Virus record (IMG/VR): IMGVR_UViG_2671180770_000025 | From: a virus | Taxonomy: Duplodnaviria; Heunggongvirae; Uroviricota; Caudoviricetes | Length of the DNA stretch: 41,019 bases | Direction: 5' to 3' (one strand) | In this document: in pieces, positions 1-41,019 of the stretch | Position numbering within the stretch: position 1 is the stretch's first letter | Layout: the number at the start of each line of letters is the position of its first letter | Notes under the pieces: generated by a model | What the model was told of the DNA's origin: nothing | Database searches by the model: none | What the model saw: only the letters and a program-made list of their open reading frames with translations | Made by a program: the position numbers and the translations under genes

Positions 1-1164
1 TTACACATCATTAGTACCTTCCTTATTTTTTGACTGGGACAAATTTGGGACCGATGGGTTTAGGATCGAGTCTATTTGCCGTGCGTGTTCGGTAAGGTGA
101 TTAGGTGCAAGGTGAGCATATCGACGAACCATTTCGATAGACTCCCAGCCTCCCATTTCCTGTAACACTGACAACGGGACTCCGGCTTGAACCAGCCAAC
201 TTGCCCAGGTGTGTCTCAAGTCGTGAAATCTGAAATCATCAATACCAGCCCGTCTCAGCGCCGCTTTCCAGGCTGTGTTTGCGTCATACCGCATCTTCCT
301 GACTGTTGGCGCTTTCGTTCCGTCTGGTTTGGTACAGCTTTCCTTGTACACAAATACCCAACGGTGATGATTCCCGATTTGTTTTTTCAATACGCGACAT
401 GCAGTATCATTCAGCGCAACGCCAATTGCGCGGTTTGATTTACTCTCTTCCGGGTTTATCCATGCCACCCGGCGCTGCATATCTATTTGTTGCCATTCAA
501 GGTTGATGATGTTCGAGCGTCTTAGGCCTGTTGCCAGTGCAAATTCAACAACAGACTTTAATGGCTCCGGACATTCATCAATCAGCCTTTGTGCTTCATG
601 GGGCTCCAGCCAGCGGATCCGTTTATTCTTTGGTTGGGGCACTTTAATAATTGGTGCCTTATCCAGCATTTTCCATTCACGCTCTGCGGCTCTTAGTAGG
701 GCCTTTATAAATGAAAGATGCGTAGCCTTCGTTGCAACGGACGCTGGTTTTGGCGTGTATTCTGGAACAGGTTTCCCTTTTTTTCTGCATGCTTCTGCCC
801 TGAGTTTCCAGTTTTCCTCATGACGCCGGTTCGTCATTTTCTGCATTGCTGAATAAATTTTTGATTCAGTAATGTCTCTTAGTTGCATTCCTGCGAAATG
901 TTGAAGCCAGAATCCGATCCGGCTTTTGTCATCGTCCAGTGATTTTTTATGTGCTTTCTCTTCAAGCCACCTGACACACGCTTCCTCGAACGTTATATCA
1001 GGTATTTCACCAAGTTTGCTGACCCGCCATGCTTCAGCCTTTAGCTTGTCATGGAGTTCTGTCGCCTGCCTTTTGTCCTTTGTTCCAAGAGACTGTTTAA
1101 ATCTTTTACCGTTCGGCAATGTGAAACTGGCGTACCATATTTCACCTCTGCGGAAGAGTGACAT
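1..1164 (-). CDS. int: Tyrosine integrase, P22 Int-like (387 aa)
   Basis: C-terminal tyrosine-recombinase motif [39 protein letters not shown]; N-terminus [14 protein letters not shown] resembles P22 Int as recalled; SD GAGGAAAG upstream of ATG at 1164. Confidence 0.9.
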
Positions 1165-1391
1165 TTTCTTTCCTCTGTTATGCCATCACCCGCGCTCACC
1201 TGGACAGTATGCAGCGGAGACTGAAGAGCCGCAATGCAGGCTTGTCGTGTTGTGAGGTAAGGAGATTTATTCTTAGTGGGATCTTTGCGTGTTGCCTGAA
1301 GACGCCCTGTGCGTATCCAGTTAATGGCAGTCGGTCTGGATATCTTGAGAAAATGACAGGCCTCATCGAGTGTGAGGCTGTATGGCTCCAT
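1041..1391 (-). CDS. xis: Excisionase / AlpA-type DNA-binding protein (116 aa), overlaps int 5' end by 124 nt in another frame
   Basis: N-terminus [31 protein letters not shown] is an Xis/AlpA-like HTH; ATG at 1391 overlaps the stop of the upstream gene (TAATG); size matches P22 Xis (116 aa). Confidence 0.6.
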
Positions 1392-1696
1392 TATTTCACC
1401 TCTTGCTGTGACATTGTTGAAAAATGGATACCAGCTCGTTGCTGCCAGACGATCCAACCGAGAGTCATATCCCATGCCATGTATTCGTTATCGCCGTTTT
1501 TTGCTCTCCGACGATCTACTAAGTCACCGAAACGCTTTTCCATGAATAATTCATAAGCTTCGCGTTCATCTGGTTCTACTTCCAGAGATAGGAGTGCGAT
1601 TTCATAAGCACGGCGCTCAATATCGTCTCGCACGTCAAGGCTGCTGATACGCTCTTTAATTTCTTTAATCAGTTCTTTGTCGGTAAAAGTGGTCAT
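1391..1696 (-). CDS. yfdT: Early-left hypothetical protein, 101 aa (YfdT-like by size and position)
   Basis: ORF coupled to neighbours (start overlaps the upstream stop); length and order match the CPS-53 yfdPQRST block; sequence family not independently recognised. Confidence 0.45.
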   Translation of the reverse strand: MTTFTDKELIKEIKERISSLDVRDDIERRAYEIALLSLEVEPDEREAYELFMEKRFGDLVDRRRAKNGDNEYMAWDMTLGWIVWQQRAGIHFSTMSQQEVK

Positions 1697-2058
1697 TATG
1701 CTCCAGCCTCCGGTGCTTTTGGCATTACTGCCCAGTGAGTGATATTGACGTTTTCAAGGTCCCCGACCTGAAATGTCCACTGCCATTCTCCGGTTTCTTT
1801 TTGTCCCCAGGTGTACCAGAGAGAACGCCAGCCAATTAGCCAGCCTTCTCCGTTAGCATCGAATAACAAAACACTTTCATTTGCTGGTGGCAGTTCAGTT
1901 GACACTGGTATTACTTTGTTTTCCTGTGCTGCACATTTAGCTTCAAGCGCATCGAATTTACGCACTAGGTATTCAGCATCTGTTTCATTTACTTTCAGAT
2001 CTCGCGGTACACATCTCCCACGAAGAAACCCTTCCATTTCGAAAACATTCATGCGCAT
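1696..2058 (-). CDS. yfdS: Early-left hypothetical protein, 120 aa (YfdS-like by size and position)
   Basis: ORF in the leftward operon, overlapping neighbours; length and order match CPS-53 yfdS. Confidence 0.45.
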   Translation of the reverse strand: MRMNVFEMEGFLRGRCVPRDLKVNETDAEYLVRKFDALEAKCAAQENKVIPVSTELPPANESVLLFDANGEGWLIGWRSLWYTWGQKETGEWQWTFQVGDLENVNITHWAVMPKAPEAGA

Positions 2059-2585
2059 TTGCGTAACTCCGATAACTCGTTAAAGCGTTCCATAAACATC
2101 CCGTAGGCATGGCCCGGTGCCAGTGGAATCACGTTGAACATCTCTGTTGCCGGGATACCTTCCAGTACAGGCCAGAAAGAGCCATCATCAAGCCCGAGAT
2201 CGCGGCGTTCGGTTGCCAGCATGATGAGATCGGCATATTTCACGGGCGTACTCATAACTGGGGGTAACCCGTATTTCTCACGGATTACGGCGTCGATTTT
2301 TTCTTCCATTTGTTTATAGTCAGGAAGAAGGCGTTTCAGTGGTGCGGGAATGTCCTGGCAATACGCTTCTGTTGCATCATGCATTAACGCTTCAAAAGCA
2401 AATTCCTGCGGCACCAGCTGGCTGCAAAGAACCGCATGTTGGGCGACGCTGTAGAAGTGCGAAAGATGACCGGCAAAGCGACAGATATTTGAAAGGGAAA
2501 CCGCGATATCGTTAATATCGATGTCGTCTTTATTTATCCTGTCATAATAAAAATGCTTCCCGGAAAAAGTTTTAATAAATGACAT
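2049..2585 (-). CDS. yfdR: HD-domain phosphohydrolase (5'-deoxynucleotidase-like), 178 aa
   Basis: H..HD metal-binding signature (LSHFYSVAQHAV ... ALMHDATEAY); start at ATG 2585 (MSFIKTF) with SD GGAGAA; length matches YfdR. Confidence 0.65.
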   Translation of the reverse strand: MSFIKTFSGKHFYYDRINKDDIDINDIAVSLSNICRFAGHLSHFYSVAQHAVLCSQLVPQEFAFEALMHDATEAYCQDIPAPLKRLLPDYKQMEEKIDAVIREKYGLPPVMSTPVKYADLIMLATERRDLGLDDGSFWPVLEGIPATEMFNVIPLAPGHAYGMFMERFNELSELRKCA

Positions 2586-2712
2586 TTTGTTCTCCACGTA
2601 TATGCGCTGCACCGCGCTGAATTCTGGTAAAAAGAATCCCTCACCATCCGGCGATTATTGAGTAAATTACGTTTCCATAAATGCCCCCGCAGGGGCATTT
2701 GCAGTAATGAAA

Positions 2713-3537
2713 TCAGGCGGTGAAAGTACCAATAAAGGTTTCTACTTTGCTGTCCTTGAATTTCTCAACAAGCAGATCACGAAATTCGTTAGCCATTTCT
2801 TCCTGCACCGCCTCCAGCTGAATAATGCGCAGAACCAGTACAGGACGATCGCCAGTGATAATACTGAGGCGTAATTTAAACGGACGTTCTTTCAGACCTT
2901 CAAACGGAACGCATTTAAATTCAAATGCCACTGGCATAATGTCTTTGGTCTTCGCTTCGACAGACTCCATCAGGGAGCGTTTGCCGCTGAAGTCATTATC
3001 TTCAAAATCAGCGGTCTGGTTTGCTTCAATCGTGATTTTACGGACAGCCGCAGCCGCTTTTGTTGCCTGAATAGCGTCACCATTAGCATCAAAGCCCACA
3101 AGATAGTCGGCCCAGTCTTCAATCCATTCTGCTAGTGACTTCTGGGAGTTACGCTCGCCGTTAACAGACAACAGAGCAGAGAACGGTGCTGTCTTTTTCA
3201 GTTTGAGTGTGGCGGTGTTATCTGCGTGACCTGGTTCATCAATAGTACCCAGGTTAAGCACACTGACGGCACGCATATTATCAGCATCGATAAAGCAGCG
3301 GGTGCCTTCATCTGCAAGATCTTTAGAATAACGGGTAAAGTCATCGATGCTGGCAGTGGAAAGCGCACCACGGAAACGGAAGCGATTTAAATTAAATTTT
3401 TCCAGATCATGAATGCGGAAATTCTCAGGCAATGCCACAGCATCGGCACCAATCTTACTGATAATTTCATTAACACCCTGAGCAGAAATAAGGGCATGGA
3501 TTTGATTAATTGCGGTTGCGTCTAAGTTCTGAGACAT
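2713..3537 (-). CDS. yfdQ: DUF2303-family prophage protein (YfdQ-like), 274 aa
   Basis: 274-aa ORF; length and position match CPS-53 YfdQ; DUF2303 assignment from recall. Confidence 0.55.
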
Positions 3538-3602
3538 AATAAGTCCTCACTATATAAAGATATTCAGTGATGAGATAAATAATCAGTTAATTAAAAACGA
3601 TA

Positions 3603-3965
3603 TTAACGACCTGCTGCGCGGAGTTTTCCGTCAGGTTCACCGGCAAGAGTCAGTAACTGTCCCTGGTCTTCCTGCAGAATAGTCAGGCGACCACCGCGAT
3701 TGACATACATCGGCGTTTCGGTGGTGTCTTCTTCGGAAATTTTCCCGCGGTTAGTCGGGCGAACATATGAGAGTTTGTGTTTGATTTTCACTCGGTTCTC
3801 ATCAAACGGTTCGATTTCCAGGTTGAGCGAGACCTTACCTTTGGTTTTCGTGTTCATCACACCGGAAGCGACTTCACTGAGAACTGCGCCGATTTTGGTT
3901 TCAAATACGCCGCCGTCCAGCTCCCCGATAAATGCCTGCACATCAGTACTGCGTTCGCTAGCCAT
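3603..3965 (-). CDS. yfdP: Early-left hypothetical protein, 120 aa (YfdP-like by size and position)
   Basis: Real start placed at internal ATG 3965 (MASERSTDVQ); the track ORF N-terminal extension runs through GC-rich non-coding sequence. Confidence 0.45.
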   Translation of the reverse strand: MASERSTDVQAFIGELDGGVFETKIGAVLSEVASGVMNTKTKGKVSLNLEIEPFDENRVKIKHKLSYVRPTNRGKISEEDTTETPMYVNRGGRLTILQEDQGQLLTLAGEPDGKLRAAGR

Positions 3966-4433
3966 TTTGCTGCTCCTCATCATATCGACCCTGCAAGGTC
4001 GGTTAGTTTCTCCACAAAACAGAGAAGAACACCTGCGGTGACTGCCGCCCGGATGGATTGGGTTATGAGCCCGTCGTCCGGTGATGCTCTTCTCTGTTTT
4101 GTAAAAAGGACGGTACCAGCCGGAAGCAAGGGTACAAGCTGGTACCGCCAAGACTACACACAGCATAAAGTTGTGGTGCCGGGTGCCTCCCGGTGCCTGG
4201 CGAAGGTTGCACACCAGGCGGGTGGGTATCCACAGAAGGTCGACTGTCAGCCTCAACCTTAACCCGCGTGCGCTGAGCCGCATTCACCACAACGCTAAGG
4301 ATTCTCTCTGGTTGAAAATACTTAGCTGTTATGTGCCTGCTTTTAGCCACATCAGGCGAGGTGGACCTAGTTATTCCCCAACAACAAGGATTCGGTTAAT
4401 CTGGTTATCCCCAACAACGCAAAAGGAAAAGAA

Positions 4434-4868
4434 ATGTCCGGTAATATCTATACGCTGTACAAATCCCACTGTGAAAATGTTGGAAAGTATCGGGGCATTG
4501 AAATCAGTGGGGTAGTGTCATCAGTCGAAATAAGCAAAGTTGAATCAAGGGCAACATTACTTACTCTTTTGGACCTTGTCTTACATGAGCACCGGAAGAA
4601 ATTCGGCACTCCCTATAATCAGTTGAATGGGAAAAAGGCTCTGGTTCACCTTATTCTGATGAAGCATCACTGGATGCCAAAACAGATTAATGAGATGAAA
4701 TTTGATGAACTTCTTCTTTCAATTCAGGATGAACTCACACTTGATAAAATAAGCGTAACCGCCCAGAAATTTTTAGATTATCGAGACTGGAGATCACAAA
4801 TTCATCACTTTGATGATTTTGACGAAAATGAATGGGATCCTAATTTGTCTGCACAATATCTAAAGTAA
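4434..4868 (+). CDS. Hypothetical 144-aa protein, AT-rich moron on the strand opposite the PL operon
   Basis: SD AAGGAA 8 nt upstream of ATG 4434; AT-rich versus flanks; direct repeats upstream; no recognisable domain. Confidence 0.5.
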   Translation: MSGNIYTLYKSHCENVGKYRGIEISGVVSSVEISKVESRATLLTLLDLVLHEHRKKFGTPYNQLNGKKALVHLILMKHHWMPKQINEMKFDELLLSIQDELTLDKISVTAQKFLDYRDWRSQIHHFDDFDENEWDPNLSAQYLK

Positions 4869-5046
4869 CATCCTGTGATAAAACCGTGATTTCCTGATCC
4901 AGTTTTTTTAAGGAGTCTATTGTTTCCTGTCGATAAGACAGCACTTCACGAAGCTGGTTTATAGCTGCCAGCTTCTTTGTCATCCACTCATAAATTTCCT
5001 CATCTGTGTAGCCAGGCGCGACGATTTTGGGTTCTGTTTTGTGCAT
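4840..5046 (-). CDS. Hypothetical 68-aa protein, first gene downstream of PL (N position but not N-like)
   Basis: ATG at 5046 with strong SD GAGGAG 8 nt upstream; no Arg-rich motif; 3' end overlaps the convergent gene 4434..4868 by 29 nt. Confidence 0.5.
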   Translation of the reverse strand: MHKTEPKIVAPGYTDEEIYEWMTKKLAAINQLREVLSYRQETIDSLKKLDQEITVLSQDVTLDIVQTN

Positions 5047-5105
5047 TTCACATCTCCTCAAGTTATCAGTTACTTGTTGATGGGGACCAGATTGTTAAAG
5101 AGCTA

Positions 5106-5128
5106 AGCGTCCTGTAGGGCGCTTTTTT
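5106..5128 (+). terminator. Intrinsic terminator on the plus strand (7-bp stem, tgta loop, T6)
   Basis: agcgtcc-tgta-gggcgct followed by tttttt. Confidence 0.5.
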
Positions 5129-5204
5129 GTTGCTAACGAATCATCCTGGACTTCATATGCCCCAGGCGGCTACTTCGTGGGCGTCCTGCCTGTTCGTTGT
5201 TTCT

Positions 5205-5241
5205 CTTGGGTACATTATGTATCTCAAAGGTACATTGTCAA
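5205..5241 (-). promoter_or_regulatory. PL-like leftward promoter with overlapping operator half-sites
   Basis: Minus strand reads TTGACA, 17-nt spacer, ATAATG; GGTACA half-sites at 5209..5214 and 5229..5234 match the OR palindrome half-site. Confidence 0.55.
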
Positions 5242-5244
5242 GTA

Positions 5245-5268
5245 TAAAAAAACCTGCCGAAGCAGGTT
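5245..5268 (-). terminator. Intrinsic terminator downstream of the cI stop
   Basis: Perfect 7-bp stem aacctgc/gcaggtt with 4-nt loop, followed by a U-run on the minus strand (A6 at 5245..5250 on plus). Confidence 0.6.
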
Positions 5269-5280
5269 CATAAACATTGA

Positions 5281-5955
5281 TTAGGCTTTGATTTTGTATC
5301 TTCTTGGTTTTCCTGAGAAAATCACTGTACCAATTATAGAGCAATTACCGTTGATCTTAATGTAAGGCTCAGGCCAGTTTGGGTTTAACGCTTTGAGATA
5401 ACGCTGTGTCCCATCTTCTATTAACCTTTTGAAGGTGGTTTCACCTGTATCGTGCATCAATGCAATAACGTCGTCACCGTGGCAGGCAGGTACTTCAGGA
5501 TCGACAAAAATCATGTCTCCCGGGCGGTACTCATCAATCATTGAATCACCTATCACCCGCAAGATATAAGTCATTTCCCCACAGGGTACAGGGCAGGGAT
5601 ACGTTTCTGCTGTGCTCAAATCAACCTCAGAATATCCAACTTCTTTCCATGCTCCGGCCTGTACCCATGATATGACAGGGACTAATGTGATTTGTTTATT
5701 AGTGATTGAAACATCAGGTTTTTTTGTGATGTTCGTTGTCTGGTGTTCTTGATCGAGCCATCCGACAGGTAGGTCGAAACATTTTTCGATGTGTCGTGCC
5801 ATGCTGTCACCGATATTTTTAGTAGCACCATCTCCCATAAACCTGCTGGTCTGGGTTGGCTCGCGATCAATCATAGTGGCAAAGGAAGAATTCCCGCCAA
5901 CACCATCTCTCAGTTTTCTGGCGTTAGACCGCCGGATGTCATGGATTGTTTTCAT
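5281..5955 (-). CDS. cI: CI-type prophage repressor with C-terminal S24 (LexA-like) autopeptidase domain
   Basis: C-terminal S24 signature (VIGDSM, TFKRL; LKALNPNWPEPYIKINGNCSIIG resembles the P22 C2 / lambda CI C-terminus); divergent from cro across an operator palindrome. Confidence 0.8.
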   Translation of the reverse strand: MKTIHDIRRSNARKLRDGVGGNSSFATMIDREPTQTSRFMGDGATKNIGDSMARHIEKCFDLPVGWLDQEHQTTNITKKPDVSITNKQITLVPVISWVQAGAWKEVGYSEVDLSTAETYPCPVPCGEMTYILRVIGDSMIDEYRPGDMIFVDPEVPACHGDDVIALMHDTGETTFKRLIEDGTQRYLKALNPNWPEPYIKINGNCSIIGTVIFSGKPRRYKIKA

Positions 5956-5970
5956 AACGAAATTAAAACC

Positions 5971-6042
5971 CTTGTACCGTTAAGGTACAAGTATCTTGAA
6001 GGTTCATTTCAATCATGTAATATGTGCACCGGAGGTACATAT
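5971..6042. promoter_or_regulatory. OR region: operator palindromes plus PR promoter
   Basis: Perfect 21-bp palindrome cttgtacc-gttaa-ggtacaag (5971..5991); second imperfect site tgtgcacc-gga-ggtacat (6022..6042); PR -35 TTGAAG (5996..6001), 16-nt spacer, -10 TAATAT (6018..6023); cro SD GGAGGT. Confidence 0.65.
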
Positions 6043-6045
6043 TGT

Positions 6046-6246
6046 ATGAAAGCGTATTGGGACTCTTTAACCAAAGAACAGCAGGGCGAGTTGGCCGGAA
6101 AAGTTGGCTCAACACCTGGCTACTTACGGCTGGTTTTCAATGGCTATAAAAAAGCCAGTTTTGTGCTGGCTAAAAAACTTGAGCAATGCACGTCAGGTGC
6201 AATTACGAAATCTGACTTAAGACCGGATATCTATCCGAAAGATTAG
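6046..6246 (+). CDS. cro: Cro-like HTH regulator (66 aa)
   Basis: Small basic HTH protein immediately right of OR, divergent from cI; SD GGAGGT 9 nt upstream. Confidence 0.7.
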   Translation: MKAYWDSLTKEQQGELAGKVGSTPGYLRLVFNGYKKASFVLAKKLEQCTSGAITKSDLRPDIYPKD

Positions 6247-6277
6247 CAGAACACTTTCAATTTTTAACCACAGAACG

Positions 6278-6841
6278 ATGAGGCTAATCGTGGGTAAGCA
6301 TCACTGGAAAATAGAAAAACAGCCTGAGTGGTACGTGAAAGCTGTCAGAAAAACTATCGCAAAGTTGCCGGGTGGTTACGCTGAAGCAGCTGACTGGCTG
6401 GATGTAACAGAGAACGCATTATTTAACCGCCTTCGTGCCGATGGCGATCAGATTTTCCCGCTGGGATGGGCAATGATTTTGCAACGTGCTGGTGGAACTC
6501 ACTTCATTGCTGACGCTGTGGCGCAGTCTGCAAATGGCGTCTTTGTGTCTCTTCCTGACGTCGAGGATGTGGACAACGCCGATATTAACCAGCGCCTGCT
6601 GGAAGTCATTGAACAGATCGGCAGTTATTCAAAACAGATTCGTTCAGCAATTGAAGACGGTGTAGTGGAACCGCATGAGAAGACAGCAATTAACGACGAG
6701 CTGTACCTCTCAATTTCGAAGCTGCAGGAGCATGCAGCACTGGTCTACAAAATTTTTTGCATTTCAGAAAGTAATGACGCCCGCGAGTGTGCAGCTCCGG
6801 GCGCCGTGGCGTGTCGTGACTGTGGAGAAACTAACGCATGA
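6278..6841 (+). CDS. Regulatory protein in the CII position (possibly YdaT-like), 187 aa
   Basis: Position directly after cro; family assignment uncertain. Confidence 0.35.
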
Positions 6842-7176
6842 ACAGTTTAACAACACACTACCGTCGCTCGCAACTGATTGCGCTTCCTGTACCGGGTGGA
6901 AAAGCGAAGGTGGAGTATTGCTATGCAGTAAATGTACCAGGTGACAGGGAAATTGTAACCCACAGCTTTGCAGAGTGGGCTGTGGGTGATTTCAACCGGC
7001 AGAAGGAGACAGTCCTTTGCGACAAGTTAACCGCTGGTTCAAAGATCACTACGGAGTGCCCGTCAGAGTCATTCGTTGGGAGCCGGAAACACAACGGGTT
7101 ATCTACCTCCGCGAAGGTTATGAGCATGAGTGCTTCAGCCCGCTCGAACAGTTTCGTCGTAAATTCAGGGAAATAG
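6838..7176 (+). CDS. Hypothetical protein (112 aa); reading frame uncertain
   Basis: ATG overlaps the upstream stop (ATGA) and the ORF ends 9 nt before the replication gene; an alternative open frame (TTG 7017 to TAA 7196) also reads as plausible protein. Confidence 0.3.
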
Positions 7177-7185
7177 AGGTCGGTC

Positions 7186-8127
7186 ATGAGCACTAAATTA
7201 ACCGGCTATGTATGGGATGGTTGCGCTGCATCAGGCATGAAATTATCCAGCGTGGCAATTATGGCCCGCCTGGCTGATTTCAGTAATGACGAAGGTGTGT
7301 GCTGGCCATCAATTGAAACCATTGCCCGCCAGATTGGCGCGGGAATGAGTACCGTCAGAACGGCTATCGCACGGCTGGAAGCAGAAGGCTGGTTAACGCG
7401 TAAGGCGCGTCGCCAGGGTAACCGCAATGCGTCGAATGTTTATCAGCTTAACGTTGCGAAGCTTCAGGCAGCGGCATTTTCTCAACTGTCAGATTCTGAC
7501 CCGTCAAAATCTGACGCATCAAAATCTGACCCGTCAAAATTTGATGCGTCGAAATCTGGCAAAAAAGCGGGTTTTCACCCGTCAGAATCTGGCGGGGATC
7601 CGTCAGTAAAATCAAAACATGATCCGTCAGATAAAAAACCTTCTCGTCCGGACGCTTCGCAACCGGACACGCAGACGGATGAACAGGATTTTTTAACTCG
7701 CCATCCTGATGCGGTTGTATTCAGCCCTAAAAAGCGCCAGTGGGGAACGCAGGATGATTTGACCTGCGCACAGTGGCTCTGGAAAAAAATCATCGCCCTG
7801 TACGAGCAAGCCGCCGAATGTGACGGCGAGGTGGTTCGTCCCAAAGAACCGAACTGGACAGCCTGGGCAAACGAAATTCGCCTGATGTGTGTGCAGGATG
7901 GTCGTACTCACAAACAAATCTGCGAGATGTACAGCCGCGTCAGCCGCGATCCGTTCTGGTGCCGTAACGTGCTCAGCCCGTCGAAGTTGCGGGAAAAATG
8001 GGATGAGCTTTCCCTGCGCTTATCACCGTCCGTTAGCACGTACACCGAAAAACGCGAAGACCCGTACTTCAAATCCAGTTACGACAACGTGGACTACAGC
8101 CAGATCCCGGCAGGATTCAGGGGGTGA
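7186..8127 (+). CDS. Replication initiator (O-like): N-terminal winged-helix domain, C-terminal DnaT-like domain, ori iterons embedded
   Basis: N-terminal wHTH (SIETIARQIGAGMSTVRTAIARLEAEGWL); internal repeat peptide SDSDPSKSDASKSDPSKFDASKSG encoded by tandem DNA iterons; C-terminal W/KLREKWDEL region. Confidence 0.6.
   Translation: MSTKLTGYVWDGCAASGMKLSSVAIMARLADFSNDEGVCWPSIETIARQIGAGMSTVRTAIARLEAEGWLTRKARRQGNRNASNVYQLNVAKLQAAAFSQLSDSDPSKSDASKSDPSKFDASKSGKKAGFHPSESGGDPSVKSKHDPSDKKPSRPDASQPDTQTDEQDFLTRHPDAVVFSPKKRQWGTQDDLTCAQWLWKKIIALYEQAAECDGEVVRPKEPNWTAWANEIRLMCVQDGRTHKQICEMYSRVSRDPFWCRNVLSPSKLREKWDELSLRLSPSVSTYTEKREDPYFKSSYDNVDYSQIPAGFRG
7487..7640. repeat. Candidate origin of replication: five tandem 14-15-bp iterons, then degenerate copies and an A-rich tract
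   Basis: tgtcagattctgac / ccgtcaaaatctgac / gcatcaaaatctgac / ccgtcaaaatttgat / gcgtcgaaatctggc, then ccgtcagaatctgg, ccgtcagtaaaatc, ccgtcagataaaaaa. Confidence 0.6.
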
Positions 8128-8129
8128 TC

Positions 8130-8618
8130 ATGAGTCTTTTGAATGACGTTCAGAAATTCATTGAAGCCCATCCGGGGTGTACTTCCGGAGACATTGCGGA
8201 TGCTTTTGCAGGTTACTCACGACAGCGCGTTCTGCAGTCAGCAAGCAAGTTACGTCAGAGTGGGCGTGTGGCTCACCGTTGTGAAGGGGATACACGCAGA
8301 CATTTCCCGCGGCTGACTGAGATACCGCAGGAGCCGGAACCGCAACCAGTTCGTGAATCCAGACCTGTGCGCAATTTCTATGTCGGCACTAACGATCCCC
8401 GGGTGATTTTGTGCCTGACCCGCCAGGCGGAAGAACTGGAGTCCAGGGGCTTATACCGTCGTGCTGCAACGGTGTGGATGGCGGCATTCCGTGAAAGCCA
8501 CTCCCAGCAAGAGCGAAACAATTTTCTTGCGCGTCGTGAACGGTGTTTACGGAAAAGCAGTAAGCAGGCTGCATCAGGTGAAGAGTGGTATCTCTCAGGG
8601 AATTACGTGGGGGCTTAA
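8130..8618 (+). CDS. Hypothetical regulator, possibly PerC-family
   Basis: C-terminal LESRGLYRRAATVWMAAFRESHSQQERNNFLARRERC resembles the PerC conserved region as recalled; N-terminal winged-helix-like segment. Confidence 0.35.
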   Translation: MSLLNDVQKFIEAHPGCTSGDIADAFAGYSRQRVLQSASKLRQSGRVAHRCEGDTRRHFPRLTEIPQEPEPQPVRESRPVRNFYVGTNDPRVILCLTRQAEELESRGLYRRAATVWMAAFRESHSQQERNNFLARRERCLRKSSKQAASGEEWYLSGNYVGA

Positions 8619-9271
8619 TGAGTAATAAATATTGCCAGGCGCTGGCGGAACTGCGGAACAAACCAGCCCATGAACTGAAGGAAGTGGGCGATCAGTGGCG
8701 CACGCCGGACAACATTTTCTGGGGAATTAACACCCTGTTTGGCCCGTTTGTTCTGGATCTGTTCACTGACGGTGATAACGCCAAATGTGCTGCGTATTAC
8801 ACGGCGGAAGACAACGCGCTGGCGCATGACTGGTCAGAACGCCTTGCGGAGCTTAAAGGTGCTGCCTTTGGTAATCCCCCATACAGCCGCGCCAGTCAGC
8901 ATGAGGGGCAATACATTACCGGCATGCGTTACATCATGAAGCATGCCAGTGCCATGCGTGATAAAGGCGGGCGCTATGTTTTCCTGATCAAAGCTGCCAC
9001 CAGCGAAGTGTGGTGGCCGGAAGATGCAGATCATATTGCTTTTATTCGCGGGCGTATTGGTTTTGAACTGCCTGCCTGGTTTATCCCGAAGGATGAGAAG
9101 CAGGTGCCGACAGGCGCTTTCTTCGCTGGTGCTATTGCTGTTTTCGACAAGACCTGGAAGGGACCGGCAATCAGCTACATCGGGCGCGATGAACTTGAGG
9201 CATGTGGTGAGGCCTTTCTGGCGCAGGTTCGCCAGCAGGCAGAAAAACTGGTCAGGGAGATGGCGGCATGA
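8618..9271 (+). CDS. dam: Phage DNA N6-adenine methyltransferase (Dam-like)
   Basis: Catalytic motif FGNPPYS (DPPY-type); ATG overlaps the upstream stop (TAATG). Confidence 0.75.
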   Translation: MSNKYCQALAELRNKPAHELKEVGDQWRTPDNIFWGINTLFGPFVLDLFTDGDNAKCAAYYTAEDNALAHDWSERLAELKGAAFGNPPYSRASQHEGQYITGMRYIMKHASAMRDKGGRYVFLIKAATSEVWWPEDADHIAFIRGRIGFELPAWFIPKDEKQVPTGAFFAGAIAVFDKTWKGPAISYIGRDELEACGEAFLAQVRQQAEKLVREMAA

Positions 9272-9594
9272 CGACGTTAACTCAATGCCAGCAGCAGGTG
9301 CTGGATATGCTGATTTCTTATCAGAAAGAACGTGGCTTCCCGCCAACCAATCAGGAGGTGGCAACCATGCTGGGATACCGTTCAGTGAATGCAGCGGTGG
9401 AGCATCTTCGCGCACTGGAGAAAAAAGGCGTCATCACGATAAAGCGTGGCGTGGCCCGGGGCATCACGCTTCATACCGCGGTGAAGGACGACGACAGCGA
9501 GGCGGTCGGGATTATCCGCTCACTGCTTGCCGGTGAGGAAAACGCAAGGCTGCGTGCAACCCACTGGTTACATGAGAGGGGCCTGAAAGTATGA
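9268..9594 (+). CDS. LexA N-terminal DNA-binding domain protein lacking the S24 peptidase domain (108 aa)
   Basis: MTTLTQCQQQVLDMLISYQKERGFPPTNQEVATMLGYRSVNAAVEHLRALEKKGVITI aligns to the E. coli LexA N-terminus; no Ser-Lys peptidase domain follows. Confidence 0.7.
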   Translation: MTTLTQCQQQVLDMLISYQKERGFPPTNQEVATMLGYRSVNAAVEHLRALEKKGVITIKRGVARGITLHTAVKDDDSEAVGIIRSLLAGEENARLRATHWLHERGLKV

Positions 9595-9980
9595 AGCTGA
9601 TCCTGCCTTTTCCACCCAGCGTGAACACGTACTGGCGACACCCCAACAAAGGGGCGTTTGCTGGTAAGAGCCTGATAAGCGCGGCGGGGCGAAAATTCCA
9701 GAGCGCGGCGTGTGCAGCAATAGTTGAGCAGTTACGTCGTCTGCCGAAACCAACGTCGGCACCTGCTTCAGTGGAGATCGTGTTGTTTCCTCCGGATAAC
9801 AGGATCCGCGATCTGGACAACTATAACAAGGCGCTGTTTGACGCCCTGACCCACGCGGGGGTGTGGGAAGACGACAGTCAGGTGAAAAGAATGCTGGTGG
9901 AGTGGGGATCGGTTATCCCGGAAGGGAAGGTCGAGATCACTATCAGTAAGTACGAGAAAACGGCGGGTGCAGCCGCCTGA
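9591..9980 (+). CDS. rusA: RusA Holliday-junction resolvase
   Basis: N-terminal LPFPPSVNTYWR motif and conserved acidic residues (DLDNYNKALFDAL); ATG overlaps the upstream stop. Confidence 0.8.
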   Translation: MKLILPFPPSVNTYWRHPNKGAFAGKSLISAAGRKFQSAACAAIVEQLRRLPKPTSAPASVEIVLFPPDNRIRDLDNYNKALFDALTHAGVWEDDSQVKRMLVEWGSVIPEGKVEITISKYEKTAGAAA

Positions 9981-9999
9981 TCAAGAGGAGAAACGAAGT

Positions 10000-10809
10000 A
10001 TGAATAATCTGATGGTCATTGATGGTATTGAAGTTCGTTGTGATGCTTATGGGCGTTACAGCCTGAACGATCTGCATCGCGCAGCAGTAGCATCTGGTGC
10101 AAATGCCAGAACCAAGGAGCCAGGAAAGTTTCTTTCCAGCCAACAAACTGTTGAGCTTGTTCATGAATTGACCAACACCCAGAATTTGGGTGTTGACCCG
10201 GTGAGTGTGATTCATGGGGGCAATGAACGGGGAACGTATGTCTGCAAAGAACTGGTGTATGCCTATGCAATGTGGATCAGTCCGTCATTCCATCTGAAGG
10301 TGATCCGTACTTTCGATATGGTAACCAGCGCACCGGAAAAATTATCCGGGCAGGCTGCTGACAAGATGCAGGCTGGTGTGATTCTGCTGGACTTTATGCG
10401 TCGGGAGTTAAACCTGTCTAACTCATCTGTGCTTGGTGCCTGTCAGAAACTCCAGGAGGCTGTTGGCTTACCGAATCTGGCACCGCGCTATGCCATTGAG
10501 GCTCCTGCTGACGCGCCTGATGGCTCAAGTCGCCCCACGCTGTCGCTGAGTGCACTGCTGAAACAGTATGGTATCCGCCTGACGGCTAATCAGGCATATC
10601 ACCAGATGGTGAAGCTGGGGATCGTCGAGCAGCGCGAACGATACAGCCGTACCGCGATTAACAACATCAAAAAATTCTGGTCGCTGACAGCGAAAGGCTG
10701 CATGTTCGGCAAGAACATCACCAGTCCCGCAAATCCGCGCGAGACGCAGCCGCATTTCTTCGAATCCCGATTCCCAGAGCTGTTAAAGCTGCTCGATACC
10801 GTTCATTGA
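10000..10809 (+). CDS. KilA-N domain protein (antirepressor-like)
   Basis: N-terminal KilA-N signature (MVIDGIEVRCDAYGRYSLNDLHRAA ... YAMWISPSFHLKVIRTFD); SD AGAGGAG upstream of ATG 10000. Confidence 0.65.
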   Translation: MNNLMVIDGIEVRCDAYGRYSLNDLHRAAVASGANARTKEPGKFLSSQQTVELVHELTNTQNLGVDPVSVIHGGNERGTYVCKELVYAYAMWISPSFHLKVIRTFDMVTSAPEKLSGQAADKMQAGVILLDFMRRELNLSNSSVLGACQKLQEAVGLPNLAPRYAIEAPADAPDGSSRPTLSLSALLKQYGIRLTANQAYHQMVKLGIVEQRERYSRTAINNIKKFWSLTAKGCMFGKNITSPANPRETQPHFFESRFPELLKLLDTVH

Positions 10810-10810
10810 G

Positions 10811-11806
10811 GTGACCGTGAGAGCACTACTGACCCCTGAAATTGCCCCGCGTATGGGGATCGTATTGTTCAGGCCAGGTTCAGAGCTGATGCCCTTGTTT
10901 ATGCAGGGGCGTGTCCTGCTGGAGCCTGAGCCGGAACGTTATTCATCTTTCGCCAGTGGTGCCGTTCCCGCGGCATCACAACCGCTGGCGGATGATCCTG
11001 CCGTTCGGGCCGTGTTCCGCAATGAGGCAGTGATCCGTCGTGCTGGTGGCGTGGAATGTCTTGAAAGCTGGTTACTTCGTGAAAAAGGCTGCCAGTGGCT
11101 TCATTCCGACTGGCACAGCGAGAACATGACAACAATGCGACACGCTCCGGGCGCAATCCGTCTGTGCTGGCACTGCGATAACCAGCTGCGCGATCAGTTC
11201 ACGGAACGGCTGGAATCAATGGCAACGGATAACTGTGCCCGCTGGGTGTTGTCTGTTGTGCGTCGGGATCTCGGTTTTGATGACAGTCACGTTGTGACAA
11301 TGCCGGAACTGTGCTGGTGGCTGATTCGTAATGACCTGGCGGACGCCTTACCGGAAAGTGCAGCCCGTAAGGCACTGAGATTACCGAAGCCTGTTGTGCC
11401 GTCTGTCACCCGGGAAAGTGACCTTGTGCCTTCGGTTCCTGCCACCAGCATCATCCAGGATAAGGCGAAAAAGGTGCTGGCGCTGAAAGTGGATCCGGAG
11501 TCGCCGGAGTCTTTTATGTTACGCCCAAAACGTCGCCGCTGGGTTAATGAAAAGTACACGCGCTGGGTTAAGACACAGCCGTGTGCATGTTGTGGAAAGC
11601 CTGCTGATGATCCCCACCACCTGATAGGTCACGGTCAGGGTGGAATGGGAACAAAAGGGCATGACCTCTTTGTGTTGCCTTTGTGCAGAAAGCATCACGA
11701 CGAGCTGCATGCGGATACCGTGGCATTTGAAGAGAAGTATGGCTCCCAGCTGGAGCTGATATTTCGTTTTATCGATCGTGCGCTGGCAATAGGTGTACTG
11801 GCGTAA
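10811..11806 (+). CDS. DUF968-family protein with C-terminal Cys/His HNH-like motif; start uncertain
   Basis: C-terminal CACCGKPADDPHHLIGHGQGGMGTKGHDLFVLPLCRKHHDELH; typical nin-region position. Confidence 0.55.
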   Translation: MTVRALLTPEIAPRMGIVLFRPGSELMPLFMQGRVLLEPEPERYSSFASGAVPAASQPLADDPAVRAVFRNEAVIRRAGGVECLESWLLREKGCQWLHSDWHSENMTTMRHAPGAIRLCWHCDNQLRDQFTERLESMATDNCARWVLSVVRRDLGFDDSHVVTMPELCWWLIRNDLADALPESAARKALRLPKPVVPSVTRESDLVPSVPATSIIQDKAKKVLALKVDPESPESFMLRPKRRRWVNEKYTRWVKTQPCACCGKPADDPHHLIGHGQGGMGTKGHDLFVLPLCRKHHDELHADTVAFEEKYGSQLELIFRFIDRALAIGVLA

Positions 11807-11819
11807 GTGGAGAACGAGC

Positions 11820-12572
11820 ATGAACCTTGAAGCCTTACCGAAATATTACTCCCCAAAATCTCCAAAATTGAGCGATGACGCACCGGCGACAGGCTCTGGT
11901 GGTTTAACAATTACGGATGTGATGGCTGCGCAGGGGATGGTGCAGTCGAAAGCACCGCTTGGGTTTGCCTTATTCCTGGCAAAAGTTGGTGTTCAGGATC
12001 CTCAGTTTGCGATTGAAGGTCTGCTCAATTACGCGATGGCACTGGATAACCCGACATTGAATAAATTGAGTGAAGAAACCCGGCTACAGATTATTCCTTA
12101 CCTTGTGAATTTTGCCTTTGCTGATTATTCCAGGTCTGCGGCAAGTAAGGCTCGCTGTGAGCATTGTGCTGGTACTGGATTTCATAATGTATTGCGCGAA
12201 GTGGTGAAACACTCCAGAAGCGGGGAATCTGTTATCAAGGAAGAGTGGGTGAAGGAACTATGTCAGCATTGTCATGGTAAGGGAGAAGTCAGCACAGCGT
12301 GCAGAGGGTGTAAGGGTAAAGGTATTGTCCTGGATGAAAAAAGGACCCGGCTTCATGGCACGCCTGTTTATAAGATTTGTGGGCGTTGCAATGGAAATCG
12401 GTTTAGCCGTTTACCAACCACACTGGCGCGGCATCATGTCCAGAAGCTGGTACCAGACCTGACGGATTATCAGTGGTACAAAGGATATGCAGATGTCATT
12501 GATAAACTGGTGACAAAGTGCTGGCAGGAAGAAGCATATGCTGAGGCGCAATTAAGAAAAGTGACGAGATAA
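11820..12572 (+). CDS. Q: Late-gene antiterminator Q
   Basis: Cys-rich zinc-finger region (CEHCAGTG ... CQHCHGKG ... CRGCKGKG ... CGRCNG) in a lambdoid Q-like protein directly upstream of a strong promoter and terminator; SD GTGGAGAA. Confidence 0.7.
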   Translation: MNLEALPKYYSPKSPKLSDDAPATGSGGLTITDVMAAQGMVQSKAPLGFALFLAKVGVQDPQFAIEGLLNYAMALDNPTLNKLSEETRLQIIPYLVNFAFADYSRSAASKARCEHCAGTGFHNVLREVVKHSRSGESVIKEEWVKELCQHCHGKGEVSTACRGCKGKGIVLDEKRTRLHGTPVYKICGRCNGNRFSRLPTTLARHHVQKLVPDLTDYQWYKGYADVIDKLVTKCWQEEAYAEAQLRKVTR

Positions 12573-12603
12573 ATGATTTTCGCCGAAGATGGCGACATGA
12601 TTC

Positions 12604-12632
12604 TTGCATTTTTCAAAAAATTTGGTTAGGAT
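12604..12632 (+). promoter_or_regulatory. Candidate late promoter PR' (Q action site expected here)
   Basis: -35 TTGCAT (12604..12609), 17-nt spacer, -10 TAGGAT (12627..12632), about 30 nt after the Q stop. Confidence 0.5.
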
Positions 12633-12678
12633 TCTCCTAACGATGGGCTTTGTGTGTCTACCGTTGATAATCTTCAAG

Positions 12679-12702
12679 AAACCGCCACCGAGCGGTTTTT
12701 TA
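12679..12702 (+). terminator. tR'-like intrinsic terminator about 40 nt after the PR' start
   Basis: aaaccgc-caccga-gcggttt followed by a T-run. Confidence 0.55.
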
Positions 12703-12860
12703 TTGATGTCAATTGTGTTTTTAAGGCTCTCCTTCCTTAAAGTGTGTTGTACAAAAAACTGGCAGCCAGCTACGCTCATTTTGAAAAAGTGACACCCTTC
12801 AATGTTTCTTTTGAATGGAATTGCTACCCATAAATCTCTATCAAAAACAGGAGAGCATAT

Positions 12861-13103
12861 ATGGTGGAGCGTTGTTCTGTTTGTGAGCAGTCATTAAGTT
12901 ATTCACGAGAAGTTGAACAAGATGGCGTTGAATATAAATCTTGCCCAAAATGTTCTGCTGATGCCGGAGTGCACGTTTTTTATAAAACAATAGACTTTGG
13001 TTATAGGGATATGGGAGACGGAAGGCATATCGTTCAGTCATGGTGTCCGGCTTGTCGTTCTGGTGAAAAACCTTCTATACCACCAGCATTTAAATGTTGT
13101 TAA
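12861..13103 (+). CDS. Hypothetical 80-aa Cys-rich (zinc-ribbon-like) protein, moron between Q and the holin
   Basis: SD CAGGAGAG 5 nt upstream; CxxC pairs (CSVCEQ, CPKCS, CPACRS); AT-rich; own terminator downstream. Confidence 0.5.
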   Translation: MVERCSVCEQSLSYSREVEQDGVEYKSCPKCSADAGVHVFYKTIDFGYRDMGDGRHIVQSWCPACRSGEKPSIPPAFKCC

Positions 13104-13123
13104 CTCAATGAATTATAAAAAGA

Positions 13124-13147
13124 GGCTGCCTGTGGGCGGCCTTTTTT
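13124..13147 (+). terminator. Intrinsic terminator after the Cys-rich moron
   Basis: ggctgcc-tgtg-ggcggcc stem-loop followed by tttttt. Confidence 0.55.
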
Positions 13148-13234
13148 GTGCACTACGCAACTTTTGCGACTCAGCGCTATAACCAGCTTCTTTCCCTTCA
13201 CTCGTTGCACTTCCGATAACCGGAGGTGGGAATT

Positions 13235-13576
13235 ATGAAAATGCATAACGATCCTCATTCCTGGTCTGACTTACTTGAATTGTTACAGAGCTGGTGGCGT
13301 GGAGACACACCGCTGGGCGCAGTAATTATGTCGATCGTTATGGCTGGCTTGCGCATTGCCTATTTTGGCGGTGGTGGTGGCTGGAAGCGAAAAACGCTCG
13401 AGATTTTGCTCTGCGGCGCTCTGACGCTGACTTTTGCATCCGCTCTTGAGTATGTCGGATGGCCTAAATCGCTTTCTGTTGCCATTGGTGGTGGCGTTGG
13501 GTTGATCGGTGTCGATGCTATTCGTGGGGCTGCAATGAGAGTAATCGGTAACAAGTTTGGTGGCTCTAAGGAGTAA
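13235..13576 (+). CDS. S: Holin, lambda S-like with dual-start motif (Met-Lys-Met)
   Basis: ATG-AAA-ATG start preceded by SD GGAGG; predicted transmembrane segments; directly upstream of the endolysin. Confidence 0.6.
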   Translation: MKMHNDPHSWSDLLELLQSWWRGDTPLGAVIMSIVMAGLRIAYFGGGGGWKRKTLEILLCGALTLTFASALEYVGWPKSLSVAIGGGVGLIGVDAIRGAAMRVIGNKFGGSKE

Positions 13577-13579
13577 TTT

Positions 13580-14056
13580 ATGCAGGTACTAAATTCCCAG
13601 CGTAAAGCTTTCCTGGATATGGTTGCATGGTCAGAAGGAACGGATAACGGGCGACAACCGACACGTAACCACGGTTATGATGTTATTGTCGGTGGTGAAA
13701 TGTTTACTGATTACTCCGATCACCCTCGCAAACTTGTCACGCTAAACCCCAAACTCAAATCAACAGCCGCCGGACGTTACCAGCTTCTTTCCCGTTGGTG
13801 GGATGCCTACCGTAATCAGCTTGGCCTGAAAGACTTCTCTCCCAAAAGTCAGGACGCTGTGGCATTGCAACAGATTAAAGAGCGTGGCGCTTTGCCGATG
13901 ATTGATCGCGGTGATATCCGTCAGGCAATCGACCGTTGCAGCAATATCTGGGCTTCATTGCCGGGTGCTGGTTACGGTCAGTATGAACATAAAATCGGTG
14001 ATCTGATTGCCCGGTTTAAAGAGGCTGGTGGGGTGGTAAATGAAGTTGAGCTATAA
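13580..14056 (+). CDS. R: Endolysin, lambda R-like lytic transglycosylase (158 aa)
   Basis: Close match to lambda R as recalled (NQRKAFLDMVAWSEGTDNGRQ.TRNHGYDVIVGGE.FTDYSDHPRKLVTLNPKLKSTAAGRYQLLSRWWDAY). Confidence 0.85.
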   Translation: MQVLNSQRKAFLDMVAWSEGTDNGRQPTRNHGYDVIVGGEMFTDYSDHPRKLVTLNPKLKSTAAGRYQLLSRWWDAYRNQLGLKDFSPKSQDAVALQQIKERGALPMIDRGDIRQAIDRCSNIWASLPGAGYGQYEHKIGDLIARFKEAGGVVNEVEL

Positions 14057-14432
14057 GTTGGTTATCGCTGCATTCTTCTTTACTGTCATCGGTTCTTTCA
14101 TCTGGTCTGCCAACCACTACTACAGCAAATATCAGCACGAAAAGAAACGTGCTGATGAGGCTGTACAAAATGCCAAATCGGCAACTGTCATTACCAATAA
14201 CGTCCTGCAATCACTGCAAATCGTCAATACAGTTCTGGAGGCTAACCAGCATGCAAAACAGCAGATCGCACTGGGGTCACAGAGAACCCAGGAAGATATC
14301 AAAATGGCTGTTGCGGATGATGATTGTGCTTCACGTGCTGTGCCTGCTGCCGCTGCTGACCGGTTGCGGAAGTACGCGGACAGTTTACGTGAGCGTTCCG
14401 GTGGCACCACTGCCACCCAGCCTGACTTCTGA
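14040..14432 (+). CDS. Rz: i-spanin (Rz-like)
   Basis: N-terminal transmembrane segment (LVIAAFFFTVIGSFIW) then a charged helical periplasmic region; start overlaps the R 3' end. Confidence 0.6.
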   Translation: MKLSYKLVIAAFFFTVIGSFIWSANHYYSKYQHEKKRADEAVQNAKSATVITNNVLQSLQIVNTVLEANQHAKQQIALGSQRTQEDIKMAVADDDCASRAVPAAAADRLRKYADSLRERSGGTTATQPDF

Positions 14433-14574
14433 TACTCCTGTACCGTTTATACCTAATCCGCTGACGTATGGTGCCAGTCTGGAGCTGAATGTGAGTCTGA
14501 TGGGGGCGCTGGGAATGTGTAACAGGGATAAAGAAGATATTAGAACGATTGAGCAATCACGATCCTCGCAATAG
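14317..14574 (+). CDS. Rz1: o-spanin (Rz1-like lipoprotein), overlapped architecture
   Basis: Starts inside Rz in another frame; lipoprotein signal with lipobox LLTGC; proline-rich mature part; extends past the Rz stop. Confidence 0.6.
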   Translation: MMIVLHVLCLLPLLTGCGSTRTVYVSVPVAPLPPSLTSDTPVPFIPNPLTYGASLELNVSLMGALGMCNRDKEDIRTIEQSRSSQ

Positions 14575-14603
14575 TGGGGTTTTTTAACAACTGAGGAATG
14601 AGC

Positions 14604-14801
14604 ATGACAGTAGTTCTTACAGCAAAACAGATTGAAGACCTGTCAGCCTTCGCAAAAGAAGATGGCCAGCCCAAGTACACCATCACCACCGGGACAATCC
14701 CGAAATTCGAAGCAGAAGATGGCGAGATTATCCCTGAATACACAGGACTGATCGCCTACTCAGAGTCACTTGAGCGCGGTGTGTTGCAACTCGACGACTA
14801 G
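14604..14801 (+). CDS. Hypothetical 65-aa protein after the lysis cassette
   Basis: SD GAGGAA 7 nt upstream of ATG 14604. Confidence 0.4.
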   Translation: MTVVLTAKQIEDLSAFAKEDGQPKYTITTGTIPKFEAEDGEIIPEYTGLIAYSESLERGVLQLDD

Positions 14802-14869
14802 CGGCATTACAGCAGTCATTCACTGAGTGTATGAGATATAGCAAATTTGTATAGTATCGGAAGCGAGCA

Positions 14870-14905
14870 TTTGACATGGCTAACAATCTCAAAAGCCATG
14901 TCAAA
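14870..14905. promoter_or_regulatory. Perfect 11-bp inverted repeat with 14-nt loop between convergent genes (possible terminator or binding site)
   Basis: tttgacatggc ... gccatgtcaaa. Confidence 0.35.
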
Positions 14906-14912
14906 GCTAATC

Positions 14913-15263
14913 TTATTTATTGAAGATCTGAAATAGAAGGCTACATATCGTAGCAATATTTGCCCCATAAGATAGGTATTTTGTAAACCCTATTCTATCA
15001 AATACAGTTAGCTGCTCTTGTTCAGTAGTAGCTTTGCTACTTACCAGCTCTTCATATGCCTGCTTTAGTTGTTCCAGAGGCGTTTCAGCTCTAATTCCTG
15101 CTGCATGAAGAGCCTGGATATTATCTTTATAGTTGACTCCGTGTCCTTCATTTTCAGAGATATCAGTACCTATTATGACTAAATCTAAAGGATTACCGGC
15201 CTCGACTCTAATGCCATCACCGCCATTACCTTTAATACGGCCACCAATTAATGTTAATGTCAT
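14913..15263 (-). CDS. Hypothetical 116-aa protein, AT-rich moron on the minus strand
   Basis: SD AAGGAAAG 8 nt upstream of ATG 15263; GNGGDGIRVEAGNPLDLVIIGTDISENEGHGV looks beta-helix-repeat-like; no lipobox. Confidence 0.5.
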   Translation of the reverse strand: MTLTLIGGRIKGNGGDGIRVEAGNPLDLVIIGTDISENEGHGVNYKDNIQALHAAGIRAETPLEQLKQAYEELVSSKATTEQEQLTVFDRIGFTKYLSYGANIATICSLLFQIFNK

Positions 15264-15521
15264 TAATACTTTCCTTTATCAGATGAAAAATAAATTCTAT
15301 TTTATATCACTAGCCACGTAAAAATATAAAGAATATTTCCAGAATTGTTGTGGCTCACATTTTCTATAACTAAATACTATATCGCTGTCGTCTTTGAGTA
15401 AATGCTACTTAATCTGTCTACAAGCATTTTTATAGTCATCACAATGGGCGGATCCATCGTAATGGCTTAACATGAGCACTACTATGCTCCCTGCAAAAAA
15501 CACATAACAGAAGGGCGGACA

Positions 15522-15872
15522 ATGCCACCACGCACACCAAAGGCTTGCAGAGCAAGAGGCTGCCGCAACACGACAACCGATTCATCAGGCTACTGCGAGC
15601 TACACAAAAGCGAAGGCTGGAAGCAATACAAGCCAGGTCAGTCCCGTCATCAGCGCGGTTATGGTTCGAAGTGGGATGTTATCCGCGTGCGTGTGCTGAA
15701 GCGTGACAAAGGCCTGTGTCAGTTATGTCTGCGTGCTGGTGTGGTGCGTGAGGCGAAAACCGTTGACCACATCATCGCTAAAGCGCATGGCGGCACTGAT
15801 GCCGACTGCAATCTGCAGAGTTTGTGCTGGCCGTGTCATAAGGCGAAGACGGCCCGTGAACGGCTGAAGTAA
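15522..15872 (+). CDS. HNH endonuclease (packaging-associated)
   Basis: Cys-rich HNH core (CQLCLRAG ... VDHIIAKAHGG ... NLQSLCWPCHKAK); immediately upstream of terS. Confidence 0.8.
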   Translation: MPPRTPKACRARGCRNTTTDSSGYCELHKSEGWKQYKPGQSRHQRGYGSKWDVIRVRVLKRDKGLCQLCLRAGVVREAKTVDHIIAKAHGGTDADCNLQSLCWPCHKAKTARERLK

Positions 15873-15997
15873 GAACCAGTTCCCACTGCCAGAGGGGAGG
15901 GGCGGGTCAAATACCTGTGACCTGACGTCTTCCGGACTGCCCGCCCCATCGTTTTTTTATACCCGCGAAAAATGAAATTTAACCAGGAGTGCCGCAT

Positions 15998-16492
15998 ATG
16001 GCTGGAACGGCGGGGCGTTCCGGGCGTCGCCCCAAGCCAACGGCGCGCAAGGCGCTGGCCGGAAACCCCGGCAAGCGAGCCCTGAATAAAGATGAACCTG
16101 TTTTTACGCCCATCAAAGGTGTTGAGCCACCGGAGTGGTTCGCTGAAGAAGATCTCCCTCTCGCTACGATCATGTGGCAACTGACAACTAAAGAACTCTG
16201 CGGTCAGGGGCTGCTGTGCGTGACTGACCTCGCGGTGCTTGAGCGGTGGTGCGTGGCCTACGAGTTCTGGCGACGTGCCGTGAAAAATATTGCCAGACAG
16301 GGCAATACCATCACCGGTGCAATGGGCGGTATGGTCAAAAATCCGGAGCTGACCGCCAAAAAAGAACAGGAGTCCGAGATGAGCAGTACGGGGGCAATGC
16401 TCGGACTCGACCCCAGCAGCCGCCAGCGTCTGATTGGCCTGGCGGGGCAGAAGAAAGCCACTAACCCGTTTCTGAAAATTATCGAATCATGA
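15998..16492 (+). CDS. terS: Terminase small subunit (P27-family-like)
   Basis: Position between HNH and TerL; SD AGGAG 8 nt upstream of ATG 15998; 3' end overlaps the terL start. Confidence 0.6.
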
Positions 16493-18222
16493 GCCGGAAA
16501 TCTTACCCCAACGTAAATGCTGCCAATCAGTATGCCCGGGATGTCGTGCGCGGAAAGATTGTGGCCTGCCAGTTTGTGATTCAGGCCTGCCAGCGCCATC
16601 TTGATGACCTGATGGCGGAAAAAAGTAAGTCGTTTCGTTACCGCTTCGACAAGGACCTGGCTGAACGGGCCGCCAAATTTATTCAGCTGTTGCCGCATAC
16701 CAAGGGTGAGTGGGCATTTAAACGGATGCCCATCACGCTGGAGCCGTGGCAGCTCTTTGTGATCTGCTGTGCGTTTGGCTGGGTCAATAAAGGCACCCGG
16801 TTGCGCCGCTTCCGGGAGGTGTATACCGAAATTCCCCGTAAGAACGGCAAATCGGCAATCTCTGCCGGTGTTGCCCTGTATTGTTTTGCCTGTGATAACG
16901 AGTTCGGTGCGGAAGTGTATTCCGGTGCCACGACGGAGAAACAGGCATGGGAAGTCTTTCGTCCGGCACGACTGATGTGTAAACGCACACCCATGCTGAC
17001 GGAAGCGTTCGGGATTGAGGTTAACGCCTCAAACATGAACCGTCCGGAGGATGGTGCGCGGTTTGAACCGCTGATCGGTAACCCCGGTGATGGTTCATCA
17101 CCCCACTGTGCCGTGGTGGATGAATATCACGAGCACGCCACAGATGCGCTTTACACCACGATGCTTACCGGGATGGGGGCGCGACGCCAGCCACTGATGT
17201 GGGCCATTACCACCGCCGGGTACAACATTGAGGGGCCGTGCTACGACAAACGGCGGGAAGTCATCGAGATGCTCAACGGCTCGGTGCCCAACGATGAACT
17301 GTTCGGGATCATCTATACCGTTGACGAAGGCGACGACTGGACCGACCCGCAGGTACTTGAAAAAGCTAACCCGAATATCGGTGTGTCGGTTTATCGCGAG
17401 TTTTTGTTAAGCCAGCAGCAACGTGCGAAAAATAACGCCCGTCTGGCAAACGTCTTTAAAACAAAACACCTCAATATCTGGGTGTCGGCGCGTTCGGCGT
17501 ATTTCAACCTGGTGAGCTGGCAGAGCTGCGAGGATAAATCACTGACTCTTGAGCAGTTCGAGGGGCAGCCGTGCATTCTGGCCTTTGACCTGGCGCGTAA
17601 GCTGGATATGAACAGCATGGCGCGACTTTATACCCGCGAGATTGACGGTAAAACGCATTACTACAGTGTGGCCCCGCGTTTCTGGGTACCGTATGACACG
17701 GTGTATAGCGTCGAGAAAAATGAAGATCGCCGGACAGCCGAACGCTTTCAGAAATGGGTGGAAATGGGCGTTCTGACCGTTACCGATGGTGCAGAGGTGG
17801 ATTATCGCTACATCCTCGAAGAGGCCAAAGCGGCGAACAAAATCAGCCCGGTCAGTGAGTCACCCATCGACCCTTTCGGAGCGACCGGGCTGTCACATGA
17901 CCTTGCTGATGAAGACCTGAATCCCGTTACTATCGTCCAGAACTTCGCCAATATGTCCGACCCGATGAAAGAGCTGGAGGCAGCGATTGAATCGGGACGC
18001 TTTCATCATGACGGCAATCCCATCATGACCTGGTGTATCGGCAACGTGGTCGGCAAAAACATGCCAGGTAACGATGATTTAGTGAAGCCCGTCAAAGAGC
18101 AGGCGGAAAACAAAATCGATGGTGCAGTTGCGCTGATTATGACGGTTGGCAGAGCCATGCTGTACGAGAAAGAAGACACGCTGTCTGACCACATTGAGTC
18201 CTATGGGATCCGCTCGCTTTAA
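16489..18222 (+). CDS. terL: Terminase large subunit
   Basis: 577 aa with ATPase and nuclease regions (VVDEYHEH Walker-B-like; C-terminal acidic nuclease residues); coupled to terS. Confidence 0.85.
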
Positions 18223-18233
18223 CTGAGGTAATT

Positions 18234-18416
18234 ATGATCATGCTGATTCTCGCGCCTCTGGTGGGCGTGCTGGGGGCGCTTTTGCTGGCGTATGGTGCCT
18301 GGCTGATTTATCCCCCGGCGGGGTTTGTTGTTGCCGGGGCGTTGTGCCTGTTCTGGTCGTGGCTGGTGGCGCGATATCTCGACCGTACACAGTCGTCTGT
18401 CGGCGGAGGTAAATAG
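18234..18416 (+). CDS. Small predicted membrane protein (60 aa) between terL and portal
   Basis: SD GAGG upstream; two hydrophobic segments; stop overlaps the portal start. Confidence 0.4.
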
Positions 18417-19657
18417 TGTTCTTTTCGGGATTATTTCAACGAAAAAGTGACGCACCGGTGACCACGCCAGCAGAGCTGGCGGATGCTATCGGGTTGTCCT
18501 ACGACACCTATACCGGAAAGCAGATCAGCAGCCAGCGGGCCATGCGACTGACGGCGGTTTTTTCCTGCGTCAGGGTGCTGGCAGAGTCGGTCGGGATGTT
18601 GCCCTGCAATCTGTATCACCTGAACGGCAGCCTGAAACAGAGAGCCACCGGCGAGCGTCTGCATAAGCTGATCTCCACGCATCCCAATGGCTATATGACG
18701 CCGCAGGAGTTCTGGGAGCTGGTGGTCACCTGTCTGTGCCTGCGGGGAAACTTTTACGCCTACAAAGTGAAAGCATTTGGCGAAGTGGCTGAACTGCTGC
18801 CCGTCGATCCCGGCTGTGTGGTACCGAAGCTTAACAGTAGCTGGGAGCCGGTCTATCAGGTCACATTCCCGGACGGCTCCACGGATGTACTGAGCCAGGA
18901 GGATATCTGGCATGTGCGCACGCTGACGCTGGACGGTCTGGTGGGACTGAATCCCATCGCCTATGCCCGCGAGGCAATATCGCTGGCAGCTGCGACCGAA
19001 GAGCACGGGGCCAGACTGTTCAGCAATGGTGCGGTGACGTCCGGTGTGTTGCGTACAGAGCAGACGCTGTCGGATCAGGCTTATGAGCGCCTGAAGAAAG
19101 ATTTTGAGGAGCGTCACACCGGGCTTGGCAATGCTCACCGCCCGATGATCCTTGAGATGGGGCTGGACTGGAAGTCGATGGCGCTGAACGCCGAGGACAG
19201 CCAGTTCCTGGAAACCCGCAAGTTTCAGCTTGAAGAAATCTGTCGTCTGTTCCGGGTGCCGTTGCACATGGTGCAGAACACCGATCGCGCCACCTTCAAC
19301 AATATCGAAGAGCTGGGGCTGGGATTTATCAACTATTCACTGGTGCCGTATCTGACCCGCATCGAACAGCGGATCAACACCGGACTGGTACGAAAAAGTA
19401 AGCAGGGCGTTTATTACGCCAAATTTAACGCCGGGGCGTTACTGCGCGGGGATATGAAGTCCCGTTTTGAAGCCTACGCCACCGGGATCAACTGGGGAAT
19501 TTACTCTCCCAATGACTGCCGCGACCTGGAAGATATGAATCCACGTCCCGGTGGTGATGTCTATCTCACACCGATGAACATGACCACGAAACCCTCCGAT
19601 GGCAGTAAAGCCGGTAAGCAGAAGGATAACGCCAATGCAGACGAAATAACGTCTTGA
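18416..19657 (+). CDS. Portal protein, HK97 family (GTG start)
   Basis: 413 aa downstream of terL; GTG start overlaps the upstream stop. Confidence 0.8.
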   Translation: MFFSGLFQRKSDAPVTTPAELADAIGLSYDTYTGKQISSQRAMRLTAVFSCVRVLAESVGMLPCNLYHLNGSLKQRATGERLHKLISTHPNGYMTPQEFWELVVTCLCLRGNFYAYKVKAFGEVAELLPVDPGCVVPKLNSSWEPVYQVTFPDGSTDVLSQEDIWHVRTLTLDGLVGLNPIAYAREAISLAAATEEHGARLFSNGAVTSGVLRTEQTLSDQAYERLKKDFEERHTGLGNAHRPMILEMGLDWKSMALNAEDSQFLETRKFQLEEICRLFRVPLHMVQNTDRATFNNIEELGLGFINYSLVPYLTRIEQRINTGLVRKSKQGVYYAKFNAGALLRGDMKSRFEAYATGINWGIYSPNDCRDLEDMNPRPGGDVYLTPMNMTTKPSDGSKAGKQKDNANADEITS

Positions 19658-19745
19658 TGTACCGCTGAGTCTGAAATCTGTCAGTGACTCCGGTGAGTTT
19701 GAAGGGTATGGCTCCGTCTTTGGTGTAAAGGACAGCCACGATGAT

Positions 19746-20285
19746 GTGGTGATGTCCGGGGCATTTGCTGCTTCCCTGCGGGTGTGGAGTGACAGAAAAG
19801 CGTTACCTGCGCTGCTCTGGCAGCACCGCATGGATGAGCCCATCGGTGTTTACACCGAAATGAAGGAAGACGATGTCGGGCTTTACGTCAGGGGACGGTT
19901 GCTCATTGATGATGATCCCCTGGCAAAACGCGCACATGCACACATGAAGGCCGGTTCGTTAACCGGCCTTTCTATTGGGTACGTCCTGAAGGACTGGGAA
20001 TACGACCGGACGAAAGAAGCCTTTCTGCTGAAAGAAATCGACCTCTGGGAAGTCAGCCTGGTGACATTCCCGTCTAACGACGAGGCGCGGATCAGCGACG
20101 TCAAGAACGCACTGGCCCGCGGGGAAATCCCCGAACAGAAAAAAATCGAAAGAGTCCTGCGTGATGTCGGACTCTCCCGTACCCAGGCCAAAGCATTCAT
20201 GGCCGGGGGCTATGGCGCACTGTCCCTGCGCGATGCTGAGGATGTGGGCTCTGCACTGAATGCACTGAAAAATCTGAACTTCTAA
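19746..20285 (+). CDS. Prohead protease, HK97 family; true start probably upstream (frame open from 19650) at a non-canonical codon
   Basis: Position between portal and capsid; conserved-looking N-terminal motif GEFEGYGSVFGVKDSHDDVV is encoded in-frame upstream of the first GTG/ATG. Confidence 0.65.
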   Translation: MVMSGAFAASLRVWSDRKALPALLWQHRMDEPIGVYTEMKEDDVGLYVRGRLLIDDDPLAKRAHAHMKAGSLTGLSIGYVLKDWEYDRTKEAFLLKEIDLWEVSLVTFPSNDEARISDVKNALARGEIPEQKKIERVLRDVGLSRTQAKAFMAGGYGALSLRDAEDVGSALNALKNLNF

Positions 20286-20299
20286 TCAGGAGAAATACG

Positions 20300-21505
20300 A
20301 TGGCGGTTGATATTAAAGATGTCGAACAGGTCGCGCAGGAGCTGCAGCAGAAGTTTGACGACTTCAAAGCAAAGAACGACAAGCGCGTTGAGGCGATTGA
20401 GCAGGAAAAAGGCAAACTTGCCGGGCAGGTGGAAACCCTGAACGGAAAACTCAGCGAGCTGGAAAATCTCAAAAGCGACCTTGAAAAAGAGCTGCTTGAG
20501 CTGAAACGTCCGGCAGGTGGTGCGCAAAATAAACTGGCCACCGAGCATAAAGAAGCGTTTGTGGGCTTCCTGCGTAAAGGCCGTGAAGATGGTCTGCGCG
20601 ATCTGGAGCGCAAGGCATTACAGGTGGGCACCGATGAAGACGGTGGCTATGCCGTGCCGGAAGCGCTGGATCGCAACATTCTGACCTTGCTGAAAGATGA
20701 AGTGGTGATGCGTCAGGAAGCCACGGTGATCACCGTTGGTGGTTCCGACTACAAAAAACTGGTGAATCTGGGCGGCACGGCTTCCGGATGGGTTGGCGAG
20801 ACTGACGCGCGCTCCCAGACTGCCACCTCAAAACTGGGGCTGATTGAACCTTTCATGGGGGAAATCTACGGTAACCCGCAGGCCACCCAGAAAATGCTGG
20901 ATGATGCCTTTTTCAACGTGGAGGCCTGGATCAACAGCGAGCTGGCAACCGAATTTGCCGAACAGGAAGAAATTGCCTTTACCACCGGTGATGGTACCAA
21001 GAAGCCGAAAGGGTTCCTGGCGTATGAATCCACGGATGAAACCGATAAGGTCCGGGCGTTCGGCAAACTTCAGCATATTGTATCCGGCGACGCGACGGCG
21101 GTGACCGCAGACGCCATTATCAAACTGATTTACACGCTGCGTAAGGCACACCGCACAGGCGCGAAGTTCATGATGAACAACAATAGCCTGTTTGCCATCC
21201 GTCTGCTGAAAGACAGCGAGGGTAACTATCTGTGGCGTCCGGGGCTGGAGCTGGGGCAGCCGTCCTCTCTGGCGGGTTACGGTATCGCTGAAAACGAACA
21301 GATGCCGGATATCGCCGCTGATGCGAAAGCCATTGCATTTGGTAACTTCAAACGGGGTTACACCATCGTTGACCGTATCGGCACCCGCATTCTGCGTGAC
21401 CCGTACACCAATAAACCGTTTGTCGGTTTTTATACCACCAAACGCACCGGCGGCATGCTGGTCGATTCGCAGGCCATCAAACTGCTGAAGATTGCAGTGG
21501 CGTAA
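20300..21505 (+). CDS. Major capsid protein, HK97 fold, with N-terminal coiled-coil delta (scaffold) domain
   Basis: 401 aa; N-terminal roughly 100 aa charged coiled coil; SD AGGAGA upstream. Confidence 0.8.
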   Translation: MAVDIKDVEQVAQELQQKFDDFKAKNDKRVEAIEQEKGKLAGQVETLNGKLSELENLKSDLEKELLELKRPAGGAQNKLATEHKEAFVGFLRKGREDGLRDLERKALQVGTDEDGGYAVPEALDRNILTLLKDEVVMRQEATVITVGGSDYKKLVNLGGTASGWVGETDARSQTATSKLGLIEPFMGEIYGNPQATQKMLDDAFFNVEAWINSELATEFAEQEEIAFTTGDGTKKPKGFLAYESTDETDKVRAFGKLQHIVSGDATAVTADAIIKLIYTLRKAHRTGAKFMMNNNSLFAIRLLKDSEGNYLWRPGLELGQPSSLAGYGIAENEQMPDIAADAKAIAFGNFKRGYTIVDRIGTRILRDPYTNKPFVGFYTTKRTGGMLVDSQAIKLLKIAVA

Positions 21506-21553
21506 TCACTCAGGGGCGCGGAACCGCGCCCCTGTTCTGACGGGTGAAGAATC

Positions 21554-21754
21554 ATGATCCTGAAACAAGATCTGAAATGGTCACCGGACGGTATGCGTGT
21601 TGAGGTCATTCGGGCCGGTGAGTATGACGACGGGGCGCTTCCTGCCCGGGCGCAGGAGATTGCACTTCAGGCCGGGTTAGCAGAGCGCGGAACCAGTGCA
21701 AAAAGCAGTAAAGCGACAAAAGAGAAAAAAGCCACGACCAGTAAAGAGGGCTGA
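21554..21754 (+). CDS. Small head-associated hypothetical protein (66 aa)
   Basis: ORF between capsid and connector genes, Lys/Ala-rich C-terminus. Confidence 0.35.
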   Translation: MILKQDLKWSPDGMRVEVIRAGEYDDGALPARAQEIALQAGLAERGTSAKSSKATKEKKATTSKEG

Positions 21755-21756
21755 GT

Positions 21757-22080
21757 ATGCTTCTGACAATGGAAGAGATTAAAGCCCAACTCCGGCTGGA
21801 TGAGGATTTCGATACTGATGACCGCCATCTGCAACTGCTGGCCTGTGCGGCACAAAAGCGGACGGAAACGTATCTGAACCGGACGCTCTATGCACCGGAT
21901 GAAACCATTCCGGACAGCGATCCGGACGGTCTGCACCTGCCGGATGATATTCGTCTGGGGATGCTGATGCTTATCAGCCATTTTTACGAAAACCGCTCGT
22001 CGGTTACGGAAGTGGAGAAACTCGACATGCCGCAGAGTTTTGGCTGGCTTGTTGGCCCGTACAGGTACTTTCCGCAATGA
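21757..22080 (+). CDS. Head-tail connector protein (gp6-like)
   Basis: 107-aa protein directly after the capsid genes. Confidence 0.5.
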   Translation: MLLTMEEIKAQLRLDEDFDTDDRHLQLLACAAQKRTETYLNRTLYAPDETIPDSDPDGLHLPDDIRLGMLMLISHFYENRSSVTEVEKLDMPQSFGWLVGPYRYFPQ

Positions 22081-22487
22081 AAATTCGTCAGGCGCAGACC
22101 AGCGCAACCTACATTCTGCCGGACCCCGGCGAACTGAATAAACGCGTCCTGATCCGCCAGCGGGTGGATATGCCCGCGGATAACTTTGGCGTGGAGCCTC
22201 AATACCCGGTTACGTTCCGGACATGGGCGAAGGTTATCCAGACCAGTGCCACCACCTGGCAGGAAACCGCGCAGACCGGGGACGCCATCACCCATTACAT
22301 CACCATTCGTTACCGCCGGGGGATCACCGCTGATTATGAGGTGGTCTGCGGTGACAGTGTGTACCGGGTGAAACGTCAGCGCGATCTGAACGGGGCGCGG
22401 CGCTTTCTGCTGCTGGAGTGTACGGAGCTGGGCGAGTTTACGCAGAGTCACGGAGGCAGCAATGGCGACTCCCTTTTTTCACGTTGA
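22077..22487 (+). CDS. Head closure / head-tail adaptor protein
   Basis: Coupled ORF in the head-tail joining block. Confidence 0.45.
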   Translation: MKIRQAQTSATYILPDPGELNKRVLIRQRVDMPADNFGVEPQYPVTFRTWAKVIQTSATTWQETAQTGDAITHYITIRYRRGITADYEVVCGDSVYRVKRQRDLNGARRFLLLECTELGEFTQSHGGSNGDSLFSR

Positions 22488-22968
22488 TGTTCAGCAGCCC
22501 GCGGAAATGCGCTTTAACCGCGCCCGTGTCCGGCGGGCGTTTATCACGATTGGGCAGCGTCATATGCGTGATGCCCGTCGGCTGGTGATGCGCCGTGCGC
22601 GGTCGGCACCGGGTGAAAACCCCGGTTATCAGACCGGACGCCTGGCTCGTTCGATTGGTTACATGGTGCCGAGAGCCAGTAAAAAGCGAGCCGGTTTTAT
22701 GACACGCATTGCCCCTAACCAGCACAACGGGAAGGGGAACCGGATGATCTCTGGTGACTTCTATCCGGCGTTTCTGTTTTTTGGTGTCCGGGGAGGAGCA
22801 AAACGTCGTCGTAGTCATCATCGTGGTGCATCCGGTGGCAGCGGCTGGCGACTGGCTCCACGTAATAATTTCATGGTGGAAACTCTTGAAAAGAACCGCA
22901 GCTGGACACGCTATTTTCTGGCGCGGGAATTGCGTAAATCACTGAAGCCGGAGCGACGACACAGATGA
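22462..22968 (+). CDS. Tail component, HK97 gp10-like
   Basis: Position and size; basic C-terminus. Confidence 0.4.
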   Translation: MATPFFHVDVQQPAEMRFNRARVRRAFITIGQRHMRDARRLVMRRARSAPGENPGYQTGRLARSIGYMVPRASKKRAGFMTRIAPNQHNGKGNRMISGDFYPAFLFFGVRGGAKRRRSHHRGASGGSGWRLAPRNNFMVETLEKNRSWTRYFLARELRKSLKPERRHR

Positions 22969-23525
22969 AACTGACTCCTGTTATTGCTGCGCTGCGTGCC
23001 CGCTGTCCGTATTTTGAAAACCGGGTGGCAGGCGCGGCCCAGTTCAAAAATCTGCCGGAGGTCGGAAAGCTGAAGCTCCCGGCGGCATATGTGGTACCGG
23101 GTGATGACTCTCCGGGAGAAAACAAAAGCCAGACCGACTACTGGCAGGAGCTGAAAGAGGGCTTCTCCGTGGTTGTCATACTGAGTAACGGGCGTGATGA
23201 GCGCGGTCAGTTTGCCTCGTATGATGTGGTGGACGATGTCCGGCAGATGCTCTTTAAGGCTCTGCTGGGCTGGAACCCGGAAGCGTGTGGTAACCCGATT
23301 ACCTATGACGGCGGCACGCTGCTGGATCTGAATCGTCATGAGCTGATTTATCAGTTCGATTTTTCGGTCATCAGCGAGCTGACCGAAGACGATACCCGCC
23401 AGCAGGATGACCTGAACAGTCTGGATGAACTGCGAACGCTGGCGATTGATGTTGATTATCTCGATCCCGGTAACGGGCCTGACGGCGATATCGAACATCA
23501 CACCGAAATAACCCTTCCTTCCTGA
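22965..23525 (+). CDS. Virion structural protein (tail completion/neck candidate), 186 aa
   Basis: Coupled ORF immediately upstream of the tail sheath block. Confidence 0.35.
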   Translation: MKLTPVIAALRARCPYFENRVAGAAQFKNLPEVGKLKLPAAYVVPGDDSPGENKSQTDYWQELKEGFSVVVILSNGRDERGQFASYDVVDDVRQMLFKALLGWNPEACGNPITYDGGTLLDLNRHELIYQFDFSVISELTEDDTRQQDDLNSLDELRTLAIDVDYLDPGNGPDGDIEHHTEITLPS

Positions 23526-23533
23526 GAATCTTC

Positions 23534-23704
23534 ATGTTTGTGAAACCTGTTAAAGGGCGGTCAGTGCCTGACCCTGCCCGCGGTGACCTTTTGCCCGCCG
23601 AAGGGCGAAATGTTGACGAGAACAACTACTGGCTGCGCCGTGAAGCAGCGGGTGATATCCGGCGCGTGAATAAAAAGGTGAACACCGATGACGATAAGCT
23701 TTAA
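23534..23704 (+). CDS. Small hypothetical protein (56 aa) upstream of and overlapping the sheath start
   Basis: ATG 23534 to TAA 23702..23704; below the track cutoff; assignment tentative. Confidence 0.3.
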   Translation: MFVKPVKGRSVPDPARGDLLPAEGRNVDENNYWLRREAAGDIRRVNKKVNTDDDKL

Positions 23705-25183
23705 CACCATTCCGTCGAATACGCTGGTTCCGCTGTTTTATGCGGAAATGGATAACTCGGCGGCGAATACTGCACAGGACAGCGGGGCATCGTTGCTGAT
23801 TGGTCACGCCAATAACGGTGCAGAGATTGTTGCCAACAGTCTGGTGCTGATGCCGTCGGCAGACTATGCACGCCAGATTTGTGGTGCGGGAAGTCAGCTG
23901 GCGCGTATGGTCGAGGCTTATCGCCAGACCGACCCGTTTGGCGAGCTGTATGTGATTGCCGTTCCGGAAGCCACAGGCGCGGCGGCAACGGTTACGCTGA
24001 CGGTGACCGGAGCAGCAACCGAAACCGGCACGGTGAATGTGTATGTGGGACGTACCCGCGTGCAGGCACCGGTGACCAACGGCGATAACGTCACGACGAT
24101 TGCCAGCAGTATCAAAGATGCCATCAATGCCGTTCCGGCCCTGCCGTTTACGGCCTCATCTTCGGCAGGCGTGGTCACACTGACCGCGCGTCATAAGGGG
24201 CTTTGCGGGAATGAAATTCCTGTCAGCCTCAATTACTACGGCTTTGGTGGGGGCGAAGTGCTGCCAGCGGGTGTACAGATTGCCGTGGCGACGGGGACCG
24301 CCGGAACGGGCGCTCCGGTTCTCACCGGTGCGGTGGCTGCAATGGCGGATGAGCCGTTTGATTATATCGGTCTGCCGTTCAACGACACGGCCTCCGTTAA
24401 CACGCTGGTGACCGAGATGAACGATACCAGCGGTCGCTGGAGCTATGCGCGTCAGCTGTATGGTCATGTGTATACGGCAAAGATCGGCACGCTGTCAGAA
24501 CTGGTGACCGCAGGTGACCAGTTTAACCAGCAGCACATCACCCTGGCGGGGTACGAAAAAGAGACCCAGACGCCTGCCGACGAGCTGGCGGCAAGCCGTA
24601 CCGCCCGCGCAGCGGTGTTTATCCGCAACGATCCGGCACGTCCCACGCAGACCGGTGAGCTGGTGGGTATGCTGCCTGCGCCGAAGGGGAAACGGTTCAC
24701 GATGACCGAGCAGCAGACCCTGCTGTCTCATGGCGTGGCAACGGCGTATGTCGAAAGCGGGGTGCTGCGCATTCAGCGTGATGTCACCACGTACAGGAAA
24801 AATGCTTACGGGGTTGCGGATAACAGCTACCTCGACAGCGAGACGCTGCATACCAGTGCGTATGTACTGCGCAAACTGAAATCCGTCATTACCAGTAAGT
24901 ACGGGCGTCACAAGCTTGCCTGTGACGGTACCCGCTTTGGCCCGGTCAGGCGATTGTCACCCCGGCGGTGATCAAAGGGGAACTGCTGGCAACCTACCGT
25001 CAGCTCGAGCGTGCGGGGATCGTGGAAAACTACGAACTGTTCAAGCAGTACCTGGTTGTGGAGCGTGATGCCAGCGATCCGAACCGCCTGAACACGCTGT
25101 TCCCGCCTGACTATGTTAACCAGTTGCGTGTCTTTGCCGTGGTTAACCAGTTCCGTCTTCAGTATTCAGAGGAGTCTGCATAA
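23688..25183 (+). pseudogene. Tail sheath gene (Mu gpL-like) interrupted by a -1 frameshift near 24942..24946
   Basis: Frame 0 ORF 23688..24971 (427 aa) and frame -1 ORF ending 25183 (71 aa) read as one continuous sheath protein if one G is added in ggcccg(g)gtcagg; the downstream ORF stop overlaps the tube start (TAATG). Confidence 0.65.
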
Positions 25184-25539
25184 TGGCCCGTATCGGGGGA
25201 ACCTGTTATTTCAAAATTGACGGTCAGCAGCTATCGCTGACCGGCGGCATTGAGGTGCCCATGAACAGGACGGTCAATGATGACATCATCGGCCTGGACG
25301 GTTCAGTGGACCGCAAGGAAACTCACCGTGCGCCTTATGTCAAAGGGACCTTCAAGGTGCCGAAGAATTTTCCGGTGAGCAAAATCACCTCGTCTGATGA
25401 GATGACCATCACTGCCGAGCTGGCGAACGGTCAGGTCTATGTACTGTCGTCTGCCTGGCTGCACGGCGAAGCGAACCATAATGCCGAAGAAGGCACGGTC
25501 GATCTTGAGTTCCACGGTGAAGAAGGGGATTACCAGTAA
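25183..25539 (+). CDS. Tail tube protein (Mu gpM-like)
   Basis: 118 aa directly after the sheath; SD GAGGAG upstream. Confidence 0.6.
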   Translation: MARIGGTCYFKIDGQQLSLTGGIEVPMNRTVNDDIIGLDGSVDRKETHRAPYVKGTFKVPKNFPVSKITSSDEMTITAELANGQVYVLSSAWLHGEANHNAEEGTVDLEFHGEEGDYQ

Positions 25540-25808
25540 TGAAAGAGCTTGAGTTAAAGAAACCGATTACCGCTCATGGCGAGACACTCTCCGTACTGGA
25601 GTTTGATGAGCCCACCGGGAAAGATGTCCGCGAGCTGGGGTATCCCTACCAGATGAATCAGGATGAGTCCGTCAGACTTCTGGCGCATGTGGTATCGAAA
25701 TATATTGTGCGGCTGGCGAAAGTGCCGCAAAGCTCTGTCGACCAGATGTCTCCGGCAGACCTGAATGCAGCGGCGTGGCTTGTGGCTGGTTTTTTCCTCC
25801 AGGCCTGA
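25539..25808 (+). CDS. Tail assembly chaperone, short form
   Basis: 89-aa ORF between tube and tape measure; slippery heptamer T_TTT_TTC at 25790..25796 near its 3' end. Confidence 0.65.
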   Translation: MKELELKKPITAHGETLSVLEFDEPTGKDVRELGYPYQMNQDESVRLLAHVVSKYIVRLAKVPQSSVDQMSPADLNAAAWLVAGFFLQA

Positions 25809-25957
25809 CGGCTGAATACCTTACTGATCGCTTCTTTGATTGCGCCAGCTACTGGCGCATTAATCCCTTCGAATTGCTGAATATGCCGATCAGTGAAATT
25901 CCCTTGCTGGTCAGTCAGGCAAACAGGATAGAGCAGGAGAAACGCACACATGGCTGA
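25539..25957 (+). CDS. Tail assembly chaperone, extended form via programmed -1 frameshift at 25790..25796
   Basis: The -1 frame stays open from the slippery site to 25957 (FFPPGLTAEYLTDRFFDCASYWRINPFELL...) and ends overlapping the tape measure start. Confidence 0.55.
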
Positions 25958-27782
25958 ATTTGAGCTTAAGGCGTTGATCACCGGTGTCGACAGGCTTTCT
26001 CCCGCGCTGTCGAAAATGCAAAAGAAAATCCGGGGATTTAAACGCCAGGCGGAAGAAGCGTCACAGGGTGGGCTGGCGCTTGGTGGCGGACTGGCAGCGG
26101 GTCTGACGCTTTCCCTGAAATCTTATGCCGATCAGGAAAACGCCGCCACCGGGCTGAAAGTCGCCATGATGGATGCGAATGGCGAGGTTGGAAAGAGCTT
26201 TCAGGACATCAATAAACTGGCTATTGGCCTGGGTAACCAGCTACCCGGTACAACGGCTGATTTCCAGAACATGATGCAGATGCTGGTGCGTCAGGGGATC
26301 CCGGCAGAAAACATTCTTGGCGGTGTGGGTAAAGCGACAGCTTATCTTGCGGTACAACTGAAAAAAACACCGGAAGCGGCTGCTGAGTTTGCTGCAAAGA
26401 TGCAGGATGCTACCGGAACGGCGTCAGAAGACATGATGGGGCTGTTCGACACTATCCAGAAGGCGTTTTATCTGGGCGTTGACGATACCAACATGTTGTC
26501 CTTCTTCACTAAAACCAGTTCTGTTCTGAAGATGGTGAACAAGGACGGTCTTCAGGCTGCACAGAGCCTTGCCCCCATCAGCGTCATGATGGATCAGATG
26601 GGGATGAACGGGGAGTCGGCAGGTAATGCCCTGCGAAAAGTTATCCAGTCCGGATTAAGCGTTAAGAAAATCAGGGACGTCAATAAAATCATGGCCCGCC
26701 AGAAACTCGGGGTACAGCTCGATTTTACTGACGGCAAAGGAAGTTTTGGCGGTCTTGATAACATGTTCAGGCAACTGGCAAAGCTGCGAAAACTGACCGA
26801 CGTTAAGCGAACAGGTGTACTTAAGGCAATATTTGGTGATGATGCCGAAACCCTTCAGGTGGTCAATGCACTAATCGATAAAGGAAAGGATGGCTACGAT
26901 CAGATCCAGCAGAAGATGAATAAACAGGCCAGCCTGAATAAACGTGTTCAGGCCCAGCTTGGTACGCTGTCCAACCTGTGGGAGGCAATGACGGGGACCG
27001 CAACTAACGGCCTTGCGGCTATTGGCGGCGCATTTTCTGGTGACGCCAAAAATATCACGCAATGGCTGGGGGAGTTGGGGGAGAAATTCACGAGGTTTGC
27101 GGATGAAAATCCCCGGGTTATTCGCGGCGTCGTCGGGCTTGCTGCCGGTCTTGCGATTCTGAAACTGGGATTGATGGGCGTGGGCAGTGCCATCAGTATC
27201 GTCAGCAGGATCATGTCGATGACGCCGATTGGCATGATTGCGACGGCGATTGCCCTGGCTGCGGGATTAATTATCACTAACTGGGATGTTGTCGGACCTT
27301 ATTTTAAGAAACTCTGGGAAACCATTAGTCCTTATTTTGAGGCTGGCTGGGAACTTCTGAAGAAGGTTTTTGCCTGGTCGCCGCTGGGGATGGTGATCAA
27401 TAACTGGGGACCGGTTGTTAAGTGGTTTCAGGATATGTGGGATAAGCTGAAGCCGATTATTGAATGGTTTACCGACAGTTCCGGTGACACGGTCGATGCC
27501 ATTAACTCGGCGCAGTGGGGCGCGGGTGCTTATGATGCTTATGGGACGGGAATACCGGCACGGGGATACACTCCTTATCCGGCGGTGGATCCGGCTCAGG
27601 CAAACAACGCCTCCGATGCCACAGGCTCGAATCCCTTCATGATTAATAAAGCTACCGCGCCAAAAGTTGATGGTGAGATCAAGGTATCATTTATAAATAT
27701 GCCACCAGATATGCGGGTTACGGAAACACGCTCCAGTGGCATTGATATAAATCACGATGTTGGCTATACCCGATTTTGGTAG
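25950..27782 (+). CDS. Tail tape measure protein
   Basis: 610 aa, helical with Gly-rich hydrophobic stretches; follows the chaperone frameshift pair. Confidence 0.75.
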   Translation: MAEFELKALITGVDRLSPALSKMQKKIRGFKRQAEEASQGGLALGGGLAAGLTLSLKSYADQENAATGLKVAMMDANGEVGKSFQDINKLAIGLGNQLPGTTADFQNMMQMLVRQGIPAENILGGVGKATAYLAVQLKKTPEAAAEFAAKMQDATGTASEDMMGLFDTIQKAFYLGVDDTNMLSFFTKTSSVLKMVNKDGLQAAQSLAPISVMMDQMGMNGESAGNALRKVIQSGLSVKKIRDVNKIMARQKLGVQLDFTDGKGSFGGLDNMFRQLAKLRKLTDVKRTGVLKAIFGDDAETLQVVNALIDKGKDGYDQIQQKMNKQASLNKRVQAQLGTLSNLWEAMTGTATNGLAAIGGAFSGDAKNITQWLGELGEKFTRFADENPRVIRGVVGLAAGLAILKLGLMGVGSAISIVSRIMSMTPIGMIATAIALAAGLIITNWDVVGPYFKKLWETISPYFEAGWELLKKVFAWSPLGMVINNWGPVVKWFQDMWDKLKPIIEWFTDSSGDTVDAINSAQWGAGAYDAYGTGIPARGYTPYPAVDPAQANNASDATGSNPFMINKATAPKVDGEIKVSFINMPPDMRVTETRSSGIDINHDVGYTRFW

Positions 27783-27810
27783 CCAGGATTCCCCTCACAG
27801 GTATTGCTGG

Positions 27811-27838
27811 TTGTAAGTCATAAATAGAGTGATAGAAT
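27811..27838 (+). promoter_or_regulatory. Candidate sigma70 promoter for the tail-module moron
   Basis: -35 TTGTAA (27811..27816), 16-nt spacer, -10 TAGAAT (27833..27838). Confidence 0.4.
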
Positions 27839-27873
27839 TAATGCACATTTAGAAAAATGTTAATAGGCGAAAA

Positions 27874-28404
27874 ATGAAAGGCTATATCACAGCAAGTGTA
27901 ATTCTTGGAGCAGCGGCTATTTTTTCATCTCTCATAATCTCTGGCAACATCTCCTTTAAAGATGAACATATTATTCAGTTATCTGGAGGAGCCATAAAAC
28001 TTGGTGATGTTTATAAAGAAAATAAATTGATAAGTGCAAAGATTATTTTTCCAGATAATCAGGGTGAACAGATTCTTGTTGTCGACGGCAATCCTGAAAA
28101 CTTTAAGGAGGATTTTCAGGAGAAATTAAATAAAGTAATAAAAACTTTAAATGCGTCAAAGAAAAAAGATGAAGAGAAAGTTAGCCTGGATAATTTAAGT
28201 GTTATTGAAGAGTCTAAACTAGAGCTCGTTTCTGCGGTGCGTTACTCTGCTCAGTATGTTCCTATGTTTACTCTGACGCTGGACAAAAAAGAAATTACCA
28301 TGCCTAAAAATACTGTAATATTTCCATTTGCCAGCGATGAAACAGCTAAGTATTTAAATGAACAACAGCAAAAGTATAAAGATTCGTTGTTTCTGACTCG
28401 CTAA
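27874..28404 (+). CDS. Hypothetical 176-aa membrane-anchored or secreted protein, AT-rich moron inside the tail operon
   Basis: N-terminal hydrophobic segment (ITASVILGAAAIFSSLIISG); Lys/Glu-rich body; AT-rich versus GC-rich flanks; own promoter-like and terminator signals. Confidence 0.55.
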   Translation: MKGYITASVILGAAAIFSSLIISGNISFKDEHIIQLSGGAIKLGDVYKENKLISAKIIFPDNQGEQILVVDGNPENFKEDFQEKLNKVIKTLNASKKKDEEKVSLDNLSVIEESKLELVSAVRYSAQYVPMFTLTLDKKEITMPKNTVIFPFASDETAKYLNEQQQKYKDSLFLTR

Positions 28405-28423
28405 TTAATAAAATTCATTACAA

Positions 28424-28454
28424 GGCCACCTTCTAATAGGTGGCTTTTTTATTT
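28424..28454 (+). terminator. Intrinsic terminator after the tail-module moron
   Basis: gccacc-ttctaata-ggtggc stem-loop followed by tttttt. Confidence 0.6.
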
Positions 28455-28465
28455 TCGGAGTGTAT

Positions 28466-29794
28466 ATGACGTGGAAAGACAGGCTTCAGGATGCGTCATT
28501 TCGAGGTGTGCCGTTTAAGGTTGAAGAAGAAAGTGCGGGAACCGGTCGCCGTGTGGAAACACATGAATACCCGAACCGCGACAAGCCCTATACCGAAGAT
28601 CTGGGAAAAGTCACTTTCCGCCCGTCCATCACAGCTTATGTGGTGGGAGATGACTGCTTTGACCAGCGCGATCGCCTGATTGAAGCGCTGAATAAACCAG
28701 GTCCCGGCACGCTTGTCCACCCGACATATGGTGAGCTGAAAGTCTGTGTTGACGGGGAAGTTCGGGTCAGCACATCGAAAAGTGAAGGGCGTATTGTCCG
28801 CTTTGACCTGAAGTTTGTCGAAGCAGGAGAACTCTCTTACCCCACATCAGGTGCGGCGACGGCGCAGACGCTGATGTCATCCTGTTCTGCACTGGATGAC
28901 TGCATCAGTGACAGCTTCAGCGGTTTCAGTATCGATGGTGTGGCGGATTTCGTGCAGAACGACGTTATCGGTAATGCCAGCATAATGCTGGGGTATGTTT
29001 CTGATGCGATGAAAGTGGTGGATTCTGCCGTATCGGATGCCGCCAGGCTGTTGCAGGGGGATATCTCGGTACTTCTGCCGCCGCCATCGTCAGGCAAAAA
29101 TTTCGTTGAGCAGGTGCAGAAAATGTGGCGTACCGGGAAACGCCTTTATGGTAACGCCAGCGACCTGGTCACCATGATCAAAACGCTTTCTGGTGTCAGC
29201 CTCGGCAGCGATTTGCAACCGCGCGGCGTCTGGAAAACGGACAGTAAAACCACCGCCACAGCGACGCAGCAGCGTAACATGGTTGCCAGCACCCTTCGTA
29301 CGACTGCAATCAGCGAAGCGGCGTATGCCGTTACCCGATTGCCTGCGCCAACAACTTCTGCGGTGATGCAGAATGCCGCAGTGGGGCAGTCAACAACACC
29401 CGCGCAGAGCTCCGGCTGGCCTTCCGTCACGCATCCGGCACTGAACAATGCACCGGCGGTGAAAAACACGGTTGACCTGCCAACGTGGGAAGAACTGACC
29501 GACATTCGCGACACACTGAATACGGCAATTGATAAGGAGTTGTCCCGTACAACCAGTGATGCGCTGTTTCTGGCGCTGCGCCGGGTGAAAGCAGATCTGA
29601 ATGCGGATATCAACACGCGCCTTGAACAGTCTGCTCGGATCATTCAGCGCACACCGGATGAGGTTTTACCCGCGCTGGTGCTGGCGGCGACCTGGTTTGA
29701 TAACGCGGCGCGTGACGCGGACATTATCCGGCGTAATGCCATTACGCATCCCGGCTTTGTGCCGGTGATCCCTCTGAAGGTGCCAGTGCAATGA
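28466..29794 (+). CDS. DNA circulation protein (Mu gpN-like)
   Basis: 442 aa after the tape measure; SD GGAG 7 nt upstream of ATG 28466. Confidence 0.55.
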   Translation: MTWKDRLQDASFRGVPFKVEEESAGTGRRVETHEYPNRDKPYTEDLGKVTFRPSITAYVVGDDCFDQRDRLIEALNKPGPGTLVHPTYGELKVCVDGEVRVSTSKSEGRIVRFDLKFVEAGELSYPTSGAATAQTLMSSCSALDDCISDSFSGFSIDGVADFVQNDVIGNASIMLGYVSDAMKVVDSAVSDAARLLQGDISVLLPPPSSGKNFVEQVQKMWRTGKRLYGNASDLVTMIKTLSGVSLGSDLQPRGVWKTDSKTTATATQQRNMVASTLRTTAISEAAYAVTRLPAPTTSAVMQNAAVGQSTTPAQSSGWPSVTHPALNNAPAVKNTVDLPTWEELTDIRDTLNTAIDKELSRTTSDALFLALRRVKADLNADINTRLEQSARIIQRTPDEVLPALVLAATWFDNAARDADIIRRNAITHPGFVPVIPLKVPVQ

Positions 29795-30870
29795 ACGACA
29801 ATGTCACGCTACGGGTAAATGGCCGGGAGTGGAATGGCTGGACATCGGTGCGCATCGGTGCCGGTATTGAACGGCTGGCGCGGGATTTCAGTGTGGAGAT
29901 CACCCGCCAGTGGCCGGGTGATGAGGGTATCACCACGCTTCAGCCGCGCATTAAAAACGGTTCAAAAGTGGAGGTGCTGATTGGTGATGAGCTGGTGATC
30001 ACCGGCTGGGTGGAGGCGACGCCCGTTCGTTACGATGCCCGTTCGGTCAGCACCGGTATTGCCGGACGCAGTCTGACCGCTGACCTGATTGACTGTGCAG
30101 CCGAACCGACACAGTTTAACGGACGATCACTGGTACAGATTGCGCAGGCGCTTGCTGCGCCCTTCGGCATTGAGGTGGTGAACAGCGGTGCGCCGTCGGG
30201 TGTTATTCCTGATGTCCAGCCTGATCACGGTGAAACGGTGATCGAGGTGATTAACAAAATACTCGGTCAGCAGCAGGCGCTGGCTTATGACGACCCGCAC
30301 GGCAGGCTGGTGATTGGCGGTATTGGCTCAACGCGGGCACATACCGCGCTGGTACTTGGGGAAAACATCCTTTCCTGCGATACGGAGAAGAGTATCCGGG
30401 AGCGGTTTTCTGTTTACCAGGTGGCGGGGCAGCGTGCCGGAAACGACGATGATTTCGGTGAGGCCACCACCACCGCGCTGCGGGCCCGCACAGAGGACGC
30501 ATTTATTGCCCGTTACCGTCCGATGTATATCAGGCAGACAGGGCAGGCTACGGGGGCAGGCTGTATTGCGCGTGCTGACTTTGAAGCCCGACAACGGGCG
30601 GCGCGGACGGATGAAACCACCTATGTGGTGCAGGGCTGGCGACAGGGTAACGGTACGCTGTGGCAGCCCAACCAGCGGGTGATTGTCTTCGATCCGGTCT
30701 GTGGTTTCGACAATACCGAACTGCTTGTCTCGGAAGTCACGTTTACTCAGGACCAGAACGGCACCCTGACGGAAATCCGTGTCGGCCCACCTGATGCTTA
30801 TCTGCCTGAACCCGAAGCCCCCGGCGCGCGGAAAAAGAAAAAAGCCAGAGTACAGGAGGACCCGTTCTGA
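29791..30870 (+). CDS. Baseplate hub / tail protein (Mu gpP-like)
   Basis: 359 aa, coupled (ATGA overlap). Confidence 0.55.
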   Translation: MNDNVTLRVNGREWNGWTSVRIGAGIERLARDFSVEITRQWPGDEGITTLQPRIKNGSKVEVLIGDELVITGWVEATPVRYDARSVSTGIAGRSLTADLIDCAAEPTQFNGRSLVQIAQALAAPFGIEVVNSGAPSGVIPDVQPDHGETVIEVINKILGQQQALAYDDPHGRLVIGGIGSTRAHTALVLGENILSCDTEKSIRERFSVYQVAGQRAGNDDDFGEATTTALRARTEDAFIARYRPMYIRQTGQATGAGCIARADFEARQRAARTDETTYVVQGWRQGNGTLWQPNQRVIVFDPVCGFDNTELLVSEVTFTQDQNGTLTEIRVGPPDAYLPEPEAPGARKKKKARVQEDPF

Positions 30871-31418
30871 TGAGGACGATTGAAGCCATGCAGCGACAAC
30901 TCCTCGGCCTGATTGGGCGGGCAGTGGTGAAAAGTATCAGTGCCGCCACGAAATGTCAGACCGTGGATGTGTCCCTGATTGCCGGTGAACCCAAAGCCGG
31001 GGTTGAACATCTTGAACCCTACGGTTTTACCGCAAGGGCAAACAGCGGTGCGGAAGCGGTGGTGTTGTTTCCGGATGGCGACCGTTCTCATGCGGTGGTT
31101 GTTACGGTGTCGGACCGGCGCTACCGCCTGAAAGGGCTGCAGACGGGTGAGGTGGCTGTCTATGACGATCAGGGGCAGTCCGTGACGCTGACCCGGGAGG
31201 GGATTGTGGTGGACGGTGCAGGTAAAACGATCACGTTTCGCAATGCACCTGAAGCACGTTTTGAAATGGACCTTGAAGTGACCGGACAGGTGAAAGACCT
31301 GTGCGACTCCGGCGGCACCACCATGTCAGCGATGCGGCTTGCCTATAACGGGCATCGTCACAGAGAGAACGGTCAGGGCAGTAACACCGACAAACCTGAT
31401 AAAGCGATGGAGGCATGA
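30870..31418 (+). CDS. Baseplate assembly protein V-like (spike), Mu gp45-like
   Basis: 182 aa, coupled; position in the Mu-like baseplate block. Confidence 0.5.
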   Translation: MRTIEAMQRQLLGLIGRAVVKSISAATKCQTVDVSLIAGEPKAGVEHLEPYGFTARANSGAEAVVLFPDGDRSHAVVVTVSDRRYRLKGLQTGEVAVYDDQGQSVTLTREGIVVDGAGKTITFRNAPEARFEMDLEVTGQVKDLCDSGGTTMSAMRLAYNGHRHRENGQGSNTDKPDKAMEA

Positions 31419-31843
31419 TGGAACTGTGGCTGACGGTGAACGGTAAACGCACCTGCGCCAGCGCACCGCTGGATCCGCTGACCCGCGCCGTGGTGATTTC
31501 CCTGTTTACCTGGCGGCGGGCGGAGCCTGATGACAACGCCGGCGTCCCGATGGGATGGTGGGGGGATACCTGGCCTGCGGTACAGAATGACCGTTACGGC
31601 TCCCGACTGTGGCTGCTTCAGCGCAGCAAACTGACCAATCAGCTGGTGCAGACGGTAAGGGGGTATATCCGCGAATGCCTGCAATGGATGATTGATGATG
31701 GCGTGGTGTCCCGTATTGATCTGGATATCCGCCGCACCGGGATTAATGAACTGGGTAACAGTATCACTCTCTGGCGTCGTGACGGACCGGTAATGATTTC
31801 TTTTGATGATCTGTGGAGTGCGATAACGCATGGCGGACAGTGA
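31415..31843 (+). CDS. Baseplate protein, Mu gp46-like
   Basis: 142 aa, coupled. Confidence 0.5.
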   Translation: MMELWLTVNGKRTCASAPLDPLTRAVVISLFTWRRAEPDDNAGVPMGWWGDTWPAVQNDRYGSRLWLLQRSKLTNQLVQTVRGYIRECLQWMIDDGVVSRIDLDIRRTGINELGNSITLWRRDGPVMISFDDLWSAITHGGQ

Positions 31844-32888
31844 ATTTCAGCGCCCGACGCTGGCAGAAAATATCAGTATGCTCCGTAACGATTTATTCGC
31901 CTGGCTGGACGTCAGCGACACGCTCCGGCGCATGGATGAAGACGTGCGGGCAAAGGTGTATGCGGCGGCGCTGCATACGGTTTACGGGTACATCGATTAT
32001 CTGGCAATGAACATGCTGCCTGACTTGTGCGATGAGTCCTGGCTGGCGCGACATGCTGCGATGAAACGATGTCCGCGCAAGGGGGCCACGGCTGCCAGCG
32101 GGTATATGCGCTGGGAAGGTGTCAGCGATGGCCTGAAGGTGACCGCCGGGAGTGTTATTCAGCGCGATGACCTGGTGCAGTACACGGCAACTGCCGATGC
32201 AATCAGCTCCGGTGGTGTCCTGCGCGTGCCGATCGCCTGCTCAAGTGCAGGCGCGGTCGGTAACGCTGACGACGGTACGTCATTAATCCTGGTCACGCCG
32301 GTGAATGGTCTGCCGTCTTCCGGCGTGGCAGATACACTGACAGGTGGATTTGATACTGAAGAGCTGGAAACGTGGCGCGCCCGCGTCATTGAGCGGTATT
32401 ACTGGACGCCTCAGGGCGGGGCTGACGGGGACTATGTCGTCTGGGCTAAAGAAGTTCCCGGCATTACCCGCGCATGGACATACCGACACTGGATGGGAAC
32501 GGGGACTGTCGGTGTGATGATTGCCAGCAGCGACCTGATTAATCCCATTCCGGAAGAATCAACGGAAACGGCGGCAAGGCTGCATATCGAGCCACTGGCC
32601 CCGGTGGCAGGCTCTGATTTGTATGTGTTCAGGCCGGTGGCGCATACGGTGGATTTTCATATCCGTGTGACGCCGGATACACCAGAAATACGGGCTGCCA
32701 TCACCGCCGAGTTGCGTTCGTTCCTGCTGCGTGATGGTTATCCGCAGGGAGAACTGAAGGTGTCGCGTATCAGTGAAGCGATTTCCGGTGCGAACGGGGA
32801 ATACAGCCATCAGTTGCTTGCACCGGCAGACAATATCTCCATTGCAAAAAATGAACTGGCGGTACTGGGGACGATTTCATGGACGTGA
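31830..32888 (+). CDS. Baseplate J-like protein (Mu gp47-like)
   Basis: 352 aa, coupled. Confidence 0.6.
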
Positions 32889-33463
32889 CAAACGATGATT
32901 ACATCCGTCTGTTGTCGGCACTGTTGCCCCCCGGTCCGGCGTGGTCAGCCAGCGATCCGGCGATTGCCGGTGCGGCACCGTCATTAACCCGCGTTCATCA
33001 GCGTGCGGATGCCCTGATGCGGGAGCTGGATCCGCGCACCACCACTGAACTGATAAACCGCTGGGAGCGTCTGTGCGGCCTGCCGGATGAATGTATTCCG
33101 GCGGGAACGCAGACCCTTCGCCAGCGTCAGCAACGGCTGGATGCGAAGGTTAATCTGGCGGGCGGCATCAATGAGGATTTTTACCTTGCACAGCTTGCTG
33201 CCCTGGGCAGACCGGATGCCACCATCACGCGATACGATAAAAGCACTTTCACCTGCTCATCTGCCTGTACTGACGCGGTGAATGCGCCGGAATGGCGGTA
33301 TTACTGGCAGGTCAACATGCCAGCCGCCACCAACACCACCTGGATGACATGTGGCGATCCCTGTGATTCCGCGCTGCGTGTCTGGGGCGACACCGTCGTC
33401 GAATGTGTGCTTAACAAACTCTGCCCGTCGCATACCTACGTAATTTTTAAATATCCGGAGTAA
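32879..33463 (+). CDS. Baseplate/tail protein, Mu gp48-like (YmfQ/DUF2313-like)
   Basis: 194 aa, directly upstream of the tail fibre gene. Confidence 0.5.
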
Positions 33464-33466
33464 TCC

Positions 33467-34252
33467 ATGCATCGTATAGACACGAAAACCGCGCAGAAGG
33501 ATAAGTTCGGCGCGGGTAAGAACGGTTTTACCCGTGGTAACCCCCAGACAGGCACGCCTGCCACCGATCTGGATGATGACTACTTTGACATGTTGCAGGA
33601 GGAGCTTTGCAGCGTGGTGGAGGCATCCGGTGCCAGCCTGGAGAAGGGGCGGCACGACCAGTTGCTTACCGCGCTTCGTGCGCTGCTGTTAAGCCGCAAG
33701 AATCCGTTTGGCGATATCAAATCGGATGGCACGGTGAAAACGGCTCTCGAAAACCTTGGTTTGGGAGAAGGCTCTGCATTACCGGTTGGGGTGCCTGTTC
33801 CGTGGCCTTCAGCCACTCCGCCAACAGGCTGGTTGAAATGCAATGGTGCGGCTTTTTCTGCTGAAGAATACCCGGAACTGGCAAAGGCTTACCCGACCAA
33901 TAAATTGCCTGATTTACGTGGTGAGTTTATTCGTGGCTGGGATGATGAACGTGGTGTGGATAGTGGGCGAACTCTGCTTTCAGCGCAAGGAGATGCTATT
34001 CGAAACATTACTGGCGGTTTTGGTCAGTTGCGCGTAAACAGCGAAATTAATGCAATTGTCGATGTTCAAAGTGTGAGTGGGGCTTTTTACGGAGGTACCT
34101 CAGTCAGGAATAACATCAATGTATCTATGACATACGCTAATGACCGAAAAATCCGACAAGATGTTCACTTCTCGGCGGCAAATGTTGTTCCAACAGCAAA
34201 TGAAAATCGTCCACGTAACATCGCCTTTAATTATATTGTGAGGGCCGCATGA
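33467..34252 (+). CDS. Tail fibre protein: constant N-terminal part plus currently expressed variable C-terminal part
   Basis: 261 aa; GC content drops sharply after about 33900; recombination site inside the gene at 33744..33769. Confidence 0.7.
33744..33769. promoter_or_regulatory. Left crossover site of the invertible segment (hix/gix-like 26-bp site)
   Basis: ctctcgaaaaccttggtttgggagaa resembles hixL TTCTTGAAAACCAAGGTTTTTGATAA as recalled; inverted partner at 35628..35653. Confidence 0.6.
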
Positions 34253-34854
34253 TGAATAAAGCTGTATTGAATAGCGAACTCATTGCCATAAAAGCGGGAG
34301 ACATTATCATTTATAATTATGATGGTGAAACGCGGGAATATATTTCTACATCAACTGAATATCTCGCTGTCGGCGTCGGTATCCCGGCATGTTCCTGTTT
34401 GGATGCACCAGGTACACATAAAGCTGGTTATGCAATCTGTCGCTCTGTAGATTTAAATTCATGGGAATATGTGCCAGACCATCGCGGTGAAGTTGTCTAT
34501 AGTACCGAAACGGGAGATACCAAAGAAATCGCAGTTCCGGGTGATTATCCTGAAAATACAACCACTATCGCCCCGTTAACGCCATATGATAAATGGGATG
34601 GTGAGAAATGGGTGACGGATACTGAGGCACAGCATAGTGCCGCAGTAGACGCGGCAGAAGCACAGCGCCAGTCACTGATTGATGCAGCAATGGCTTCCAT
34701 TAGTCTGATTCAGCTGAAATTACAGGCCGGACGGAAGTTGACGCAGGCAGAAACAACCCGACTTAACGCCGTGCTGGATTACACTGACGCGGTGACGGCA
34801 ACAGATACCAGCACCGCGCCGGATGTCATCTGGCCTGAACTGCCGGAGGCGTAG
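34249..34854 (+). CDS. tfa: Tail fibre assembly protein (Tfa/U-like)
   Basis: 201 aa directly after the fibre gene (ATGA overlap). Confidence 0.7.
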
Positions 34855-35266
34855 GCCATTCAATATCTGGCGCACTGGAAGTATCGACCAGTTCCAGTGC
34901 GTCCAGATAATCCAGCCACAGATTATATTGCGCCAGATCCTCGCCTTTCAGACGACCAATAGCGGCTTTACCGGGCCATTGTTTACTGTTCATGTATTCA
35001 TTGGCCTGGCTAATTAACTGCTGTTTTTTAGTTTCAGCAATATCCATAACCATTTTTTTATCTGGCGGAGATATTAATATCCATGCAGGTCTCCCCTGAG
35101 AGGTGGCACCTAATATAAAACCATCAGGAGGAATTTGCGTATATTTATTCCATTCATCATCTGATATTTCGATAGCATCATCTGGCCATCCAATACCGTT
35201 GTGATATTCTTCTTTGCGAGTTTCATCATAAAACCACAATGTTGATGCACTGAAAAAAATTCTCAT
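34826..35266 (-). CDS. Alternative tail fibre assembly protein (Tfa') in the inverted orientation
   Basis: 146 aa on the opposite strand; C-terminus [14 protein letters not shown] parallels the Tfa C-terminus [14 protein letters not shown]. Confidence 0.6.
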   Translation of the reverse strand: MRIFFSASTLWFYDETRKEEYHNGIGWPDDAIEISDDEWNKYTQIPPDGFILGATSQGRPAWILISPPDKKMVMDIAETKKQQLISQANEYMNSKQWPGKAAIGRLKGEDLAQYNLWLDYLDALELVDTSSAPDIEWPTPPAVQAR

Positions 35267-35267
35267 T

Positions 35268-35641
35268 CTAATATCCTATCGCAAACCACGAGAAAGAAAG
35301 TTCTCTGGAATTGGCTGTTGGTGGCTGACCAATGCCCCCACGATAAAACGCCAGAGTTAATCCTCCTGCTTTGCGTGATGTTGTTTGAGCAAATACATAG
35401 TCATTTGTGTTCTCTTCCGCACTTAAAGCTCCTCCGGCAATACAGTCATTAGGGAATGCTGCAGGGAAATTAATCCAGATACTGGACTGCGTTGTCAGCT
35501 TTCCATACCCGGCTTTCAGAATTAATCCTCCTGGTAACTCAAAATTAAGAGGATTGTTTTTTGTAAATGGAAAGTTGGAGATATCCGGTATCTGATTTTC
35601 CCCTGTCCCCACATCCCGTTTTGCCGCTTCTCCCAAACCAA
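35268..35641 (-). CDS. Alternative tail fibre variable C-terminal cassette (no own start; expressed only after inversion)
   Basis: Open frame on the minus strand from the right crossover site; encodes NVGLGEA matching NLGLGEG at the left site. Confidence 0.55.
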
Positions 35642-35653
35642 CGTTTATGAAAA
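35628..35653. promoter_or_regulatory. Right crossover site of the invertible segment (inverted copy of the left site)
   Basis: Reverse complement ttttcataaacgttggtttgggagaa shares AAAC.TTGGTTTGGGAGAA with the left site. Confidence 0.6.
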
Positions 35654-35707
35654 TGCAGAAATAACGAGCAAATGGCATCATTCCTGCTTTTGTCAGGGGG
35701 AGCTACC

Positions 35708-35836
35708 ATGCTTATTGGCTATGTACGCGTATCAACAAATGACCAGAACACCGATCTACAACGTAATGCGTTGAGCTGTGCAGGATGCGAGCTGATTTTT
35801 GAAGACAAGATAAGCGGTACAAAGTCCGAAACCTAG
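35708..35836 (+). pseudogene. pin: Pin/Gin/Hin-family serine invertase, truncated after 42 codons
   Basis: MLIGYVRVSTNDQNTDLQRNALSCAGCELIFEDKISGTKSE matches the invertase N-terminus with catalytic Ser in VSTNDQ; in-frame TAG at 35834, then unrelated AT-rich DNA. Confidence 0.8.
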
Positions 35837-35931
35837 GGCTGACACTGCTGTTCTTGTTGCAAATTAAAGGATTTAATAGTGAGTAGCGGCCTTACTAATG
35901 TAAAGCCGCTATAATCATTTTATTAATTGCA

Positions 35932-37821
35932 TTAATCGTGTTTTGGCCATACTTTCAATGCAATTTCCCCCAACTTTTTACCCCGCTCCAGGATTTCATC
36001 CTCATCCCATTTATCCTTAACTATAAGTGGAATGTTCAGTCGTAGATTGGTGTGGACGATGAGAGCATCACGTTTTTTCAGAAATACAGCATTCTGAACA
36101 GAACGGTTTACGCTAAGGTTAAGCAAAGTTAGATTTCCCAACGTAGCTATCGCTTGTTGCCGTTTCCTTACCAGTAGCTGTTCAGGGGTAAGATCGGTTC
36201 CAGACAGAACAATTTGGTTCAATACCGTAGCATCTGAATTTGTCACCATATGACCATTTTCGAGAGGCCAACAGGAATACCAACTTTGAGGCATAAGATG
36301 ATCGATATCGAGGTTAGAAAGATTTGGAACATCAGGCTTCTCTGTCTTCACTTGGCGACAAAGTTCTCTTTCAAGTTCCGTTAACATTGAGCGCATTTTC
36401 GGTGCGTCGAGCCTGCCAGGATAAAGTGGAGCATTGATGCAAGCGTTGAGAAATTCTGAGTCCCCAGGCCAACGTGAGGCTTCGCCATTTAAGCTATTGA
36501 GGATATTACGTAACTCAACACTGGAAATTTCCGTTTTAGACAAGTGCCGCAATACATTCATAAATACATTGTTGTAATTCTTTGGCGTCAGGCCACATAC
36601 GGCTCTTCGTACTACGTAGGAGACAAGATCATTATACATGGCTGCTTTCTCATCATCGGCGATGTTAGCTATCGAAATGAACAAAGCAAGCGGATAAAGT
36701 GTCGTCACATCATAGGCTGCGATGCGATGTCCAAAGTGTGAGATGGGGGTTGTGCCAAAACCACCAACCAATTCTTTATATTGTGATGCATATTGTTTGA
36801 GGCGCTTTACTTGCAGATCTGCTCGTTGTGAAGGCAAGTCCTTACTTACATAATCACGATACTCATTGTAAAGACGAGACAGATCGATTTCACGTTGCCT
36901 TTCTGATTGCAATGTCGCATGCACTAGCCACTCCATGCGTGGTTTATTAATACGACCACGACGTTGTCTTTCTGACCAGTACGTATCTTCAAAGATCTTC
37001 CACTCATTCTCATATAATTCAACAGCATTAATATTTTCATGTTCAGCGCACATAAAAATATAATTGCGAATAAGATCTGTGGCATGAAGTTCCGCACCTC
37101 TGCCATTTAATGTTTCAAAAATTATTTGAGCGTCATCTTCAGCCTCGAGAAATATGCTTACTAGTTTCAGATCCGTCAAGACAGCCTCAATTAATGCTAC
37201 AGCATTTTCTCGTGGTGAGTGATTTTCTATTTTAATCCACTTTATAAAGGCTTCAGTAAAAAAACATAATGCTTCTAGTGATGGCGGGTGATTAAAATGC
37301 TTACGCAACGTACCATGCTGCGTGAAACTATCAGAGAATACATTCCGGATATCGTCAATATTTTCAACATTAAAACTTTGAATAAAATGAGTTTGATCCC
37401 GAAAAGTTGGCCACAGTTTGAAGCGCTCTACTTCTTTATTTCGCATTGTGTCTTCGTTTGAGTTTTTCAGGCAAGACGAAATGAGAGGCTCTAAGTTGGA
37501 AAGATCTGTCGCACGTAATGCTAATCGGATGGATGCCAGAACATATTGAAGAGTGGTCAATCGTTGCTGACCATCAATAATATGTATGGAATCTACACCT
37601 AATAATCCTTTTTTTGGTTGAGGTTCCAGTACCACTGCACCAAGGAAATGGGGAGTTGGTTTTGTACCCGAGAGCCGGGATTGTGCTTTCTCTAGGATAT
37701 CCTCCAGTAGAGCTGACCATTGGTTTCGCTGAGTCCATACATAGGCACGTTGATAGAATGGAACGCAGTATTGTCGGCGGTCTTGAAAAAGTTGTTGGAC
37801 AGTTAGCGTCTCGGATTTCAT
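35932..37821 (-). CDS. DUF262/DUF1524 two-domain nuclease (GmrSD-like, candidate type IV restriction / anti-phage enzyme); start may be 37881
   Basis: N-terminal DUF262 motifs (VPFYQRAYVWT, IIDGQQRLTTL); C-terminal DUF1524-like His-Me motif (NLDIDHLMPQSW); about 40% GC cargo. Confidence 0.7.
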   Translation of the reverse strand: MKSETLTVQQLFQDRRQYCVPFYQRAYVWTQRNQWSALLEDILEKAQSRLSGTKPTPHFLGAVVLEPQPKKGLLGVDSIHIIDGQQRLTTLQYVLASIRLALRATDLSNLEPLISSCLKNSNEDTMRNKEVERFKLWPTFRDQTHFIQSFNVENIDDIRNVFSDSFTQHGTLRKHFNHPPSLEALCFFTEAFIKWIKIENHSPRENAVALIEAVLTDLKLVSIFLEAEDDAQIIFETLNGRGAELHATDLIRNYIFMCAEHENINAVELYENEWKIFEDTYWSERQRRGRINKPRMEWLVHATLQSERQREIDLSRLYNEYRDYVSKDLPSQRADLQVKRLKQYASQYKELVGGFGTTPISHFGHRIAAYDVTTLYPLALFISIANIADDEKAAMYNDLVSYVVRRAVCGLTPKNYNNVFMNVLRHLSKTEISSVELRNILNSLNGEASRWPGDSEFLNACINAPLYPGRLDAPKMRSMLTELERELCRQVKTEKPDVPNLSNLDIDHLMPQSWYSCWPLENGHMVTNSDATVLNQIVLSGTDLTPEQLLVRKRQQAIATLGNLTLLNLSVNRSVQNAVFLKKRDALIVHTNLRLNIPLIVKDKWDEDEILERGKKLGEIALKVWPKHD

Positions 37822-38554
37822 GGTATACCTGTAAGCGACATTGTACAAAAGTGAGGAGTTAATCTGATTTAGAACAATCATTTTATGTTGCTATGATACA
37901 ACGTATTTGTTACCGGTTAAGTAAAAAACGCGTCTGAACGCTGACGTTTTAGGGCTTTACTAGTTATTCTTTCTTATCTCTTCATCATCCCATCGGCATC
38001 CTGTCGAGGTTGTTGACTTGTTGTTATTTATTTTGTTTAGGCGCTGTTTAATTATTATTGATGGGACTGGTGGTGAGAGGTGATTGAAACCGCAGACAGG
38101 TCGTATGCAAGACGTGCTGCGGTTGGCTGGTAAATGTTAGATAGTGCGAGTATTGAATGATTTCTAGCCGTTATTGATTTTACGTATTTTTGTATGAGAG
38201 GATTTGCATCTCCTGCCACCGACCCTCCATGACTTTACGCCACTGTCTCTAGGGCTGCTATGTGCCAAAAGCGGAAGTTGAGGGGGGATGGCAAGCACTC
38301 GTATCGTGGCAAAATTTTGGCTACCGCTTCTCCCGGTCGCAACCGATTTAGTTGACTATGGCGCGTGTGTTAATCAACGGGGAGGAAGTTAGAGGAAACA
38401 ATAAATAAAGACATAACCGTCTGTTTTTATTTAAATTATTGACTGATGCGAGGAGTTGAACTTCCGATACCCCATGATATCTTACTTAGATAGTGAGATG
38501 ATCTAAGATACACTATATAAGTTACAATCTAGCCGGAGATGTAGGAGGGAGTAT

Positions 38555-39358
38555 ATGGGGTATGATTATAAAGAGCATATTAGCAATGCTAAGAGGCTCT
38601 ATGAAATTGGGGATAACGCTTCTTTAAGATACTGTGCATTGGAATTGAGATTTGCAATTGAGTGCCATGTATATATTCAATTAAGAGCAGGGCTAGGAAC
38701 AATTCCAGAGACGGTAATTAACACATGGCAACCACCTCAAGCAATAAAATCTTTATGCATGTTTGAGGAAACAGCAGATCAGGATTTAAAAGTAACTATA
38801 ACTTGTGATGACTCTAATGAGATAACAGCAAACTATAAAAATATTAAGTATAAGGACCTTAATAAATGGTATAATACCCTTGGGAGTTTTTTACATCAAC
38901 CAACCATAAAAAAGCAAGAATTTCAAGTAGATAAAGATAAACTAAATTCGATATTATCGAATTTAGCTGAACTGTGCGATCATCAGCTCATAACATTTCA
39001 TCGTGGTTATGAGAAAATAAAATGTGAAAAATGTAAAAAGGAAATTATTTTTACTAAAAATTACGTGAAAAAAAATAATAAAATAGATTGCCAAAATGCT
39101 GGTTGCCATAATTATGTTATTATTAGACTTGCCCCGGATGGTACATATGAATCACTCCAATCTGCTGTAGTAGCTTGCTTTATATGTGGTGAAAAAAACC
39201 ACATCTCATTATGCGACATGGAGGATGGAGCAGAGTTATATTGCAAGACGTGTAAAAATAAACATGTAATTAAAAAAGCTATTTTCTCCCAAGACAAAGT
39301 TGTTCCCATACCTGAATTTACTTTCGAAAACTCATTGTTGGTTGAGGACAAAGAGTAA
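38555..39358 (+). CDS. Hypothetical 267-aa protein: helical N-terminal region with R-x5-H motif, C-terminal double zinc-ribbon-like region
   Basis: Very AT-rich; ELRFAIECH fits Rx4-6H; CEKCKK...CQNAGCH and CFICGE...CKTCKNKH Cys clusters; no recognised family. Confidence 0.5.
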   Translation: MGYDYKEHISNAKRLYEIGDNASLRYCALELRFAIECHVYIQLRAGLGTIPETVINTWQPPQAIKSLCMFEETADQDLKVTITCDDSNEITANYKNIKYKDLNKWYNTLGSFLHQPTIKKQEFQVDKDKLNSILSNLAELCDHQLITFHRGYEKIKCEKCKKEIIFTKNYVKKNNKIDCQNAGCHNYVIIRLAPDGTYESLQSAVVACFICGEKNHISLCDMEDGAELYCKTCKNKHVIKKAIFSQDKVVPIPEFTFENSLLVEDKE

Positions 39359-39586
39359 CATCAAGTTGTTTGTAGAGCTTGCTTGACCTGCTCCCCGTTG
39401 ATTAATACATATTTCTGCTGGTCATATCATTATTTTGAGCCTGACGGCTTGATCAACTCAGTCCGCTGTTCGCTCATAGCGGACCTTACAACCACCTGAT
39501 TGGTCCGTTCCGTGTCAGGAGCGGATACCGTAAGCATTTTATCCTCTGGAGGGGCATCCCTTTCAAGAAATGCATCCGTTGTGGAT

Positions 39587-40018
39587 TTATGCAACACCTG
39601 AAGCTACTAACAAAGAACAATTTGTCTGACCAAAGGCATTTTTTAGCAGCGGGAAAAGAGGGGGAAGTTCCGTTAGCGATTTTAGAGGCTTGAGGCTCTT
39701 AAGTGATTTAAGTGATGGCAAATTAGGTGTGGTAACCATGTCTTTTACTGCACAGGCAACATAGCCATCGTGATCAATCAACATACCATTAGTAAACCAG
39801 CCTAAATGATTCCCATTGAATCCATAAACATCAAACTCATTGTTCTGGTTATGTTTAAGGTAGGCGCTTGGTTCACCCTCCCAACTATATAAAGTCAACT
39901 CGTCATCAAGTGAAATATAAACGACGGCGTTGCCTTGATTATCATATAGATCTAGGTCATTACTCGCAGTAACACAAGCTGAGAAAAGAAACATAACTAG
40001 CACGAGTGATTTTTTCAT
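39587..40018 (-). CDS. Secreted hypothetical protein with C-terminal LKS repeat (143 aa)
   Basis: N-terminal signal peptide MKKSLVLVMFLFSACVTA; C-terminal PSLKSLKSLKPLKSL repeat encoded by a short tandem DNA repeat. Confidence 0.45.
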   Translation of the reverse strand: MKKSLVLVMFLFSACVTASNDLDLYDNQGNAVVYISLDDELTLYSWEGEPSAYLKHNQNNEFDVYGFNGNHLGWFTNGMLIDHDGYVACAVKDMVTTPNLPSLKSLKSLKPLKSLTELPPLFPLLKNAFGQTNCSLLVASGVA

Positions 40019-40353
40019 AACTTCTCAAGTTTCTTAGAAAGGAAAAGTTCGAACATTCTATCAAAATTATGAGGACACTAACTTCCGATTTTCGCTCATA
40101 ACAGACATTCACTACAGTTATGGTAGAAGGTATGCATGCTGGGTGGGGAAAGTATGAAGGAAAAGAAGACTGCTGCGCCGTTTGTCGTCACGTTTATCTT
40201 CATTGGCTATGCAAGTCGTAATACAAGGTGGGACAAAACTGAGACACATAAGGCCTCGCAATGGCTTGCAAGGCTTTACATGTTTTGATGTGGTGGGACG
40301 TGTGAGCGCAGTGTTGATGGGGTAATGCTTTGAATTAGAAGCGGATTCTTATA

Positions 40354-40399
40354 ATTCGTAATGCGAAGGTCGTAGGTTCGACTCCTATTATCGGCACCA
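40354..40399 (+). other. attR: 46-nt 3' partial copy of tRNA-Thr (thrW-like, anticodon CGU) from anticodon loop to CCA
   Basis: attcgtaatgcgaaggtcgtaggttcgactcctattatcggcacca matches the 3' portion of E. coli thrW as recalled; the 5' half of the tRNA is absent here. Confidence 0.7.
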
Positions 40400-40563
40400 T
40401 CCCCACTTCTTCAAACGTCCGTATTTGTCCATAAGCATACTGTTTTATAAAAGATTTTTTGTTATCGTTGTCCGTGTTAGTCCATAACCTTCCAGTAGAA
40501 TCCAGTACTAAATGTGTATAGGATTATGTATATGTTCCTGTTCGATTTTGGAATTCTATACAC

Positions 40564-41019
40564 ATGCCCCTAAATGATATGCAGATTCGCCGTGCTAAAC
40601 CTGAAGCTAAAGCCTATACACTTGGGGATGGGCAAGGGTTGTCTTTACTTGTAGAGCCAAATGGAAGTAAAAGCTGGCGATTTCGTTATCGCTATGCAGG
40701 TAAACCTAAAATGATCTCGCTTGGTGTTTATCCAACGATCACACTTGCTGAAGCTCGCGCCCGCCGTGATGAGGCCAGAAAAATAGTGGCCGAGGGAAAA
40801 AATCCTAGTGAGGTTCGAAAAGAACAAAAATTAGCATTACGAATTCAATCTGAGAACGCATTCGAAAAGATTGCCAGAGAGTGGCATCAGATGAAGTCGG
40901 CAAAATGGTCTGCTGGGTATGCCTCAGATATTATTGAGGCGTTCCAAAATGATATTTTTCCGTATGTAGGGACGAGGCCTGTAGGGGAAATTAAACCGCT
41001 AGAAGGCTTTGTTGAATAA
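40564..41019 (+). CDS. P4-type tyrosine integrase, N-terminal part (runs off the window end)
   Basis: MPLNDMQIRRAKPEAKAYTLGDGQGLSLLVEPNGSKSWRFRYRYAGKPK is a typical P4-like integrase N-terminus; just downstream of the tRNA fragment. Confidence 0.75.
   Translation: MPLNDMQIRRAKPEAKAYTLGDGQGLSLLVEPNGSKSWRFRYRYAGKPKMISLGVYPTITLAEARARRDEARKIVAEGKNPSEVRKEQKLALRIQSENAFEKIAREWHQMKSAKWSAGYASDIIEAFQNDIFPYVGTRPVGEIKPLEGFVE

What the first reader, a model, noticed from the sequence alone, without database searches (positions are those of the whole stretch)
4290..5128. Convergent, overlapping accessory gene pair in the immunity region with upstream direct repeats
Left of cI, a 68-aa gene sits in the N position of the PL operon but lacks an Arg-rich motif, and a 144-aa gene on the opposite strand overlaps it by 29 nt at the 3' ends. 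The plus-strand gene is preceded by two near-identical 15-bp direct repeats (GTTATTCCCCAACAAC at 4370..4385, GTTATCCCCAACAAC at 4404..4418) and followed by a terminator at 5106..5128. This is the position occupied by rexAB in lambda and sieB in P22, so an exclusion or abortive-infection function is plausible.
Basis: partly seen in the sequence, partly recalled or inferred. Interest (0 to 1): 0.5.

Follow-up and report, generated by a model that had tools for sequence, protein, structure and literature searches.

The report
Conserved convergent two-gene prophage cassette
Next to the repressor gene of an SfIV-like prophage lie two tail-to-tail overlapping genes of unknown function that move together between unrelated phages, which suggests a lysogen-expressed protein paired with a lytic-phase antagonist, though no function has been shown.

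Summary
In detail: the ORFs, the 29-nt overlap, the repeats and the hairpin are at the stated coordinates. The window is an SfIV/SfV-like prophage.

The 144-aa protein belongs to NCBIfam 'ECs1072 family' and PHROG 5286. This is a real family of about 76 clusters. Its confidently modelled all-alpha fold has no known relative.

The 68-aa protein (PHROG 1744) is its conserved partner. The tail-to-tail pair recurs at 35-52% identity in lambdoid early-left operons, between Q and the lysis genes, and in a P2-like early operon. The large gene always lies antisense to the phage operon and the small gene sense.

The repeats look like a tandem duplication of the family's promoter/5'UTR unit. A third, inverted copy lies at the other end of the cassette. 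The hairpin is a plus-strand terminator beyond the small gene.

No homology to any known defence protein was found, so the exclusion idea is plausible but untested. The rexAB analogy is positionally wrong.

My best guess is a lysogen-expressed effector plus a lytic-phase antagonist, switched by convergent transcription.

The missing N is probably explained by a covariation-supported structured RNA just after PL, plus an rrn-type boxA.

The parts
4434..4868 (+). 144-aa gene, ECs1072 family (NCBIfam NF033230, PHROG 5286). All-alpha protein of unknown function.
   Evidence: 157.8 bits against a cutoff of 70. Family of about 76 clusters. AF2 pLDDT 94.7. No fold relative.
4840..5046 (-). 68-aa partner gene (PHROG 1744), first ORF downstream of PL. 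N-terminal EPxxxxxxY(S/T)(D/E)EE(I/L)xxW motif followed by a predicted coiled coil.
   Evidence: Homologous partners in convergent position in other loci. BLASTP E 4e-16 to the L018 partner.
4840..4868 (.). 29-nt overlap of the 3' ends of the two genes.
   Evidence: Overlaps of 35-86 nt occur in homologous pairs.
4370..4385 (+). Direct repeat copy 1 (GTTATTCCCCAACAAC, followed by AAGGA). Likely a duplicated promoter/5'UTR unit.
   Evidence: Compared with the extended -10 and CA-rich UTR of distant family members.
4404..4418 (+). Direct repeat copy 2 (GTTATCCCCAACAAC), just upstream of the SD (AAGGA) of the 144-aa gene. Also the left arm of the inverted repeat (4398-4417).
5074..5093 (-). Inverted copy of the repeat (right arm: TTGTTGATGGGGACCAGATT on +), in the 5' leader of the small gene. 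Together with 4398-4417 it brackets the cassette.
   Evidence: The arms change concordantly in L007, L010 and L012.
5105..5130 (+). Intrinsic terminator for plus-strand transcripts: 8-bp stem, TGTA loop, T-run.
   Evidence: More stable as + RNA in three loci, with G.U pairs only on +. Directly follows the unrelated + cargo in PhiR29.
5092..5103 (-). GCTCTTTAACAA on the PL transcript. This is an exact match to what I recall as the rrn-type boxA core.
   Evidence: Only exact match in the window. Conserved in L007, L011 and L012, with a variant in L010.
5129..5204 (-). Conserved structured leader RNA at the 5' end of the PL transcript: outer helix enclosing two hairpins.
   Evidence: Covariation (92.4% paired against 68.6% shuffled; 10 of 14 pairs with double changes). 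CM hit of 93 bits. Not in Rfam.
5214..5241 (-). PL-like promoter (TTGACA-16-CATAAT), overlapped by GGTACA operator-like repeats at 5209 and 5229.
5250..5269 (-). Terminator of the cI transcript.
   Evidence: Annotated as a terminator in SfV.
5281..5955 (-). cI-type repressor (LexA/S24 family, ymfK).
4100..4323 (-). STnc100/PasD-like sRNA region of the PL operon, left neighbour of the cassette (backbone, not cassette).
   Evidence: Rfam RF02076, 43.4 bits (gathering score 47), E 3e-8. Backbone block 3900-4364 is shared with SfV and mEp460; SfII matches from 3989.

Best explanation
The two ORFs form a functionally linked, horizontally mobile cassette whose two products are expressed in opposite phases of the phage life cycle.

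Shown:
- Both are real, conserved protein families.
- They co-occur in a convergent, 3'-overlapping arrangement at three different kinds of position in different phages.
- The large gene is always antisense to the surrounding phage operon, and the small gene is sense.
- In this window the plus-strand terminator lies beyond the small gene, and PL lies upstream of the small gene.

Inferred:
- In the lysogen, cI shuts PL. The 144-aa protein is made from its own weak promoter in the repeat region. Its mRNA runs antisense across the small gene to the terminator at 5105-5130.
- On induction, PL transcription is made processive by the leader RNA and/or boxA. It produces the 68-aa protein as the first early product and silences the large gene by convergent transcription and antisense pairing.

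Most likely function (inference only): the large protein is a lysogen-phase effector that harms incoming phages or their replication (exclusion or abortive infection). The small acidic coiled-coil protein is its cognate antagonist, or self-immunity factor, and protects the prophage's own lytic growth.
For: Genes are real:
- NCBIfam and PHROG hits.
- 76 representative clusters, all about 145-155 aa.
- 47-sequence alignment with conserved motifs.
- AF2 pLDDT 94.7.
- Partner homologs: E 4e-16 and 3e-7, shared motif.

Linkage: a convergent partner ORF is called in about 10 of 13 contexts, and the partner motif was confirmed in 8 of them. They include E. albertii, metagenome contigs, Serratia (between a Q-like gene and holin/lysozyme/Rz), another late region (NinG...holin), a P2-like cox...A operon, and a locus with two partner copies.

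Cassette nature: SfV, SfII, mEp460, ST64B and PhiR29 carry other cargo between the same backbone blocks.

Plus-strand terminator.

Own promoter: an extended -10 (TGgTATCTT) lies 27-33 nt upstream of the ATG in distant members.

Lysogen expression: ECs1072 was detected in uninduced Sakai cultures.

PL and operators.

Precedents for a prophage defence with cognate self-immunity: BstA/aba (PMC8585504) and TerI/anti-TerI (bioRxiv 10.1101/2025.02.27.640495).
Against: - No similarity to any known defence, exclusion or toxin protein by sequence or fold.
- No consensus sigma-70 promoter for the large gene in this window.
- The repeat region is shared with an unrelated cargo in PhiR29, so it says nothing specific about this gene.
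- At least two family members (L010 and L037; perhaps L022, which has a non-matching convergent ORF) lack a recognisable partner.
- A physical interaction between the two proteins was not tested.
- The Sakai expression evidence is one microarray line.
- The E. albertii partner copy has a frameshifted C-terminus.
Confidence: 0.35

Rival explanations
1. The two genes have independent functions and share only a regulatory arrangement. The small protein is an ordinary early lytic factor, such as a host-takeover or division-inhibiting peptide like Kil or cIII. The large protein is a lysogenic-conversion or fitness factor unrelated to phage defence. Convergent overlap only ensures mutually exclusive expression.
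For: The small gene is the first PL gene, where lambdoid phages keep early host-modulating peptides. The large gene has moron architecture. No defence homology was found. A few family members occur without a partner.
Against: The partner travels with the large gene into late-gene and P2-type early-operon contexts, where an 'early-left' peptile role would not be conserved. The two families co-diverge: 52% and 52% identity in L012, 37% and 39% in L018.
Confidence: 0.25
2. The pair is a toxin-antitoxin-like addiction or stress module. One protein is toxic and the other neutralises it. Alternatively the overlapping antisense transcripts act as in type I TA systems, which (as I recall) are convergently transcribed with 3' overlap on B. 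subtilis prophages. The module would stabilise the prophage rather than exclude other phages.
For: Conserved two-gene unit that is small and mobile. Both products are acidic and the partner is a small helical protein. The convergent 3' overlap is conserved at 29-86 nt. The plus-strand mRNA would be antisense to the entire small gene.
Against: No match to any TA family in Pfam, NCBIfam or PADLOC. The genes are not co-transcribed, so both cannot be made together in the lysogen unless the small gene has an unseen promoter. Neither protein is membrane-like as type I toxins are: the AF2 model of the large protein is a soluble helical bundle.
Confidence: 0.15
3. The 68-aa protein is an unconventional substitute for N, or another regulator of early transcription or the lysis-lysogeny decision. 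The large gene would be its antisense-encoded modulator.
For: The small gene is in the N position directly after a boxA-like sequence. No ARM-bearing N-like ORF exists in the window.
Against: The conserved PL-leader RNA occurs in SfV, SfII, mEp460, ST64B, ZF40, YeP1, SPN3UB and others, which have different or no first genes. Antitermination therefore does not depend on this protein. The pair also sits in late regions and in P2-like phages. The protein is acidic (pI 4.8) and has no RNA-binding motif.
Confidence: 0.07
4. One or both ORFs are non-coding, and the conserved feature is only RNA.
For: The 68-aa family found by the word-index search is nearly clonal, at 91% identity or more. The region is rich in RNA features.
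Against: Divergent protein-level homologs of both ORFs exist with conserved motifs and reading frames. Both have good Shine-Dalgarno sequences. The large protein has a high-confidence fold.
Confidence: 0.03

Closest known systems
P22/lambda sieB with its escape functions (Esc protein, sas antisense RNA); from my own recollection of the literature
   Same: An accessory gene inside the early-left (PL) region of a lambdoid prophage, proposed to act in the lysogen against other phages. The phage protects itself through a second product and antisense RNA from the same locus.
   Different: No sequence or family match here. sieB is transcribed in the same direction as PL, and Esc is an internal product of sieB. 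Here there are two separate convergent genes, and the function is untested.
BstA / aba (PMC8585504) and TerI / anti-TerI (bioRxiv 10.1101/2025.02.27.640495)
   Same: Prophage-encoded defence protein paired with a cognate self-immunity element used during the prophage's own lytic cycle. As I recall, BstA also sits next to the repressor locus.
   Different: No homology (PADLOC and Pfam negative). In BstA the self-immunity element is DNA, and in TERi it is proteins of other families. The convergent overlapping layout is specific to the present cassette. Defence activity is not shown here.
lambda rexAB
   Different: As I recall, rexAB lies between cI and OL and is co-transcribed with cI from PRM. 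The present pair lies beyond PL, cI has its own terminator, the genes are convergent, and there is no homology.
Type I toxin-antitoxin loci with convergent 3'-overlapping transcripts (for example txpA/RatA and bsrG/SR4 on B. subtilis prophages; from my own recollection)
   Same: Convergent transcription units on prophages that overlap at their 3' ends, so each RNA is antisense to the other.
   Different: Here both strands encode conserved proteins. There is no small hydrophobic toxin. No processing data exist.
HK022/HK639 put antiterminator RNAs (PMC9378689; HK639 record annotation). This comparison concerns the neighbouring PL-leader RNA.
   Same: An element of about 65-75 nt with two stem-loops, transcribed immediately downstream of PL in lambdoid phages that have no N protein.
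   Different: No detectable sequence or covariance-model similarity. The present RNA has an enclosing third helix and only one copy per genome. Its activity is untested.
rrn-type boxA / Nus-factor antitermination (from my own recollection)
   Same: Exact GCTCTTTAACAA core. It is preceded by a hairpin and directly followed by the 5' arm of a long-range inverted repeat, as in rRNA leaders.
   Different: Phage context. The hairpin is better formed on the other strand. No functional data exist.

Membership tests
NCBIfam NF033230 'ECs1072 family phage-associated protein' / PHROG 5286 | Full-length HMM match above the curated cutoff | tested here: met
   157.8 bits against a cutoff of 70, residues 4-144. 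phrog_5286 E 1.5e-90. RefSeq uses this name for the identical protein.
PHROG 1744 (68-aa protein) | Full-length HMM match | tested here: met
   E 6e-35 over residues 1-68 of 68. The family has no assigned function.
Lambda N-type antiterminators | N-terminal arginine-rich motif that binds a boxB hairpin | tested here: not met
   The 68-aa protein has one Arg in its first 30 residues and pI 4.8. No early-operon ORF in the window has an ARM. No Pfam or PHROG N family hit.
Lambda rexAB-type immunity-operon genes | Located between cI and OL/PL and co-transcribed with cI; homology to RexA/RexB | tested here: not met
   The cI terminator at 5269-5250 and PL at 5241-5214 separate cI from the pair. No family hit.
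Known anti-phage defence systems (PADLOC-DB 2.0) | HMM match to a component of a described system | tested here: not met
   No hit for either protein. No consistent hit among 47 family members.
Prophage defence with cognate self-immunity (functional class) | The lysogen-expressed product blocks heterologous phages, and a second element relieves the block for the resident phage | not testable with these tools
   Only the architecture is consistent. This needs phage challenge and induction assays.
Type II toxin-antitoxin operons | Two co-transcribed adjacent genes, with homology to toxin or antitoxin superfamilies | tested here: not met
   The genes are convergent. No TA family hits.
HD / HDOD phosphohydrolase superfamily (large protein) | HD-type helical fold with the H...HD...D metal-binding motif | tested here: not met
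Rfam RF02076 STnc100 (neighbouring sRNA, 4100-4323 minus) | Covariance-model score at or above the gathering threshold | tested here: inconclusive
   43.4 bits against a gathering score of 47, E 3e-8, full-length model match. STnc100 and PasD are reported as diverged relatives (bioRxiv 10.64898/2026.05.13.724894).
put-type cis-acting antiterminator RNA (PL-leader element) | (a) Two-stem RNA just downstream of an early promoter. (b) Similarity to HK022/HK639 put. (c) Terminator read-through that depends on the RNAP beta' zinc-binding domain. | tested here: inconclusive
   (a) Met: position and covariation. (b) Not met: no BLAST or CM similarity. (c) Not testable here.

The most novel reading that the evidence does not exclude
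The ECs1072-family protein and its small partner are a previously unrecognised, widely mobile prophage defence/self-immunity (or toxin/antagonist) system. Its on/off state would be set by convergent transcription: lysogen = effector on, lytic = antagonist on. The effector would have a fold without known relatives. In the same locus, the PL-leader element would be a new class of put-like processive antiterminator RNA, used by many N-less temperate phages of Enterobacterales and by T5-like Providencia phages.
Probability: 0.25. Interest if true: 0.75.

Novelty: new variant of a known kind. Interest (0 to 1): 0.55.

Why it matters
About 400 of 5,426 complete E. coli genomes carry this exact segment. 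The family also extends to Salmonella, Serratia and P2-like prophages.

If the pair is a lysogen-phase effector with a lytic-phase antagonist, it would add a new protein family and a new regulatory layout to prophage-encoded defence with self-immunity. That layout is mutual exclusion through convergent overlapping genes.

It would also give a function to two widespread 'hypothetical' families.

The neighbouring leader RNA bears on an old question: how lambdoid phages without N achieve processive early transcription. This can be tested directly with a simple terminator read-through reporter.

Tried and rejected
- Rfam at gathering thresholds over the whole window: nothing.
- Pfam, NCBIfam, PADLOC and PDB-sequence searches for both proteins and their alignments: only the uninformative family names, or generic coiled-coil hits.
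- An Rx4H (HEPN-like) reading of G[RK]xALxH: rejected. The Arg position is not conserved and no HEPN fold match appeared.
- Profile-based locus search with the 47-sequence alignment failed. The closer alignment gave only 3 genome loci.
- The viral contigs pattern scan for the leader RNA gave 1 locus.
- Homology between the PL-leader RNA and HK022/HK639 put: not found.
- Long-range complementarity between the upstream region of the large gene and the region beyond the small gene, as a universal feature of the pair: rejected. It is significant only in the window-type shell (window, L007; weaker in L011, L012, L010). It is absent in L017-L023.
- STnc100 as a constant companion of the pair: rejected.
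- Repeats as an array specific to this gene: rejected, because PhiR29 shares them with other cargo.
- A consensus sigma-70 plus-strand promoter in the window: none found.
- A speculative link between the CA-rich repeats (CAACAAC) and GcvB-type sRNA targeting was considered but not tested.

Full report
**Context**

The window is a lambdoid prophage of the Shigella SfIV/SfV/SfII type.
- Segment 3960-5290 is 98% identical to phage SfIV. It is 99.6% identical or more in the best-matching E. coli chromosomes. About 406 of 5,426 complete genomes hold at least 80% of it.
- Gene order on the left arm is int (1-1164, -), xis, yfdR/yfdQ/yfdP homologs (to 3968, -), a non-coding stretch, the two ORFs of the finding, and then cI (5281-5955, -; Peptidase_S24).
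- To the right of cI lie cro (6046-6246, +; YdaS-like) and a cII/YmfL-like gene.
- A PL-like promoter (TTGACA-16-CATAAT, 11 of 12) lies at 5241-5214 on the minus strand, just after the cI terminator (5269-5250).
- GGTACA operator-like repeats occur on both sides of cI, at 5209, 5229, 5984 and 6034.
- The 68-aa ORF is therefore the first gene of the early-left operon.

**Observation**

- The repeat core TCCCCAACAAC, allowing one mismatch, occurs three times in 41 kb against a chance mean of 0.85. All three are in this cassette.
- The third copy is inverted, at 5076-5086. It forms a 20-nt imperfect inverted repeat (4398-4417 with 5074-5093) that brackets the two genes.
- The hairpin is a plus-strand terminator. 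It folds at -11.5 kcal/mol as plus RNA and -7.5 as minus RNA. The homologous hairpins of L011 and L012 show the same asymmetry, because G.U pairs on the plus strand become C.A mismatches on the minus strand. Only the plus strand has a U-run.
- The terminator lies 237 nt beyond the stop of the 144-aa gene, past the start codon of the small gene. Any plus-strand transcript ending there is antisense to the whole small gene.

**The proteins**

The 144-aa protein:
- It matches NCBIfam NF033230 ('ECs1072 family phage-associated protein', 157.8 bits against a cutoff of 70) and PHROG 5286. Neither has an assigned function.
- An exhaustive profile search found 76 representative clusters, almost all 145-155 aa.
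- A 47-sequence alignment shows conserved positions: L50, R54, L64, G66, A69, H72 and W134.
- With that alignment AlphaFold gives a confident all-alpha model (pLDDT 94.7, pTM 0.89).
- No Pfam, PDB-sequence or PADLOC family is matched by the protein. None of the 47 members gives a consistent match.

The 68-aa protein:
- It belongs to PHROG 1744, is acidic (pI 4.8), and matches only generic coiled coils.
- It has no arginine-rich motif. No early-operon ORF in the window has one either.

**The two genes are a unit**

I looked up the genomic context of distant members of the large family. In most of them a small ORF converges on the large gene and overlaps its 3' end.
- E. albertii: 72% identity.
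- A metagenome contig: 52%, partner 66 aa, overlap 44 nt.
- L018: 37%, partner 72 aa, next to an S24 repressor.
- L019/L020: partner 70 aa.
- Serratia quinivorans: 35%, between a Q-like gene and holin/lysozyme/Rz.
- L021: between NinG and holin.
- L023/L024: a P2-like cox...A early operon.
- L038: two partner-like genes in tandem.
- One further contig.

The partners are homologous. They share the motif EPxxxxxxY(S/T)(D/E)EE(I/L)xxW followed by a long helix. BLASTP gives E 4e-16 for window against L018, and 3e-7 for L018 against L023.

A convergent partner ORF is called in about 10 of 13 contexts, and I confirmed the motif in 8. L010 and L037 lack a partner, and L022 has only a non-matching convergent ORF. 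In every context the large gene points against the flanking phage operon and the small gene points with it.

**Cassette boundaries and the repeats**

- SfV, SfII and mEp460 share the backbone up to 4364. ST64B and 118970_sal3 share it more divergently. All five share it again from 5135/5137, but carry other cargo or none in between.
- PhiR29 carries an unrelated plus-strand gene. Even so, it shares 3900-4418 (both repeats) and 5087-5300 (boxA-like sequence plus hairpin). There the hairpin follows the cargo stop by about 40 nt.
- The repeats and the hairpin therefore behave as a promoter/terminator shell for plus-strand cargo. They are not sites specific to the ECs1072 gene.
- Distant family members have a single copy of an extended -10 (TGgTATCTT) 27-33 nt upstream of the ATG, followed by a CA-rich leader and AAGGA.
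- The window-type sequence reads as two tandem, degenerate copies of that unit: GTTAT(T)CCCCAACAAC followed by an AAGGA. No consensus sigma-70 promoter is detectable in the window itself.
- The inverted arms change concordantly in PhiR29, L010 and L012. Predicted arm-arm duplexes beat shuffles only in this shell type (z about -3 to -4 in the window and PhiR29). Their role is unexplained: it could be RNA 5'-3' pairing, an RNase III site, or a recombination boundary.

**Why there is no N**

Immediately downstream of PL, 5129-5204 (-) is a 76-nt element conserved in 51 phage records. These span Escherichia, Shigella, Salmonella, Citrobacter, Klebsiella, Pantoea, Yersinia, Pectobacterium and Aeromonas, and also T5-like Providencia phages.
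- In the temperate phages checked, it always lies 100-170 nt after the repressor gene on the same strand. The first gene after it varies.
- A 16-sequence alignment supports an outer helix enclosing two hairpins. 92.4% of cells are paired against 68.6% in shuffles. 10 of 14 pairs have changes on both sides. Sliding the partners gives 43% or less.
- The element is not in Rfam.
- There is one copy per genome. A covariance model does not hit the put loci of HK022 or HK639.
- By position and architecture it resembles put RNAs (PMC9378689), but membership is not shown.
- Between it and the small gene, the PL transcript reads GCTCTTTAACAA. This is the only exact match in the window to what I recall as the rrn-type boxA core. 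It is conserved in L007, L011 and L012, with a variant in L010. A CGCTCTTTAAAAA follows the same leader element in Providencia phage PR1.
- These features make an N substitute unnecessary. They argue against reading the 68-aa protein as one.

**Mechanism**

Shown: gene reality, linkage, orientation rules, the plus-strand terminator, and the PL position.

Inferred:
- In the lysogen, PL is repressed and the large gene is transcribed across the small gene to 5105-5130.
- On induction, PL transcription makes the small protein first and runs antisense through the large gene.

The functional assignment rests only on architecture, on the detection of ECs1072 in uninduced O157 Sakai cultures (PMC2241611), and on precedents (BstA/aba, PMC8585504; TerI/anti-TerI, bioRxiv 10.1101/2025.02.27.640495). 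That assignment is a lysogen-phase exclusion or abortive-infection effector plus a cognate lytic-phase antagonist. I give the full model 0.35. The rivals are independent functions (0.25), a TA-like module (0.15), an early-transcription regulator (0.07) and non-coding ORFs (0.03).

**Verdict**

- The accessory and lysogen-oriented character is supported.
- The defence function is untested.
- The rexAB analogy is positionally wrong.
- The repeats are probably duplicated promoter/UTR units.

Both protein families are already catalogued as hypothetical. The pairing, its mobility and the convergent layout did not turn up in my searches of the paper library.

Noticed in passing
window 5129-5204 (-): Conserved structured RNA at the 5' end of the PL transcript: an outer helix plus two hairpins with invariant loops (AGGACGCCCACGAAGUA and GGCRUAYGAA). 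It has strong covariation across 16 phages, is absent from Rfam, and is unlike HK022/HK639 put by sequence or covariance model. It is a candidate new put-like antiterminator.
   Followed up: yes
window 5092-5103 (-): Exact match (GCTCTTTAACAA) on the PL transcript to what I recall as the rrn-type boxA core, between the leader RNA and the small gene. It directly abuts the 5' arm of the cassette-flanking inverted repeat. It is conserved in L007, L011 and L012.
   Followed up: partly
window 4100-4323 (-): STnc100/PasD-like sRNA (Rfam RF02076, 43.4 bits, just under the gathering score of 47) in the non-coding stretch between the cassette and yfdP. SfIV and phage Kati annotate protein ORFs over it, and RefSeq calls a frameshifted pseudogene there. 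These are probably misannotations.
   Followed up: partly
window 4398-4417 and 5074-5093: Imperfect 20-nt inverted repeat bracketing the two genes. The arms change concordantly in PhiR29, L010 and L012. Its role is unknown (RNA long-range pairing, processing site or recombination boundary).
   Followed up: partly
window 4335-4357 (+): Small hairpin GCCTG-13 nt-CAGGC upstream of the large gene. The equivalent stems in L019 and L023 read GCCGG...CCGGC (compensatory). It overlaps the putative -35 region of distant family members.
   Followed up: no
L030 (Providencia phage vB_PreS_PR1), about 1180-1290: The same leader RNA occurs in the terminal repeat (pre-early region) of T5-like Providencia phages. 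It is followed about 10 nt later by CGCTCTTTAAAAA, a lambda-like boxA.
   Followed up: no
L038 2733-3570 (-): One family member has two partner-like genes in tandem: a 73-aa gene, and the C-terminal half of a called 190-aa ORF. This suggests duplication of the small partner.
   Followed up: no
L008 (Salmonella phage 118970_sal3) 2314-3033: The same slot carries an unrelated cargo with the same layout: a 138-aa plus-strand gene whose 3' end overlaps two small minus-strand genes by 38 nt. The slot may favour convergent designs.
   Followed up: no
window 6062-6073 (+): boxA-like ACTCTTTAACCA (2 mismatches) at the start of cro on the PR transcript. It is within chance expectation.
   Followed up: no
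L010 about 4590-4840: GC-rich, apparently structured non-coding stretch between the ECs1072-family gene and the next genes in a different prophage. No Rfam match at E <= 0.01.
   Followed up: no
L018 2759-2832 (-): A tRNA gene lies immediately upstream of the large-family gene in this prophage.
   Followed up: no

Follow-up and report, generated by a model that had tools for sequence, protein, structure and literature searches.

In a lambdoid Escherichia coli prophage, the slot between the antiterminator gene Q and the holin gene is occupied by a discrete cargo cassette that encodes an 80-aa protein. The 41,019-nt stretch of DNA in which it was analyzed (IMG/VR record IMGVR_UViG_2671180770_000025) is referred to here as the window. 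On a tentative reading, the 80-aa protein may be the stand-alone, phage-captured form of an undescribed two-zinc domain that serves as an accessory or sensor of adenine-methylation-based restriction systems, and would be expressed late, ensuring that progeny DNA receives its correct modification or is not restricted. The systems covered by this reading are Dam/DpnII clusters, Zn-PUA-HNH nucleases and orphan phage methyltransferases.

The interval under study (12573-13147) begins one base past the stop codon of the Q gene, which encodes a protein of the Qλ family (PF03589; PMC9388147). In the published layout of a Q cassette, the Q gene is followed by PR', a pause element, a terminator and the late genes (PMC9388147), and the predicted PR'-pause-tR' leader of the window matches this layout. 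Both the PR'-like promoter and the tR'-like terminator that a sequence-only reading had placed downstream of Q were present upon sequence reading and RNA folding (Table 1). A consensus scan reported no plus-strand promoter at PR', because no more than 7 of the 12 hexamer positions agree with the sigma-70 consensus, which leaves the promoter under the threshold. Six bases beyond the TAGGAT hexamer lies AACGATGGG, which we take to be identical to the start of the λ PR' transcript, where a -10-like sigma-dependent pause element lies. The TTGCAT-17-TAGGAT arrangement and AACGATGGG are kept together with Q; the promoter is under the consensus threshold, and the correspondence of AACGATGGG with λ is putative. 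The 75-nt PR'-tR' leader folds with -22.5 kcal/mol (z -3.0) and gave no match at E ≤ 1 when compared with Rfam for known sRNAs of the PasD/STnc100-like kind. The first 93-140 nt past Q are common to about 199 complete E. coli genome records (197 genomes).

Table 1. Features of the Q-to-lysis region, numbered from the first base of the window
Feature	Position	Strand	Basis or remark
Q antiterminator gene, Qλ family, 250 aa	11820-12572	+	PF03589, E 9.5e-54; phrog_127, E 6e-109
PR'-like late promoter	12604-12632	+	-35 TTGCAT 12604-12609, 17-nt spacer, -10 TAGGAT 12627-12632; sequence reading
AACGATGGG, -10-like sigma-dependent pause element (predicted)	12639-12647	+	Predicted transcript start; sequence reading
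tR'-like intrinsic terminator	12676-12702	+	AAGAAACCGC, loop CACCGA, GCGGTTTTTT; 10-bp stem and U6 tail, hairpin at 12676-12701 (RNA fold)
Low-GC cargo cassette, 521 bp	12702-13222	+	Blastn breakpoints against L004, L002 and L003; GC
Shine-Dalgarno sequence AGGAG	12849-12853	+	7 nt 5' of ATG; sequence reading
Gene for the 80-aa Cys7His putative zinc-binding protein (WP_001306866.1, phrog_7682)	12861-13103	+	PHROG profile, PGAP annotation, conservation, dN/dS, AF2 model
Intrinsic terminator of the 80-aa cargo gene	13118-13147	+	13-bp stem, 4-nt loop, U-run; RNA fold
Holin S, λ family, first lysis gene	13235-13576	+	PF05106, E 4.7e-28
Endolysin	13580-14056		Follows holin
Rz/Rz1 (Rz)	14040-14432		Follows endolysin

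The 80-aa ORF is a real gene. As had been described from the sequence, it is a small ORF with a strong Shine-Dalgarno sequence and a terminator of its own (-21.2 kcal/mol, z -3.6), located ahead of the holin gene. A family search, which had been recommended, gave no Pfam family and a full-length match to phrog_7682, a family of unknown function (E 7.2e-60, residues 1-80 on profile positions 1-80 of 80). PGAP annotates the ORF as WP_001306866.1, hypothetical protein; in some genomes PGAP leaves it without annotation. At least 1000 public contigs, which come from E. coli, Salmonella and Morganella, encode the identical protein, in every case labeled "hypothetical". Its close homologues form 20 clusters with 55-99% identity and show a median dN/dS of 0.18 over 404 usable pairs, and most prophage-borne loci carry GGAG or AAGGAG a few nucleotides ahead of the start codon. 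A spurious ORF in a non-coding leader would fit the shortness of the frame, the lack of a Pfam family and the patchy PGAP annotation. However, this explanation is refuted by the conservation data and has a vanishingly small probability: besides the full-length PHROG match and the low dN/dS, the Cys/His pattern is kept down to 55% identity, Shine-Dalgarno motifs recur, the AF2 model is confident and 277 distant relatives, including fusions, were retrieved. The objection of poor conservation, raised together with the original proposal, thus fails on phrog_7682, the dN/dS value and the number of contigs.

Against Pfam and NCBIfam only sub-threshold zinc-ribbon matches were obtained, and structure comparison revealed no solved or predicted viral structure resembling the 80-aa protein. 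The PADLOC defence library yielded 0 families at E ≤ 10, which indicates that the protein is not a known defence protein, and nothing further. Translated searches (tblastn) of 50,697 deposited phage genomes did not find the family, which is known only from prophages and metagenomic viral contigs; in the literature, WP_001306866 is mentioned in no paper. Signal peptide, hydrophobic leader and membrane segment are absent from the protein (N-terminus MVERCSVCEQ), which is predicted to be a small cytosolic module. The gene had been judged not toxin-like, and this holds: unlike the cargo of Stx phages, it is a single ORF of 80 aa that encodes no toxin, has no signal peptide and is not accompanied by A/B subunit genes.

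Sequestration of the Shine-Dalgarno sequence was considered as a translational control, as an 8-nt complement at 12726-12734 looked suggestive. It was rejected for the window, where the pairing probability of the Shine-Dalgarno region was 0.52 vs 0.59 in shuffles; pairing above the level of their own shuffles was seen in some homologue lineages only.

The boundaries of the cassette were defined by comparison with related prophages. L004 shares both Q and the holin with the window; its homology is lost at 12701, where tR' ends, and picks up again at 13223, 12 nt ahead of the holin ATG. For L004, L002 and L003 taken together, the breakpoints are 12701-12705 on the left and 13223 on the right. 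In place of the 80-aa gene, the slot of L004 contains a 67-aa ORF and a PF01555-type DNA methyltransferase gene. By eye, the product of the 67-aa ORF is winged-helix-like. In blastn comparisons, homology with sister prophages breaks off at 12701-12712, and the cargo found in other sister prophages comprises a 59-aa Cys-rich ORF, an 85-aa ORF, and a 141-aa ORF with a tRNA and a large gene. With L041, a Q21-type prophage with another backbone, the window has in common a nucleotide-level unit (12849-13149) that consists of the Shine-Dalgarno sequence, the ORF and the terminator. The GC content of the cassette is 0.37-0.41 compared with 0.47-0.57 in its flanks, and of 5426 complete E. coli genomes, 23 carry the whole 662-nt interval with the cassette. 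The proposal that the gene is a moron, in the Hendrix/Juhala sense of an autonomous unit of cargo within a phage genome, was thereby supported on three counts. Insertion between differently filled flanks is seen in the breakpoints and the alternative cargo, and the cassette has a terminator of its own and a deviant base composition. In contrast, an own promoter was not found: the scan returned no plus-strand sigma-70 site in 12400-13400 at its threshold, and manual inspection of 12703-12860 gave nothing convincing.

Since no own promoter was detected, expression of the 80-aa gene most plausibly depends on Q-antiterminated transcription from PR', as had been proposed and as judged from the anatomy of the region. 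Expression of this kind on induction is also what the logic of the Q cassette leads one to expect (PMC9388147). In the proposed sequence of events, PR' would be constitutively active and its transcripts would be halted at tR'. Upon induction, Q would load at the pause element, and the Q-modified RNA polymerase would pass tR', the cargo gene and the cargo terminator into the holin, endolysin and Rz genes, so that the 80-aa protein would be made alongside lysis and packaging functions. In the lysogen, there would be at most low leakage past tR', and the cargo terminator probably curbs leakage into the lysis genes.

To describe the position of the family in other genomes, 60 loci from IMG/VR and 39 loci from GTDB were compared. 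In nearly all prophage loci of the Enterobacterales, the homologue lies between Q and the lysis genes. The genera represented are Escherichia, Salmonella, Citrobacter, Enterobacter, Kosakonia, Atlantibacter, Proteus, Xenorhabdus, Sodalis and Yersinia. Q itself is of the Qλ type in the window, L074 and L075, and of the unrelated short Q21 type (PF06530) in most loci. Downstream of the homologues at least four holin/endolysin combinations occur, i.e. the position is independent of the holin family. From this recurrent Q-to-lysis position it follows that the family has repeatedly been placed as the first gene of the late transcript. In the Q21-type prophages, Q is followed by reverse-strand cargo of two to three genes, and a conserved motif of about 45 nt, CTAACGCGTACGCAAAAACTATCGTAAnCTGTTAAGAGTGGTC, stands about 150 nt ahead of the homologue. 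The motif is present in 410 E. coli genomes; in two E. coli loci that were inspected, it lies upstream of tRNAs or holins and the homologue is absent. We read it as the putative late promoter and Q-utilization region of the Q21-type lineage. Two exceptions to the position were observed. In Photorhabdus, the homologue lies with no methyltransferase in a chromosomal islet that is non-phage and is bounded by a DinG-like helicase gene and zwf, and in P2-like prophages it is located in the cargo region after gene A.

The protein had been called zinc-ribbon-like, a description that stands for its eight conserved Cys/His ligands and not for membership in a zinc-ribbon family. Across the 20 clusters (55-99% identity), C5, C8, C28, C31 and H38 are invariant, while C62, C65 and C79 are kept in at least 90% of the sequences. 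Eight ligands (Cys7His) would fit two Zn sites, and the ligand pattern suggests that the protein binds zinc. No zinc-ribbon model was matched at its curated cut-off: Zn_ribbon_TFIIB (PF13453, Pfam) reached 14.9 bits vs a cut-off of 22, and TIGR02605 (CxxC_CxxC_SSSS, NCBIfam) reached 19.5 bits vs 31.3. The AF2 model (mean pLDDT 84.6) consists mostly of beta-hairpins, with short helices that begin at the CxxC (Zn) knuckles. Conserved polar residues are found at the knuckles (KSCPxCS and QSWCxxCR), and KSCPxCS and QSxCxxCR are retained across the broad family. With a pI of about 6, the close prophage family is mildly acidic, whereas distant and fused copies are basic (pI about 8.6); the acidity of the close family weakens a simple DNA-binding model for the member in the window.

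A profile search with the family retrieved 277 representative proteins at E ≤ 1e-3 among 1.84 billion. Most of these are stand-alone proteins of 60-110 aa. In others, the domain is fused to further modules: it is N-terminal in nucleases of about 350 aa with PUA-like and HNH domains, in which the C-terminal HNH is McrA-like, and it is fused to a NOV_C/PD-T4-1-like nuclease and to the C-terminus of a DGQHR (DndB/DpdB-like) protein. The profile of the 80-aa family matched P0073, P0089, P0119 and others with E 1e-7 to 1e-11 over residues 1-80. The domain also occurs in many proteins of about 165 aa with a common, conserved N-terminal region that resembles DUF3553, a likeness that was scanned for P0139 alone (Pfam E 8.5e-7) and judged by eye for the others. 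Among the fused genes with a readable neighborhood, all six stand directly beside a D12-class (Dam-like) methyltransferase gene and four of the six also beside a DpnII gene; they come from Firmicutes and from metagenome contigs.

The zinc module is absent from the solved PUA-superfamily-HNH endonucleases such as VcaM4I (EVE-HNH) and McrA/TagI, and a survey of EVE/PUA nuclease architectures does not mention it. The 80-aa protein represents the zinc module alone, with no PUA and no HNH match, and ends at residue 80. As it has no PUA/HNH catalytic parts, it is not itself a Zn-PUA-HNH nuclease. With a Dam-type methyltransferase gene as neighbor, the fused Zn-PUA-HNH enzymes resemble classical restriction-modification (R-M) more than modification-dependent restriction.

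Stand-alone homologues were found beside methyltransferase genes as well. A broader set of distant loci was retrieved with a degenerate DNA pattern. Adjacent methyltransferase genes were counted in about 11 of about 45 distinct Enterobacterales prophage loci, in 9 of about 14 distant genome loci and in 6 of 13 distinct distant viral loci. The adjoining enzymes belong to four families (PF01555, MT-A70, D12 and phage-Dam-like), and the order of the genes differs among the loci. In L101 and L102, the zinc protein is encoded between a D12 methyltransferase and DpnII, while in L093, L094, L105 and L106 a D12 methyltransferase gene is followed by that of a DUF6996/6997/7226 protein and then by the zinc protein gene. 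L257 has a PF01555 methyltransferase gene, a DpnII-like gene and the zinc protein gene in this order, and in L124, L131, L142 and L165 the zinc protein gene is immediately followed by a PF01555 methyltransferase gene. The zinc protein gene of L228 adjoins a phage-Dam-like methyltransferase gene. What looked like a fusion of the two in L228 arose as an artefact from a stop-to-stop ORF in high-GC DNA; the methyltransferase is encoded next to the zinc protein, in another frame. Within the prophage slot, the homologue adjoins an orphan PF01555 methyltransferase gene in L043, L050/51/73, L055/77, L056, L078 and L063-65, and an orphan MT-A70 methyltransferase gene in L052, L074, L075 and L076. The PF01555 methyltransferases of the slot were considered as close orthologues of those in the DpnII clusters, and this was rejected, with similarity at the level of motifs only.

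Such adjacency is seen repeatedly in Proteobacteria, Firmicutes and Bacteroidota, in phages as well as elsewhere. Methyltransferase genes make up well under 1% of bacterial genes. Measured against this background, an adjacency that involves four families in three phyla would be far above chance. In the window, no methyltransferase gene adjoins the 80-aa gene; the nearest one (8585-9271) encodes a phage N6-adenine methyltransferase and belongs to the early operon, at a distance of 3.6 kb upstream. Among the Enterobacterales prophage homologues, about three quarters are likewise without an adjacent methyltransferase gene.

This last proportion bears on the possibility that the 80-aa protein has a role unrelated to DNA modification, for instance in late transcription as an Ogr-like factor, in the timing of lysis or directed at the host, and that the methyltransferase adjacency merely reflects shared cargo hotspots. 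The slot is indeed a general hotspot that also takes up tRNAs, other small Cys-rich ORFs and large genes, and homologues are present in the post-gene-A cargo region of P2-like prophages. P2 Ogr and P4 Delta are likewise Cys4-type zinc proteins of about 70-80 aa from temperate phages, and some of the homologues reside in P2-like prophages. However, no match of the 80-aa protein to Ogr/Delta, holin-related or HTH families was obtained, its conserved ligands number eight and not four, and the P2-like copies lie after gene A. The missing membrane segment and signal peptide and the independence from the holin family speak against such a role, and hotspot sharing would have to account for an adjacency that spans three phyla and four families, inside and outside phages, and would be far above background. 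We regard a role unrelated to DNA modification as rather unlikely.

If the family does act together with methyltransferases, it could do so as a controller-like regulator, that is, a small zinc DNA-binding protein which originally timed mobile methyltransferase or R-M modules, was brought into the phage slot and there controls its own neighborhood or a methyltransferase gene. Type II C proteins are small as well, and their genes belong to R-M operons; in some of these, the gene directly precedes that of the nuclease, which is also the place of the zinc protein gene in L101. The methyltransferase family that comes after the zinc protein in L055, L056 and L043 is preceded in L004 by the 67-aa ORF, in the equivalent position, and one known regulator belongs to the family of the DGQHR/DndB-like fusion partner. 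The controller proteins known so far, though, are of the helix-turn-helix kind, whereas the domain described here is a Cys7His zinc domain with a variable gene order, before or after the methyltransferase or nuclease gene. Moreover, in the window there is no neighboring gene that it could control, the close family is acidic, and the N-terminal fusion to nucleases suits a targeting or sensor module better than a repressor. A controller function is accordingly improbable.

The homology to the N-terminal module of HNH nucleases would also agree with an anti-restriction decoy. The stand-alone module would bind the nuclease or its partner, block Zn-PUA-HNH-type or related enzymes and thereby protect under- or foreign-methylated progeny DNA. 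Phage copies are acidic and enzyme-borne copies basic, and in the late operon the protein co-occurs with orphan methyltransferases, which are another anti-restriction tool. A decoy leaves unexplained why stand-alone copies are present in cellular R-M operons, since an inhibitor encoded there would work against its own system. In addition, no fused Zn-PUA-HNH nuclease was seen in E. coli in these searches, and the protein shows no similarity to known anti-restriction proteins: the Lar-like phrog_6422 gave E 0.7 with no matched stretch, and PADLOC gave no match. We consider the decoy unlikely.

A targeting, sensing or regulatory accessory of adenine-methylation/restriction systems is the simplest reading of the domain that would cover cellular operons, fused nucleases and phage copies. 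The domain would bind and act on the substrate shared by these enzymes, namely DNA at adenine-methylation sites or in their surroundings, or else on the enzymes. Shortly before packaging, the prophage copy would adjust how newly replicated phage DNA is methylated or restricted. Points against this reading are the lack of an adjacent methyltransferase gene in the window, in most Enterobacterales loci and in the Photorhabdus islet, as well as the acidity of the close prophage family. In the broader sense of a late cargo protein of the restriction-alleviation type, modulating how progeny DNA is methylated or restricted, such a function is suggested by the relatives and seems quite possible to us, if somewhat short of an even chance. 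Since late expression cannot shield an infecting genome, any anti-restriction role would be limited to progeny DNA.

The functional class considered here is that of λ Ral and of Lar from Rac, which are small, Cys-containing restriction alleviation proteins of phages or prophages, proposed to shift the methylation-restriction balance; with the E 0.7 of the Lar-like phrog, there is no sequence relationship to them. Ral and Lar are products of early-region genes and act on type I systems. The 80-aa gene, unlike these, stands in the late operon, and its relatives are found with Dam/DpnII-type and other adenine methyltransferase systems.

In kind, the gene is a late-operon moron in a slot that is already known for stx, nanS-p, tRNAs and methyltransferase genes. 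Like stx1/stx2 and nanS-p in Stx phages, and tRNAs and methyltransferase genes elsewhere, it is located 3' of PR'/tR' and 5' of the holin gene, and like these known cargo elements it is replaceable in sister prophages and deviates in base composition. Every recurrent occupant of the Q-to-holin slot merits attention, since this is where lambdoid phages carry cargo that is coupled to induction, Shiga toxin included. E. coli, Salmonella and other Enterobacterales carry the 80-aa gene widely, but annotations call it no more than hypothetical. The link of its domain to methyltransferases and DpnII provides a concrete functional context and flags an unnamed zinc domain family in R-M biology, whose association with restriction-modification appears to be undescribed. 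The original proposal had left the function open, and the R-M links add to it without contradiction. If the proposed function is true, a late-expressed restriction-alleviation or methylation helper would be added to phage counter-defence, and GATC-type R-M systems would gain an extra component, with a new R-M accessory domain and a new restriction-alleviation class.

In the window, the transcript predicted to run from PR' to tR' is about 64 nt long and has one hairpin at its 5' end and another at the terminator. In pathogenic E. coli, short RNAs that arise at this position 3' of a Qλ-family gene are known to act as regulatory sRNAs (PasD/STnc100; bioRxiv 10.64898/2026.05.13.724894). A search of Rfam with the predicted transcript gave no match at E<=1.

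The slot between Q and the holin is filled by other small proteins in prophages that share the Q of the window. In the sister prophage L002, a 59-aa Cys-rich ORF is found there, with a zinc-ribbon-like pattern (CSNESC...CPYC) and a sequence unrelated to that of the 80-aa Zn protein. In the E. coli prophage L004, a 67-aa ORF that appears winged-helix-like by eye lies 5' of a PF01555 methyltransferase; in prophages of Kosakonia and Enterobacter, a methyltransferase of this same family comes after the Zn protein. Since either the 67-aa ORF or the Zn protein precedes it, one methyltransferase family pairs with alternative small proteins.

To the homologues of the 80-aa Zn protein belong copies in Photorhabdus species (49-61% identity) that lie outside any prophage, in a small islet that also holds an XRE-type HTH gene and is situated between a DinG-like helicase gene and zwf. 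When the 150 nt preceding the ATG of each homologue were folded, the Shine-Dalgarno sequence was predicted to be paired with a probability of 0.86-0.99, above nearly all shuffles, in several lineages (L044, L049, L051, L052, L055, L069, L075, L076 and L078), which hints at translational control in these lineages. Such pairing above shuffles was absent from the lineage of the window.

A motif of about 45 nt is conserved among prophages with a Q21-family Q: CTAACGCGTACGCAAAAACTATCGTAAnCTGTTAAGAGTGGTC. It was found in 410 complete E. coli genomes, and PGAP calls part of it a 36-aa 'antiterminator' ORF. It lies 3' of reverse-strand cargo and 5' of the late genes, and is probably the late promoter together with the Q-utilisation site, moved away from Q by cargo insertion. 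In many of these prophages, diverse two-gene cassettes on the reverse strand occupy the interval between the Q gene and the motif, each encoding a soluble protein and a multi-pass membrane protein. One soluble protein matched DUF6731. PADLOC gave no match for any of the cassettes, which resemble defence or exclusion cargo of an uncharacterised kind.

Coordinates of the features described in this part
Feature	Locus	Position	Strand
Predicted PR'-to-tR' transcript	window	12639-12702	
59-aa Cys-rich ORF	L002	3204-3383	
67-aa ORF	L004	3253-3456	
Photorhabdus homologues	L080-L087, L091	around 4000	
CTAACGCGTACGCAAAAACTATCGTAAnCTGTTAAGAGTGGTC motif	L031-L065	e.g. L038:2860-2915	
CTAACGCGTACGCAAAAACTATCGTAAnCTGTTAAGAGTGGTC motif	L066	2501-2545	
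CTAACGCGTACGCAAAAACTATCGTAAnCTGTTAAGAGTGGTC motif	L067	2501-2556	
Two-gene cassette	L045	2510-3791	reverse
Two-gene cassette	L048	1362-2994	reverse
Two-gene cassette	L057	2330-3716	reverse
Low-GC island	window	14800-15500	
116-aa hypothetical ORF (WP_021574410.1)	window	14913-15263	-
649-aa ORF (PGAP: DUF262 domain-containing protein)	window	35932-37881	-
DpnII-type R-M islands	L107, L111, L114, L119	~1-8000 in each	

The window harbors a second low-GC island (GC 0.32-0.40) between Rz/Rz1 and the HNH/terminase genes, which contains a 116-aa hypothetical ORF and looks like another moron. At the far end of the prophage, next to a recombinase remnant and tail-fibre genes, lies a 649-aa ORF whose PGAP counterpart is called a DUF262 domain-containing protein. 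The type IV enzyme GmrSD belongs to the DUF262 family, and the ORF may be a defence gene aboard the same prophage as the 80-aa Zn protein.

DpnII-type R-M islands were observed in Firmicutes and in contigs not assigned to a host. Besides DpnII, a D12 methyltransferase and one or two methyltransferases of the PF01555 family, these islands contain extra genes, including those for TIR-domain proteins, AIPR, a Mrr_cat nuclease and the Zn-PUA-HNH nuclease, in which a homologous zinc module is N-terminal. This arrangement suggests composite GATC-centred defence islands.

Follow-up and report, generated by a model that had tools for sequence, protein, structure and literature searches.

The stretch of DNA analysed here, 41,019 nucleotides in length and referred to below as the window, is a nearly complete lambdoid E. 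coli prophage with an HK97-type head. The gene order runs from the integrase end through the early genes, a Q-type antiterminator and the lysis genes to a 67-aa ORF, followed by the moron that is the subject of this analysis and by the packaging and head genes. The coordinates of the features in the lysis-to-packaging region are summarized in Table 1.

The original prediction had pointed to a 116-aa ORF on the minus strand, preceded by a strong Shine-Dalgarno sequence and running against the late operon. This ORF is the sole long one within positions 14802-15521, the Shine-Dalgarno sequence was found in front of its ATG (Table 1), and the antisense orientation is borne out by the gene map. The Shine-Dalgarno sequence is invariant in an alignment with Citrobacter-type loci, and the start and stop codons of the gene are conserved in the comparison with related loci. 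An identical ORF is annotated as a hypothetical protein by RefSeq in three E. coli chromosomes. The GC content is 0.36-0.40 over the ORF and 0.32-0.345 over the 258-bp region upstream of it, which had also been recognized previously as an AT-rich region on the other side of the gene, compared with 0.46-0.60 in the flanks. A similar deviation was observed in all of the 12 family copies measured (GC 0.33-0.43, with flanks of 0.43-0.58). The description of the gene as an AT-rich moron thus agrees with its composition, its orientation, its own Shine-Dalgarno sequence, the hairpin next to it, its patchy presence and the varied phage backgrounds in which it occurs, and this reading is supported by these computable criteria.

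Two features of the neighbouring lysis region were observed in addition. A terminator-like hairpin (CCTCGCAATAGTGGGG), followed by TTTTTT, straddles the stop codon of Rz1/LysC (window 14564-14579, +), and in phi80 a "putative rightward terminator" is annotated after Rz, at the place matching this hairpin. A polymerase modified by Q would presumably not stop there. A second AT-rich stretch (GC 0.37-0.39) is found at window positions 12600-13100, from the Q-type antiterminator to the holin, and contains an 80-aa ORF with CxxC pairs (12861-13103, +) listed as hypothetical by RefSeq. This stretch may be another cargo slot.

Table 1. Features of the lysis-to-packaging region, in coordinates of the window
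Feature	Position	Strand	Remarks
Holin	start 13226		lysis cassette
GH24 lysozyme	start 13580		lysis cassette
Rz	start 14040		lysis cassette
Rz1/LysC	end 14574		lysis cassette
67-aa late-operon ORF	14598..14801	+	phrog_9518, N15 gp56-like; convergent with the moron
Junction sequence, GCATTACAGCAGTCATTCACTGAGTG-like	14804..14830		~27 bp; marks the cassette boundary at the 3' end of the moron (left side)
Perfect inverted repeat	14870..14905		12-bp arms, 12-nt loop; 8 nt past the stop codon of the moron
Moron gene	14913..15263	-	116 aa, ATG start; from ORF call, family and dN/dS
AT-rich divergent intergenic region	15264..15521		258 bp; separates the starts of the moron and the HNH endonuclease
Shine-Dalgarno sequence AAGGA	15272..15276	-	read from the sequence; 8 nt before the ATG
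Sigma-70-like promoter candidate, TTTACG-17-TAGAAT	15294..15322	-	9/12 consensus matches
HNH endonuclease	15522..15872	+	first gene of the packaging module
P27-type TerS	start 15989		downstream of the HNH endonuclease
TerL	start 16489		followed by HK97-type portal, protease and capsid

A family of small two-domain proteins

The moron encodes a protein of ~13 kDa. Searched alone, this protein had no match in Pfam (E<=1), NCBIfam or PADLOC. A search of Rfam found nothing, either at the gathering or at the E-value thresholds. In PHROGs the protein matched only phrog_36866 (function unassigned; E 5e-4), a group matched by 6 of 21 family members. In order to identify relatives, an exhaustive profile search was carried out over 1.84 billion representative proteins. 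In total, 23 matches were obtained, about 18 of them proteins of 112-154 aa that align end to end with the query; the remaining matches are large proteins with similarity only via generic beta-helix or other repeats. The family consists of ~18 clusters at 50% identity, all of 112-154 aa, from Enterobacterales prophages, with hosts including E. coli, Citrobacter, Enterobacter, Klebsiella, Kosakonia, Atlantibacter and Sodalis. Its members are named in the databases either "hypothetical protein" or "right-handed parallel beta-helix repeat-containing protein", and their length stays at 112-117 aa down to 26% identity.

The family was not found among 50,697 sequenced phage records (tblastn), and a pattern scan of one-genome-per-species GTDB contigs gave no confirmed family locus, showing that the family is rare. 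IMG/VR holds two near-identical loci only. A remote relative is encoded by a 113-aa antisense gene located in the same slot in E. coli CE0021a (WP_023277410.1, L041:852-1193, -) and present in 2 of 5,426 E. coli genomes. The match of this protein to the family profile (hhalign 94.7%, 18% identity) indicates that the family is broader than HMM searches reveal.

An AlphaFold2 model built from a 21-sequence alignment (pLDDT 86 overall) predicts strands in residues 2-47 and five helices in residues 48-114. Residues 1-47 appear as about two right-handed beta-helix (PbH1-like) rungs, and residues 48-116 as a conserved five-helix domain with no recognised fold and with a hydrophobic last helix (GANIATICSLLFQIF). 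The number of rungs ranges from two to four within the family, the short members having two and the members of 139-154 aa three or four. In the family alignment, the beta-helix is followed by the conserved motif L..AG...TP.E.L..A..EL, and the C-terminus carries the motif L+.IGF.+W/Y...GANLATIASLI.QIF. The beta-helix-repeat-like segment proposed from the window sequence holds at the family level: PF13229 (Beta_helix) is matched by 16 of the 21 members, with a best E-value of 5.4e-8 and the window protein alone below threshold, and the family profile matches the PbH1 repeats of the AlgE mannuronan epimerases (E 6.6e-7). A search for structural neighbours of the moron protein found no significant one.

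Comparisons of codon substitutions (Nei-Gojobori) gave dN/dS values of 0.11-0.39, including 0.11 between the window gene and the 90%-identical P0002 gene and 0.38 between the window gene and the 81%-identical P0004 gene. The moron is a real gene under purifying selection. The two domains differ, with dN/dS values of 0.06-0.20 in the helical C-terminal domain and of 0.27-0.78 in the beta-helix N-terminal domain. The fast N-terminal domain beside a constrained C-terminal domain would be the pattern expected of a recognition module engaged in an arms race, as judged from small counts.

These values also bear on the idea, raised as a possible outcome of a family search, that the ORF is a fragment of a depolymerase or tailspike-like protein. 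The resemblance of its N-terminus to the PbH1 repeats of beta-helix enzymes and tailspikes would be explained if the ORF were a dead remnant of such a gene that has stayed open by chance. What was found instead is a full-length, length-conserved family under purifying selection. Since dN/dS is well below 1 and the start, the Shine-Dalgarno sequence and the stop are conserved, the decayed-fragment reading is rejected; start, stop and length are maintained between family proteins that are 26-43% identical, the conserved C-terminal domain is absent from tailspikes, and no flanking pseudogene pieces were seen at the locus, so that we regard a remnant as extremely improbable. An intact tailspike or depolymerase was likewise rejected as the identity of the protein, which has 116 aa with strands only in residues 2-47 and a C-terminal domain that is absent from the longer homologues. 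AlgE epimerases, pectate lyases and tailspikes have at least seven rungs, compared with about two in the moron protein and up to four in its relatives. Unlike beta-helix enzymes and tailspikes, the moron protein is without a catalytic groove and without a virion-attachment or trimerisation domain; it combines the beta-helix with a unique helical domain and is predicted to be cytoplasmic.

The C-terminal helix was considered as a transmembrane anchor and rejected, based on Kyte-Doolittle values (19-residue window) of 0.5-1.6 in 20 of 21 members and a helix length of ~12-15 residues. This helix is hydrophobic with a narrow polar face and lies below the transmembrane thresholds in nearly all members, and peripheral membrane binding through it is possible. 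The motif AGIRAETPLEQLKQAYEELV in residues 55-76 (window 15036-15101, -) locally resembles the J-domain helix I-II signature LGV..AS.EEIKKAYRKLA, and the segment "AGI..ETP.EQLKQAYEEL" gave recurrent weak PDB matches to J-domain helices I-II. An identity as a J-domain (DnaJ) protein was rejected, as the HPD motif that the four-helix J fold carries between helices II and III is lacking and hhalign gave 4.9%. The family defined here is an uncharacterised and rapidly diversifying one, in which a mini beta-helix is combined with a helical domain without a recognised fold.

The palindrome and the upstream region

A perfect 11-bp palindrome had been reported between the moron and the convergent gene. 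Its location between the two stops (at 14801 and 14913), its coordinates and its perfection are confirmed, but the arms, TTTGACATGGCT at 14870-14881 and AGCCATGTCAAA at 14894-14905, are 12 bp long. It is the sole perfect inverted repeat in the window with arms of at least 12 bp and a loop of at most 20 nt, and with 0.07 such repeats per window in block-shuffled controls it lies far beyond chance. Folded in isolation, the hairpin reaches about -16 kcal/mol, whichever strand is taken. On both strands the palindrome is flanked by U's on the 5' side and by A's on the 3' side; as neither strand has a U-tract, it is not a canonical intrinsic terminator. It was also rejected as a promoter: TTGACA occurs in the arms, but AGCCAT stands where the -10 element would be.

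A 10-bp core of the stem (TTTGACATGG/CCATGTCAAA) is invariant in three lineages, and the loop and the two top stem pairs vary. Among these three lineages no compensatory changes were found in the stem, and covariation can therefore not separate RNA pairing from protein binding. Three distant homologues have strong hairpins at the same place after the stop codon that are non-homologous to the palindrome, making four lineages together with the window; the hairpin of L015 resembles a canonical terminator when read along the convergent late genes, and in that direction only. That unrelated hairpins recur at this place speaks for a generic role at the 3' end or boundary, either termination-associated or mRNA-stabilising, rather than for a specific operator, and the palindrome is likely the 3'-end hairpin of the moron transcript. 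The perfect 12-bp arms and the invariant core with a variable loop would also suit an operator for a dimeric regulator, for instance one controlling convergent transcription at the cassette boundary, and no compensatory changes argue specifically for RNA pairing. A half-site-like sequence (TTTTACGTGGCT) furthermore overlaps the candidate -35 element of the moron. However, half-sites occur in the window at the frequency expected by chance (5 observed, 4.7 expected), the helical domain of the moron protein is not basic, its matches to helix-turn-helix-like folds are insignificant, and the unrelated hairpins of the distant members speak for a structural role at the 3' end rather than for an operator, which we consider unlikely.

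Shorter perfect repeats were observed elsewhere in the window. These include an inverted repeat with 11-bp arms (GACGCATCAAA/TTTGATGCGTC) in the early region (7513-7550), an AT-rich 11-bp palindrome near the right end (38942-38966), and, among the head genes, two GC-rich hairpins with 10-bp arms and loops of 4 nt (19947-19970 and 21511-21534).

The AT-rich region upstream of the moron contains a sigma-70-like promoter candidate on the moron strand (15322-15294), which is overlapped by an extended -10-like sequence (TGATATAAA). Sites matching the consensus as well as this candidate (9/12) are no more frequent than in shuffled sequence. The region around it is ~85% conserved in 90%-identical homologues and the hexamers themselves vary; promoter scans at the three distant homologues gave matches at chance level. 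AT-rich acquired DNA is often silenced by H-NS in E. coli, which, like the chance-level promoter match, counts against the reading preferred below.

Boundaries and distribution of the cassette

The boundaries of the cassette are sharp and enclose ~650 bp, roughly positions 14837-15480. On the left side, the junction sequence is common to phage mEp390 and to moron loci with unrelated left neighbours. Phage mEp390 has the left neighbour and the junction without a moron, and homology to it stops at about 14836. Judged from these alignments, the junction looks like a module-boundary sequence where cargo is exchanged. On the right side, homology with the Citrobacter-type cassette reaches about 15470. 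Relative to cassettes of this type, a 39-nt insertion (~15480-15520) is found in the window lineage only, directly upstream of the HNH start.

The exact cassette is present in 3 of 5,426 complete E. coli genomes. These three represent two phage backgrounds, which differ in the replication/nin regions, Q, holin and portal, and 1,221 E. coli genomes have other cargo between similar Rz/HNH/TerS flanks. In nine of the ten subfamilies examined, the moron stands alone and antisense, with the lysis cassette on one side and the packaging genes on the other, and in these nine the slot is conserved with both lambda gpA-type and HK97/P27-type terminases. The tenth subfamily (154 aa, Klebsiella aerogenes) has its gene in another prophage, also antisense but located in the early region. 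Family members fill the slot in prophages of the hosts named above. A comparison of all neighbours across the family identified no conserved partner gene, and the convergent 67-aa ORF of the window is no such partner.

Based on these observations, a real and mobile moron cassette is very probable. It would be a self-contained unit that has entered the Q-dependent late operon in antisense orientation, with the lysis genes on one side and the HNH/terminase genes on the other. HK97 gp15 is an inner-membrane superinfection-exclusion protein. It differs from the window moron in slot, orientation and protein family, and also in its membrane location, as the moron protein is without a clear transmembrane segment. 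Classical morons, following the Juhala/Hendrix definition and the account of HK97 gp15 by Cumby et al. (2012), both as cited in passages of PMC11364771 and PMC3594210, resemble the window cassette in being extra genes of deviant composition found in some related phages, inside the late operon, and in having a hairpin on one side and, on the other, a promoter-like sequence, which in the window is a match at chance level.

Candidate role of the moron

The original prediction had compared the position of the moron to the slot where lambda carries bor. In NC_001416, bor is the minus-strand gene that immediately follows Rz, and the comparison is correct as a likeness in position only: both genes occupy the slot after Rz/Rz1, run antisense to the late operon and are similarly small. 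Bor is a secreted lipoprotein with a lipobox that confers serum resistance, whereas the moron protein has neither signal peptide nor lipobox. Sequence inspection found no signal-peptide-like stretch at its N-terminus and no Cys among its first 100 residues, in agreement with the lack of a lipobox noted previously, and a relationship to the Bor family was not detected at E<=1 in Pfam, in which that family is included. The lack of a signal peptide, a lipobox and a clear transmembrane segment indicates that the moron protein is not a surface protein like Bor or Lom.

The same lack speaks against the moron being a lysogenic-conversion gene that improves host fitness, through stress tolerance, envelope/polysaccharide metabolism or chaperone interaction, without any role in phage defence. 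Slot and strand are as for lambda bor, and such a gene would, like bor, be expressed in the lysogen and would show the same moron signatures; carbohydrate binding is, moreover, common among beta-helix modules, and PADLOC gave no link to known defence families. Two rungs are, however, too few for a catalytic groove, and the raised dN/dS of the N-terminal domain fits an arms race better than a housekeeping host interaction, which makes a conversion gene of this kind improbable. A conserved gene in a slot known for prophage defence genes is, on the other side, a reasonable defence-gene candidate.

A defence gene in this position is described for phi80. In the passages of He et al. (2024; PMC11364771) that deal with this locus, taiEcA (orf63) is placed antisense in the Q operon, upstream of the packaging module, and its product is made in the lysogen. 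The level of TaiEcA falls upon Q expression, atiEcA, a late gene next to it, neutralises the protein, and the authors speak of a "noncontiguous operon" (PMC11364771). According to the same passages, Tai is a tail-assembly-inhibition defence with a locus described as a moron, its members are 22-43% identical, and Ati is found beside only five Tai versions (PMC11364771). Like taiEcA, the window moron is a single antisense gene in a Q-dependent late operon, located after the lysis genes and before the packaging genes, and rapid diversification is common to the two families. TaiEcA has 204 aa and is all-helical in appearance, whereas the moron protein has 116 aa and a beta-helix. Membership of the Tai family was rejected, as hhalign of the family profile against phi80 orf63 gave a probability of 0.1%, and an identity of the convergent 67-aa ORF with Ati was rejected because it has no similarity to AtiEcA. 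The shared slot, orientation, single-gene nature and diversification thus make the moron plausibly a Tai-type, lysogen-expressed moron, placed outside the Tai family by the lack of homology.

The composite reading that we prefer, at a confidence falling slightly short of even, is that of a moron expressed in the lysogen, with a product that protects against other phages. Transcription in the lysogen would start from the moron's own AT-rich upstream region, and the mRNA would end at, or be stabilised by, the 12-bp hairpin. The product would be a cytoplasmic two-domain protein, in which the fast-evolving N-terminal beta-helix is the likely protein-recognition surface, and the conserved C-terminal helical domain likely serves as an effector, in oligomerisation or in association with the membrane. 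The two-domain protein would protect the lysogen against other phages through its binding to a protein of the phage or the host. Upon induction, Q-antiterminated late transcription would cross the cassette in antisense orientation and turn the moron down, following the logic of the "noncontiguous operon" demonstrated for taiEcA in phi80. Lysogen transcription, the anti-phage role and binding by the beta-helix are all what we infer here. Expression in the lysogen opposed by late antisense transcription seems about evenly balanced between being right and being wrong, and protection against phages by a beta-helix that binds proteins is conceivable but doubtful.

A more specific form of the preferred reading, which appears rather unlikely, is that of a new single-gene prophage immunity protein. 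The target recognised by its mini beta-helix, or its partner in co-assembly, would be a structural protein of a superinfecting phage, for instance a tail fibre or spike that is itself beta-helical; alternatively, a different conserved protein of the phage would be recognised. The C-terminal domain would then execute exclusion or poison the assembly. Self-immunity would come from transcriptional interference, owing to the antisense placement of the gene in the late operon. If true, a second and unrelated protein family would have converged on the strategy and the slot of Tai.

Transcriptional orientation is also what tells against a role in counter-defence, in which the moron would be an early accessory gene, expressed on infection from a promoter of its own and inhibiting host immunity as an acidic beta-helix decoy or mimic. 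The protein is small, mildly acidic (net charge -4), fast-evolving and encoded by a single gene, and in L037 an Acb2/Tad1-hairpin gene (anti-CBASS/Thoeris-like; L037:1184-1426) is found in the same slot, between the lysis genes and the moron. However, the moron is antisense to every neighbouring lytic operon, and late transcription would thus run against it at the very time when a lytic function is called for. The anti-defence genes known from the slot are sense-oriented (AtiEcA), and DNA mimics have a very different net charge. Counter-defence appears quite unlikely.

The moron is a short and easily clonable candidate for a new prophage-encoded protective function, and a second test case for the switch-off of a lysogen gene in lytic growth by a "noncontiguous operon". 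If it is an ordinary conversion gene or silent, the finding remains a routine moron annotation. Between the lysis and packaging genes of lambdoid prophages, a hotspot for cargo is emerging that contains, among others, bor, Tai/Ati and Acb2-like genes. As sense-strand and anti-defence-like genes are also found in it, position alone is no proof of a defence role.

Other cargo was observed at this slot and in related prophages. Among the matches listed, the commonest alternative content of the slot is an antisense gene pair encoding proteins of 189 and 111 aa (L040:597-1602, -), and a sense DUF2513 gene (L039:868-1269, +) was found as well; PADLOC gave no match for either the pair or the DUF2513 gene. 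A 657-aa ATPase with SMC_N/AAA_15/AAA_21 domains is encoded antisense between Q and the holin in L019 (L019:10205-12178, +), and a homologous prophage carries a RloB and AAA_21 pair (L032:13055-14354).

Follow-up and report, generated by a model that had tools for sequence, protein, structure and literature searches.

Why is the tail sheath gene in this DNA divided between two reading frames, and could the phage that carries it still build a tail? The window, by which we mean the whole stretch analysed (41,019 nucleotides; IMG/VR record IMGVR_UViG_2671180770_000025, Caudoviricetes), had been given a preliminary description from its letters alone, in which the sheath gene was read as split by a -1 frameshift. 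We consider it very probable that the window is an E. coli prophage of the SfV/SfII family whose sheath gene was turned into a pseudogene by a genuine, very recent deletion of a single T, and that the truncated protein should not polymerise.

A tail sheath gene of the Mu family in two frames

The split is present as it was described, with frame 0 ending at TGA 24969 in the open reading frames (ORFs) and their translations. The features around it are these:

23534..23704 (+), DUF2635 / Mu gp38-like gene, intact; its end runs into the start of the sheath gene
23688..24971 (+), upstream piece of the sheath pseudogene; after 419 native residues come 8 out of frame (VRRLSPRR) and a TGA; from Pfam, deposited as CTT17848.1
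24940..24941 (+), 1-nt deletion; the missing T would stand between G24940 and C24941; from alignments with relatives
24969..24971 (+), premature TGA in the shifted frame, overlapping GTG 24968 as GTGA
24968..25183 (+), 3' sheath remnant in the -1 frame, native residues 428-498 from GTG 24968; from Pfam, deposited as CTT17873.1
25183..25539 (+), tail tube gene, intact; 118 aa with 100% identity to the tube protein of a relative

The frame 0 ORF encodes 427 aa, and its last residues in the translated list are ...TRFGPVRRLSPRR before TGA 24969-24971 (the C-terminus reads ...KLACDGTRFGPVRRLSPRR at this stop). The -1 frame is open from 24926 and reads ...GQAIVTPAVIKGELLATY... as far as TAA 25181-25183, and both frames are open across 24926-24968. 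The TAA lies within TAATG, in which the ATG of the tube gene stands at 25183, so the coupling to the tube gene noted at the outset is borne out. The first changed codon is GTC 24945-24947 (V420 for G420), and from 24945 onward it is the -1 frame that is sheath-coding. Native residues 1-419 are kept, 420-427 are replaced by VRRLSPRR, and 420-498 are lost. The 71 codons first assigned to the -1 frame are correct for the ORF counted from GTG 24968, but the sheath-coding part is longer, with 79 codons from G420.

The 1.5-kb sheath region is 97-98% identical to the sheath genes of SfII, SfV, SfIV, SfI and several E. coli phages, and up to 99.9% identical to prophage genes in about 1,100 of 5,426 complete E. 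coli genomes. In those records the sheath is a single ORF of 497-498 aa that bears the label tail sheath, 'similar to phage Mu GpL'; a DUF2635 (Mu gp38-like) gene precedes it and the tail tube gene follows. It had been suggested that the reading of a split gene would fall if sheath proteins normally ended at the frame 0 stop; they do not, as SfV, SfII and about 1,000 E. coli copies have proteins of 497-498 aa. SfV (orf11, NP_599043.1), SfII (SfII_13), SfIV, SfI and E. coli KSC1031 hold the gene in the same operon slot, in the order DUF2635 gene, sheath, tube, tail assembly and tape measure, and the order in the window is likewise sheath, tube (with the TAATG overlap at 25183), tail assembly protein and tape measure. 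In these the sheath is a single 498-aa ORF, whereas in the window a T is missing and ORFs of 427 aa and 71 aa take its place.

The Pfam domains are divided in the same way. An intact relative, identical to the restored gene, matches Phage_sheath_domII, Phage_sheath_1 and Phage_sheath_1C, all above the gathering score. The 427-aa ORF matches Phage_sheath_domII (residues 96-196) and Phage_sheath_1 (206-368) and has no Pfam match to Phage_sheath_1C, while the 71-aa ORF matches the second half of that last domain (profile positions 44-104); the break falls inside Phage_sheath_1C, which spans residues 377-489. Residues 3-490 of the intact sheath align with 4-494 of Mu gp39 (PDB 9khy, an entry whose identity PMC11915804 confirms; E 6.6e-80), and the segment missing here is strongly conserved. 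Mu gp39 (gpL; PDB 9khy/9ki1/9lj8, PMC11915804) is an end-to-end homologue that includes the conserved C-terminal segment, whereas the window copy is without the region equivalent to approximately Mu residues 424-495. Unlike those of Mu, the head and early genes of the window prophage are lambdoid/HK97-like. A functional gene of this kind runs without interruption as one ORF for about 495-500 aa, C-arm included, and here that ORF is split by a 1-nt deletion. The window sheath is a pseudogene of the Mu gpL/gp39-type family and not a functional member of it.

Identity of the lost base

At the lesion, relatives read TTTGGTCCCGG and the window reads TTTGG-CCCGG. Set out by codons, TTT GGT CCC GGT CAG in the relatives is aligned with TTTGG-CCCGGTCAG in the window, and the gap falls at 24940/24941. 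The deletion was defined by alignment with KSC1031, SfV, SfII and VTB97584v, together with 10 further loci. The preliminary description was right that one base has been lost but wrong in naming it a G, since the relatives show a T at 24940/24941; its inserted G would yield the same protein (F-G-P-G-Q) and is absent from relatives. Its placing of the lesion in a short C/G run does not hold either. There is no mononucleotide run at the site and no run of at least five identical bases in 24850-24975, and the lost T (GG[T]CCC) lies outside any repeat tract.

With the T restored, the ORF has 498 aa, in agreement with the length of about 498 aa first given for the repaired gene. It is identical at 1497/1497 nt to the intact E. 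coli KSC1031 gene (WP_021564101.1), and its protein differs from that of SfV at 9 amino acids. Because the restored gene matches an annotated sheath gene at every nucleotide and both pieces match sheath Pfam domains, the arrangement is no chance pattern of ORFs. The window gene is one event away from a working allele, which argues that the deletion is evolutionarily very recent.

A second lesion in the prohead protease gene

The sheath is not the only morphogenesis gene that is broken. A further lesion, missed by the preliminary description, means that there is a defect in head maturation besides that in the tail:

19635..20285 (+), prohead protease gene (Peptidase_S78, HK97 type), with a stop at codon 5, CAA>TAA at 19647-19649

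The window reads MQTK*RLDV where relatives read MQTKQRLDV, a difference of a single C>T in the DNA alignment and of one in-frame stop by tblastn. From the next ATG, at 19752, the product would be without positions 6-38 of the Pfam profile. The same stop is seen at loci L007 and L011, and a contig from sequencing run SRR10760843 shares it; the truncated product, CTT17560.1, is found on 3 contigs, which makes it as rare as the truncated sheath. The prophage carries two independent knock-out point mutations, one affecting head maturation and one affecting the tail.

The protease gene overlaps the portal gene, and the C>T also changes the third-last residue of the portal protein, Thr>Ile.

The deletion in independent data

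The split had been put down to either an error or a real inactivating mutation, and the evidence favours the second. Complete E. coli genomes (5,426) have 1,011 sites homologous to a 70-nt query centred on the lesion. None is an exact match, and the best matches all show the one-base gap relative to the window query. Nor does the deleted allele occur in 185,579 species-representative genomes or in JGI metagenome contigs. The exact 427-aa product is on 3-4 contigs on record, including one from Logan SRR10760843. Another of these contigs, CYAV01000030.1 of GCA_001277695.1, matches the window without a difference over 12.2 kb (100% identity); the window was evidently taken from it.

If the window contained a sequencing or assembly error, the true genome would keep the T and an intact 498-aa sheath gene. 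Such an error would suit a window that differs from the intact allele by one base only and comes from a draft assembly (contig CYAV01000030.1), and error-like lesions are seen in the sheath genes of other assemblies, with many indels in L016 and single-base losses in metagenome scaffolds L010 and L013. However, the Logan de novo assembly of SRR10760843 has the same T deletion and the same protease stop as the window, and it is no copy of the window: over 21 kb the two differ by 2 substitutions, and the tail-fibre segment is inverted. The run represents either another isolate or the same strain resequenced, and it is independent sequencing in either case; a search of the literature for the accessions of the two datasets gave no publication. 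Since this contig differs from the window by two SNPs and an inversion and yet has the deletion, the deletion has been obtained twice, from separate read sets. Nor is the lesion site a homopolymer, and the second lesion, which co-occurs in both datasets, is a substitution and not an indel.

The remainder of the prophage points the same way. Of about 60 annotated proteins from two close relatives that were searched against the window with tblastn, just two are broken there, the sheath (in two frames) and the protease (with one stop). The other genes, about 58, are full length and without stops or frame changes, which indicates that the window assembly is not indel-prone. We therefore regard an error as very unlikely. 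Judged from these sequences, the loss of the T is a true, recent mutation private to the lineage of the window.

Could expression be rescued?

A rescue of the full-length protein would need a -1 shift somewhere in 24926-24968. Both frames are open over this interval, as -1 frameshifting there would demand, and the GTGA stop/start overlap can support termination-reinitiation, by which the 427-aa fragment and a reinitiated 71-aa fragment might assemble non-covalently. That a functional sheath arises by either route seems to us extremely unlikely. There is no X XXY YYZ slippery heptamer in the zero frame within 24850-24971 and no homopolymer of at least 5 bases near the site to support transcriptional slippage. 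The two-frame arrangement is unconserved, as homologues have a single ORF and other split copies are broken at other positions by different lesions. Programmed -1 frameshifting and transcriptional slippage were rejected on these three grounds.

Further points weigh against a functional sheath. Native residues 420-427 are absent from both fragments and eight foreign residues are added, and by reading of the sequence there is no Shine-Dalgarno-like element usefully spaced from GTG 24968. Approximately 180 copies of the protein are needed per tail (Mu has 30 hexameric rings), which is beyond leaky frameshifting, and the protease stop makes the phage defective anyway.

Type VI secretion sheaths are naturally made of two proteins, and this counts in favour of assembly from two fragments. 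The GTGA overlap may permit some reinitiation at GTG 24968, giving the 71-aa fragment. It is nevertheless hardly credible that the 427-aa body and a reinitiated 71-aa C-arm piece would make up a working two-protein sheath, a phage analogue of TssB/TssC.

A single-base indel is also the kind of change by which slipped-strand mispairing could switch tail production on and off in a reversible, phase-variable manner. Nothing beyond this speaks for such a switch, and its probability is close to nil: the lost T is in no repeat tract, both datasets show the allele as fixed, and none of the other sites examined has it.

Other broken copies in the prophage family

The 71-aa 3' ORF is on 114 contigs, in 244 index blocks. 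We considered that the lost T might be widespread and ancestral to further decay. This was rejected, because the loci in question keep the wild-type GGTCCCGG and owe their broken sheath genes to other lesions. The lost T was found only in the lineage of the window.

Other copies in the family, for example ACL6YL_RS19160 of NZ_CP178707.1 (annotated 'frameshifted') and those at loci L008-L015, also have an inactivated sheath, often with the 71-aa 3' ORF left over. Their lesions differ from that of the window and among themselves. One C is lost in ATTACCAG in L010 and one C in TTGCCAG in L013; a large internal sheath deletion is common to four assemblies (L008, L009, L012 and L015); a deletion in L014 fuses an early gene to the sheath 3' end; and L016 has many sheath indels in a noisy assembly. 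These different, independent lesions show the pattern of random decay in a resident prophage and not that of a recoding signal.

Among L008-L017, which are other E. coli assemblies and gut metagenome scaffolds, some copies also have deletions in tube, tape-measure or capsid genes. In E. coli KSC1031 (L001), the tape-measure gene, from 3764 onwards, is annotated as frameshifted, and the defect of this prophage copy thus seems to lie in another tail gene.

The prophage and its cargo

The window element is a full-length SfV/SfII-like prophage of E. coli. From left to right it has an integrase, lambdoid early genes, lysis genes, an HK97-type head, a Mu-like tail, an invertible tail-fibre segment and cargo. 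Phages of the SfV/SfII group integrate at tRNA-Thr (thrW) next to proA. In the relative STEC005, tRNA-Thr and proA lie directly beside an integrase 100% identical to that of the window; the window begins at the integrase stop codon, with the tRNA outside it.

SfV and SfII belong to a group of temperate phages that convert the serotype of Shigella flexneri. Their morphogenesis module is collinear with that of the window, with 97-98% identity over the sheath region. Between their tail-fibre genes and attachment site these phages carry gtr genes for O-antigen modification, whereas the window has none there. Its positions 35932-40018 are wholly occupied by three other genes:

35932-37881 (-), GmrSD-family type IV (modification-dependent) restriction enzyme, intact; Pfam GmrSD_N and GmrSD_C, PADLOC mREase_IV at 1440 bits
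38555-39358, hypothetical gene, 267 aa
39587-40018 (-), 4-fold beta-flower protein gene

The prophage is related to the SfV/SfII group and is itself no serotype converter.

An AT-rich insert lies at 27783-28459, between the tape-measure and DNA-circularization genes, with a GC content of 0.34 against approximately 0.55 around it. It contains an ORF of 176 aa (27874-28404, +) with a hydrophobic N-terminus, followed by a hairpin and T-run at about 28424-28452. For this ORF, PHROG gives family 5485 (unknown function), while Pfam and PADLOC give no match. The insert is present in L008 and L015 and absent from L005, L010, L013 and L017, and it looks like a moron.

Inverted repeats of 20 nt (AAACCTTGGTTTGGGAGAAG) at 33751-33770 and 35627-35646 bound a 1.9-kb cassette for the tail-fibre tip and its assembly. 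In the SRR10760843 contig the segment 33771-35626 is reversed, with breakpoints exactly at the repeats. In a close relative just a 123-nt remnant of a recombinase gene is annotated beside the invertible segment, so the segment may be turned by an invertase from another part of the genome. Between the lysis genes and the HNH/terminase genes there is an ORF of 116 aa (14913-15263, -) that has a weak PHROG match only and no match in Pfam or PADLOC; at the same position STEC005 has a different, unrelated gene.

Discussion

In our reading, translation of the sheath message shifts after Pro419, adds eight wrong residues and ends at TGA 24969. By homology with Mu gp39, the lost residues 420-498 include the C-arm and part of the conserved C-terminal domain. 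In Mu, sheath subunits are joined by a handshake, a four-stranded sheet to which one subunit gives its C-arm, the neighbouring subunit its N-arm and the next ring its two-stranded domain I sheet (beta-hairpin) (PMC11915804). This sheet is retained in both the extended and the contracted sheath, and the same interaction with the baseplate wedge protein gp46 initiates sheath assembly; the tail of Mu has 30 hexameric sheath rings (PMC11915804). A sheath protein cut at residue 419, without the C-arm and much of Phage_sheath_1C, should be unable to initiate or lengthen a sheath, and no contractile tails are expected from the prophage.

With codon 5 of the protease gene changed to an ochre stop, head maturation should fail as well. 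From the truncated sheath and the protease stop together, no infectious particles would be expected. As far as gene content and homology can tell, both assembly and infectivity would be lost.

There is nothing unusual in a recently disabled prophage with a frameshifted pseudogene; such features are well known, and this one brings no new mechanism. Its value is for annotation only, and no new biological question is opened by it. In databases, CTT17848.1 and CTT17873.1 belong together as a single entry marked as a frameshifted pseudogene, and the prophage itself needs to be listed as defective. Since all its other genes are full length, prediction programs would rate the element as intact if this were left undone. 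The cargo, meaning the GmrSD enzyme and the AT-rich gene of the tail operon, is still intact in the disabled prophage. The element shows, on a small scale and cleanly, how prophage decay begins: two morphogenesis genes have been knocked out by point mutations, and the prophage is otherwise indistinguishable from its intact relatives.

What the first reader, a model, noticed from the sequence alone, without database searches (positions are those of the whole stretch)
27783..28454. Self-contained moron encoding a membrane or secreted protein inserted between tape measure and DNA circulation genes
An AT-rich block interrupts the GC-rich tail operon and carries a sigma70-like promoter, a 176-aa ORF with an N-terminal hydrophobic segment, and a strong intrinsic terminator. 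Lysogen-expressed morons inside tail clusters are often superinfection-exclusion or receptor-masking factors; the protein has no family I recognise.
Basis: partly seen in the sequence, partly recalled or inferred. Interest (0 to 1): 0.5.

Follow-up and report, generated by a model that had tools for sequence, protein, structure and literature searches.

The report
Exported-protein moron in prophage tail operon
An E. coli prophage carries a horizontally acquired, AT-rich add-on gene between two tail genes that encodes a periplasm-facing protein of an uncharacterised family; it sits in a slot that related prophages leave empty or fill with other exported proteins, and its function, possibly blocking infection by other phages, is untested.

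Summary
Window 27783-28454 is a 34% GC block inside a 50-60% GC tail operon of an SfV-like E. coli prophage. It carries one intact 176-aa ORF (27874-28404), a promoter-like site and a strong hairpin plus T-run.

Comparison shows it is an accessory cassette. SfV and about half of 1,093 E. coli genomes with this tail junction have nothing there, and about 16% carry this gene. Others carry one of at least four unrelated cargos, three with export signals and one on the opposite strand.

The protein belongs to PHROG 5485 (unknown function) and matches nothing in Pfam, NCBIfam, PADLOC or PDB. It has one N-terminal membrane or signal segment and a confidently modelled alpha/beta domain predicted to face the periplasm. 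It is under purifying selection.

Homologues at 33-58% identity occupy the same slot. A 30% homologue sits between hub and spike genes of an unrelated contractile tail. Others are chromosomal orphans.

"Moron" is well supported. The promoter is only plausible, and the hairpin partly belongs to the slot. Superinfection exclusion is the best guess but has no direct evidence. This is a new member of a known kind, of moderate interest.

The parts
25950..27782 (+). Tail tape measure gene (left flank, backbone)
   Evidence: PF10145 at 1.3e-26 and PHROG tape-measure families. Similarity to SfV runs up to its last codons.
27783..27873 (+). 91-nt upstream spacer of the cassette. It holds the promoter-like site: -35 TTGTAA at 27811-27816, TG at 27830-27831, and -10 TAGAAT at 27833-27838.
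   Evidence: 9 of 12 match, extended -10, but not above the shuffle expectation. Both hexamers are invariant in 75 E. coli copies. There is no similarity to SfV in this spacer.
27874..28404 (+). CDS of 176 aa belonging to PHROG 5485. Residues 3-22 form the membrane or signal helix (nt 27880-27939). Residues from about 33 to 171 form an alpha/beta domain predicted to be periplasmic.
   Evidence: dN/dS is 0.08-0.14 between orthologues. E. coli alleles show 14 synonymous and 10 mostly conservative non-synonymous variant codon changes.
28422..28457 (+). Intrinsic-terminator-like hairpin (28422-28447) and T-run (28448-28457). It forms the right border of the variable segment, and backbone similarity resumes at about 28439 inside the 3' arm.
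   Evidence: Equivalent hairpins occur in the empty SfV-type slot and in the variants with a forward-strand cargo.
28466..29794 (+). DNA-circulation / baseplate-hub gene, Mu gp43 (N)-like (right flank, backbone)
   Evidence: PF07157 at 3.8e-34 and PHROG 184 'baseplate hub'. PGAP places the start at the ATG at 28466.

Best explanation
This is a moron: a horizontally acquired, AT-rich, single-gene cassette. It lies in a hypervariable cargo slot between the tape-measure and DNA-circulation (hub) genes of an SfV-like prophage, which combines a lambdoid head and Q antiterminator with a Mu-like contractile tail.

The gene encodes a protein of about 19 kDa from an uncharacterised family, PHROG 5485. 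Its single N-terminal hydrophobic segment inserts N-in, as a signal anchor or possibly a cleaved signal peptide. That places a compact alpha/beta domain (four strands, helix, two strands, helix) in the periplasm.

I infer two routes of transcription. One is its own weak sigma-70 promoter in the lysogen. The other is Q-antiterminated late read-through, which must cross the hairpin to reach the baseplate genes.

The most likely function is a benefit to the lysogen at the cell envelope. My preferred mechanism is superinfection exclusion after adsorption. The periplasmic domain would intercept components that incoming contractile-tailed phages eject first (tape measure, hub or spike), or the envelope factor they need, and so block genome entry.

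Shown: insertion, composition, intact and selected ORF, export-type N-terminus, terminator, slot polymorphism. Inferred: own transcription, periplasmic topology, function.

My confidence by step is about 0.9 for moron or accessory cassette, about 0.8 for a periplasm-facing exported protein, and about 0.3-0.35 for phage exclusion specifically.
For: Insertion and composition:
- The block is 34% GC against 50-60% in the flanks.
- SfV has a 45-nt gap at the same junction.
- 1,093 of 5,426 complete E. coli genomes carry this junction, and 172 carry this gene.
- An even-step sample of 60 records gave 31 empty, 10 with this gene, 4 with a membrane-anchored OB-fold protein on the minus strand, 3 with a 164-aa signal-peptide protein and 1 with a bPH_1 protein. 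A further 162-aa signal-peptide protein was found in another record.
- The alternative cargos are also AT-rich and unrelated to this family.

A real, selected gene:
- The cluster holds 524 near-identical sequences.
- There are 79 clusters at 50% identity, with the near-full-length members about 166-203 aa.
- dN/dS is 0.084/1.07 and 0.010/0.074 between orthologue pairs.

Topology:
- Each of the 43 aligned members has one N-terminal hydrophobic segment.
- The N flank has net charge +2.1 and the C flank -0.6.
- AF2 with the deep alignment gives pLDDT 89.4, with helix 3-22 followed by a globular domain.
- The only structural neighbour among viral models is a lipoprotein of Pseudomonas phage ventosus with a lipobox (LLTGC), which is another envelope tether.

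Recurrent placement next to the ejected tail parts:
- Homologues at 53-58%, 38% and 33% identity occupy the same slot.
- A 30% homologue lies between hub and spike genes of an unrelated tail module, again AT-rich with a terminator.

Benefit independent of the virion:
- Chromosomal orphan copies occur in Enterobacter and Kluyvera.

Precedent:
- HK97 gp15 is a tail-operon moron next to the tape-measure gene. It is an inner-membrane protein that blocks genome entry in a tail-dependent way (PMC3594210).
- SNIPE and Tab are defences that target tape measure proteins (PMC13190303, PMC10884400).

Read-through:
- A Q antiterminator gene lies at 11793-12572.
Against: - No expression data exist.
- The promoter-like site is not above chance. 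Orthologous loci do not share a positionally conserved promoter: no forward-strand hit upstream of the gene in L003, L093 or L094.
- There is no sequence or fold similarity to any characterised exclusion protein or defence system.
- The family is not confined to phages, so a general envelope function is equally compatible.
- Cleaved versus anchored cannot be decided from sequence.
- In this window the sheath gene carries a 1-nt deletion, so the prophage may be defective. The cassette's current role may then differ from its ancestral one.
Confidence: 0.45

Rival explanations
1. It is a lysogenic-conversion factor unrelated to phage defence. The exported envelope protein would change host physiology, for example serum resistance, adhesion, envelope-stress tolerance or colonisation, in the manner of lambda Bor or Lom.
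For: The protein is exported and the cassette is AT-rich. Family members are fixed at ordinary chromosomal sites in Enterobacter (next to omptin and btuE) and Kluyvera, and lie in non-phage-looking contexts in metagenomes. Carriers include clinical, avian-pathogenic and commensal isolates. There is no PADLOC hit.
Against: Every phage-borne copy examined lies beside the tape-measure, hub or spike genes, in two unrelated tail modules. A general fitness factor would not predict this. No similarity to any known virulence or fitness factor was found.
Confidence: 0.3
2. It is a late lytic-cycle accessory protein made only by read-through of the tail operon. During lytic growth it would act in the periplasm, like T4 Sp or Imm, or T5 Llp. 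It would exclude superinfecting phages, or stop progeny from wasting themselves on the dying cell and its debris.
For: The gene is on the same strand as the late operon, with no terminator between the tape-measure stop codon and the gene. Own-promoter evidence is weak and inconsistent across orthologues. A Q antiterminator is present. The structural neighbour in phage ventosus belongs to a phage I know as lytic (own knowledge; the record itself does not state a lifestyle), so there it must act during lytic growth.
Against: Chromosomal orphan copies have no late operon to drive them. One alternative cargo in the same slot is antisense to the operon and so must be transcribed on its own. L090 has a near-consensus promoter, TTGTCA-16-TATAAT, read by eye.
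Confidence: 0.15
3. It is a tail structural or assembly component of this tail lineage.
For: It has a fixed position inside the tail operon in four diverged lineages and is under purifying selection.
Against: It is absent from SfV, a viable phage with the same tail, and from about half of related E. coli prophages. It has an export-type N-terminus and foreign base composition. Unrelated genes replace it, one on the other strand. Homologues occur outside prophages.
Confidence: 0.03
4. It is a non-functional passenger: a decaying or silent piece of foreign DNA, for example silenced by H-NS.
For: It is AT-rich and has no known family. One of 75 E. coli copies is frameshifted (L083). Truncated copies exist in the databases.
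Against: The reading frame and length are conserved from 100% down to about 25% identity. dN/dS is about 0.1. 74 of 75 copies are intact. The fold is confidently predicted.
Confidence: 0.04

Closest known systems
HK97 gp15 moron (superinfection exclusion; YebO-related)
   Same: It is a single-gene cassette inside a tail operon next to the tape-measure gene, and it is absent from close relatives. It encodes a small membrane protein and has chromosomal bacterial homologues. Its exclusion acts on genome entry and depends on the incoming phage's tail region (PMC3594210).
   Different: No sequence relationship was found: no Pfam or PHROG family is shared. The host phage here has a contractile tail, not a siphovirus tail. 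The protein here is larger (176 aa) and has a folded periplasmic domain. Its function is untested.
T4 Sp and Imm; lactococcal Sie2009; S. thermophilus Ltp (own knowledge, plus PMC3952083 for Ltp)
   Same: These are small envelope-tethered proteins, anchored by an N-terminal helix or a lipid, whose extracytoplasmic domain blocks DNA injection. Sp targets the tail-spike lysozyme of a contractile tail, and Ltp exclusion is linked to the tape measure protein.
T5 Llp and phi80/N15 Cor receptor-blocking lipoproteins (own knowledge; Cor in PMC3594210)
   Same: These are exported, envelope-anchored proteins encoded beside tail or receptor-binding genes. They protect the cell, or the progeny, by inactivating the receptor.
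   Different: They are outer-membrane lipoproteins. This protein has no lipobox or cysteine, and its long hydrophobic segment suggests an inner-membrane anchor. No similarity was found.
Defence or accessory hotspots of prophages and satellites (P2/P4 hotspots; cited in PMC11364771)
   Same: A fixed intergenic position in a conserved module is occupied by many unrelated, AT-rich, exchangeable cargo genes.
   Different: This slot lies inside the tail operon between the tape-measure and hub genes. Four of its five cargos seen here are small exported or membrane-anchored proteins rather than recognisable defence systems, and none matches PADLOC.
PHROG 5485 (unknown function)
   Same: The match is full length, 3.8e-108 over positions 1-176 of 176. 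All 43 family members tested hit it.
   Different: Nothing differs. This is the family the protein belongs to, and it has no annotation.

Membership tests
Moron (Juhala/Hendrix sense, as summarised in PMC3594210) | Extra DNA present at a precise junction and absent from closely related phage genomes | tested here: met
   SfV has a 45-nt gap at this junction. 31 of 60 sampled E. coli junctions are empty. The variable segment runs from about 27780 to 28438.
Moron (Juhala/Hendrix sense, as summarised in PMC3594210) | Base composition differs from the surrounding genes | tested here: met
   GC is 0.34 against 0.50-0.60. The same holds for the homologue in an unrelated tail module, 0.33-0.42 against 0.55-0.60.
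Moron (Juhala/Hendrix sense, as summarised in PMC3594210) | Own promoter | tested here: inconclusive
   The window has TTGTAA-16-TGnTAGAAT, a 9 of 12 match, but 3 sites were found against 3.2 expected. A comparable hit occurs in L007, and by eye in L090. L003, L093 and L094 have none upstream of the gene at this threshold.
Moron (Juhala/Hendrix sense, as summarised in PMC3594210) | Own terminator | tested here: met
   A 10-bp hairpin plus T-run, dG -15.6 and z -4.4. Caveat: the empty SfV-type slot also has a hairpin, and the 3' arm is shared with the backbone.
Moron (Juhala/Hendrix sense, as summarised in PMC3594210) | Expressed from the repressed prophage | not testable with these tools
   This needs RNA-seq or 5'-RACE on a lysogen.
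PHROG 5485 | Full-length profile match | tested here: met
   E 3.8e-108 over positions 1-176 of 176. 43 of 43 aligned relatives match.
Known superinfection-exclusion or anti-phage defence protein families (as modelled in Pfam-A, NCBIfam, PADLOC) | Sequence match to a family model | tested here: not met
   No families at E up to 1 in Pfam, NCBIfam or PADLOC for this protein. Relatives gave only chance hits.
Superinfection-exclusion proteins (functional class) | Expression blocks infection at or after adsorption without repressor immunity | not testable with these tools
   This needs plating, adsorption and DNA-entry assays.
Exported or membrane-anchored periplasmic protein | Single N-terminal hydrophobic segment, positive-inside charge bias, no other membrane segment | tested here: met
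   Mean Kyte-Doolittle 2.1 for residues 5-23 in this protein. Across the family the mean is 2.25, the N flank is +2.1, the C flank is -0.6, and the highest second hydrophobic window is 1.2. AF2 models a helix at residues 3-22. Cleavage versus anchoring is not resolved.
Tail structural or assembly protein of Mu/SfV-like tails | Present in all phages that build this tail | tested here: not met
   It is absent from SfV and from most E. coli prophages with the same tail genes. tblastn found no match in 50,697 deposited phage genomes.

The most novel reading that the evidence does not exclude
The tape-measure/hub junction of SfV/Mu-like contractile tails would be a dedicated hotspot for exchangeable envelope cargo. 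PHROG 5485 would be a new class of periplasmic exclusion protein that recognises the tape measure, hub or spike ejected by incoming myophages. It would be kept genetically linked to the tail genes whose products it must spare or match. The same domain would be reused with a membrane-helix, signal-peptide or lipoprotein tether in temperate phages, a lytic phage and bacterial chromosomes.
Probability: 0.2. Interest if true: 0.7.

Novelty: new member of a known kind. Interest (0 to 1): 0.42.

Why it matters
Morons in tail operons are a known phenomenon, so the existence of this one is not surprising. Three things make it worth following up.

- It marks a previously undescribed, highly polymorphic cargo slot present in about one fifth of complete E. 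coli genomes. At least five unrelated cargos occupy it, and four of them are exported or membrane-anchored proteins.
- Its protein family is widespread but entirely uncharacterised. The confident predicted fold has no solved structural relative.
- Phage-borne members sit next to the genes for the parts a contractile tail ejects into the periplasm, in two unrelated tail types. That gives a concrete, cheap hypothesis: injection-stage exclusion of myophages. Few exclusion proteins are characterised for contractile-tailed temperate phages.

If the hypothesis is true, it would add a new envelope-level defence family and a new hotspot to mine. If it is false, the family is still an unstudied enterobacterial envelope protein.

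Tried and rejected
- tblastn of the protein against 50,697 deposited phage genomes found no match. Megablast of the region hit only the flanks.
- Pfam, NCBIfam, PADLOC and PDB sequence searches gave nothing meaningful, with the single sequence and with two profiles.
- The afdb50 fold library was unavailable.
- The Foldseek hit to the phage ventosus lipoprotein is significant structurally, but hhalign support is weak (probability 8.5%). I treat the homology as tentative.
- The search for related loci with broad alignments failed for lack of a conserved stretch. Single distant members found nothing in IMG/VR.
- The second word-indexed protein search added almost nothing.
- Rfam gave only sub-threshold attenuator-like matches caused by the terminator.
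- No paper mentions WP_000679479. The SfIV 'moron' in the literature is a different locus, between Q and the lysis genes.
- I considered whether the alternative slot cargos are diverged relatives of this family. They are not.
- I considered a tail structural role and rejected it; see the rival explanations.

Full report
**1. What is in the sequence**

The window is an E. coli prophage. It has an integrase at the left end (1-1164, minus strand) and a lambdoid Q antiterminator at 11793-12572. An HK97-type head module and a Mu/SfV-type contractile tail module follow.

Around the finding, the tape-measure gene (25950-27782, PF10145) and the DNA-circulation/hub gene (28466-29794, PF07157, PHROG 184) are separated by 683 bases.

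- GC falls from 0.50-0.60 to 0.30-0.37 across 27800-28500. It is 0.338 for 27783-28454.
- The block contains one ORF, 27874-28404, 176 aa. No ORF of 40 aa or more lies on the opposite strand within it.
- Upstream lies TTGTAA-16 nt-TGnTAGAAT (27811-27838).
- Downstream lies a 10-bp hairpin (28422-28447) followed by T6AT4. It folds at dG -15.6 kcal/mol, z -4.4.
- The promoter-like match is not statistically unusual: 3 sites found against 3.2 expected.
- Rfam finds nothing beyond sub-threshold attenuator look-alikes caused by the hairpin.

**2. It is an insertion in a polymorphic slot**

Phage SfV, whose tail genes are about 90% identical, has only 45 nt between the two genes. The alignment shows similarity up to the last codons of the tape-measure gene and none after. 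Similarity resumes at about 28439, inside the 3' arm of the hairpin.

In 5,426 complete E. coli genomes, 1,093 carry this junction and 172 carry this block at 80% coverage or more. An even-step sample of 60 records gave the following:

| Slot content | Records (of 60) |
|---|---|
| Empty | 31 |
| This gene | 10 |
| OB-fold (tRNA_anti-like) protein with an N-terminal membrane helix, encoded on the opposite strand (full length in the one copy read, 5'-truncated in another) | 4 |
| Unrelated 164-aa protein with a signal peptide | 3 |
| bPH_1 protein | 1 |
| More diverged junctions | 11 |

Of the three diverged junctions inspected, two were empty. One held yet another 162-aa signal-peptide protein with its own terminator.

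The four alternatives whose composition was measured are AT-rich (0.31-0.39), and the two signal-peptide proteins tested show no relationship to this family. In the variants with a forward-strand cargo, and in the empty SfV-type slot, a hairpin plus T-run sits immediately before the ribosome-binding site of the DNA-circulation gene. So the terminator is a feature of the slot border rather than of this cassette alone.

**3. The protein**

It is PGAP 'hypothetical protein' WP_000679479.1. It matches PHROG 5485 (unknown function) end to end. It matches nothing in Pfam, NCBIfam, PADLOC or PDB sequences. tblastn finds no copy in 50,697 deposited phage genomes.

An exhaustive profile search finds 79 clusters at 50% identity, and the near-full-length members are about 166-203 aa. 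In each of the 43 aligned members there is a single N-terminal hydrophobic segment. The N flank has net charge +2.1 and the C flank -0.6, which by the positive-inside rule puts the rest of the protein in the periplasm. Whether the segment is cleaved or stays as an anchor cannot be decided. Some distant members look like classical signal peptides.

Foldseek against viral models gives one significant hit, with E 3.5e-6 and TM-scores 0.56 and 0.66. It is a 144-aa protein of Pseudomonas phage ventosus, which I know as a lytic phage (own knowledge; the record does not state a lifestyle). I located it at MG018930 51995-52429, and it carries a lipobox (LLTGC). Profile support for homology is weak.

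The invariant residues L43, G44 and Y124, with G39, Y47, E49 and L134 nearly so, do not suggest a catalytic site.

**4. It is a real, selected gene**

- Between Leclercia/Lelliottia-type orthologues, dN/dS is 0.084/1.07 and 0.010/0.074.
- Among 75 E. coli copies from IMG/VR there are 14 synonymous and 10 mostly conservative non-synonymous variant codon changes.
- One of those 75 copies is frameshifted.
- The -35 and -10 hexamers are invariant, although overall diversity is low.

**5. Where relatives sit**

| Identity to this protein | Source | Position |
|---|---|---|
| 53-58% | Leclercia, Lelliottia and metagenomic prophages | Same tape-measure/DNA-circulation slot |
| 38% | P0029 | Same slot |
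| 33% | P0037 | Same slot; neighbours recognisable from their end sequences |
| 30% | P0041 | Different contractile-tail module |

P0041 lies in a module with a PhiTE-type tube and an E217 gp41-like hub. It sits between the hub gene (plus a 102-aa secreted protein) and the gpV-like spike gene. That copy is again an AT-rich island (0.33-0.42 against 0.55-0.60) ending in a hairpin plus T-run.

Close relatives of that same subfamily are chromosomal orphans. In two Enterobacter genomes the gene lies between an omptin gene and btuE. In Kluyvera it lies next to add. More distant members lie beside ordinary chromosomal genes.

The cassette therefore moves between phages and chromosomes. Within phages, every copy examined sits beside the genes for the tail parts that are ejected first.

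**6. Mechanism**

Shown: an accessory, foreign, selected gene for an exported protein, bounded by a terminator, in a slot that exchanges cargo.

Inferred from lambdoid biology: Q-modified polymerase must read through the hairpin to express the baseplate genes, so the gene is at least made late. A Q gene is present.

Inferred but unproven: independent expression in the lysogen. The promoter-like site is decent, with an extended -10, but is not above chance. Orthologues do not share a positionally conserved site. One cargo in the same slot is antisense and must be self-transcribed. Chromosomal orphans also need their own promoter.

My preferred function is exclusion at the injection step. This rests on topology, placement next to the tape-measure, hub and spike genes, and precedent. 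The main precedent is HK97 gp15, a tail-operon moron whose inner-membrane protein blocks entry in a tail-dependent manner (PMC3594210). Other defences also target tape measure proteins (PMC13190303, PMC10884400).

I put this at roughly one in three. The alternatives are a phage-unrelated envelope fitness factor at about 0.3 and a late-only lytic-cycle role at about 0.15. A structural role and a junk passenger are each below 0.05.

**7. Comparison and novelty**

By the classical criteria it is a moron. Three of five defining features are met, one is inconclusive and one is not testable here.

It is not a member of any characterised exclusion or defence family. It is a member of PHROG 5485.

Three points appear not to have been described:
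- the polymorphic tape-measure/hub slot, where four of the five cargos seen here are exported or membrane-anchored proteins;
- the recurrence of this family next to ejected tail components in two tail types;
- a confident fold without a solved relative.

No paper in the held library mentions the protein accession. Broader keyword searches for tail-operon morons returned nothing about this junction among the papers I opened, which is not an exhaustive check.

Overall this is a new member of a known kind, of moderate interest, with a cheap decisive experiment available.

Noticed in passing
window 27783-28454, with L008-L012 and L108-L110: The tape-measure/DNA-circulation junction is a multi-state cargo slot in E. 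coli prophages. States seen: empty, this gene, a bPH_1 protein (125 aa), a 164-aa and a 162-aa signal-peptide protein, and a membrane-anchored OB-fold (tRNA_anti-like) protein on the opposite strand that is 5'-truncated in one of the two copies read. Four of the five cargos carry export signals.
   Followed up: partly
window about 24940 (sheath gene 23688-25183): The tail sheath gene has a 1-nt deletion (TTTGG-CCCGG against TTTGGTCCCGG in E. coli EC1515). This splits the 498-aa protein into 427-aa and 71-aa ORFs. Either the prophage is tail-defective or it is a sequencing error.
   Followed up: partly
window 35932-41019: The AT-rich right arm carries a GmrSD-type (type IV restriction) gene at 35932-37881 on the minus strand. 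It also carries an unassigned 267-aa ORF at 38555-39358, a 'Bflower' protein at 39587-40018 on the minus strand, and the start of a second integrase at 40564-41019. This suggests a defence cargo region and an adjacent second integrative element. The right end differs from the otherwise near-identical EC1515 prophage, which abuts ssrA. No tRNA or tmRNA was found in the window.
   Followed up: partly
L002 (SfV) about 3970-4010; L012 about 800-835: Even the empty slot has a terminator-like hairpin (CCCACTCCGGTGGG followed by T6) between the tape-measure and DNA-circulation genes, in the middle of the late operon. In the window the 3' arm and T-run are shared with this backbone hairpin, while the 5' arm came with the cassette. 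The exchange junction therefore lies inside the hairpin.
   Followed up: partly
L003, L004, L005 and L007, about 8013-9820 (7424-7708 for the small ORF in L005): The Leclercia/Lelliottia-type prophages carry two extra genes, of 503-507 aa and 94 aa with no Pfam hit, between the DNA-circulation gene and the gpP-like hub gene. The E. coli window and SfV lack them. This looks like a second variable position in the same tail module.
   Followed up: no
L094 5609-5917: In the unrelated tail module, a 102-aa protein with an N-terminal signal-peptide-like sequence lies immediately upstream of the family member. It may be a second exported cargo gene in tandem.
   Followed up: no
L106 5001-5528; L107 4986-5513; L104 4998-5531: Chromosomal orphan copies of the family occur in Enterobacter, at a conserved site between an omptin-like outer-membrane protease gene and btuE, and in Kluyvera next to add. 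The Kluyvera copy is 72% identical to the prophage-borne P0041, which implies recent traffic between phage and chromosome.
   Followed up: partly
L103 1995-2429 (MG018930 51995-52429, minus strand): Pseudomonas phage ventosus encodes a 144-aa lipoprotein (lipobox LLTGC) whose predicted fold matches the periplasmic domain. It lies among non-structural and hypothetical genes, far from the tail module. GenBank annotates it only as hypothetical.
   Followed up: partly
window 14913-15263 (minus strand): A 116-aa minus-strand ORF with no Pfam hit lies in a 37% GC island between the lysis cassette and the HNH/terminase genes. It may be another moron.
   Followed up: no

Follow-up and report, generated by a model that had tools for sequence, protein, structure and literature searches.

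Organisation of the fibre locus

The window analysed here, a stretch of 41,019 nucleotides of viral DNA (IMGVR_UViG_2671180770_000025), contains an e14-family prophage with a tail-fibre module of two alternative cassettes, two crossover sites and the 5′ remnant of an invertase gene. For this prophage, RefSeq annotates an integrase, a repressor region, replication genes and an antiterminator as well as the late genes for holin/endolysin/spanin, terminase, portal, protease, capsid, sheath, tube and tape measure, and a Mu-type baseplate and YmfQ precede the fibre module. The early genes are lambdoid and the head is of the HK97 type. The annotation indicates only one small frameshifted gene as damage, and the prophage looks complete from the integrase through the tail.

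The features of the module are listed in Table 1. The constant N-terminal part of the fibre is common to all e14-type relatives and is joined, in the present orientation, to a variable cassette coding for a Phage Tail Collar domain, which is paired with the chaperone gene tfa. On the opposite strand lies a silent cassette for a gp53-like C-terminal domain with a chaperone gene of its own, tfa′, and the 3′ ends of tfa and tfa′ overlap by 29 nt. An earlier note on this DNA had proposed just such an arrangement, with an expressed cassette plus tfa on the plus strand, an alternative cassette plus tfa′ on the minus strand and the left site inside the fibre gene; the ORFs and Pfam domains confirm it. 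When positions 33757 to 35640 are reverse-complemented in silico, only the part downstream of the constant region is altered: the silent cassette becomes fused in frame to give a 220-aa fibre, which has 97 N-terminal residues in common with the 261-aa fibre of the present orientation. Alternative fibre C-termini on opposite strands, each with its own chaperone and each brought in frame by inversion, are characteristic of a Pin-type switch. The arrangement of the cassettes follows the Sc/Sv-U/U′-Sv′ logic of the Mu G segment. If called mechanically, the ORF of the silent cassette crosses the right crossover site up to an ATG at 35681, and a promoter scan found no promoter-like site for this ORF (35268-35681).

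The segment is bounded by two inverted 26-bp sites, pixL (CTCTCGAAAACC-TT-GGTTTGGGAGAA) and pixR (TTCTCCCAAACC-AA-CGTTTATGAAAA), which are identical at 21 of the 26 positions when compared as an inverted repeat. A repeat search returned inverted arms of 20 nt at 33751-33770 and 35627-35646 with 95% complementarity. The two sites share a perfect inverted core of 15 nt, TTGGTTTGGGAGAAG, which is present in exactly two copies in the 41-kb window, one on each strand, at pixL and pixR; 0.01 matches are expected in a shuffled window, and none of 100 shuffles had two. As in the 26-bp sites of Hin, Gin, Cin and Pin, the central dinucleotides TT and AA match in inverted orientation. The core is identical to the inversion site printed for the e14 P segment (PMC12529663) and is the same in the five e14-type loci compared here. 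Both the 26-bp inverted sites and the segment length of about 1.9 kb given in the earlier note are therefore correct, the distance from centre to centre being 1884 bp. A search with 12-nt half-sites found no pix sites in the window beyond these two, of the kind that a multi-site shufflon would have, so the locus can be regarded as a simple two-site switch.

Table 1. Features of the fibre module and its surroundings (positions in the window)
Feature	Position	Strand	Size	Description or basis
Fibre gene, whole	33467-34252	+	261 aa	Present orientation; ORF list
Constant fibre N-terminus	33467-33757	+	about 97 codons	Ends at the crossover dinucleotide; ORF list, in-silico flip
pixL (left crossover site)	33744-33769			Inside the fibre gene; centre TT at 33756-33757
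Invertible segment	33757-35640		1884 bp	Centre to centre; inversion in sister loci bounded exactly by both cores
Expressed variable fibre cassette	33758-34252	+		Phage Tail Collar domain, Pfam E = 1e-15
tfa	34249-34854	+	201 aa	Chaperone paired with the expressed cassette; Pfam Caudo_TAP E = 3e-31
tfa′	34826-35266	-	146 aa	Chaperone of the silent cassette; Pfam Caudo_TAP E = 4e-30
Silent alternative fibre cassette	35268-35639	-		gp53-like C-terminal domain, Pfam Gp53-like_C E = 1.8e-12
pixR (right crossover site)	35628-35653			Centre AA at 35640-35641
pin stub	35708-35836	+	42-codon ORF	41 pin codons (35708-35830) and one foreign codon, then stop
Stretch homologous to the Fis-dependent recombinational enhancer	35724-35800			Presumed, from homology and geometry
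Candidate Fis cores	35729-35743 and 35778-35792		15 nt each	G-N13-C elements 49 nt apart
Breakpoint between pin homology and GmrSD cargo	35831-35832			Alignment with intact pinE
GmrSD-family type IV restriction gene (putative activity)	35932-37881	-	649 aa	DUF262/DUF1524

A truncated pin gene beside a type IV restriction gene

The pin ORF, which starts MLIGYVRVSTNDQ, was said in the earlier note to stop after 42 codons, and it does; all but the last of these are homologous to pin. Alignment with the intact pinE gene of strain 2196 places the end of the homology at about 35831, after codon 41. The stub thus retains 41 of 184 codons, and most of the catalytic domain and the whole DNA-binding domain are gone. 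The Pfam Resolvase profile matches residues 3-41 of the stub with its positions 2-48 of 145, and RefSeq labels the identical locus of strain Res13-Sevr-PER07-33 as a pseudogene ("recombinase family protein, incomplete, missing C-terminus"). There is no intact serine invertase gene beside either site in the window.

The place of the 3′ three quarters of pin is taken by a gene whose protein combines the Pfam domains GmrSD_N (E = 6.9e-34) and GmrSD_C (E = 5.1e-20) and is matched by the PADLOC model mREase_IV for type IV methyl-directed restriction with 1440 bits, all of the model positions (1-629 of 629) being covered. Based on these matches, the product is a GmrSD-family type IV restriction enzyme with both domains present and with putative activity. 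The same slot is occupied by mcrA, the gene for another type IV enzyme, in the e14 prophage of K-12; it holds mcrA in phage vB_EcoM-689R6 and other cargo in strain 2196. The simplest reading is that an exchange of cargo at the end of the prophage took away three quarters of pin.

The earlier note had described the locus as a switch of the Mu G-segment type, which is apt for the mechanism and the layout and has to be revised for the family. Although pixR and the D108 gix site adjoining gin can be aligned gap-free, many positions differ between the pix sites and D108 gix, and the sites do not have the gix sequence of the Mu G/Gin system. At the protein level, intact PinE and D108 Gin are 77.5% identical. 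At the DNA level, the stub and the start of intact pinE share about 97% identity, and the intact invertases closest to the stub are PinE proteins. Because these similarities coincide with a site core identical to that of e14, the family is, judging from sequence comparison, that of the e14 P segment and Pin, and Mu G/Gin is a mechanistic analogue only.

Distribution of the stub and of both orientations

The junction between the pin stub and GmrSD was found in 286 of 5426 complete Escherichia coli genomes with a 497-nt query of which at least 80% had to be covered; a query of pinE plus GmrSD gave 296 genomes with the junction. The stub-carrying lineage makes up about 5% of complete E. coli genomes and includes UTI89, S88, APEC O1, IHE3034 and the type strain. 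In all loci compared the breakpoint between pin and GmrSD is identical, which points to one truncation event.

For the orientation of the segment, the query was the type-strain locus (ATCC 11775), in which the pin stub is that of the window and the cassette pair a different one; it was searched as it is and after inversion in silico at the central dinucleotides. With the synthetic flip, 24 genomes matched along the entire 2701 nt, across the junction, and in 22 of these the match was unbroken and 100.0% identical; IHE3034 and APEC O1 are among the genomes with this orientation. The 24 were arrived at from 40 by leaving out 14 genomes with an intact pinE at about 94% identity, IMT5155, which is without the pin/GmrSD region, and one genome covering the query only from position 294. 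The orientation of ATCC 11775 itself is present in about 80-84 genomes, as estimated from identity bands. For this cassette type the flipped share is about 23% (24 versus approximately 82, uncorrected for phylogeny), a split that could reflect few events. Among e14 loci in public genomes, a flipped share of 33% has been reported (Kirigo et al. 2025, PMC12529663).

Closely related pairs of genomes allow the inversion to be seen in isolation. Over 12.6 kb, ATCC 11775 is separated from APEC O1 by two substitutions, a single indel and the inversion, the ends of which lie within both pix cores, with the bases just inside the cores swapped as expected. ES8 and ES7, which come from the same frog-farm sampling and carry a second cassette type, show a single substitution besides the inversion in 10.5 kb. 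In PMV-1, the flipped segment sits in a flank that is more divergent, so orientation does not simply track haplotype. From these alignments we conclude that, in stub-carrying relatives, at least two inversions of the segment postdate the truncation and are recent. As the same stub and junction occur in both orientations with near-identical flanks, the stub-carrying family is, on the evidence of genome comparison, not locked. The window's own cassette pair is present in one genome only and in one orientation, and a search of complete E. coli genomes found no flipped copy of it. The type-strain stocks ATCC 11775 and JCM 20135 do not differ by a flip either, both having the same orientation. The rate of inversion may be low, given that the window's cassette pair was never seen flipped and that the type-strain stocks agree. 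According to the earlier note, the switch looked locked unless an invertase acts in trans; for the family, being locked is contradicted by the two orientations next to the same stub, whereas the window copy is seen in one orientation only.

An enhancer-homologous stretch within the stub

Invertases of the Hin family need two crossover sites and a Fis-bound enhancer in cis, and the protein may come from elsewhere. The stretch of the stub listed in Table 1 aligns without gaps with nucleotides 17-93 of D108 gin, contains the motif TAATG and extends from +84 to +160 relative to the centre of pixR. It also aligns without gaps with what we take to be the hin enhancer, a comparison that serves as a lead. 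The stub reaches to +191, so the presumed enhancer would lie entirely within what the deletion left, about 30 bp short of its end. For hin, an enhancer of 65 bp has been described, which is located about 100 bp from hixL and has AT-rich ATTTA and TAATG tracts between its Fis sites (PMC3798978). In Mu, the coding sequence of gin itself contains the Fis sites, some 550 bp upstream of where mom starts (PMC3378877), a distance that puts them in the first 100 nt or so of gin. Homology and geometry together suggest that the stub still covers a stretch that could act as an enhancer. In K-12, a strain with a deletion of pinE was reported to be locked although pinQ and pinR are present (PMC12529663). 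The enhancer region should be lost with that deletion, in contrast to the situation in the stub.

Probable inversion by an enzyme encoded elsewhere

Since the family is not locked despite the shared stub, the invertase must act in trans, and the switch probably continues to be flipped by the product of a gene located elsewhere. That Pin, Gin, Cin and Hin can complement one another is classical knowledge, and trans action has been recognised as a possibility since the 1980s. PinQ and PinR have been described as inverting the e14 P segment in trans (PMC12529663). In the window's host chromosome, four places match the pinE-plus-GmrSD query in a sensitive blastn search, so three pinE-like places exist beyond the window locus. 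Among the best 60 of the 296 stub-carrying genomes, a second pinE-like place is present in 8 of the 11 flipped and in 18 of the 49 other genomes (Fisher p = 0.04, uncorrected for relatedness).

A P2-like prophage of strain DETEC-E601 carries a module that matches window positions 33753-35829 at 98.4% identity. Its right site is identical to pixR and the inner half of its left site to that of pixL, the homology beginning at the left pix site, and the prophage encodes an intact 188-aa invertase that is 83% identical to PinE. P2-like prophages are plausible donors of the trans-acting enzyme. With blastn, no second pinE-like place was found in several stub-carrying chromosomes, and none in the flipped chromosomes of PMV-1, GN06489 and GN06758; the enzyme may come from an element that has since been lost, from a plasmid gene or from a distant recombinase.

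Proposed mechanism and alternative explanations

We consider it likely that an apparently complete e14-family prophage carries its P-segment (Pin) host-range switch at this locus, that the switch was orphaned when GmrSD replaced pin and that it can be flipped in trans by an invertase of the Pin/Gin/Hin family. In the present orientation, the late operon would produce a 261-aa fibre with a collar-type tip together with the chaperone Tfa. Inversion between the pix sites would join the same 97-residue N-terminus to a gp53-like tip and provide the second chaperone. Replacement of pin beyond codon 41 by the GmrSD type IV restriction gene would have destroyed the invertase of the prophage; the cis elements, namely both pix sites and the enhancer-homologous stretch inside the stub, would have survived this deletion. 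Such an orphan switch could not flip itself, and a Pin/Gin/Hin-family invertase encoded by another prophage or a plasmid in the same cell could flip it.

Several other explanations have to be weighed against this orphan switch. It is unlikely, though by no means negligible, that the window strain is frozen in the collar-type orientation and decaying, and that the two orientations of its relatives go back to rare, old events. Such a view is in keeping with the absence of an intact adjacent invertase, with the lack of a flipped copy of the window's cassette pair among the genomes searched, with the many stub-carrying chromosomes that are without any other pinE-like sequence, with the common orientation of ATCC 11775 and JCM 20135 and with the further decay seen in some genomes, which retain only nucleotides 55-123 of the stub. 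However, pairs of loci that are near-identical over 10-12 kb differ in orientation, and they do so for two cassette types; the ORFs of the two cassettes and the two tfa genes are undamaged and their domain matches complete, and the host chromosome offers the three other pinE-like places. A quite different origin of the opposite orientations, homologous recombination or gene conversion with the modules of other prophages instead of site-specific inversion, is in our view very improbable. The module does move between phage families, as the P2-like copy with 98.4% identity and its homology from the left pix site onwards illustrate, and the cassette types vary among stub-carrying prophages. Yet the flipped loci correspond to a pure in-silico inversion, at 100.0% over 2.7 kb with the flanks unchanged, a 15-nt core is too short for efficient homologous recombination, and a donor of identical sequence would be required every time. 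Products that amount to a pure inversion within the 15-nt core thus make homologous exchange hard to sustain.

The segment might also serve mainly the host, in that the protein of the ORF at 35268-35681, the counterpart of stfE in K-12, changes with orientation and blocks the adsorption of other phages. StfE2 of K-12 e14 has been reported to have this effect (PMC12529663), PGAP predicts a gene that spans the right pix site and the neighbourhood is rich in defence genes. We nevertheless give this role hardly any weight: the promoter scan gave no candidate site for the ORF, the window cassettes differ from those of K-12, and in a complete prophage the host range of the virion is the simpler role. 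Returning to the orphan switch, a more far-reaching version of it would be that the stub (123 nt) has been kept for its enhancer and that the invertase was in effect outsourced after its exchange for a restriction enzyme. The host range would then be set by whichever unlinked recombinase is present, including in lineages without a pinE-like gene (PMV-1, GN06489), which would be flipped by an enzyme not recognised as a Pin relative. This version is speculative and we regard it as rather improbable.

Implications

As a kind of system, the e14/Pin-type switch has been familiar since the 1980s, as has possible trans action, and the gain in knowledge is therefore incremental. What is new is evidence at the population level: as far as genome comparison can tell, inversion continues, and the presumed enhancer has been retained, in a variant with a pseudogenised invertase that about 5% of complete E. 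coli genomes carry. The pseudogene label given by annotation pipelines suggests a dead switch, whereas comparison of genomes indicates that the orientation is still changing. The locus would be a natural case of a phase-variable locus under the control of another mobile element, and it is a warning that "no recombinase nearby" should not be taken as "fixed". Which resident invertases cross-act, and whether the presumed enhancer of the stub is required, could be studied in this simple system.

Comparison with known invertible systems

The e14 P segment and its invertase Pin were reportedly described by Plasterk and van de Putte in 1985. The window and the e14/PinE system of K-12 belong to the same prophage family and have in common Mu-like baseplate genes, ymfQ, a short fibre and two tfa genes, followed by pin; the order of constant part, cassettes and chaperones and the site core TTGGTTTGGGAGAAG are also the same. 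For e14, moreover, inversion by the invertases of other prophages is on record. The two differ in that pin is reduced to 41 codons in the window, where the neighbouring cargo is GmrSD instead of McrA, and in the cassettes and the length of the segment (1884 bp versus 1797 bp in e14). In addition, the prophage in the window appears to be complete, whereas e14 is a 15-kb remnant.

With the G segment and Gin of Mu and D108, the window shares the Sc/Sv-U and Sv′-U′ logic, 26-bp sites with the same half-site pattern and an invertase gene just outside the right site. In Mu and D108 the Fis sites lie in the 5′ part of the invertase gene, where the window has a homologous stretch that presumably plays the same part. 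The site sequence is different, the constant part is much shorter in the window (97 codons), and the window prophage has lambdoid early genes, an HK97-type head and no working invertase. The invertible fibre module of the P2-like prophage in DETEC-E601 has the cassette pair, both tfa genes and the right pix site in common with the window, but it is joined to a long P2 H-type fibre and accompanied by an intact invertase.

The Hin/Fin system of Salmonella, in which the H segment is inverted by Hin and also by Fin of prophage Fels-2, provides a precedent for a segment inverted by the invertase of an unlinked prophage and has the same enhancer geometry. There, in contrast to the window, the linked invertase is intact, and the H segment carries a promoter and not fibre cassettes.

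A fibre module shared with a P2-like prophage

The fibre region of the window is also found outside the e14 family. Positions 33753-35829 align at 98.4% identity with a module in a P2-like prophage of strain DETEC-E601 (L012 4001-6078), and the match spans the entire invertible module together with ~122 nt at the start of the invertase gene. The left pix site, the crossover site that lies within the fibre gene, marks the exact point where homology between the two prophages starts. The alignment suggests that P2-like and e14-like phages exchange modules at or near the sites.

Variation and decay beyond pin

On the right-hand side of pin lies a cargo slot whose defence-type content differs from one relative to another, the window included (see table). 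As the content of this slot varies among relatives, the prophage end beyond pin looks like a defence hotspot. The 267-aa ORF in the cargo slot of the window had no family match. The chromosomal sites of this prophage family also vary between strains, and a second integrase gene adjoins the window prophage.

In some genomes, for instance NZ_CP025950.3, the pin stub beside the GmrSD gene is reduced to its nt 55-123, and a 'hypothetical protein' occupies the expected place of the fibre module. This pin remnant is a later decay stage of the stub/GmrSD locus.

Some relatives also carry damage in either the fibre region or the GmrSD gene: APEC O1 has a frameshift (L004 7577-9467), and in KTa005, MS20654 and N66 IS elements interrupt the sequence.

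Features of the window and its relatives
Feature	Genome	Position	Strand	Remark
Annotated gene of silent cassette	Window	35268-35681	-	Right pix site within gene
Cargo right of pin	Window	35932-40018		GmrSD type IV enzyme, then 267-aa ORF, 4-fold beta flower protein
Cargo right of pin	Phage vB_EcoM-689R6			McrA
Cargo right of pin	Strain 2196			TrlF-like AAA ATPase
Cargo right of pin	ATCC 11775 and ES7/ES8			LEM-3-like GIY-YIG, PD-(D/E)XK, AbiTii genes
Prophage position	ATCC 11775	About 1.25 Mb
Prophage position	ES7/ES8			Adjoins ssrA
Prophage position	Window	Flanks: 1-1164 and right flank		intF/yagN one side, ykgR/LysR genes other

The silent cassette and the convergent tfa genes

The annotated gene of the silent cassette, whose counterpart in K-12 is stfE, starts 41 nt beyond the edge of the invertible segment and begins MMPFARYFCIFINV. 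A promoter scan found no promoter-like site for this gene, and in an in-silico flip it would run into the collar-type cassette after inversion. Within the segment, the two convergent tfa genes overlap at their 3' ends by 29 nt (34826-34854). In D108 a bidirectional terminator lies between the equivalent U and U' genes.

Follow-up and report, generated by a model that had tools for sequence, protein, structure and literature searches.

HEPN domains occur in several described one-protein anti-phage systems. RAZR (ring-activated zinc-finger RNase), also known as PD-T7-4, is an abortive-infection RNase that is activated by rings, either of the phage portal or of a phage recombinase, and in which an N-terminal Cys4 zinc ribbon acts as the sensor and a C-terminal DUF4145/HEPN domain with the catalytic residues R146 and H154 acts as the effector; its specificity is set by the zinc-finger domain (Zhang et al., Nature 2026, PMC13017515). 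DS-38 ('HEP2', WP_001313577.1) is a validated one-protein defence system of E. coli from the DefensePredictor study (Science 2026, PMC13092281). The protein has 366 aa and consists of an N-terminal HEPN domain with an R-N-x3-H motif and a C-terminal Cys-rich zinc-finger region (PMC13092281). [quoted passage not shown] According to a survey of HEPN domains, helices 2 and 3 of the fold are separated by an insert, helix 2 carries a conserved acidic residue and helix 3 ends with the catalytic histidine; the Rx4-6H motif sits at the end of helix 3, the residue after the arginine usually being N, D or H (Anantharaman et al. 2013, PMC3710099). Also listed in the survey are families that retain the histidine without the arginine, namely c2405 and HEPN-T/PaREP1, as well as the HEPN-zinc-ribbon fusions Npun_R5629 and Plim_2023, including a variant with two transmembrane helices (PMC3710099).

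Here, we analysed a gene in a 41,019-nt stretch of DNA from a virus of the Caudoviricetes (IMG/VR record IMGVR_UViG_2671180770_000025; hereafter the window), which a preliminary description of the sequence had put forward as a candidate defence gene. Its product is predicted to combine an N-terminal HEPN fold with two zinc-ribbon-like modules, and we compare it below with the systems named above.

The gene and its place in the prophage

The preliminary description had reported an ORF of 267 aa with a very low GC content, and this ORF is present as described, with the stop codon included in its span (Table 1). Its GC content is 0.326, compared with 0.501 for the whole window and 0.517 for the phage body (the first 35 kb). 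The ORF is a real gene: homologues of equal length in 19 close and more than 870 distant clusters, together with the near-invariant residues R32, E36 and H114 and eight cysteines, place it beyond chance. The window protein differs at a single position (N169S) from the database protein WP_089568834.1. A strong Shine-Dalgarno sequence can be read in front of the start codon; a promoter scan upstream of the ORF gave no strong sigma-70 site, and no RNA element around it was matched in Rfam.

The structural module of the prophage is 97% identical to that of the Shigella phages SfII, SfI, SfIV and SfV, the tails of which are contractile and Mu-like. Judged by this near-identity, the prophage is an SfII/SfV-like myovirus integrated at thrW, and its morphology is therefore not P22-like, as had been assumed at the outset. 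What does apply from that assumption is the attachment site, since thrW is also the attachment site of P22. The 47-nt repeat of the thrW 3' end can be identified as attR because in E. coli A27, the locus of which is 99.8% identical, the opposite prophage end reads proA - tRNA-Thr - integrase.

The ORF sits approximately 1 kb inside attR and thus, as previously noted, between the GmrSD-like nuclease gene and attR, with a gene for a 4-fold beta flower protein lying additionally between the ORF and attR. Together with a truncated Pin-type invertase, these three genes make up the contents of the slot in the window. In SfII, the stretch from the tail-fibre assembly gene to int contains an acyltransferase gene, an IS element and the O-antigen conversion genes gtrII-gtrB-gtrA. 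As the equivalent stretch of this relative carries gtr genes, the idea that the ORF occupies a slot for conversion or defence morons was right in substance.

The gene is carried by three of 5,426 complete E. coli genomes, in all of which it adjoins the GmrSD gene in divergent orientation. E. coli FG92-1 shares with the window the truncated invertase, the same GmrSD protein (WP_021574462.1) and the beta-flower/attR end, and its flanks are 99.4-99.7% identical to the window over positions 35627..38267 and 39462..40400; between them, a 977-bp ydfV'/flxA-like segment replaces window positions 38268..39461. Since FG92-1 has GmrSD without this cassette, the gene forms a single-gene module of approximately 1.2 kb that is independent of GmrSD. 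As far as can be judged from these sequence comparisons, the gene is horizontally acquired and is prophage cargo. A degenerate remnant of the 3' half of a tRNA-Pro gene was found upstream of it, and no intact tRNA gene is present at this site. The homologues from Klebsiella and Enterobacter have, at the corresponding place upstream, 47 nt that match the 3' end of E. coli tRNA-Pro with 100% identity. By this comparison, the remnant is the scar of an old att site, and the gene would once have stood at the edge of an element integrating at tRNA-Pro.

Table 1. Coordinates of the gene, its predicted domains and neighbouring features in the window.
Feature	Position	Strand	Remarks
Truncated Pin-type invertase	35672..35836		same cargo slot
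GmrSD type IV restriction gene	35932..37881	-	full-length; Pfam GmrSD_N + GmrSD_C; PADLOC mREase_IV, 1440 bits
Single-gene cassette	38268..39461		287 bp upstream + ORF + 103 bp downstream; GC 0.357
tRNA-Pro 3' half, degenerate remnant	~38438..38477	-	eroded copy
Shine-Dalgarno AGGAGGGAG	38543..38551	+	3-6 nt 5' of ATG
ORF	38555..39358	+	
HEPN-fold domain (predicted structure)	38555..38989	+	aa 1-145
Helices of the domain (predicted)			helix 1 aa 5-18; helix 2 aa 21-47; helix 3 aa 99-119; helix 4 aa 127-140
Insert between helices 2 and 3			aa 48-98; invariant WQP motif + beta-hairpin
Helix-2 triad codons	38648..38674	+	R32 38648, E36 38660, Y40 38672; H38 codon 38666
Y106-N107-x-L-G-S-x-L-H114 codons	38870..38896	+	end of helix 3
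Zinc ribbon 1 (predicted)	39002..39154	+	aa 150-200
Zinc ribbon 2 (predicted)	39155..39280	+	aa 201-242
C-terminal tail	39281..39355	+	aa 243-267; predicted disordered, pLDDT <50
4-fold beta flower protein gene	39587..40018	-	143 aa
attR	40354..40400		47-nt exact repeat of tRNA-Thr thrW 3' end
P4-type integrase	starts 40564		beyond attR

Predicted domains and conserved residues

An AlphaFold2 model, calculated from a 16-sequence alignment, has a mean pLDDT of 77.5 and a pTM of 0.68, with pLDDT values of 80-96 over most of residues 1-140. In this model, aa 1-145 are predicted to adopt a HEPN fold, and three features of the published HEPN layout are matched, namely the insert between helices 2 and 3, the acidic residue in helix 2 (E36) and the histidine that ends helix 3 (H114). 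In the fold comparison of the model, LsoA, AbiA and AbiV were found at lower Z. Four-helix bundles can match one another generically, which tempers the assignment to HEPN; in Foldseek searches against PDB and BFVD, nothing was found below an E-value of 0.07, and the HEPN structure 4nqf was obtained at a probability of 0.8 only. No Pfam match to models of the HEPN clan (HEPN, DUF86, DUF4145 and others) was obtained for 20 full-length members or for 29 isolated N-terminal domains, and one member matched DUF4145 at an E-value of 0.13, which is at noise level. An approximate DUF4145-like consensus, used as a query against PDB, matched designed PPR and armadillo repeats. The preliminary description had considered a HEPN-type RNase possible, and structure prediction agrees with this for the fold of aa 1-145, whereas a sequence match to HEPN models was not obtained. 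The domain is thus HEPN-like at the level of the fold, with E36 corresponding to the acidic helix-2 residue by sequence position only, and neither the Rx4-6H motif nor a profile match was found.

Conservation was counted in 248 aligned members of the family described below. On helix 2, E36 is kept in all members, R32 in 247, Y40 in 243 and E30 in 231; W58 is kept in 247 members. Helix 3 carries Y106, N107, G110 and H114, of which H114 is invariant (248/248) and G110 is kept in 241 members, while position 106 is occupied by Y, H or W only and position 107 by N, D or H, giving the family motif Y106-[N/D/H]107-x-L-G-[S/N]-x-L-H114. The residues allowed at position 107 coincide with those that the HEPN survey gives as usual after the arginine (PMC3710099). 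According to the model, H114 occupies the position of the canonical HEPN histidine and Tyr106 stands in place of the canonical arginine. The residues five to eight positions before H114 are L109, T108, N107 and Y106, and no conserved arginine is present in any register between positions 104 and 110 across the 248 members. Because the arginine of the Rx4-6H motif is absent in every register, catalysis is uncertain. On helix 2, R32 precedes E36 by one turn and faces the same way, and judging from this helix geometry, R32 may provide the guanidinium group that is otherwise missing. The R-x5-H motif that had been singled out earlier (ELRFAIECH, R32 to H38) is present in the sequence; as a HEPN active site it does not hold, since it lies within helix 2 and not at the end of helix 3, its two residues point to different faces, and H38 is kept in only 23 of the 248 members, essentially in the enterobacterial clade.

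For the C-terminal half, two CxxC...CxxC clusters had been reported and interpreted as possible zinc ribbons. Both clusters were found, with the spacings C157-x2-C160...C179-x4-C184 and C208-x2-C211...C230-x2-C233, so that one of the half-sites is Cx4C instead of CxxC. The interpretation as two zinc ribbons is strengthened by several observations: each of the eight cysteines is kept in at least 246 of the 248 members, beta-hairpin strands flank each Cys pair in the model with the cysteines on the turn between the strands, and ribbon 2 of the family profile aligns with the zinc ribbon of PDB entry 7zok at an E-value of 3e-4. Individual members give weak matches to Zn_ribbon_Elf1, Zn_ribbon_4 and Zn_ribbon_RPB9 (1e-3 to 4e-5). 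The region is accordingly modelled as two Cys4 zinc-ribbon-like modules, for which metal binding is predicted. Among Enterobacterales, the mean pairwise identity is 0.41 in the zinc-ribbon module versus 0.59 in the HEPN core, and family-wide, with the cysteines excluded, it is 0.16 versus 0.37; by this measure, divergence is faster in the ribbons than in the core. The C-terminal tail is conserved among Enterobacterales only, and in strain SW071618 an IS3 insertion takes off exactly this tail.

Family and genomic contexts

A word-indexed search retrieved 19 close homologues, all from Enterobacterales and 34-99% identical, the homologues from Klebsiella and Enterobacter being 65% and 55% identical. 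An exhaustive HMM search with the alignment of these close homologues gave 873 representative clusters at E <= 1e-3, 592 at E <= 1e-10 and 55 at E <= 1e-30, the clusters being defined at 50% identity. Nearly all members have 255-285 aa, match over their full length and share the same architecture. The members that could be assigned to a source are from Vibrio, Pseudoalteromonas, Oceanisphaera, Marinomonas, Pseudomonas, Vogesella, Agrobacterium and MAGs of alphaproteobacteria, Gemmatimonadetes and Myxococcota, and every one of them is labelled 'hypothetical protein'. No model in Pfam, NCBIfam, PADLOC or PHROG covers the window protein or 20 diverse members, the 29 isolated N-terminal domains gave no family match, and the family scans as a whole yielded weak zinc-ribbon noise only. 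In PADLOC, the window protein and 19 of the 20 diverse members had no match, the sole exception being one match to PDC-M02A at 2e-4. When PDB chains were searched by sequence and by profile, only zinc-finger proteins and one chance match, to Csy4, were obtained, and a tblastn search of 50,697 sequenced phage genomes gave no match. The earlier remark that no characterised family could be recognised is thus upheld in all these collections, and the gene is, by profile search, a member of a large unannotated family.

Homologues were found in prophages, both tailed and filamentous, and in ICEs, plasmids and islands, and some of the family genes have AbiE, HigBA, Mrr, Dnd or GmrSD genes next to them. 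One homologue lies where a degenerate P2/186-like prophage ends, with DndB and an HNH/methylase pair nearby, another in an island with a HigB/HTH pair (HigBA), an Mrr-like protein, an FRG protein and an integrase, and a third in a tmRNA-linked island with AbiEii. A Klebsiella homologue lies beside PIN_12, SRAP and umuDC, a Vibrio homologue adjoins a filamentous prophage, and the genome of Pseudomonas veronii contains two copies, of which one is on an ICE-like element and the other at a different place. In Agrobacterium, the homologue is found in a plasmid-like neighbourhood that resembles a leading region and contains a Zeta toxin, umuDC and ArdC. Two homologues are located in small chromosomal islets among housekeeping genes, with no defence neighbour and no surrounding element; one of these islets lies between gidA and gidB, beside a MafB19-type deaminase. 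Nine viral contigs in IMG/VR encode relatives, six of them within approximately 2 kb of the contig end, and one lambda-like contig has the order gpJ - tail fibre - homologue - DUF6602 protein - lambda-type integrase. In all ten loci examined, the GC content of the gene is below that of its flanks. The proteins adjoining the gene in 13 places are mutually dissimilar, so that there is no conserved neighbour, neither an MNT antitoxin gene nor any other conserved partner was found in 16 loci, and GmrSD is absent as a neighbour from all 15 other homologue loci that were examined. Small unannotated ORFs are present 5' of some homologues.

Proposed function and relation to known systems

We propose, with a probability of about 0.45, that the gene encodes a self-contained, one-protein defence factor of the abortive-infection type, which is carried as prophage cargo. 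The HEPN-fold domain would be the effector, most likely a metal-independent RNase, with a putative active site in which His114 is joined by Glu36, Arg32 and Tyr40 from the side of helix 2 that faces it. Arg32 would compensate here for the canonical arginine, which is replaced by Tyr106. The tandem zinc ribbons, which evolve faster, could act as a sensor or regulatory module that binds a phage protein or nucleic acid. Sensing would switch on the nuclease, probably by way of altered oligomerisation, as is known from other HEPN enzymes, and as an outcome, translation would be stopped and the infection aborted. The HEPN layout, the invariant residues, the large and uniform family, the mobile and defence-related contexts without a partner gene, the low GC content, the divergence of the ribbons and the DefensePredictor score all point in this direction, and RAZR, DS-38 and HepS may be regarded as precedents for single-protein HEPN defence. 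Points against it are the missing arginine, the lack of a sequence link to any HEPN model, to RAZR or to DS-38, and the small islets in which the gene has no defence neighbour. A new HEPN-type abortive-infection family is plausible.

The candidate status given to the gene in the preliminary description is independently echoed by DefensePredictor. Table S10 of that study, which comprises 1,041 E. coli clusters labelled 'predicted, uncharacterized defense protein', lists WP_089568834.1 with a mean log-odds score of 6.90 (range 5.85-7.71), the stringent cutoff being 4 (PMC13092281). The tables in which the same study gives the systems that were cloned and tested do not include WP_089568834.1, and the experimental validation rate of DefensePredictor was approximately 45% (PMC13092281). 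Previously, the family has thus been flagged by a machine-learning screen only.

Due to the missing arginine, the main rival to an RNase that aborts infection is a protein which does not cut at all: a degenerate HEPN domain and the ribbons would bind RNA, DNA or protein, and the protein would serve in superinfection exclusion, in the modulation of translation or transcription, or as an adaptor. We consider this unlikely, although the zinc ribbons are generic interaction modules and HEPN families without the motif can be nucleic-acid-binding or regulatory, as exemplified by MtlR and Swt1 (PMC3710099). An invariant set of His, Glu, Arg and Tyr would be expected of a catalytic site and not of a mere scaffold. 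In addition, the survey that describes such regulatory families also lists the c2405 and PaREP1-type families, which keep the His and lack the Arg, and argues that motif-less HEPN families may cleave RNA via alternative residues, AbiV having an alternative conserved His (PMC3710099); the title of a 2024 bioRxiv preprint gives AbiV as an RNase.

Roles as an addiction toxin or as a counter-defence factor are less likely than non-catalytic binding. A toxin that stabilises mobile elements, restrained by an unrecognised antitoxin in the form of a small ORF or RNA or by self-inhibition, would agree with the presence of the gene on prophages, ICEs and plasmids, with the small unannotated ORFs that precede some homologues and with the frequency of HEPN toxins in toxin-antitoxin systems. 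It is made improbable by the lack of an MNT gene or other conserved neighbour, the ORFs upstream and downstream being mutually unrelated, by the negative Rfam search around the gene and by the E. coli cassette, which holds the target ORF only. More improbable still is a factor that benefits the element or its lysogeny, such as a protein that inhibits an immune or a repair pathway of the host. ArdC and umuDC in the leading-region-like neighbourhood of the Agrobacterium plasmid, and umuDC next to the Klebsiella homologue, could be read in this way, but the gene has no match in the 50,697 sequenced phage genomes, it is also found in chromosomal islets without a surrounding element, its predicted fold and invariant polar residues point to an enzyme, and WP_089568834.1 is scored as defensive by DefensePredictor. 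Finally, the adjacent and divergent arrangement in the three E. coli carriers could suggest that the protein is the functional partner of GmrSD in a two-gene system. This is essentially excluded by FG92-1, in which the identical GmrSD is accompanied by the flxA-like segment in place of the cassette, and by the homologue loci without GmrSD.

If the protein is indeed a one-protein abortive-infection factor, a widespread family of approximately 870 clusters that is unannotated in databases would join the anti-phage repertoire. It would represent a third, sequence-independent instance of the design in which a single protein combines zinc finger and HEPN domain, lend weight to the view that this pairing has been arrived at repeatedly as a means of sensing phage components, and offer a natural experiment on how a HEPN active site works without its signature arginine. 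The slot that is used for O-antigen conversion genes in the Shigella phages SfII/SfV would then serve E. coli relatives as a depot for defence genes, here GmrSD and the candidate cassette, the modules of which appear exchangeable. A more far-reaching version, which we put forward tentatively and regard as doubtful in its entirety, is that the family constitutes an undescribed branch of HEPN-like nucleases with a rewired site, the His being at the canonical position, the Arg having moved to helix 2 and a Tyr occupying its old place, and with a fast-evolving tandem zinc-ribbon sensor. Such a branch would have arisen independently of RAZR and DS-38, converged with them on a design in which the zinc finger senses and the HEPN domain kills, and been carried by prophages, ICEs and plasmids through the Proteobacteria and further.

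Single-protein defence by a zinc finger and a HEPN domain is already known from RAZR and DS-38, to which the window family is, as far as profile comparison can tell, unrelated in sequence. In RAZR the zinc finger comes first, whereas in the window family the order is reversed and the HEPN-like domain comes first; RAZR also has one zinc ribbon and a catalytic Arg, compared with two predicted ribbons and Tyr106 in the place of the Arg. The spacing between R146 and H154 in RAZR (x7) equals that between Tyr106 and His114. No RAZR match was obtained in the PADLOC, DUF4145 and PDB chain profile searches, the sets of which may not contain PD-T7-4, 9Y9C or 9Y6U. DS-38 shares the domain order of the window family, with the HEPN domain followed by zinc fingers, a likeness of architecture only: it is longer, has the canonical R-N-x3-H motif, which the window family lacks, and a longer region with multiple fingers, and an hhalign comparison of the family profile with DS-38 gave a probability of 5.7%, confined to the zinc-ribbon stretch, and of 0.5% for the HEPN part, so that no homology is detectable. 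The fusions Npun_R5629 and Plim_2023, compared here by their description only, share the architecture of HEPN domain and zinc ribbon, and a variant with two transmembrane helices is also found in the window family (member P0084), but unlike this family they are described with an active canonical motif. With regard to the active site, c2405 and HEPN-T/PaREP1 show the same kind of deviation as the window family. HepS differs from the window protein in its canonical Rx4-6H motif (H105), the absence of zinc ribbons and its size of less than 250 aa; like the window protein, it is encoded by a prophage as a stand-alone gene in an accessory slot, with no partner gene.

Origin of the target ORF and its internal features

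A fragment of the 3' half of tRNA-Pro, in reverse-complement orientation, accompanies the target gene (the ORF for the predicted HEPN and zinc-ribbon protein between GmrSD and attR) in the window as well as in the Klebsiella and Enterobacter homologue loci L003 and L006. In the latter two loci, the fragment is 100% identical to the E. coli tRNA-Pro; the window copy is eroded. The shared fragment points to an origin of the target gene at the att edge of an island that would have integrated at tRNA-Pro. Of the three E. coli genomes carrying the gene, that of SW071618 has IS3 and IS5 inserted right after codon 243 of the target gene (L002 8256-11307), which costs the protein its disordered C-terminal tail only and leaves both zinc ribbons intact. 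The ORF also contains a near-perfect palindrome with 13-bp arms, AACTAAATTCGAT-ATT-ATCGAATTTAGCT, which on the minus strand was flagged as resembling a terminator. At the protein level it corresponds to LNSILSNL, a near-palindromic peptide of helix 4.

Coordinates of features neighbouring or within the target ORF
Feature	Coordinates	Strand	Remark
Tail-fibre and assembly genes	34826..35681	-	adjoin Pin/Hin-type invertase
Pin/Hin-type invertase	35672..35836		truncated after 54 codons; ends about 100 bp before GmrSD gene
tRNA-Pro fragment, window	38438-38477		
tRNA-Pro fragment, L003	about 7230-7290		
tRNA-Pro fragment, L006	about 7880-7940		
Palindrome	38940-38968		inside target ORF
'4-fold beta flower' (PF21784) protein	39587-40018	-	143 aa
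Tandem occupation of thrW	40354-41019		
P4-type integrase	40564 onward		

Flanking genes and the thrW site

The tail-fibre inversion system (window 34826-35931) looks frozen. Because the same truncated invertase and GmrSD are found in the E. coli strains A27 and SW071618, which carry the target ORF, and in FG92-1, which has a flxA-like segment in place of the cassette, the sequences suggest that the invertase was destroyed by the arrival of GmrSD. The last gene before attR codes for the beta-flower protein, which starts with a signal peptide and has an FSAC sequence resembling a lipobox. The gene is kept in this position in all related prophage ends examined, including the degenerate FG92-1 prophage.

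thrW is occupied in tandem, with the P4-type integrase gene directly following the 47-nt att core that closes the SfII-like prophage. In A27, a P4-like satellite with psu, delta/ogr and primase genes forms the second thrW element. It carries a Gabija-like pair, an 'ATP-dependent nuclease' gene and a UvrD-helicase gene with IS1 between them.

Variants and settings of related proteins

Relatives of the target protein are found in other settings. At L020 8001-9498, a family member is located between gidA and gidB, along with a MafB19-type deaminase gene. On a lambda-like viral contig (L023 9092-9847, minus strand), a DUF6602 protein is encoded between the family member and the integrase; it may be a further candidate for cargo or defence at this site. 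The homologue P0084 (377 aa, JGI metagenome) possesses two additional transmembrane helices at its C-terminus; a HEPN-ZnR-2TM fusion appears in the 2013 HEPN survey (PMC3710099).

Follow-up and report, generated by a model that had tools for sequence, protein, structure and literature searches.

The att-proximal end of a thrW prophage

The window analysed here, a stretch of DNA of 41,019 nucleotides taken as a whole, is an E. coli prophage that carries an SfII/P22-type integrase and is inserted in the tRNA-Thr gene thrW (Table 1). Its right end holds a 46-bp segment that matches the 3′ terminus of K-12 thrW without a difference, and likewise the core of SfII attP; the segment includes the published P22 attP string ATGCGAAGGTCGTAGGTTCGACT quoted in the phage L paper. 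Because it matches the thrW 3′ end, the SfII core and the P22 string, we assign this segment to attR, as the initial annotation had assumed. ARAGORN finds no tRNA in the window, and the thrW piece is therefore only a 46-bp fragment. thrW carries tandem islands: the partial copy at attR is followed, 164 bp on, by the P4-type integrase of a second island (from 40564), with the domains Arm-DNA-bind_3 and Phage_int_M. In strain A27, an ATP-dependent nuclease and then IS1 come after the P4-type integrase gene.

The cargo at this end of the prophage includes a GmrSD-type restriction enzyme, a defence moron in att-proximal position, and, as the last gene, a secreted-looking ‘beta flower’ protein. Placed between these two is the gene for a 267-aa protein that finds no match in Pfam or PADLOC.

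Table 1. Positions of the genes, recombination elements and reading frame discussed in the text, counted from the first letter of the window.
Feature	Position	Strand	Remarks
Integrase	1..1164	-	385/387 residues identical to Int of Shigella phage SfII
Candidate P′ arm sites, two TGGGAC	35-40 and 46-51	same strand as P-arm copies	in int 3′ end, attL side
Cargo: GmrSD-family type IV methyl-directed restriction enzyme	35932..37881	-	Pfam GmrSD_N and GmrSD_C; PADLOC mREase_IV, 1440 bits
Cargo: 267-aa protein	38555..39358	+	several CxxC pairs in C-terminal half; RefSeq: hypothetical
Cargo: secreted-looking ‘beta flower’ protein, last cargo gene	39587..40018	-	Pfam Bflower
Block A, optional conserved module	40079..40220		between cargo and att arm; ~140 bp
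ORF under study	40154..40288	+	44 codons, or 50 from ATG 40136; probably a by-product of neighbouring elements
Candidate outer arm-type Int binding site (P1), TGGGAC	40229..40234	+	start of obligatory arm
Conserved palindromic hairpin	40244..40283		16-17 bp stem, 6-8 nt loop; A-tract upstream; TTTT after stem (+)
Remaining P arm, stop codon to core	40289..40353		non-coding; nearly identical to SfII attP arm
Candidate inner arm-type Int binding site (P2), TGGGAC	40294..40299	+	65 bp from P1; same spacing in P22
att core in attR	40354..40399	+	46-bp copy of thrW 3′ end (ATTCGTAATG...GGCACCA)

A short reading frame between cargo and attR

The ORF that is the subject of this analysis lies between the last cargo gene and the partial thrW, where the initial annotation had placed it. 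It runs from the ATG at 40154-40156 to the TGA at 40286-40288 and encodes 44 aa (MKEKKTAAPFVVTFIFIGYASRNTRWDKTETHKASQWLARLYMF). The upstream GGGGA that had been pointed out is present at 40146-40150, three bases (aag) before the ATG, and the upstream string reads ggggaaagtATG; a second in-frame ATG at 40136 would give a 50-aa version of the product. The length of this frame does not rise above chance: the final 3 kb of the window are overlapped by 14 ORFs that reach or exceed 44 aa, of which just 4 are real genes. Most variants of the locus retain the purine-rich, Shine-Dalgarno (SD)-like stretch as well as a start codon, ATG or GTG, and 27 or more codons of open frame follow in the lineages of the window, phi458, lambda and PhiR11.

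The product had been likened to small membrane toxins on account of a hydrophobic core. Read from the sequence, the unbroken hydrophobic run is AAPFVVTFIFIGYA, flanked by KEKKT and SRNTR, and it comprises 14 residues, fewer than the ~18 or more of a membrane-spanning segment. In the phi458 and lambda types the run is longer, but it is broken by D and by Q, R or K.

The back of the ORF is att arm and hairpin

The last 60 nt of the ORF (codons 26-44) fall within the P arm of attP. In SfII, P22, DLP12, 2G7b and loci L132/L133/L171, unrelated cargo abuts the outer TGGGAC site directly; because the cargo of phages without block A adjoins the arm exactly at this site, the obligatory arm begins at about 40229, that is, at codon 26. 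Two TGGGAC copies in the P arm and two in the P′ arm, with spacings of 65 bp and 11 bp, form a layout that the window shares exactly with SfII and P22. Over the 2.4 kb of the P22 locus the motif occurs four times against 0.93 expected, which was matched in 1 of 200 shuffles. Judged from sequence, these copies are probably the arm-type sites to which the N-terminal domain of Int binds. The four same-strand copies also make a handy signature with which to delimit SfII/P22-type attP, attL and attR.

Comparison with related phages places the conserved DNA in the attachment site. In BLAST searches, window positions 40229-40300 are 97% identical to SfV, SfI, SfII, SfIV and the right end of K-12 DLP12, and 81-85% identical to P22, epsilon34 and BTP1, and the homologues always have int/att on one side and unrelated cargo on the other. 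Between 40229 and the core, the arm is ~97% identical to those of SfII, SfV and SfI; the integrases of phage 21 and lambda are different, and these two phages have in common with the window no more than the hairpin and the DNA to the left of the arm, so that arm type tracks integrase type. The core next to the arm is identical to its bacterial target over the 46-bp thrW match. Conservation runs unchanged past the stop codon of the ORF to the att core, and indels disrupt it most just upstream of the start codon; it does not follow the ORF borders. Specifically, the density of variable sites is 0.20 per nt between stop codon and core (40289-40353) as against 0.35 in the ORF. A lack of conservation had been named as a finding that would speak against the peptide; the DNA is in fact conserved, yet in a manner that ignores where the ORF starts and stops.

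Inside the arm, and flanked by the two P-arm TGGGAC motifs, lies a palindromic hairpin. In a set of 15 divergent copies, drawn from the window type, the phage 21 type, 4C10, P22, epsilon34, HK75 and lambda, 91% of its cells are paired, compared with only 22-66% in control structures whose partners were slid by 1-3 columns. Compensatory swaps between UA and CG occur in five copies and between AU and GC in four, and both sides have changed at three pairs. The changes that preserve the hairpin replace 6 of the last 11 residues of the ORF product.

The strand on which this hairpin folds best differs among lineages. In the window lineage the minimum free energy is -21.5 kcal/mol for the minus strand versus -17.4 kcal/mol for the plus strand, and substitutions preserve minus-strand pairing through G·U pairs; over all copies, the minus strand has 45 G·U cells and the plus strand 15. 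For P22 and HK75 the two strands fold about equally well, and the lambda copy favours the plus strand. An action of the hairpin on the minus strand only was considered, and this view was toned down, given that plus-strand folding of the lambda, P22 and HK75 copies is equal or superior. A UUUU tract directly follows the stem on the plus strand; on the minus strand a U-tract begins 5 nt past the stem. A terminator scan gave two weak minus-strand matches against 1.0 expected. Compared with shuffled sequence, the region as a whole folds no better on the plus strand (z = -0.16) and reaches z = -2.1 on the minus strand.

This element has been seen before. The SfII record (NC_021857, 24720-24766) gives it as a ‘putative rho-independent terminator’ on the minus strand; phage L lists a terminator, and epsilon34 lists one for int transcription as possible, querying its location. 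The order int, core, arm, hairpin, cargo is found in SfII, P22, epsilon34, 2G7b and HK75. The part of the ORF that consists of att arm and hairpin is already annotated in related phages.

The arrangement suggests how the hairpin may work. In the circular phage the P arm would lie just downstream of int, and leftward xis-int transcripts would cross the core and reach the hairpin, where, by analogy with lambda tI/sib, they would most likely be terminated or processed. Rightward transcripts from the cargo or late region would meet the same stem and then the TTTT. Integration would split the att site and leave the P arm at attR, distant from int, with the hairpin between its two TGGGAC motifs and the arm then running to the 46-bp thrW core. 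Since leftward xis-int and rightward cargo or late transcripts would meet the same stem, with TTTT following it on the plus strand, the hairpin is, from its sequence and placement, probably a two-way terminator or insulator.

An optional module supplies the front of the ORF

The DNA between the cargo and the att arm is occupied by block A, which holds the SD-like purines, the start codon and codons 1 to about 22-25 of the ORF. By BLAST, block A is 84% identical to lambda 27318-27464, and positions 40091-40288, which include part of it, are 92% identical in phage 21. Among 77 att arms gathered regardless of the presence of block A, the module is present in 37, partial in 11 and absent in 29; six loci, L183 among them, retain only its last 31 nt. 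Block A is optional, and lambdoid phages with different integrases have it in common through recombination.

Block A has a sharp left edge, at ...TCGCTCAT (40097-40104), which does not vary across more than 12 unrelated cargo contexts. Next to it, positions 40105-40127 (ACAGACATTCACTACAGTTATGG) are near-invariant and contain an inverted repeat, CATAAC...GTTATG, with a 14-nt spacer. Because this stretch is conserved even where indels alter all the reading frames across it, it may serve for protein binding or recombination. In other genomes, block A, arm and partial thrW persist together as a scar that lacks an intact prophage, for example in O157:H7 and beside the vat island. In L035 (2675-2895) and H130, a natural deletion has fused the left 50 bp of block A into the interior of a P4-family primase gene, removing the ORF, the att arm, attR and the integrase of the neighbouring island. 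The primase match had been considered as a second home of the element and was rejected, as it is a deletion joint into the neighbouring island.

The shared left edge bears on a reading in which the ORF is irrelevant and block A is a regulatory leader for leftward expression of the adjoining cargo, a portable junction at which cargo is swapped. Its minus-strand sequence, ATGAGCGAG.. (MSEERK..), resembles the remnant of a translation start, and the neighbouring beta-flower gene of the window is itself on the minus strand, its start 60 nt from block A. We found no minus-strand promoter-like site, however; the minus-strand ORFs that start at the edge span just 6-26 codons and are different in each context, the adjoining cargo does not in every case lie on the minus strand, and block A is dispensable. 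A leader function of this kind therefore strikes us as improbable.

The frame does not evolve as one conserved gene

Whether the ORF behaves as coding sequence was examined in ~100 homologous loci, gathered with anchors outside the ORF and aligned as unique rows, with the synonymous expectation computed so as to keep the transition/transversion ratio. In codons 2-22 of the window-type rows, the distinct changes comprise 17 that alter the residue and 15 that are synonymous, where ~8.9 synonymous ones are expected (P 0.005-0.006, uncorrected for the six frames and several segments examined), and change events number 7, 9 and 16 at the first, second and third codon positions. In codons 23-44, dN/dS is ~0.9, and the part within the arm (codons 26-44) gives no sign of coding. 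The excess is a weak hint, read from the alignment, that the first ~20 codons are translated now or were once; because the DNA is conserved and codons 2-22 show this excess, the 5′ half may be translated.

These data would suit a real small-protein gene, an optional moron-like module beside attP whose product combines a KEKK N-terminus with a hydrophobic segment and acts as a membrane-inserted toxin, exclusion factor or modulator. The peptide would have 27 aa in phi458, 45-53 in lambda and 44-50 in the window, where the copy would be a frameshifted allele with its tail running into the att arm and with the hairpin as its own terminator. Besides the synonymous excess in the plus frame and the mostly kept SD-like purines and start codon, several observations agree with such a gene. 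The window and lambda types resemble each other over the first 16 residues, the hydrophobic segments of lambda, phi458 and L113 differ mainly by synonymous or conservative changes, and variation peaks just upstream of the start and then turns periodic, as it does at the start of a gene. In addition, a hairpin plus TTTT at the stop codon would suit the terminator of a small gene. Yet the synonymous signal over 40157-40201 weakens to P = 0.16 when more divergent rows are added, and an antisense frame, discussed below, gives the same signal.

The frame itself is not kept among homologues, contrary to what a conserved toxin gene would lead one to expect. A 2-nt indel at codon 17 shifts the frame between the window and lambda types, and locus L113 has a 1-nt deletion at about codon 6. 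In the L182 type, the homologue of the start reads GTG GAG TAA, with a stop at codon 3, and a frameshift falls between the start and the hydrophobic part. In L063 the hydrophobic core is scrambled, and in L183/L184 the SD, the start and codons 1-13 are deleted (L183 was inspected directly). phi458 has a 27-aa ORF at the homologous place, and PhiR11 and IdasGreatGrand have unrelated C-terminal tails, all differing. Nonsense variants occur in the arm part, TGG to TGA in 10 unique rows and TCG to TAG in the phi458 type. The frame is thus broken by frameshifts between the window, lambda, L113 and L182 and by nonsense and start-deleted alleles, both of which are common. Together with the shortness of the 14-residue run for a normal membrane helix, the absence of block A from 29 of the 77 arms and its reduction to the last 31 nt in six loci, this argues against a small-protein gene, which we regard as unlikely though deserving of consideration.

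The L177-L182 variant of ~40125-40215, which is ~65% identical, has a strong SD (GGAGGATAATTATG) before another ORF of 26 codons (MYADNGADSRGVNKVLHCLAASLSYF), and it also has a hydrophobic frame that has no start codon. The hydrophobic frame of the L182 type (GFALLGGIVILFLIMCLLT) was considered as a conserved membrane peptide and rejected, since it has no start codon and its MAFFT register is off by one.

The three-base periodicity could also stem from a gene on the other strand, the minus-strand ORF 40096-40203 of 35 aa (...FFSFILSPPSMHTFYHNCSECLL), which stays uninterrupted in the phi458 and lambda types as well as in the window type. It shows the same synonymous excess over 40157-40219 as the plus frame, because it shares wobble positions with that frame. 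Against it stand a 1-nt insertion at 40126 and other indels that alter its C-terminus in many unique rows, the lack of periodicity in its private part (40105-40153), the lack of an SD before its ATG, and the absence of this ATG from the lambda type. The minus-strand ORF is a poorer candidate than the plus frame, and we find it barely credible as a gene.

Taken together, the back third of the 44-codon ORF is att arm and hairpin and its front is an optional, frameshift-prone spacer, and so the ORF is most likely not a gene. We put the probability at about 0.62 that it is a chance frame across conserved non-coding DNA of two sorts, at the right-hand end of a prophage of SfII/P22 type integrated in thrW. 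The caution in the initial annotation that the ORF may be non-coding is the side that the evidence favours. Its interpretation as a whole, a membrane-toxin-like peptide that may be non-coding, is supported in part: the DNA is conserved and codons 2-22 carry a synonymous excess, but the frame is not kept and the product matches no toxin family.

Database searches and conflicting annotation

The ORF product finds no match in Pfam, PHROG or PADLOC, including their toxin and defence families. An exhaustive HMMER search of 1.84 billion proteins gave 12 matches, none of them below 60% identity and all near-identical prophage copies; this absence of more distant relatives likewise speaks against a small-protein gene. 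Protein databases hold 47 tiny clusters of 29-79 aa named ‘hypothetical protein’. Among the 40 matches listed, of 3,768 complete E. coli genomes with a match, RefSeq/PGAP places a feature beneath none, and the lack of any PGAP call is a further point against the peptide. A full-text literature search for the peptide strings gave no match, and neither peptide nor DNA string is present in the supplements of the O157:H7 Sakai Ribo-seq paper. Rfam gives no match at gathering score over the whole window, none at E up to 5 over 39300-41019, and no relevant match on the lambda and phage 21 loci. A consensus scan of 40019-40354, which can miss real promoters, found no promoter-like site on either strand, and this too counts against a gene here.

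Annotators disagree about this DNA. In phage 21 the homologue is CPT_21_32 (UMO75447.1; OL657228), a ‘putative membrane protein’, and in phage 4W the lambda-type ORF 27372-27533 is a ‘hypothetical protein’ CDS, both of which would agree with a small-protein gene. In IdasGreatGrand, minus-strand ORFs are called here, and RefSeq lambda and PGAP have nothing. The record of phage DN1 (L005, 22494-22655) carries an ncRNA feature, ‘antisense RNA’, whose note cites similarity to BL21(DE3).

This last label, and the TTTT directly after the hairpin on the plus strand, would fit a plus-strand small non-coding RNA that runs from block A to the hairpin and could be antisense to the read-through 3′ end of int. 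We rejected the DN1 feature as evidence for an RNA, however. Its coordinates are exactly the ATG to TGA of the 53-codon lambda ORF (MHAGCGEVVKEKK...), 27372-27533, and the label therefore looks like a gene call under a new name, not like an RNA that had been mapped. Considering also that no Rfam family is found even at E up to 5, that the region has no promoter-like site and that its plus strand folds no better than shuffled sequence, we judge a small RNA highly improbable. The initial annotation had suggested a search for an antisense RNA; no antisense promoter or RNA is predicted here.

Exact copies of the lambda b-region sequence (L010-L025) occur in assemblies of Fusobacterium, Shewanella, Pseudomonas, Paenibacillus and Oceanobacillus, among others, often on ~48 kb low-coverage contigs, which points to contamination with lambda DNA. 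A scan of genome collections anchored on block A yielded little beyond lambda DNA in unrelated assemblies, which is probably contamination, and it was uninformative about diversity.

Discussion

The arm described here resembles those of SfII, SfV, SfI, SfIV, P22, phage L, epsilon34 and DLP12 in its thrW core, hairpin, TGGGAC layout and position, and the integrase is 99% identical to that of SfII. The SfII-group arms differ in that their immediate neighbour is unrelated cargo, such as gtrABC or ompT. In the window and in about half of the related arms, block A intervenes, creating the long ORF.

A second likeness is to lambda. We take the lambda tI stem to lie at 27544-27578. The hairpin of the SfII/P22 module is analogous in position to lambda tI/sib, in that it is the first strong stem beyond int. 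The lambda homologue of the window hairpin, in contrast, is a second hairpin (27475-27508), ~30 nt beyond the tI stem. lambda sib itself is a structured b-region RNA that lies across att from int, is split off by integration and is met by leftward transcripts (PMC2951348).

Phage 21 CPT_21_32 has the same DNA, frame and start region as the ORF, and its product differs mainly in the last residues; the labels of the homologues in phage 21, 4W and DN1 are annotation calls only. Like the type I toxins Hok, Ldr, TisB, Ibs and ZorO, the ORF product is small, has a basic N-terminus ahead of its hydrophobic residues, and is encoded in a prophage. It differs from them in having no sequence match, a run of only 14 hydrophobic residues, no antisense RNA or promoter found and a frame that is not conserved.

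Were a small peptide made here after all, lambdoid phages including lambda would carry an optional attP-adjacent gene for a peptide of ~27-50 residues, expressed from the attR end of the prophage. We hold this to be doubtful; if true, it would add an unannotated gene to lambda and would be of moderate interest to phage biologists. On the preferred reading of a chance frame, a chance ORF at a prophage end is kept from being reported as a toxin candidate, which is in itself of little weight, and the conservation at 40154-40288 is traced to the attachment-site arm and the hairpin. For annotators, there are two practical points. The TGGGAC repeats mark both arms of SfII/P22-type att sites, and an optional 140-bp module common to lambda and phage 21 creates variable ORFs there, on whose strand pipelines differ or which they skip.
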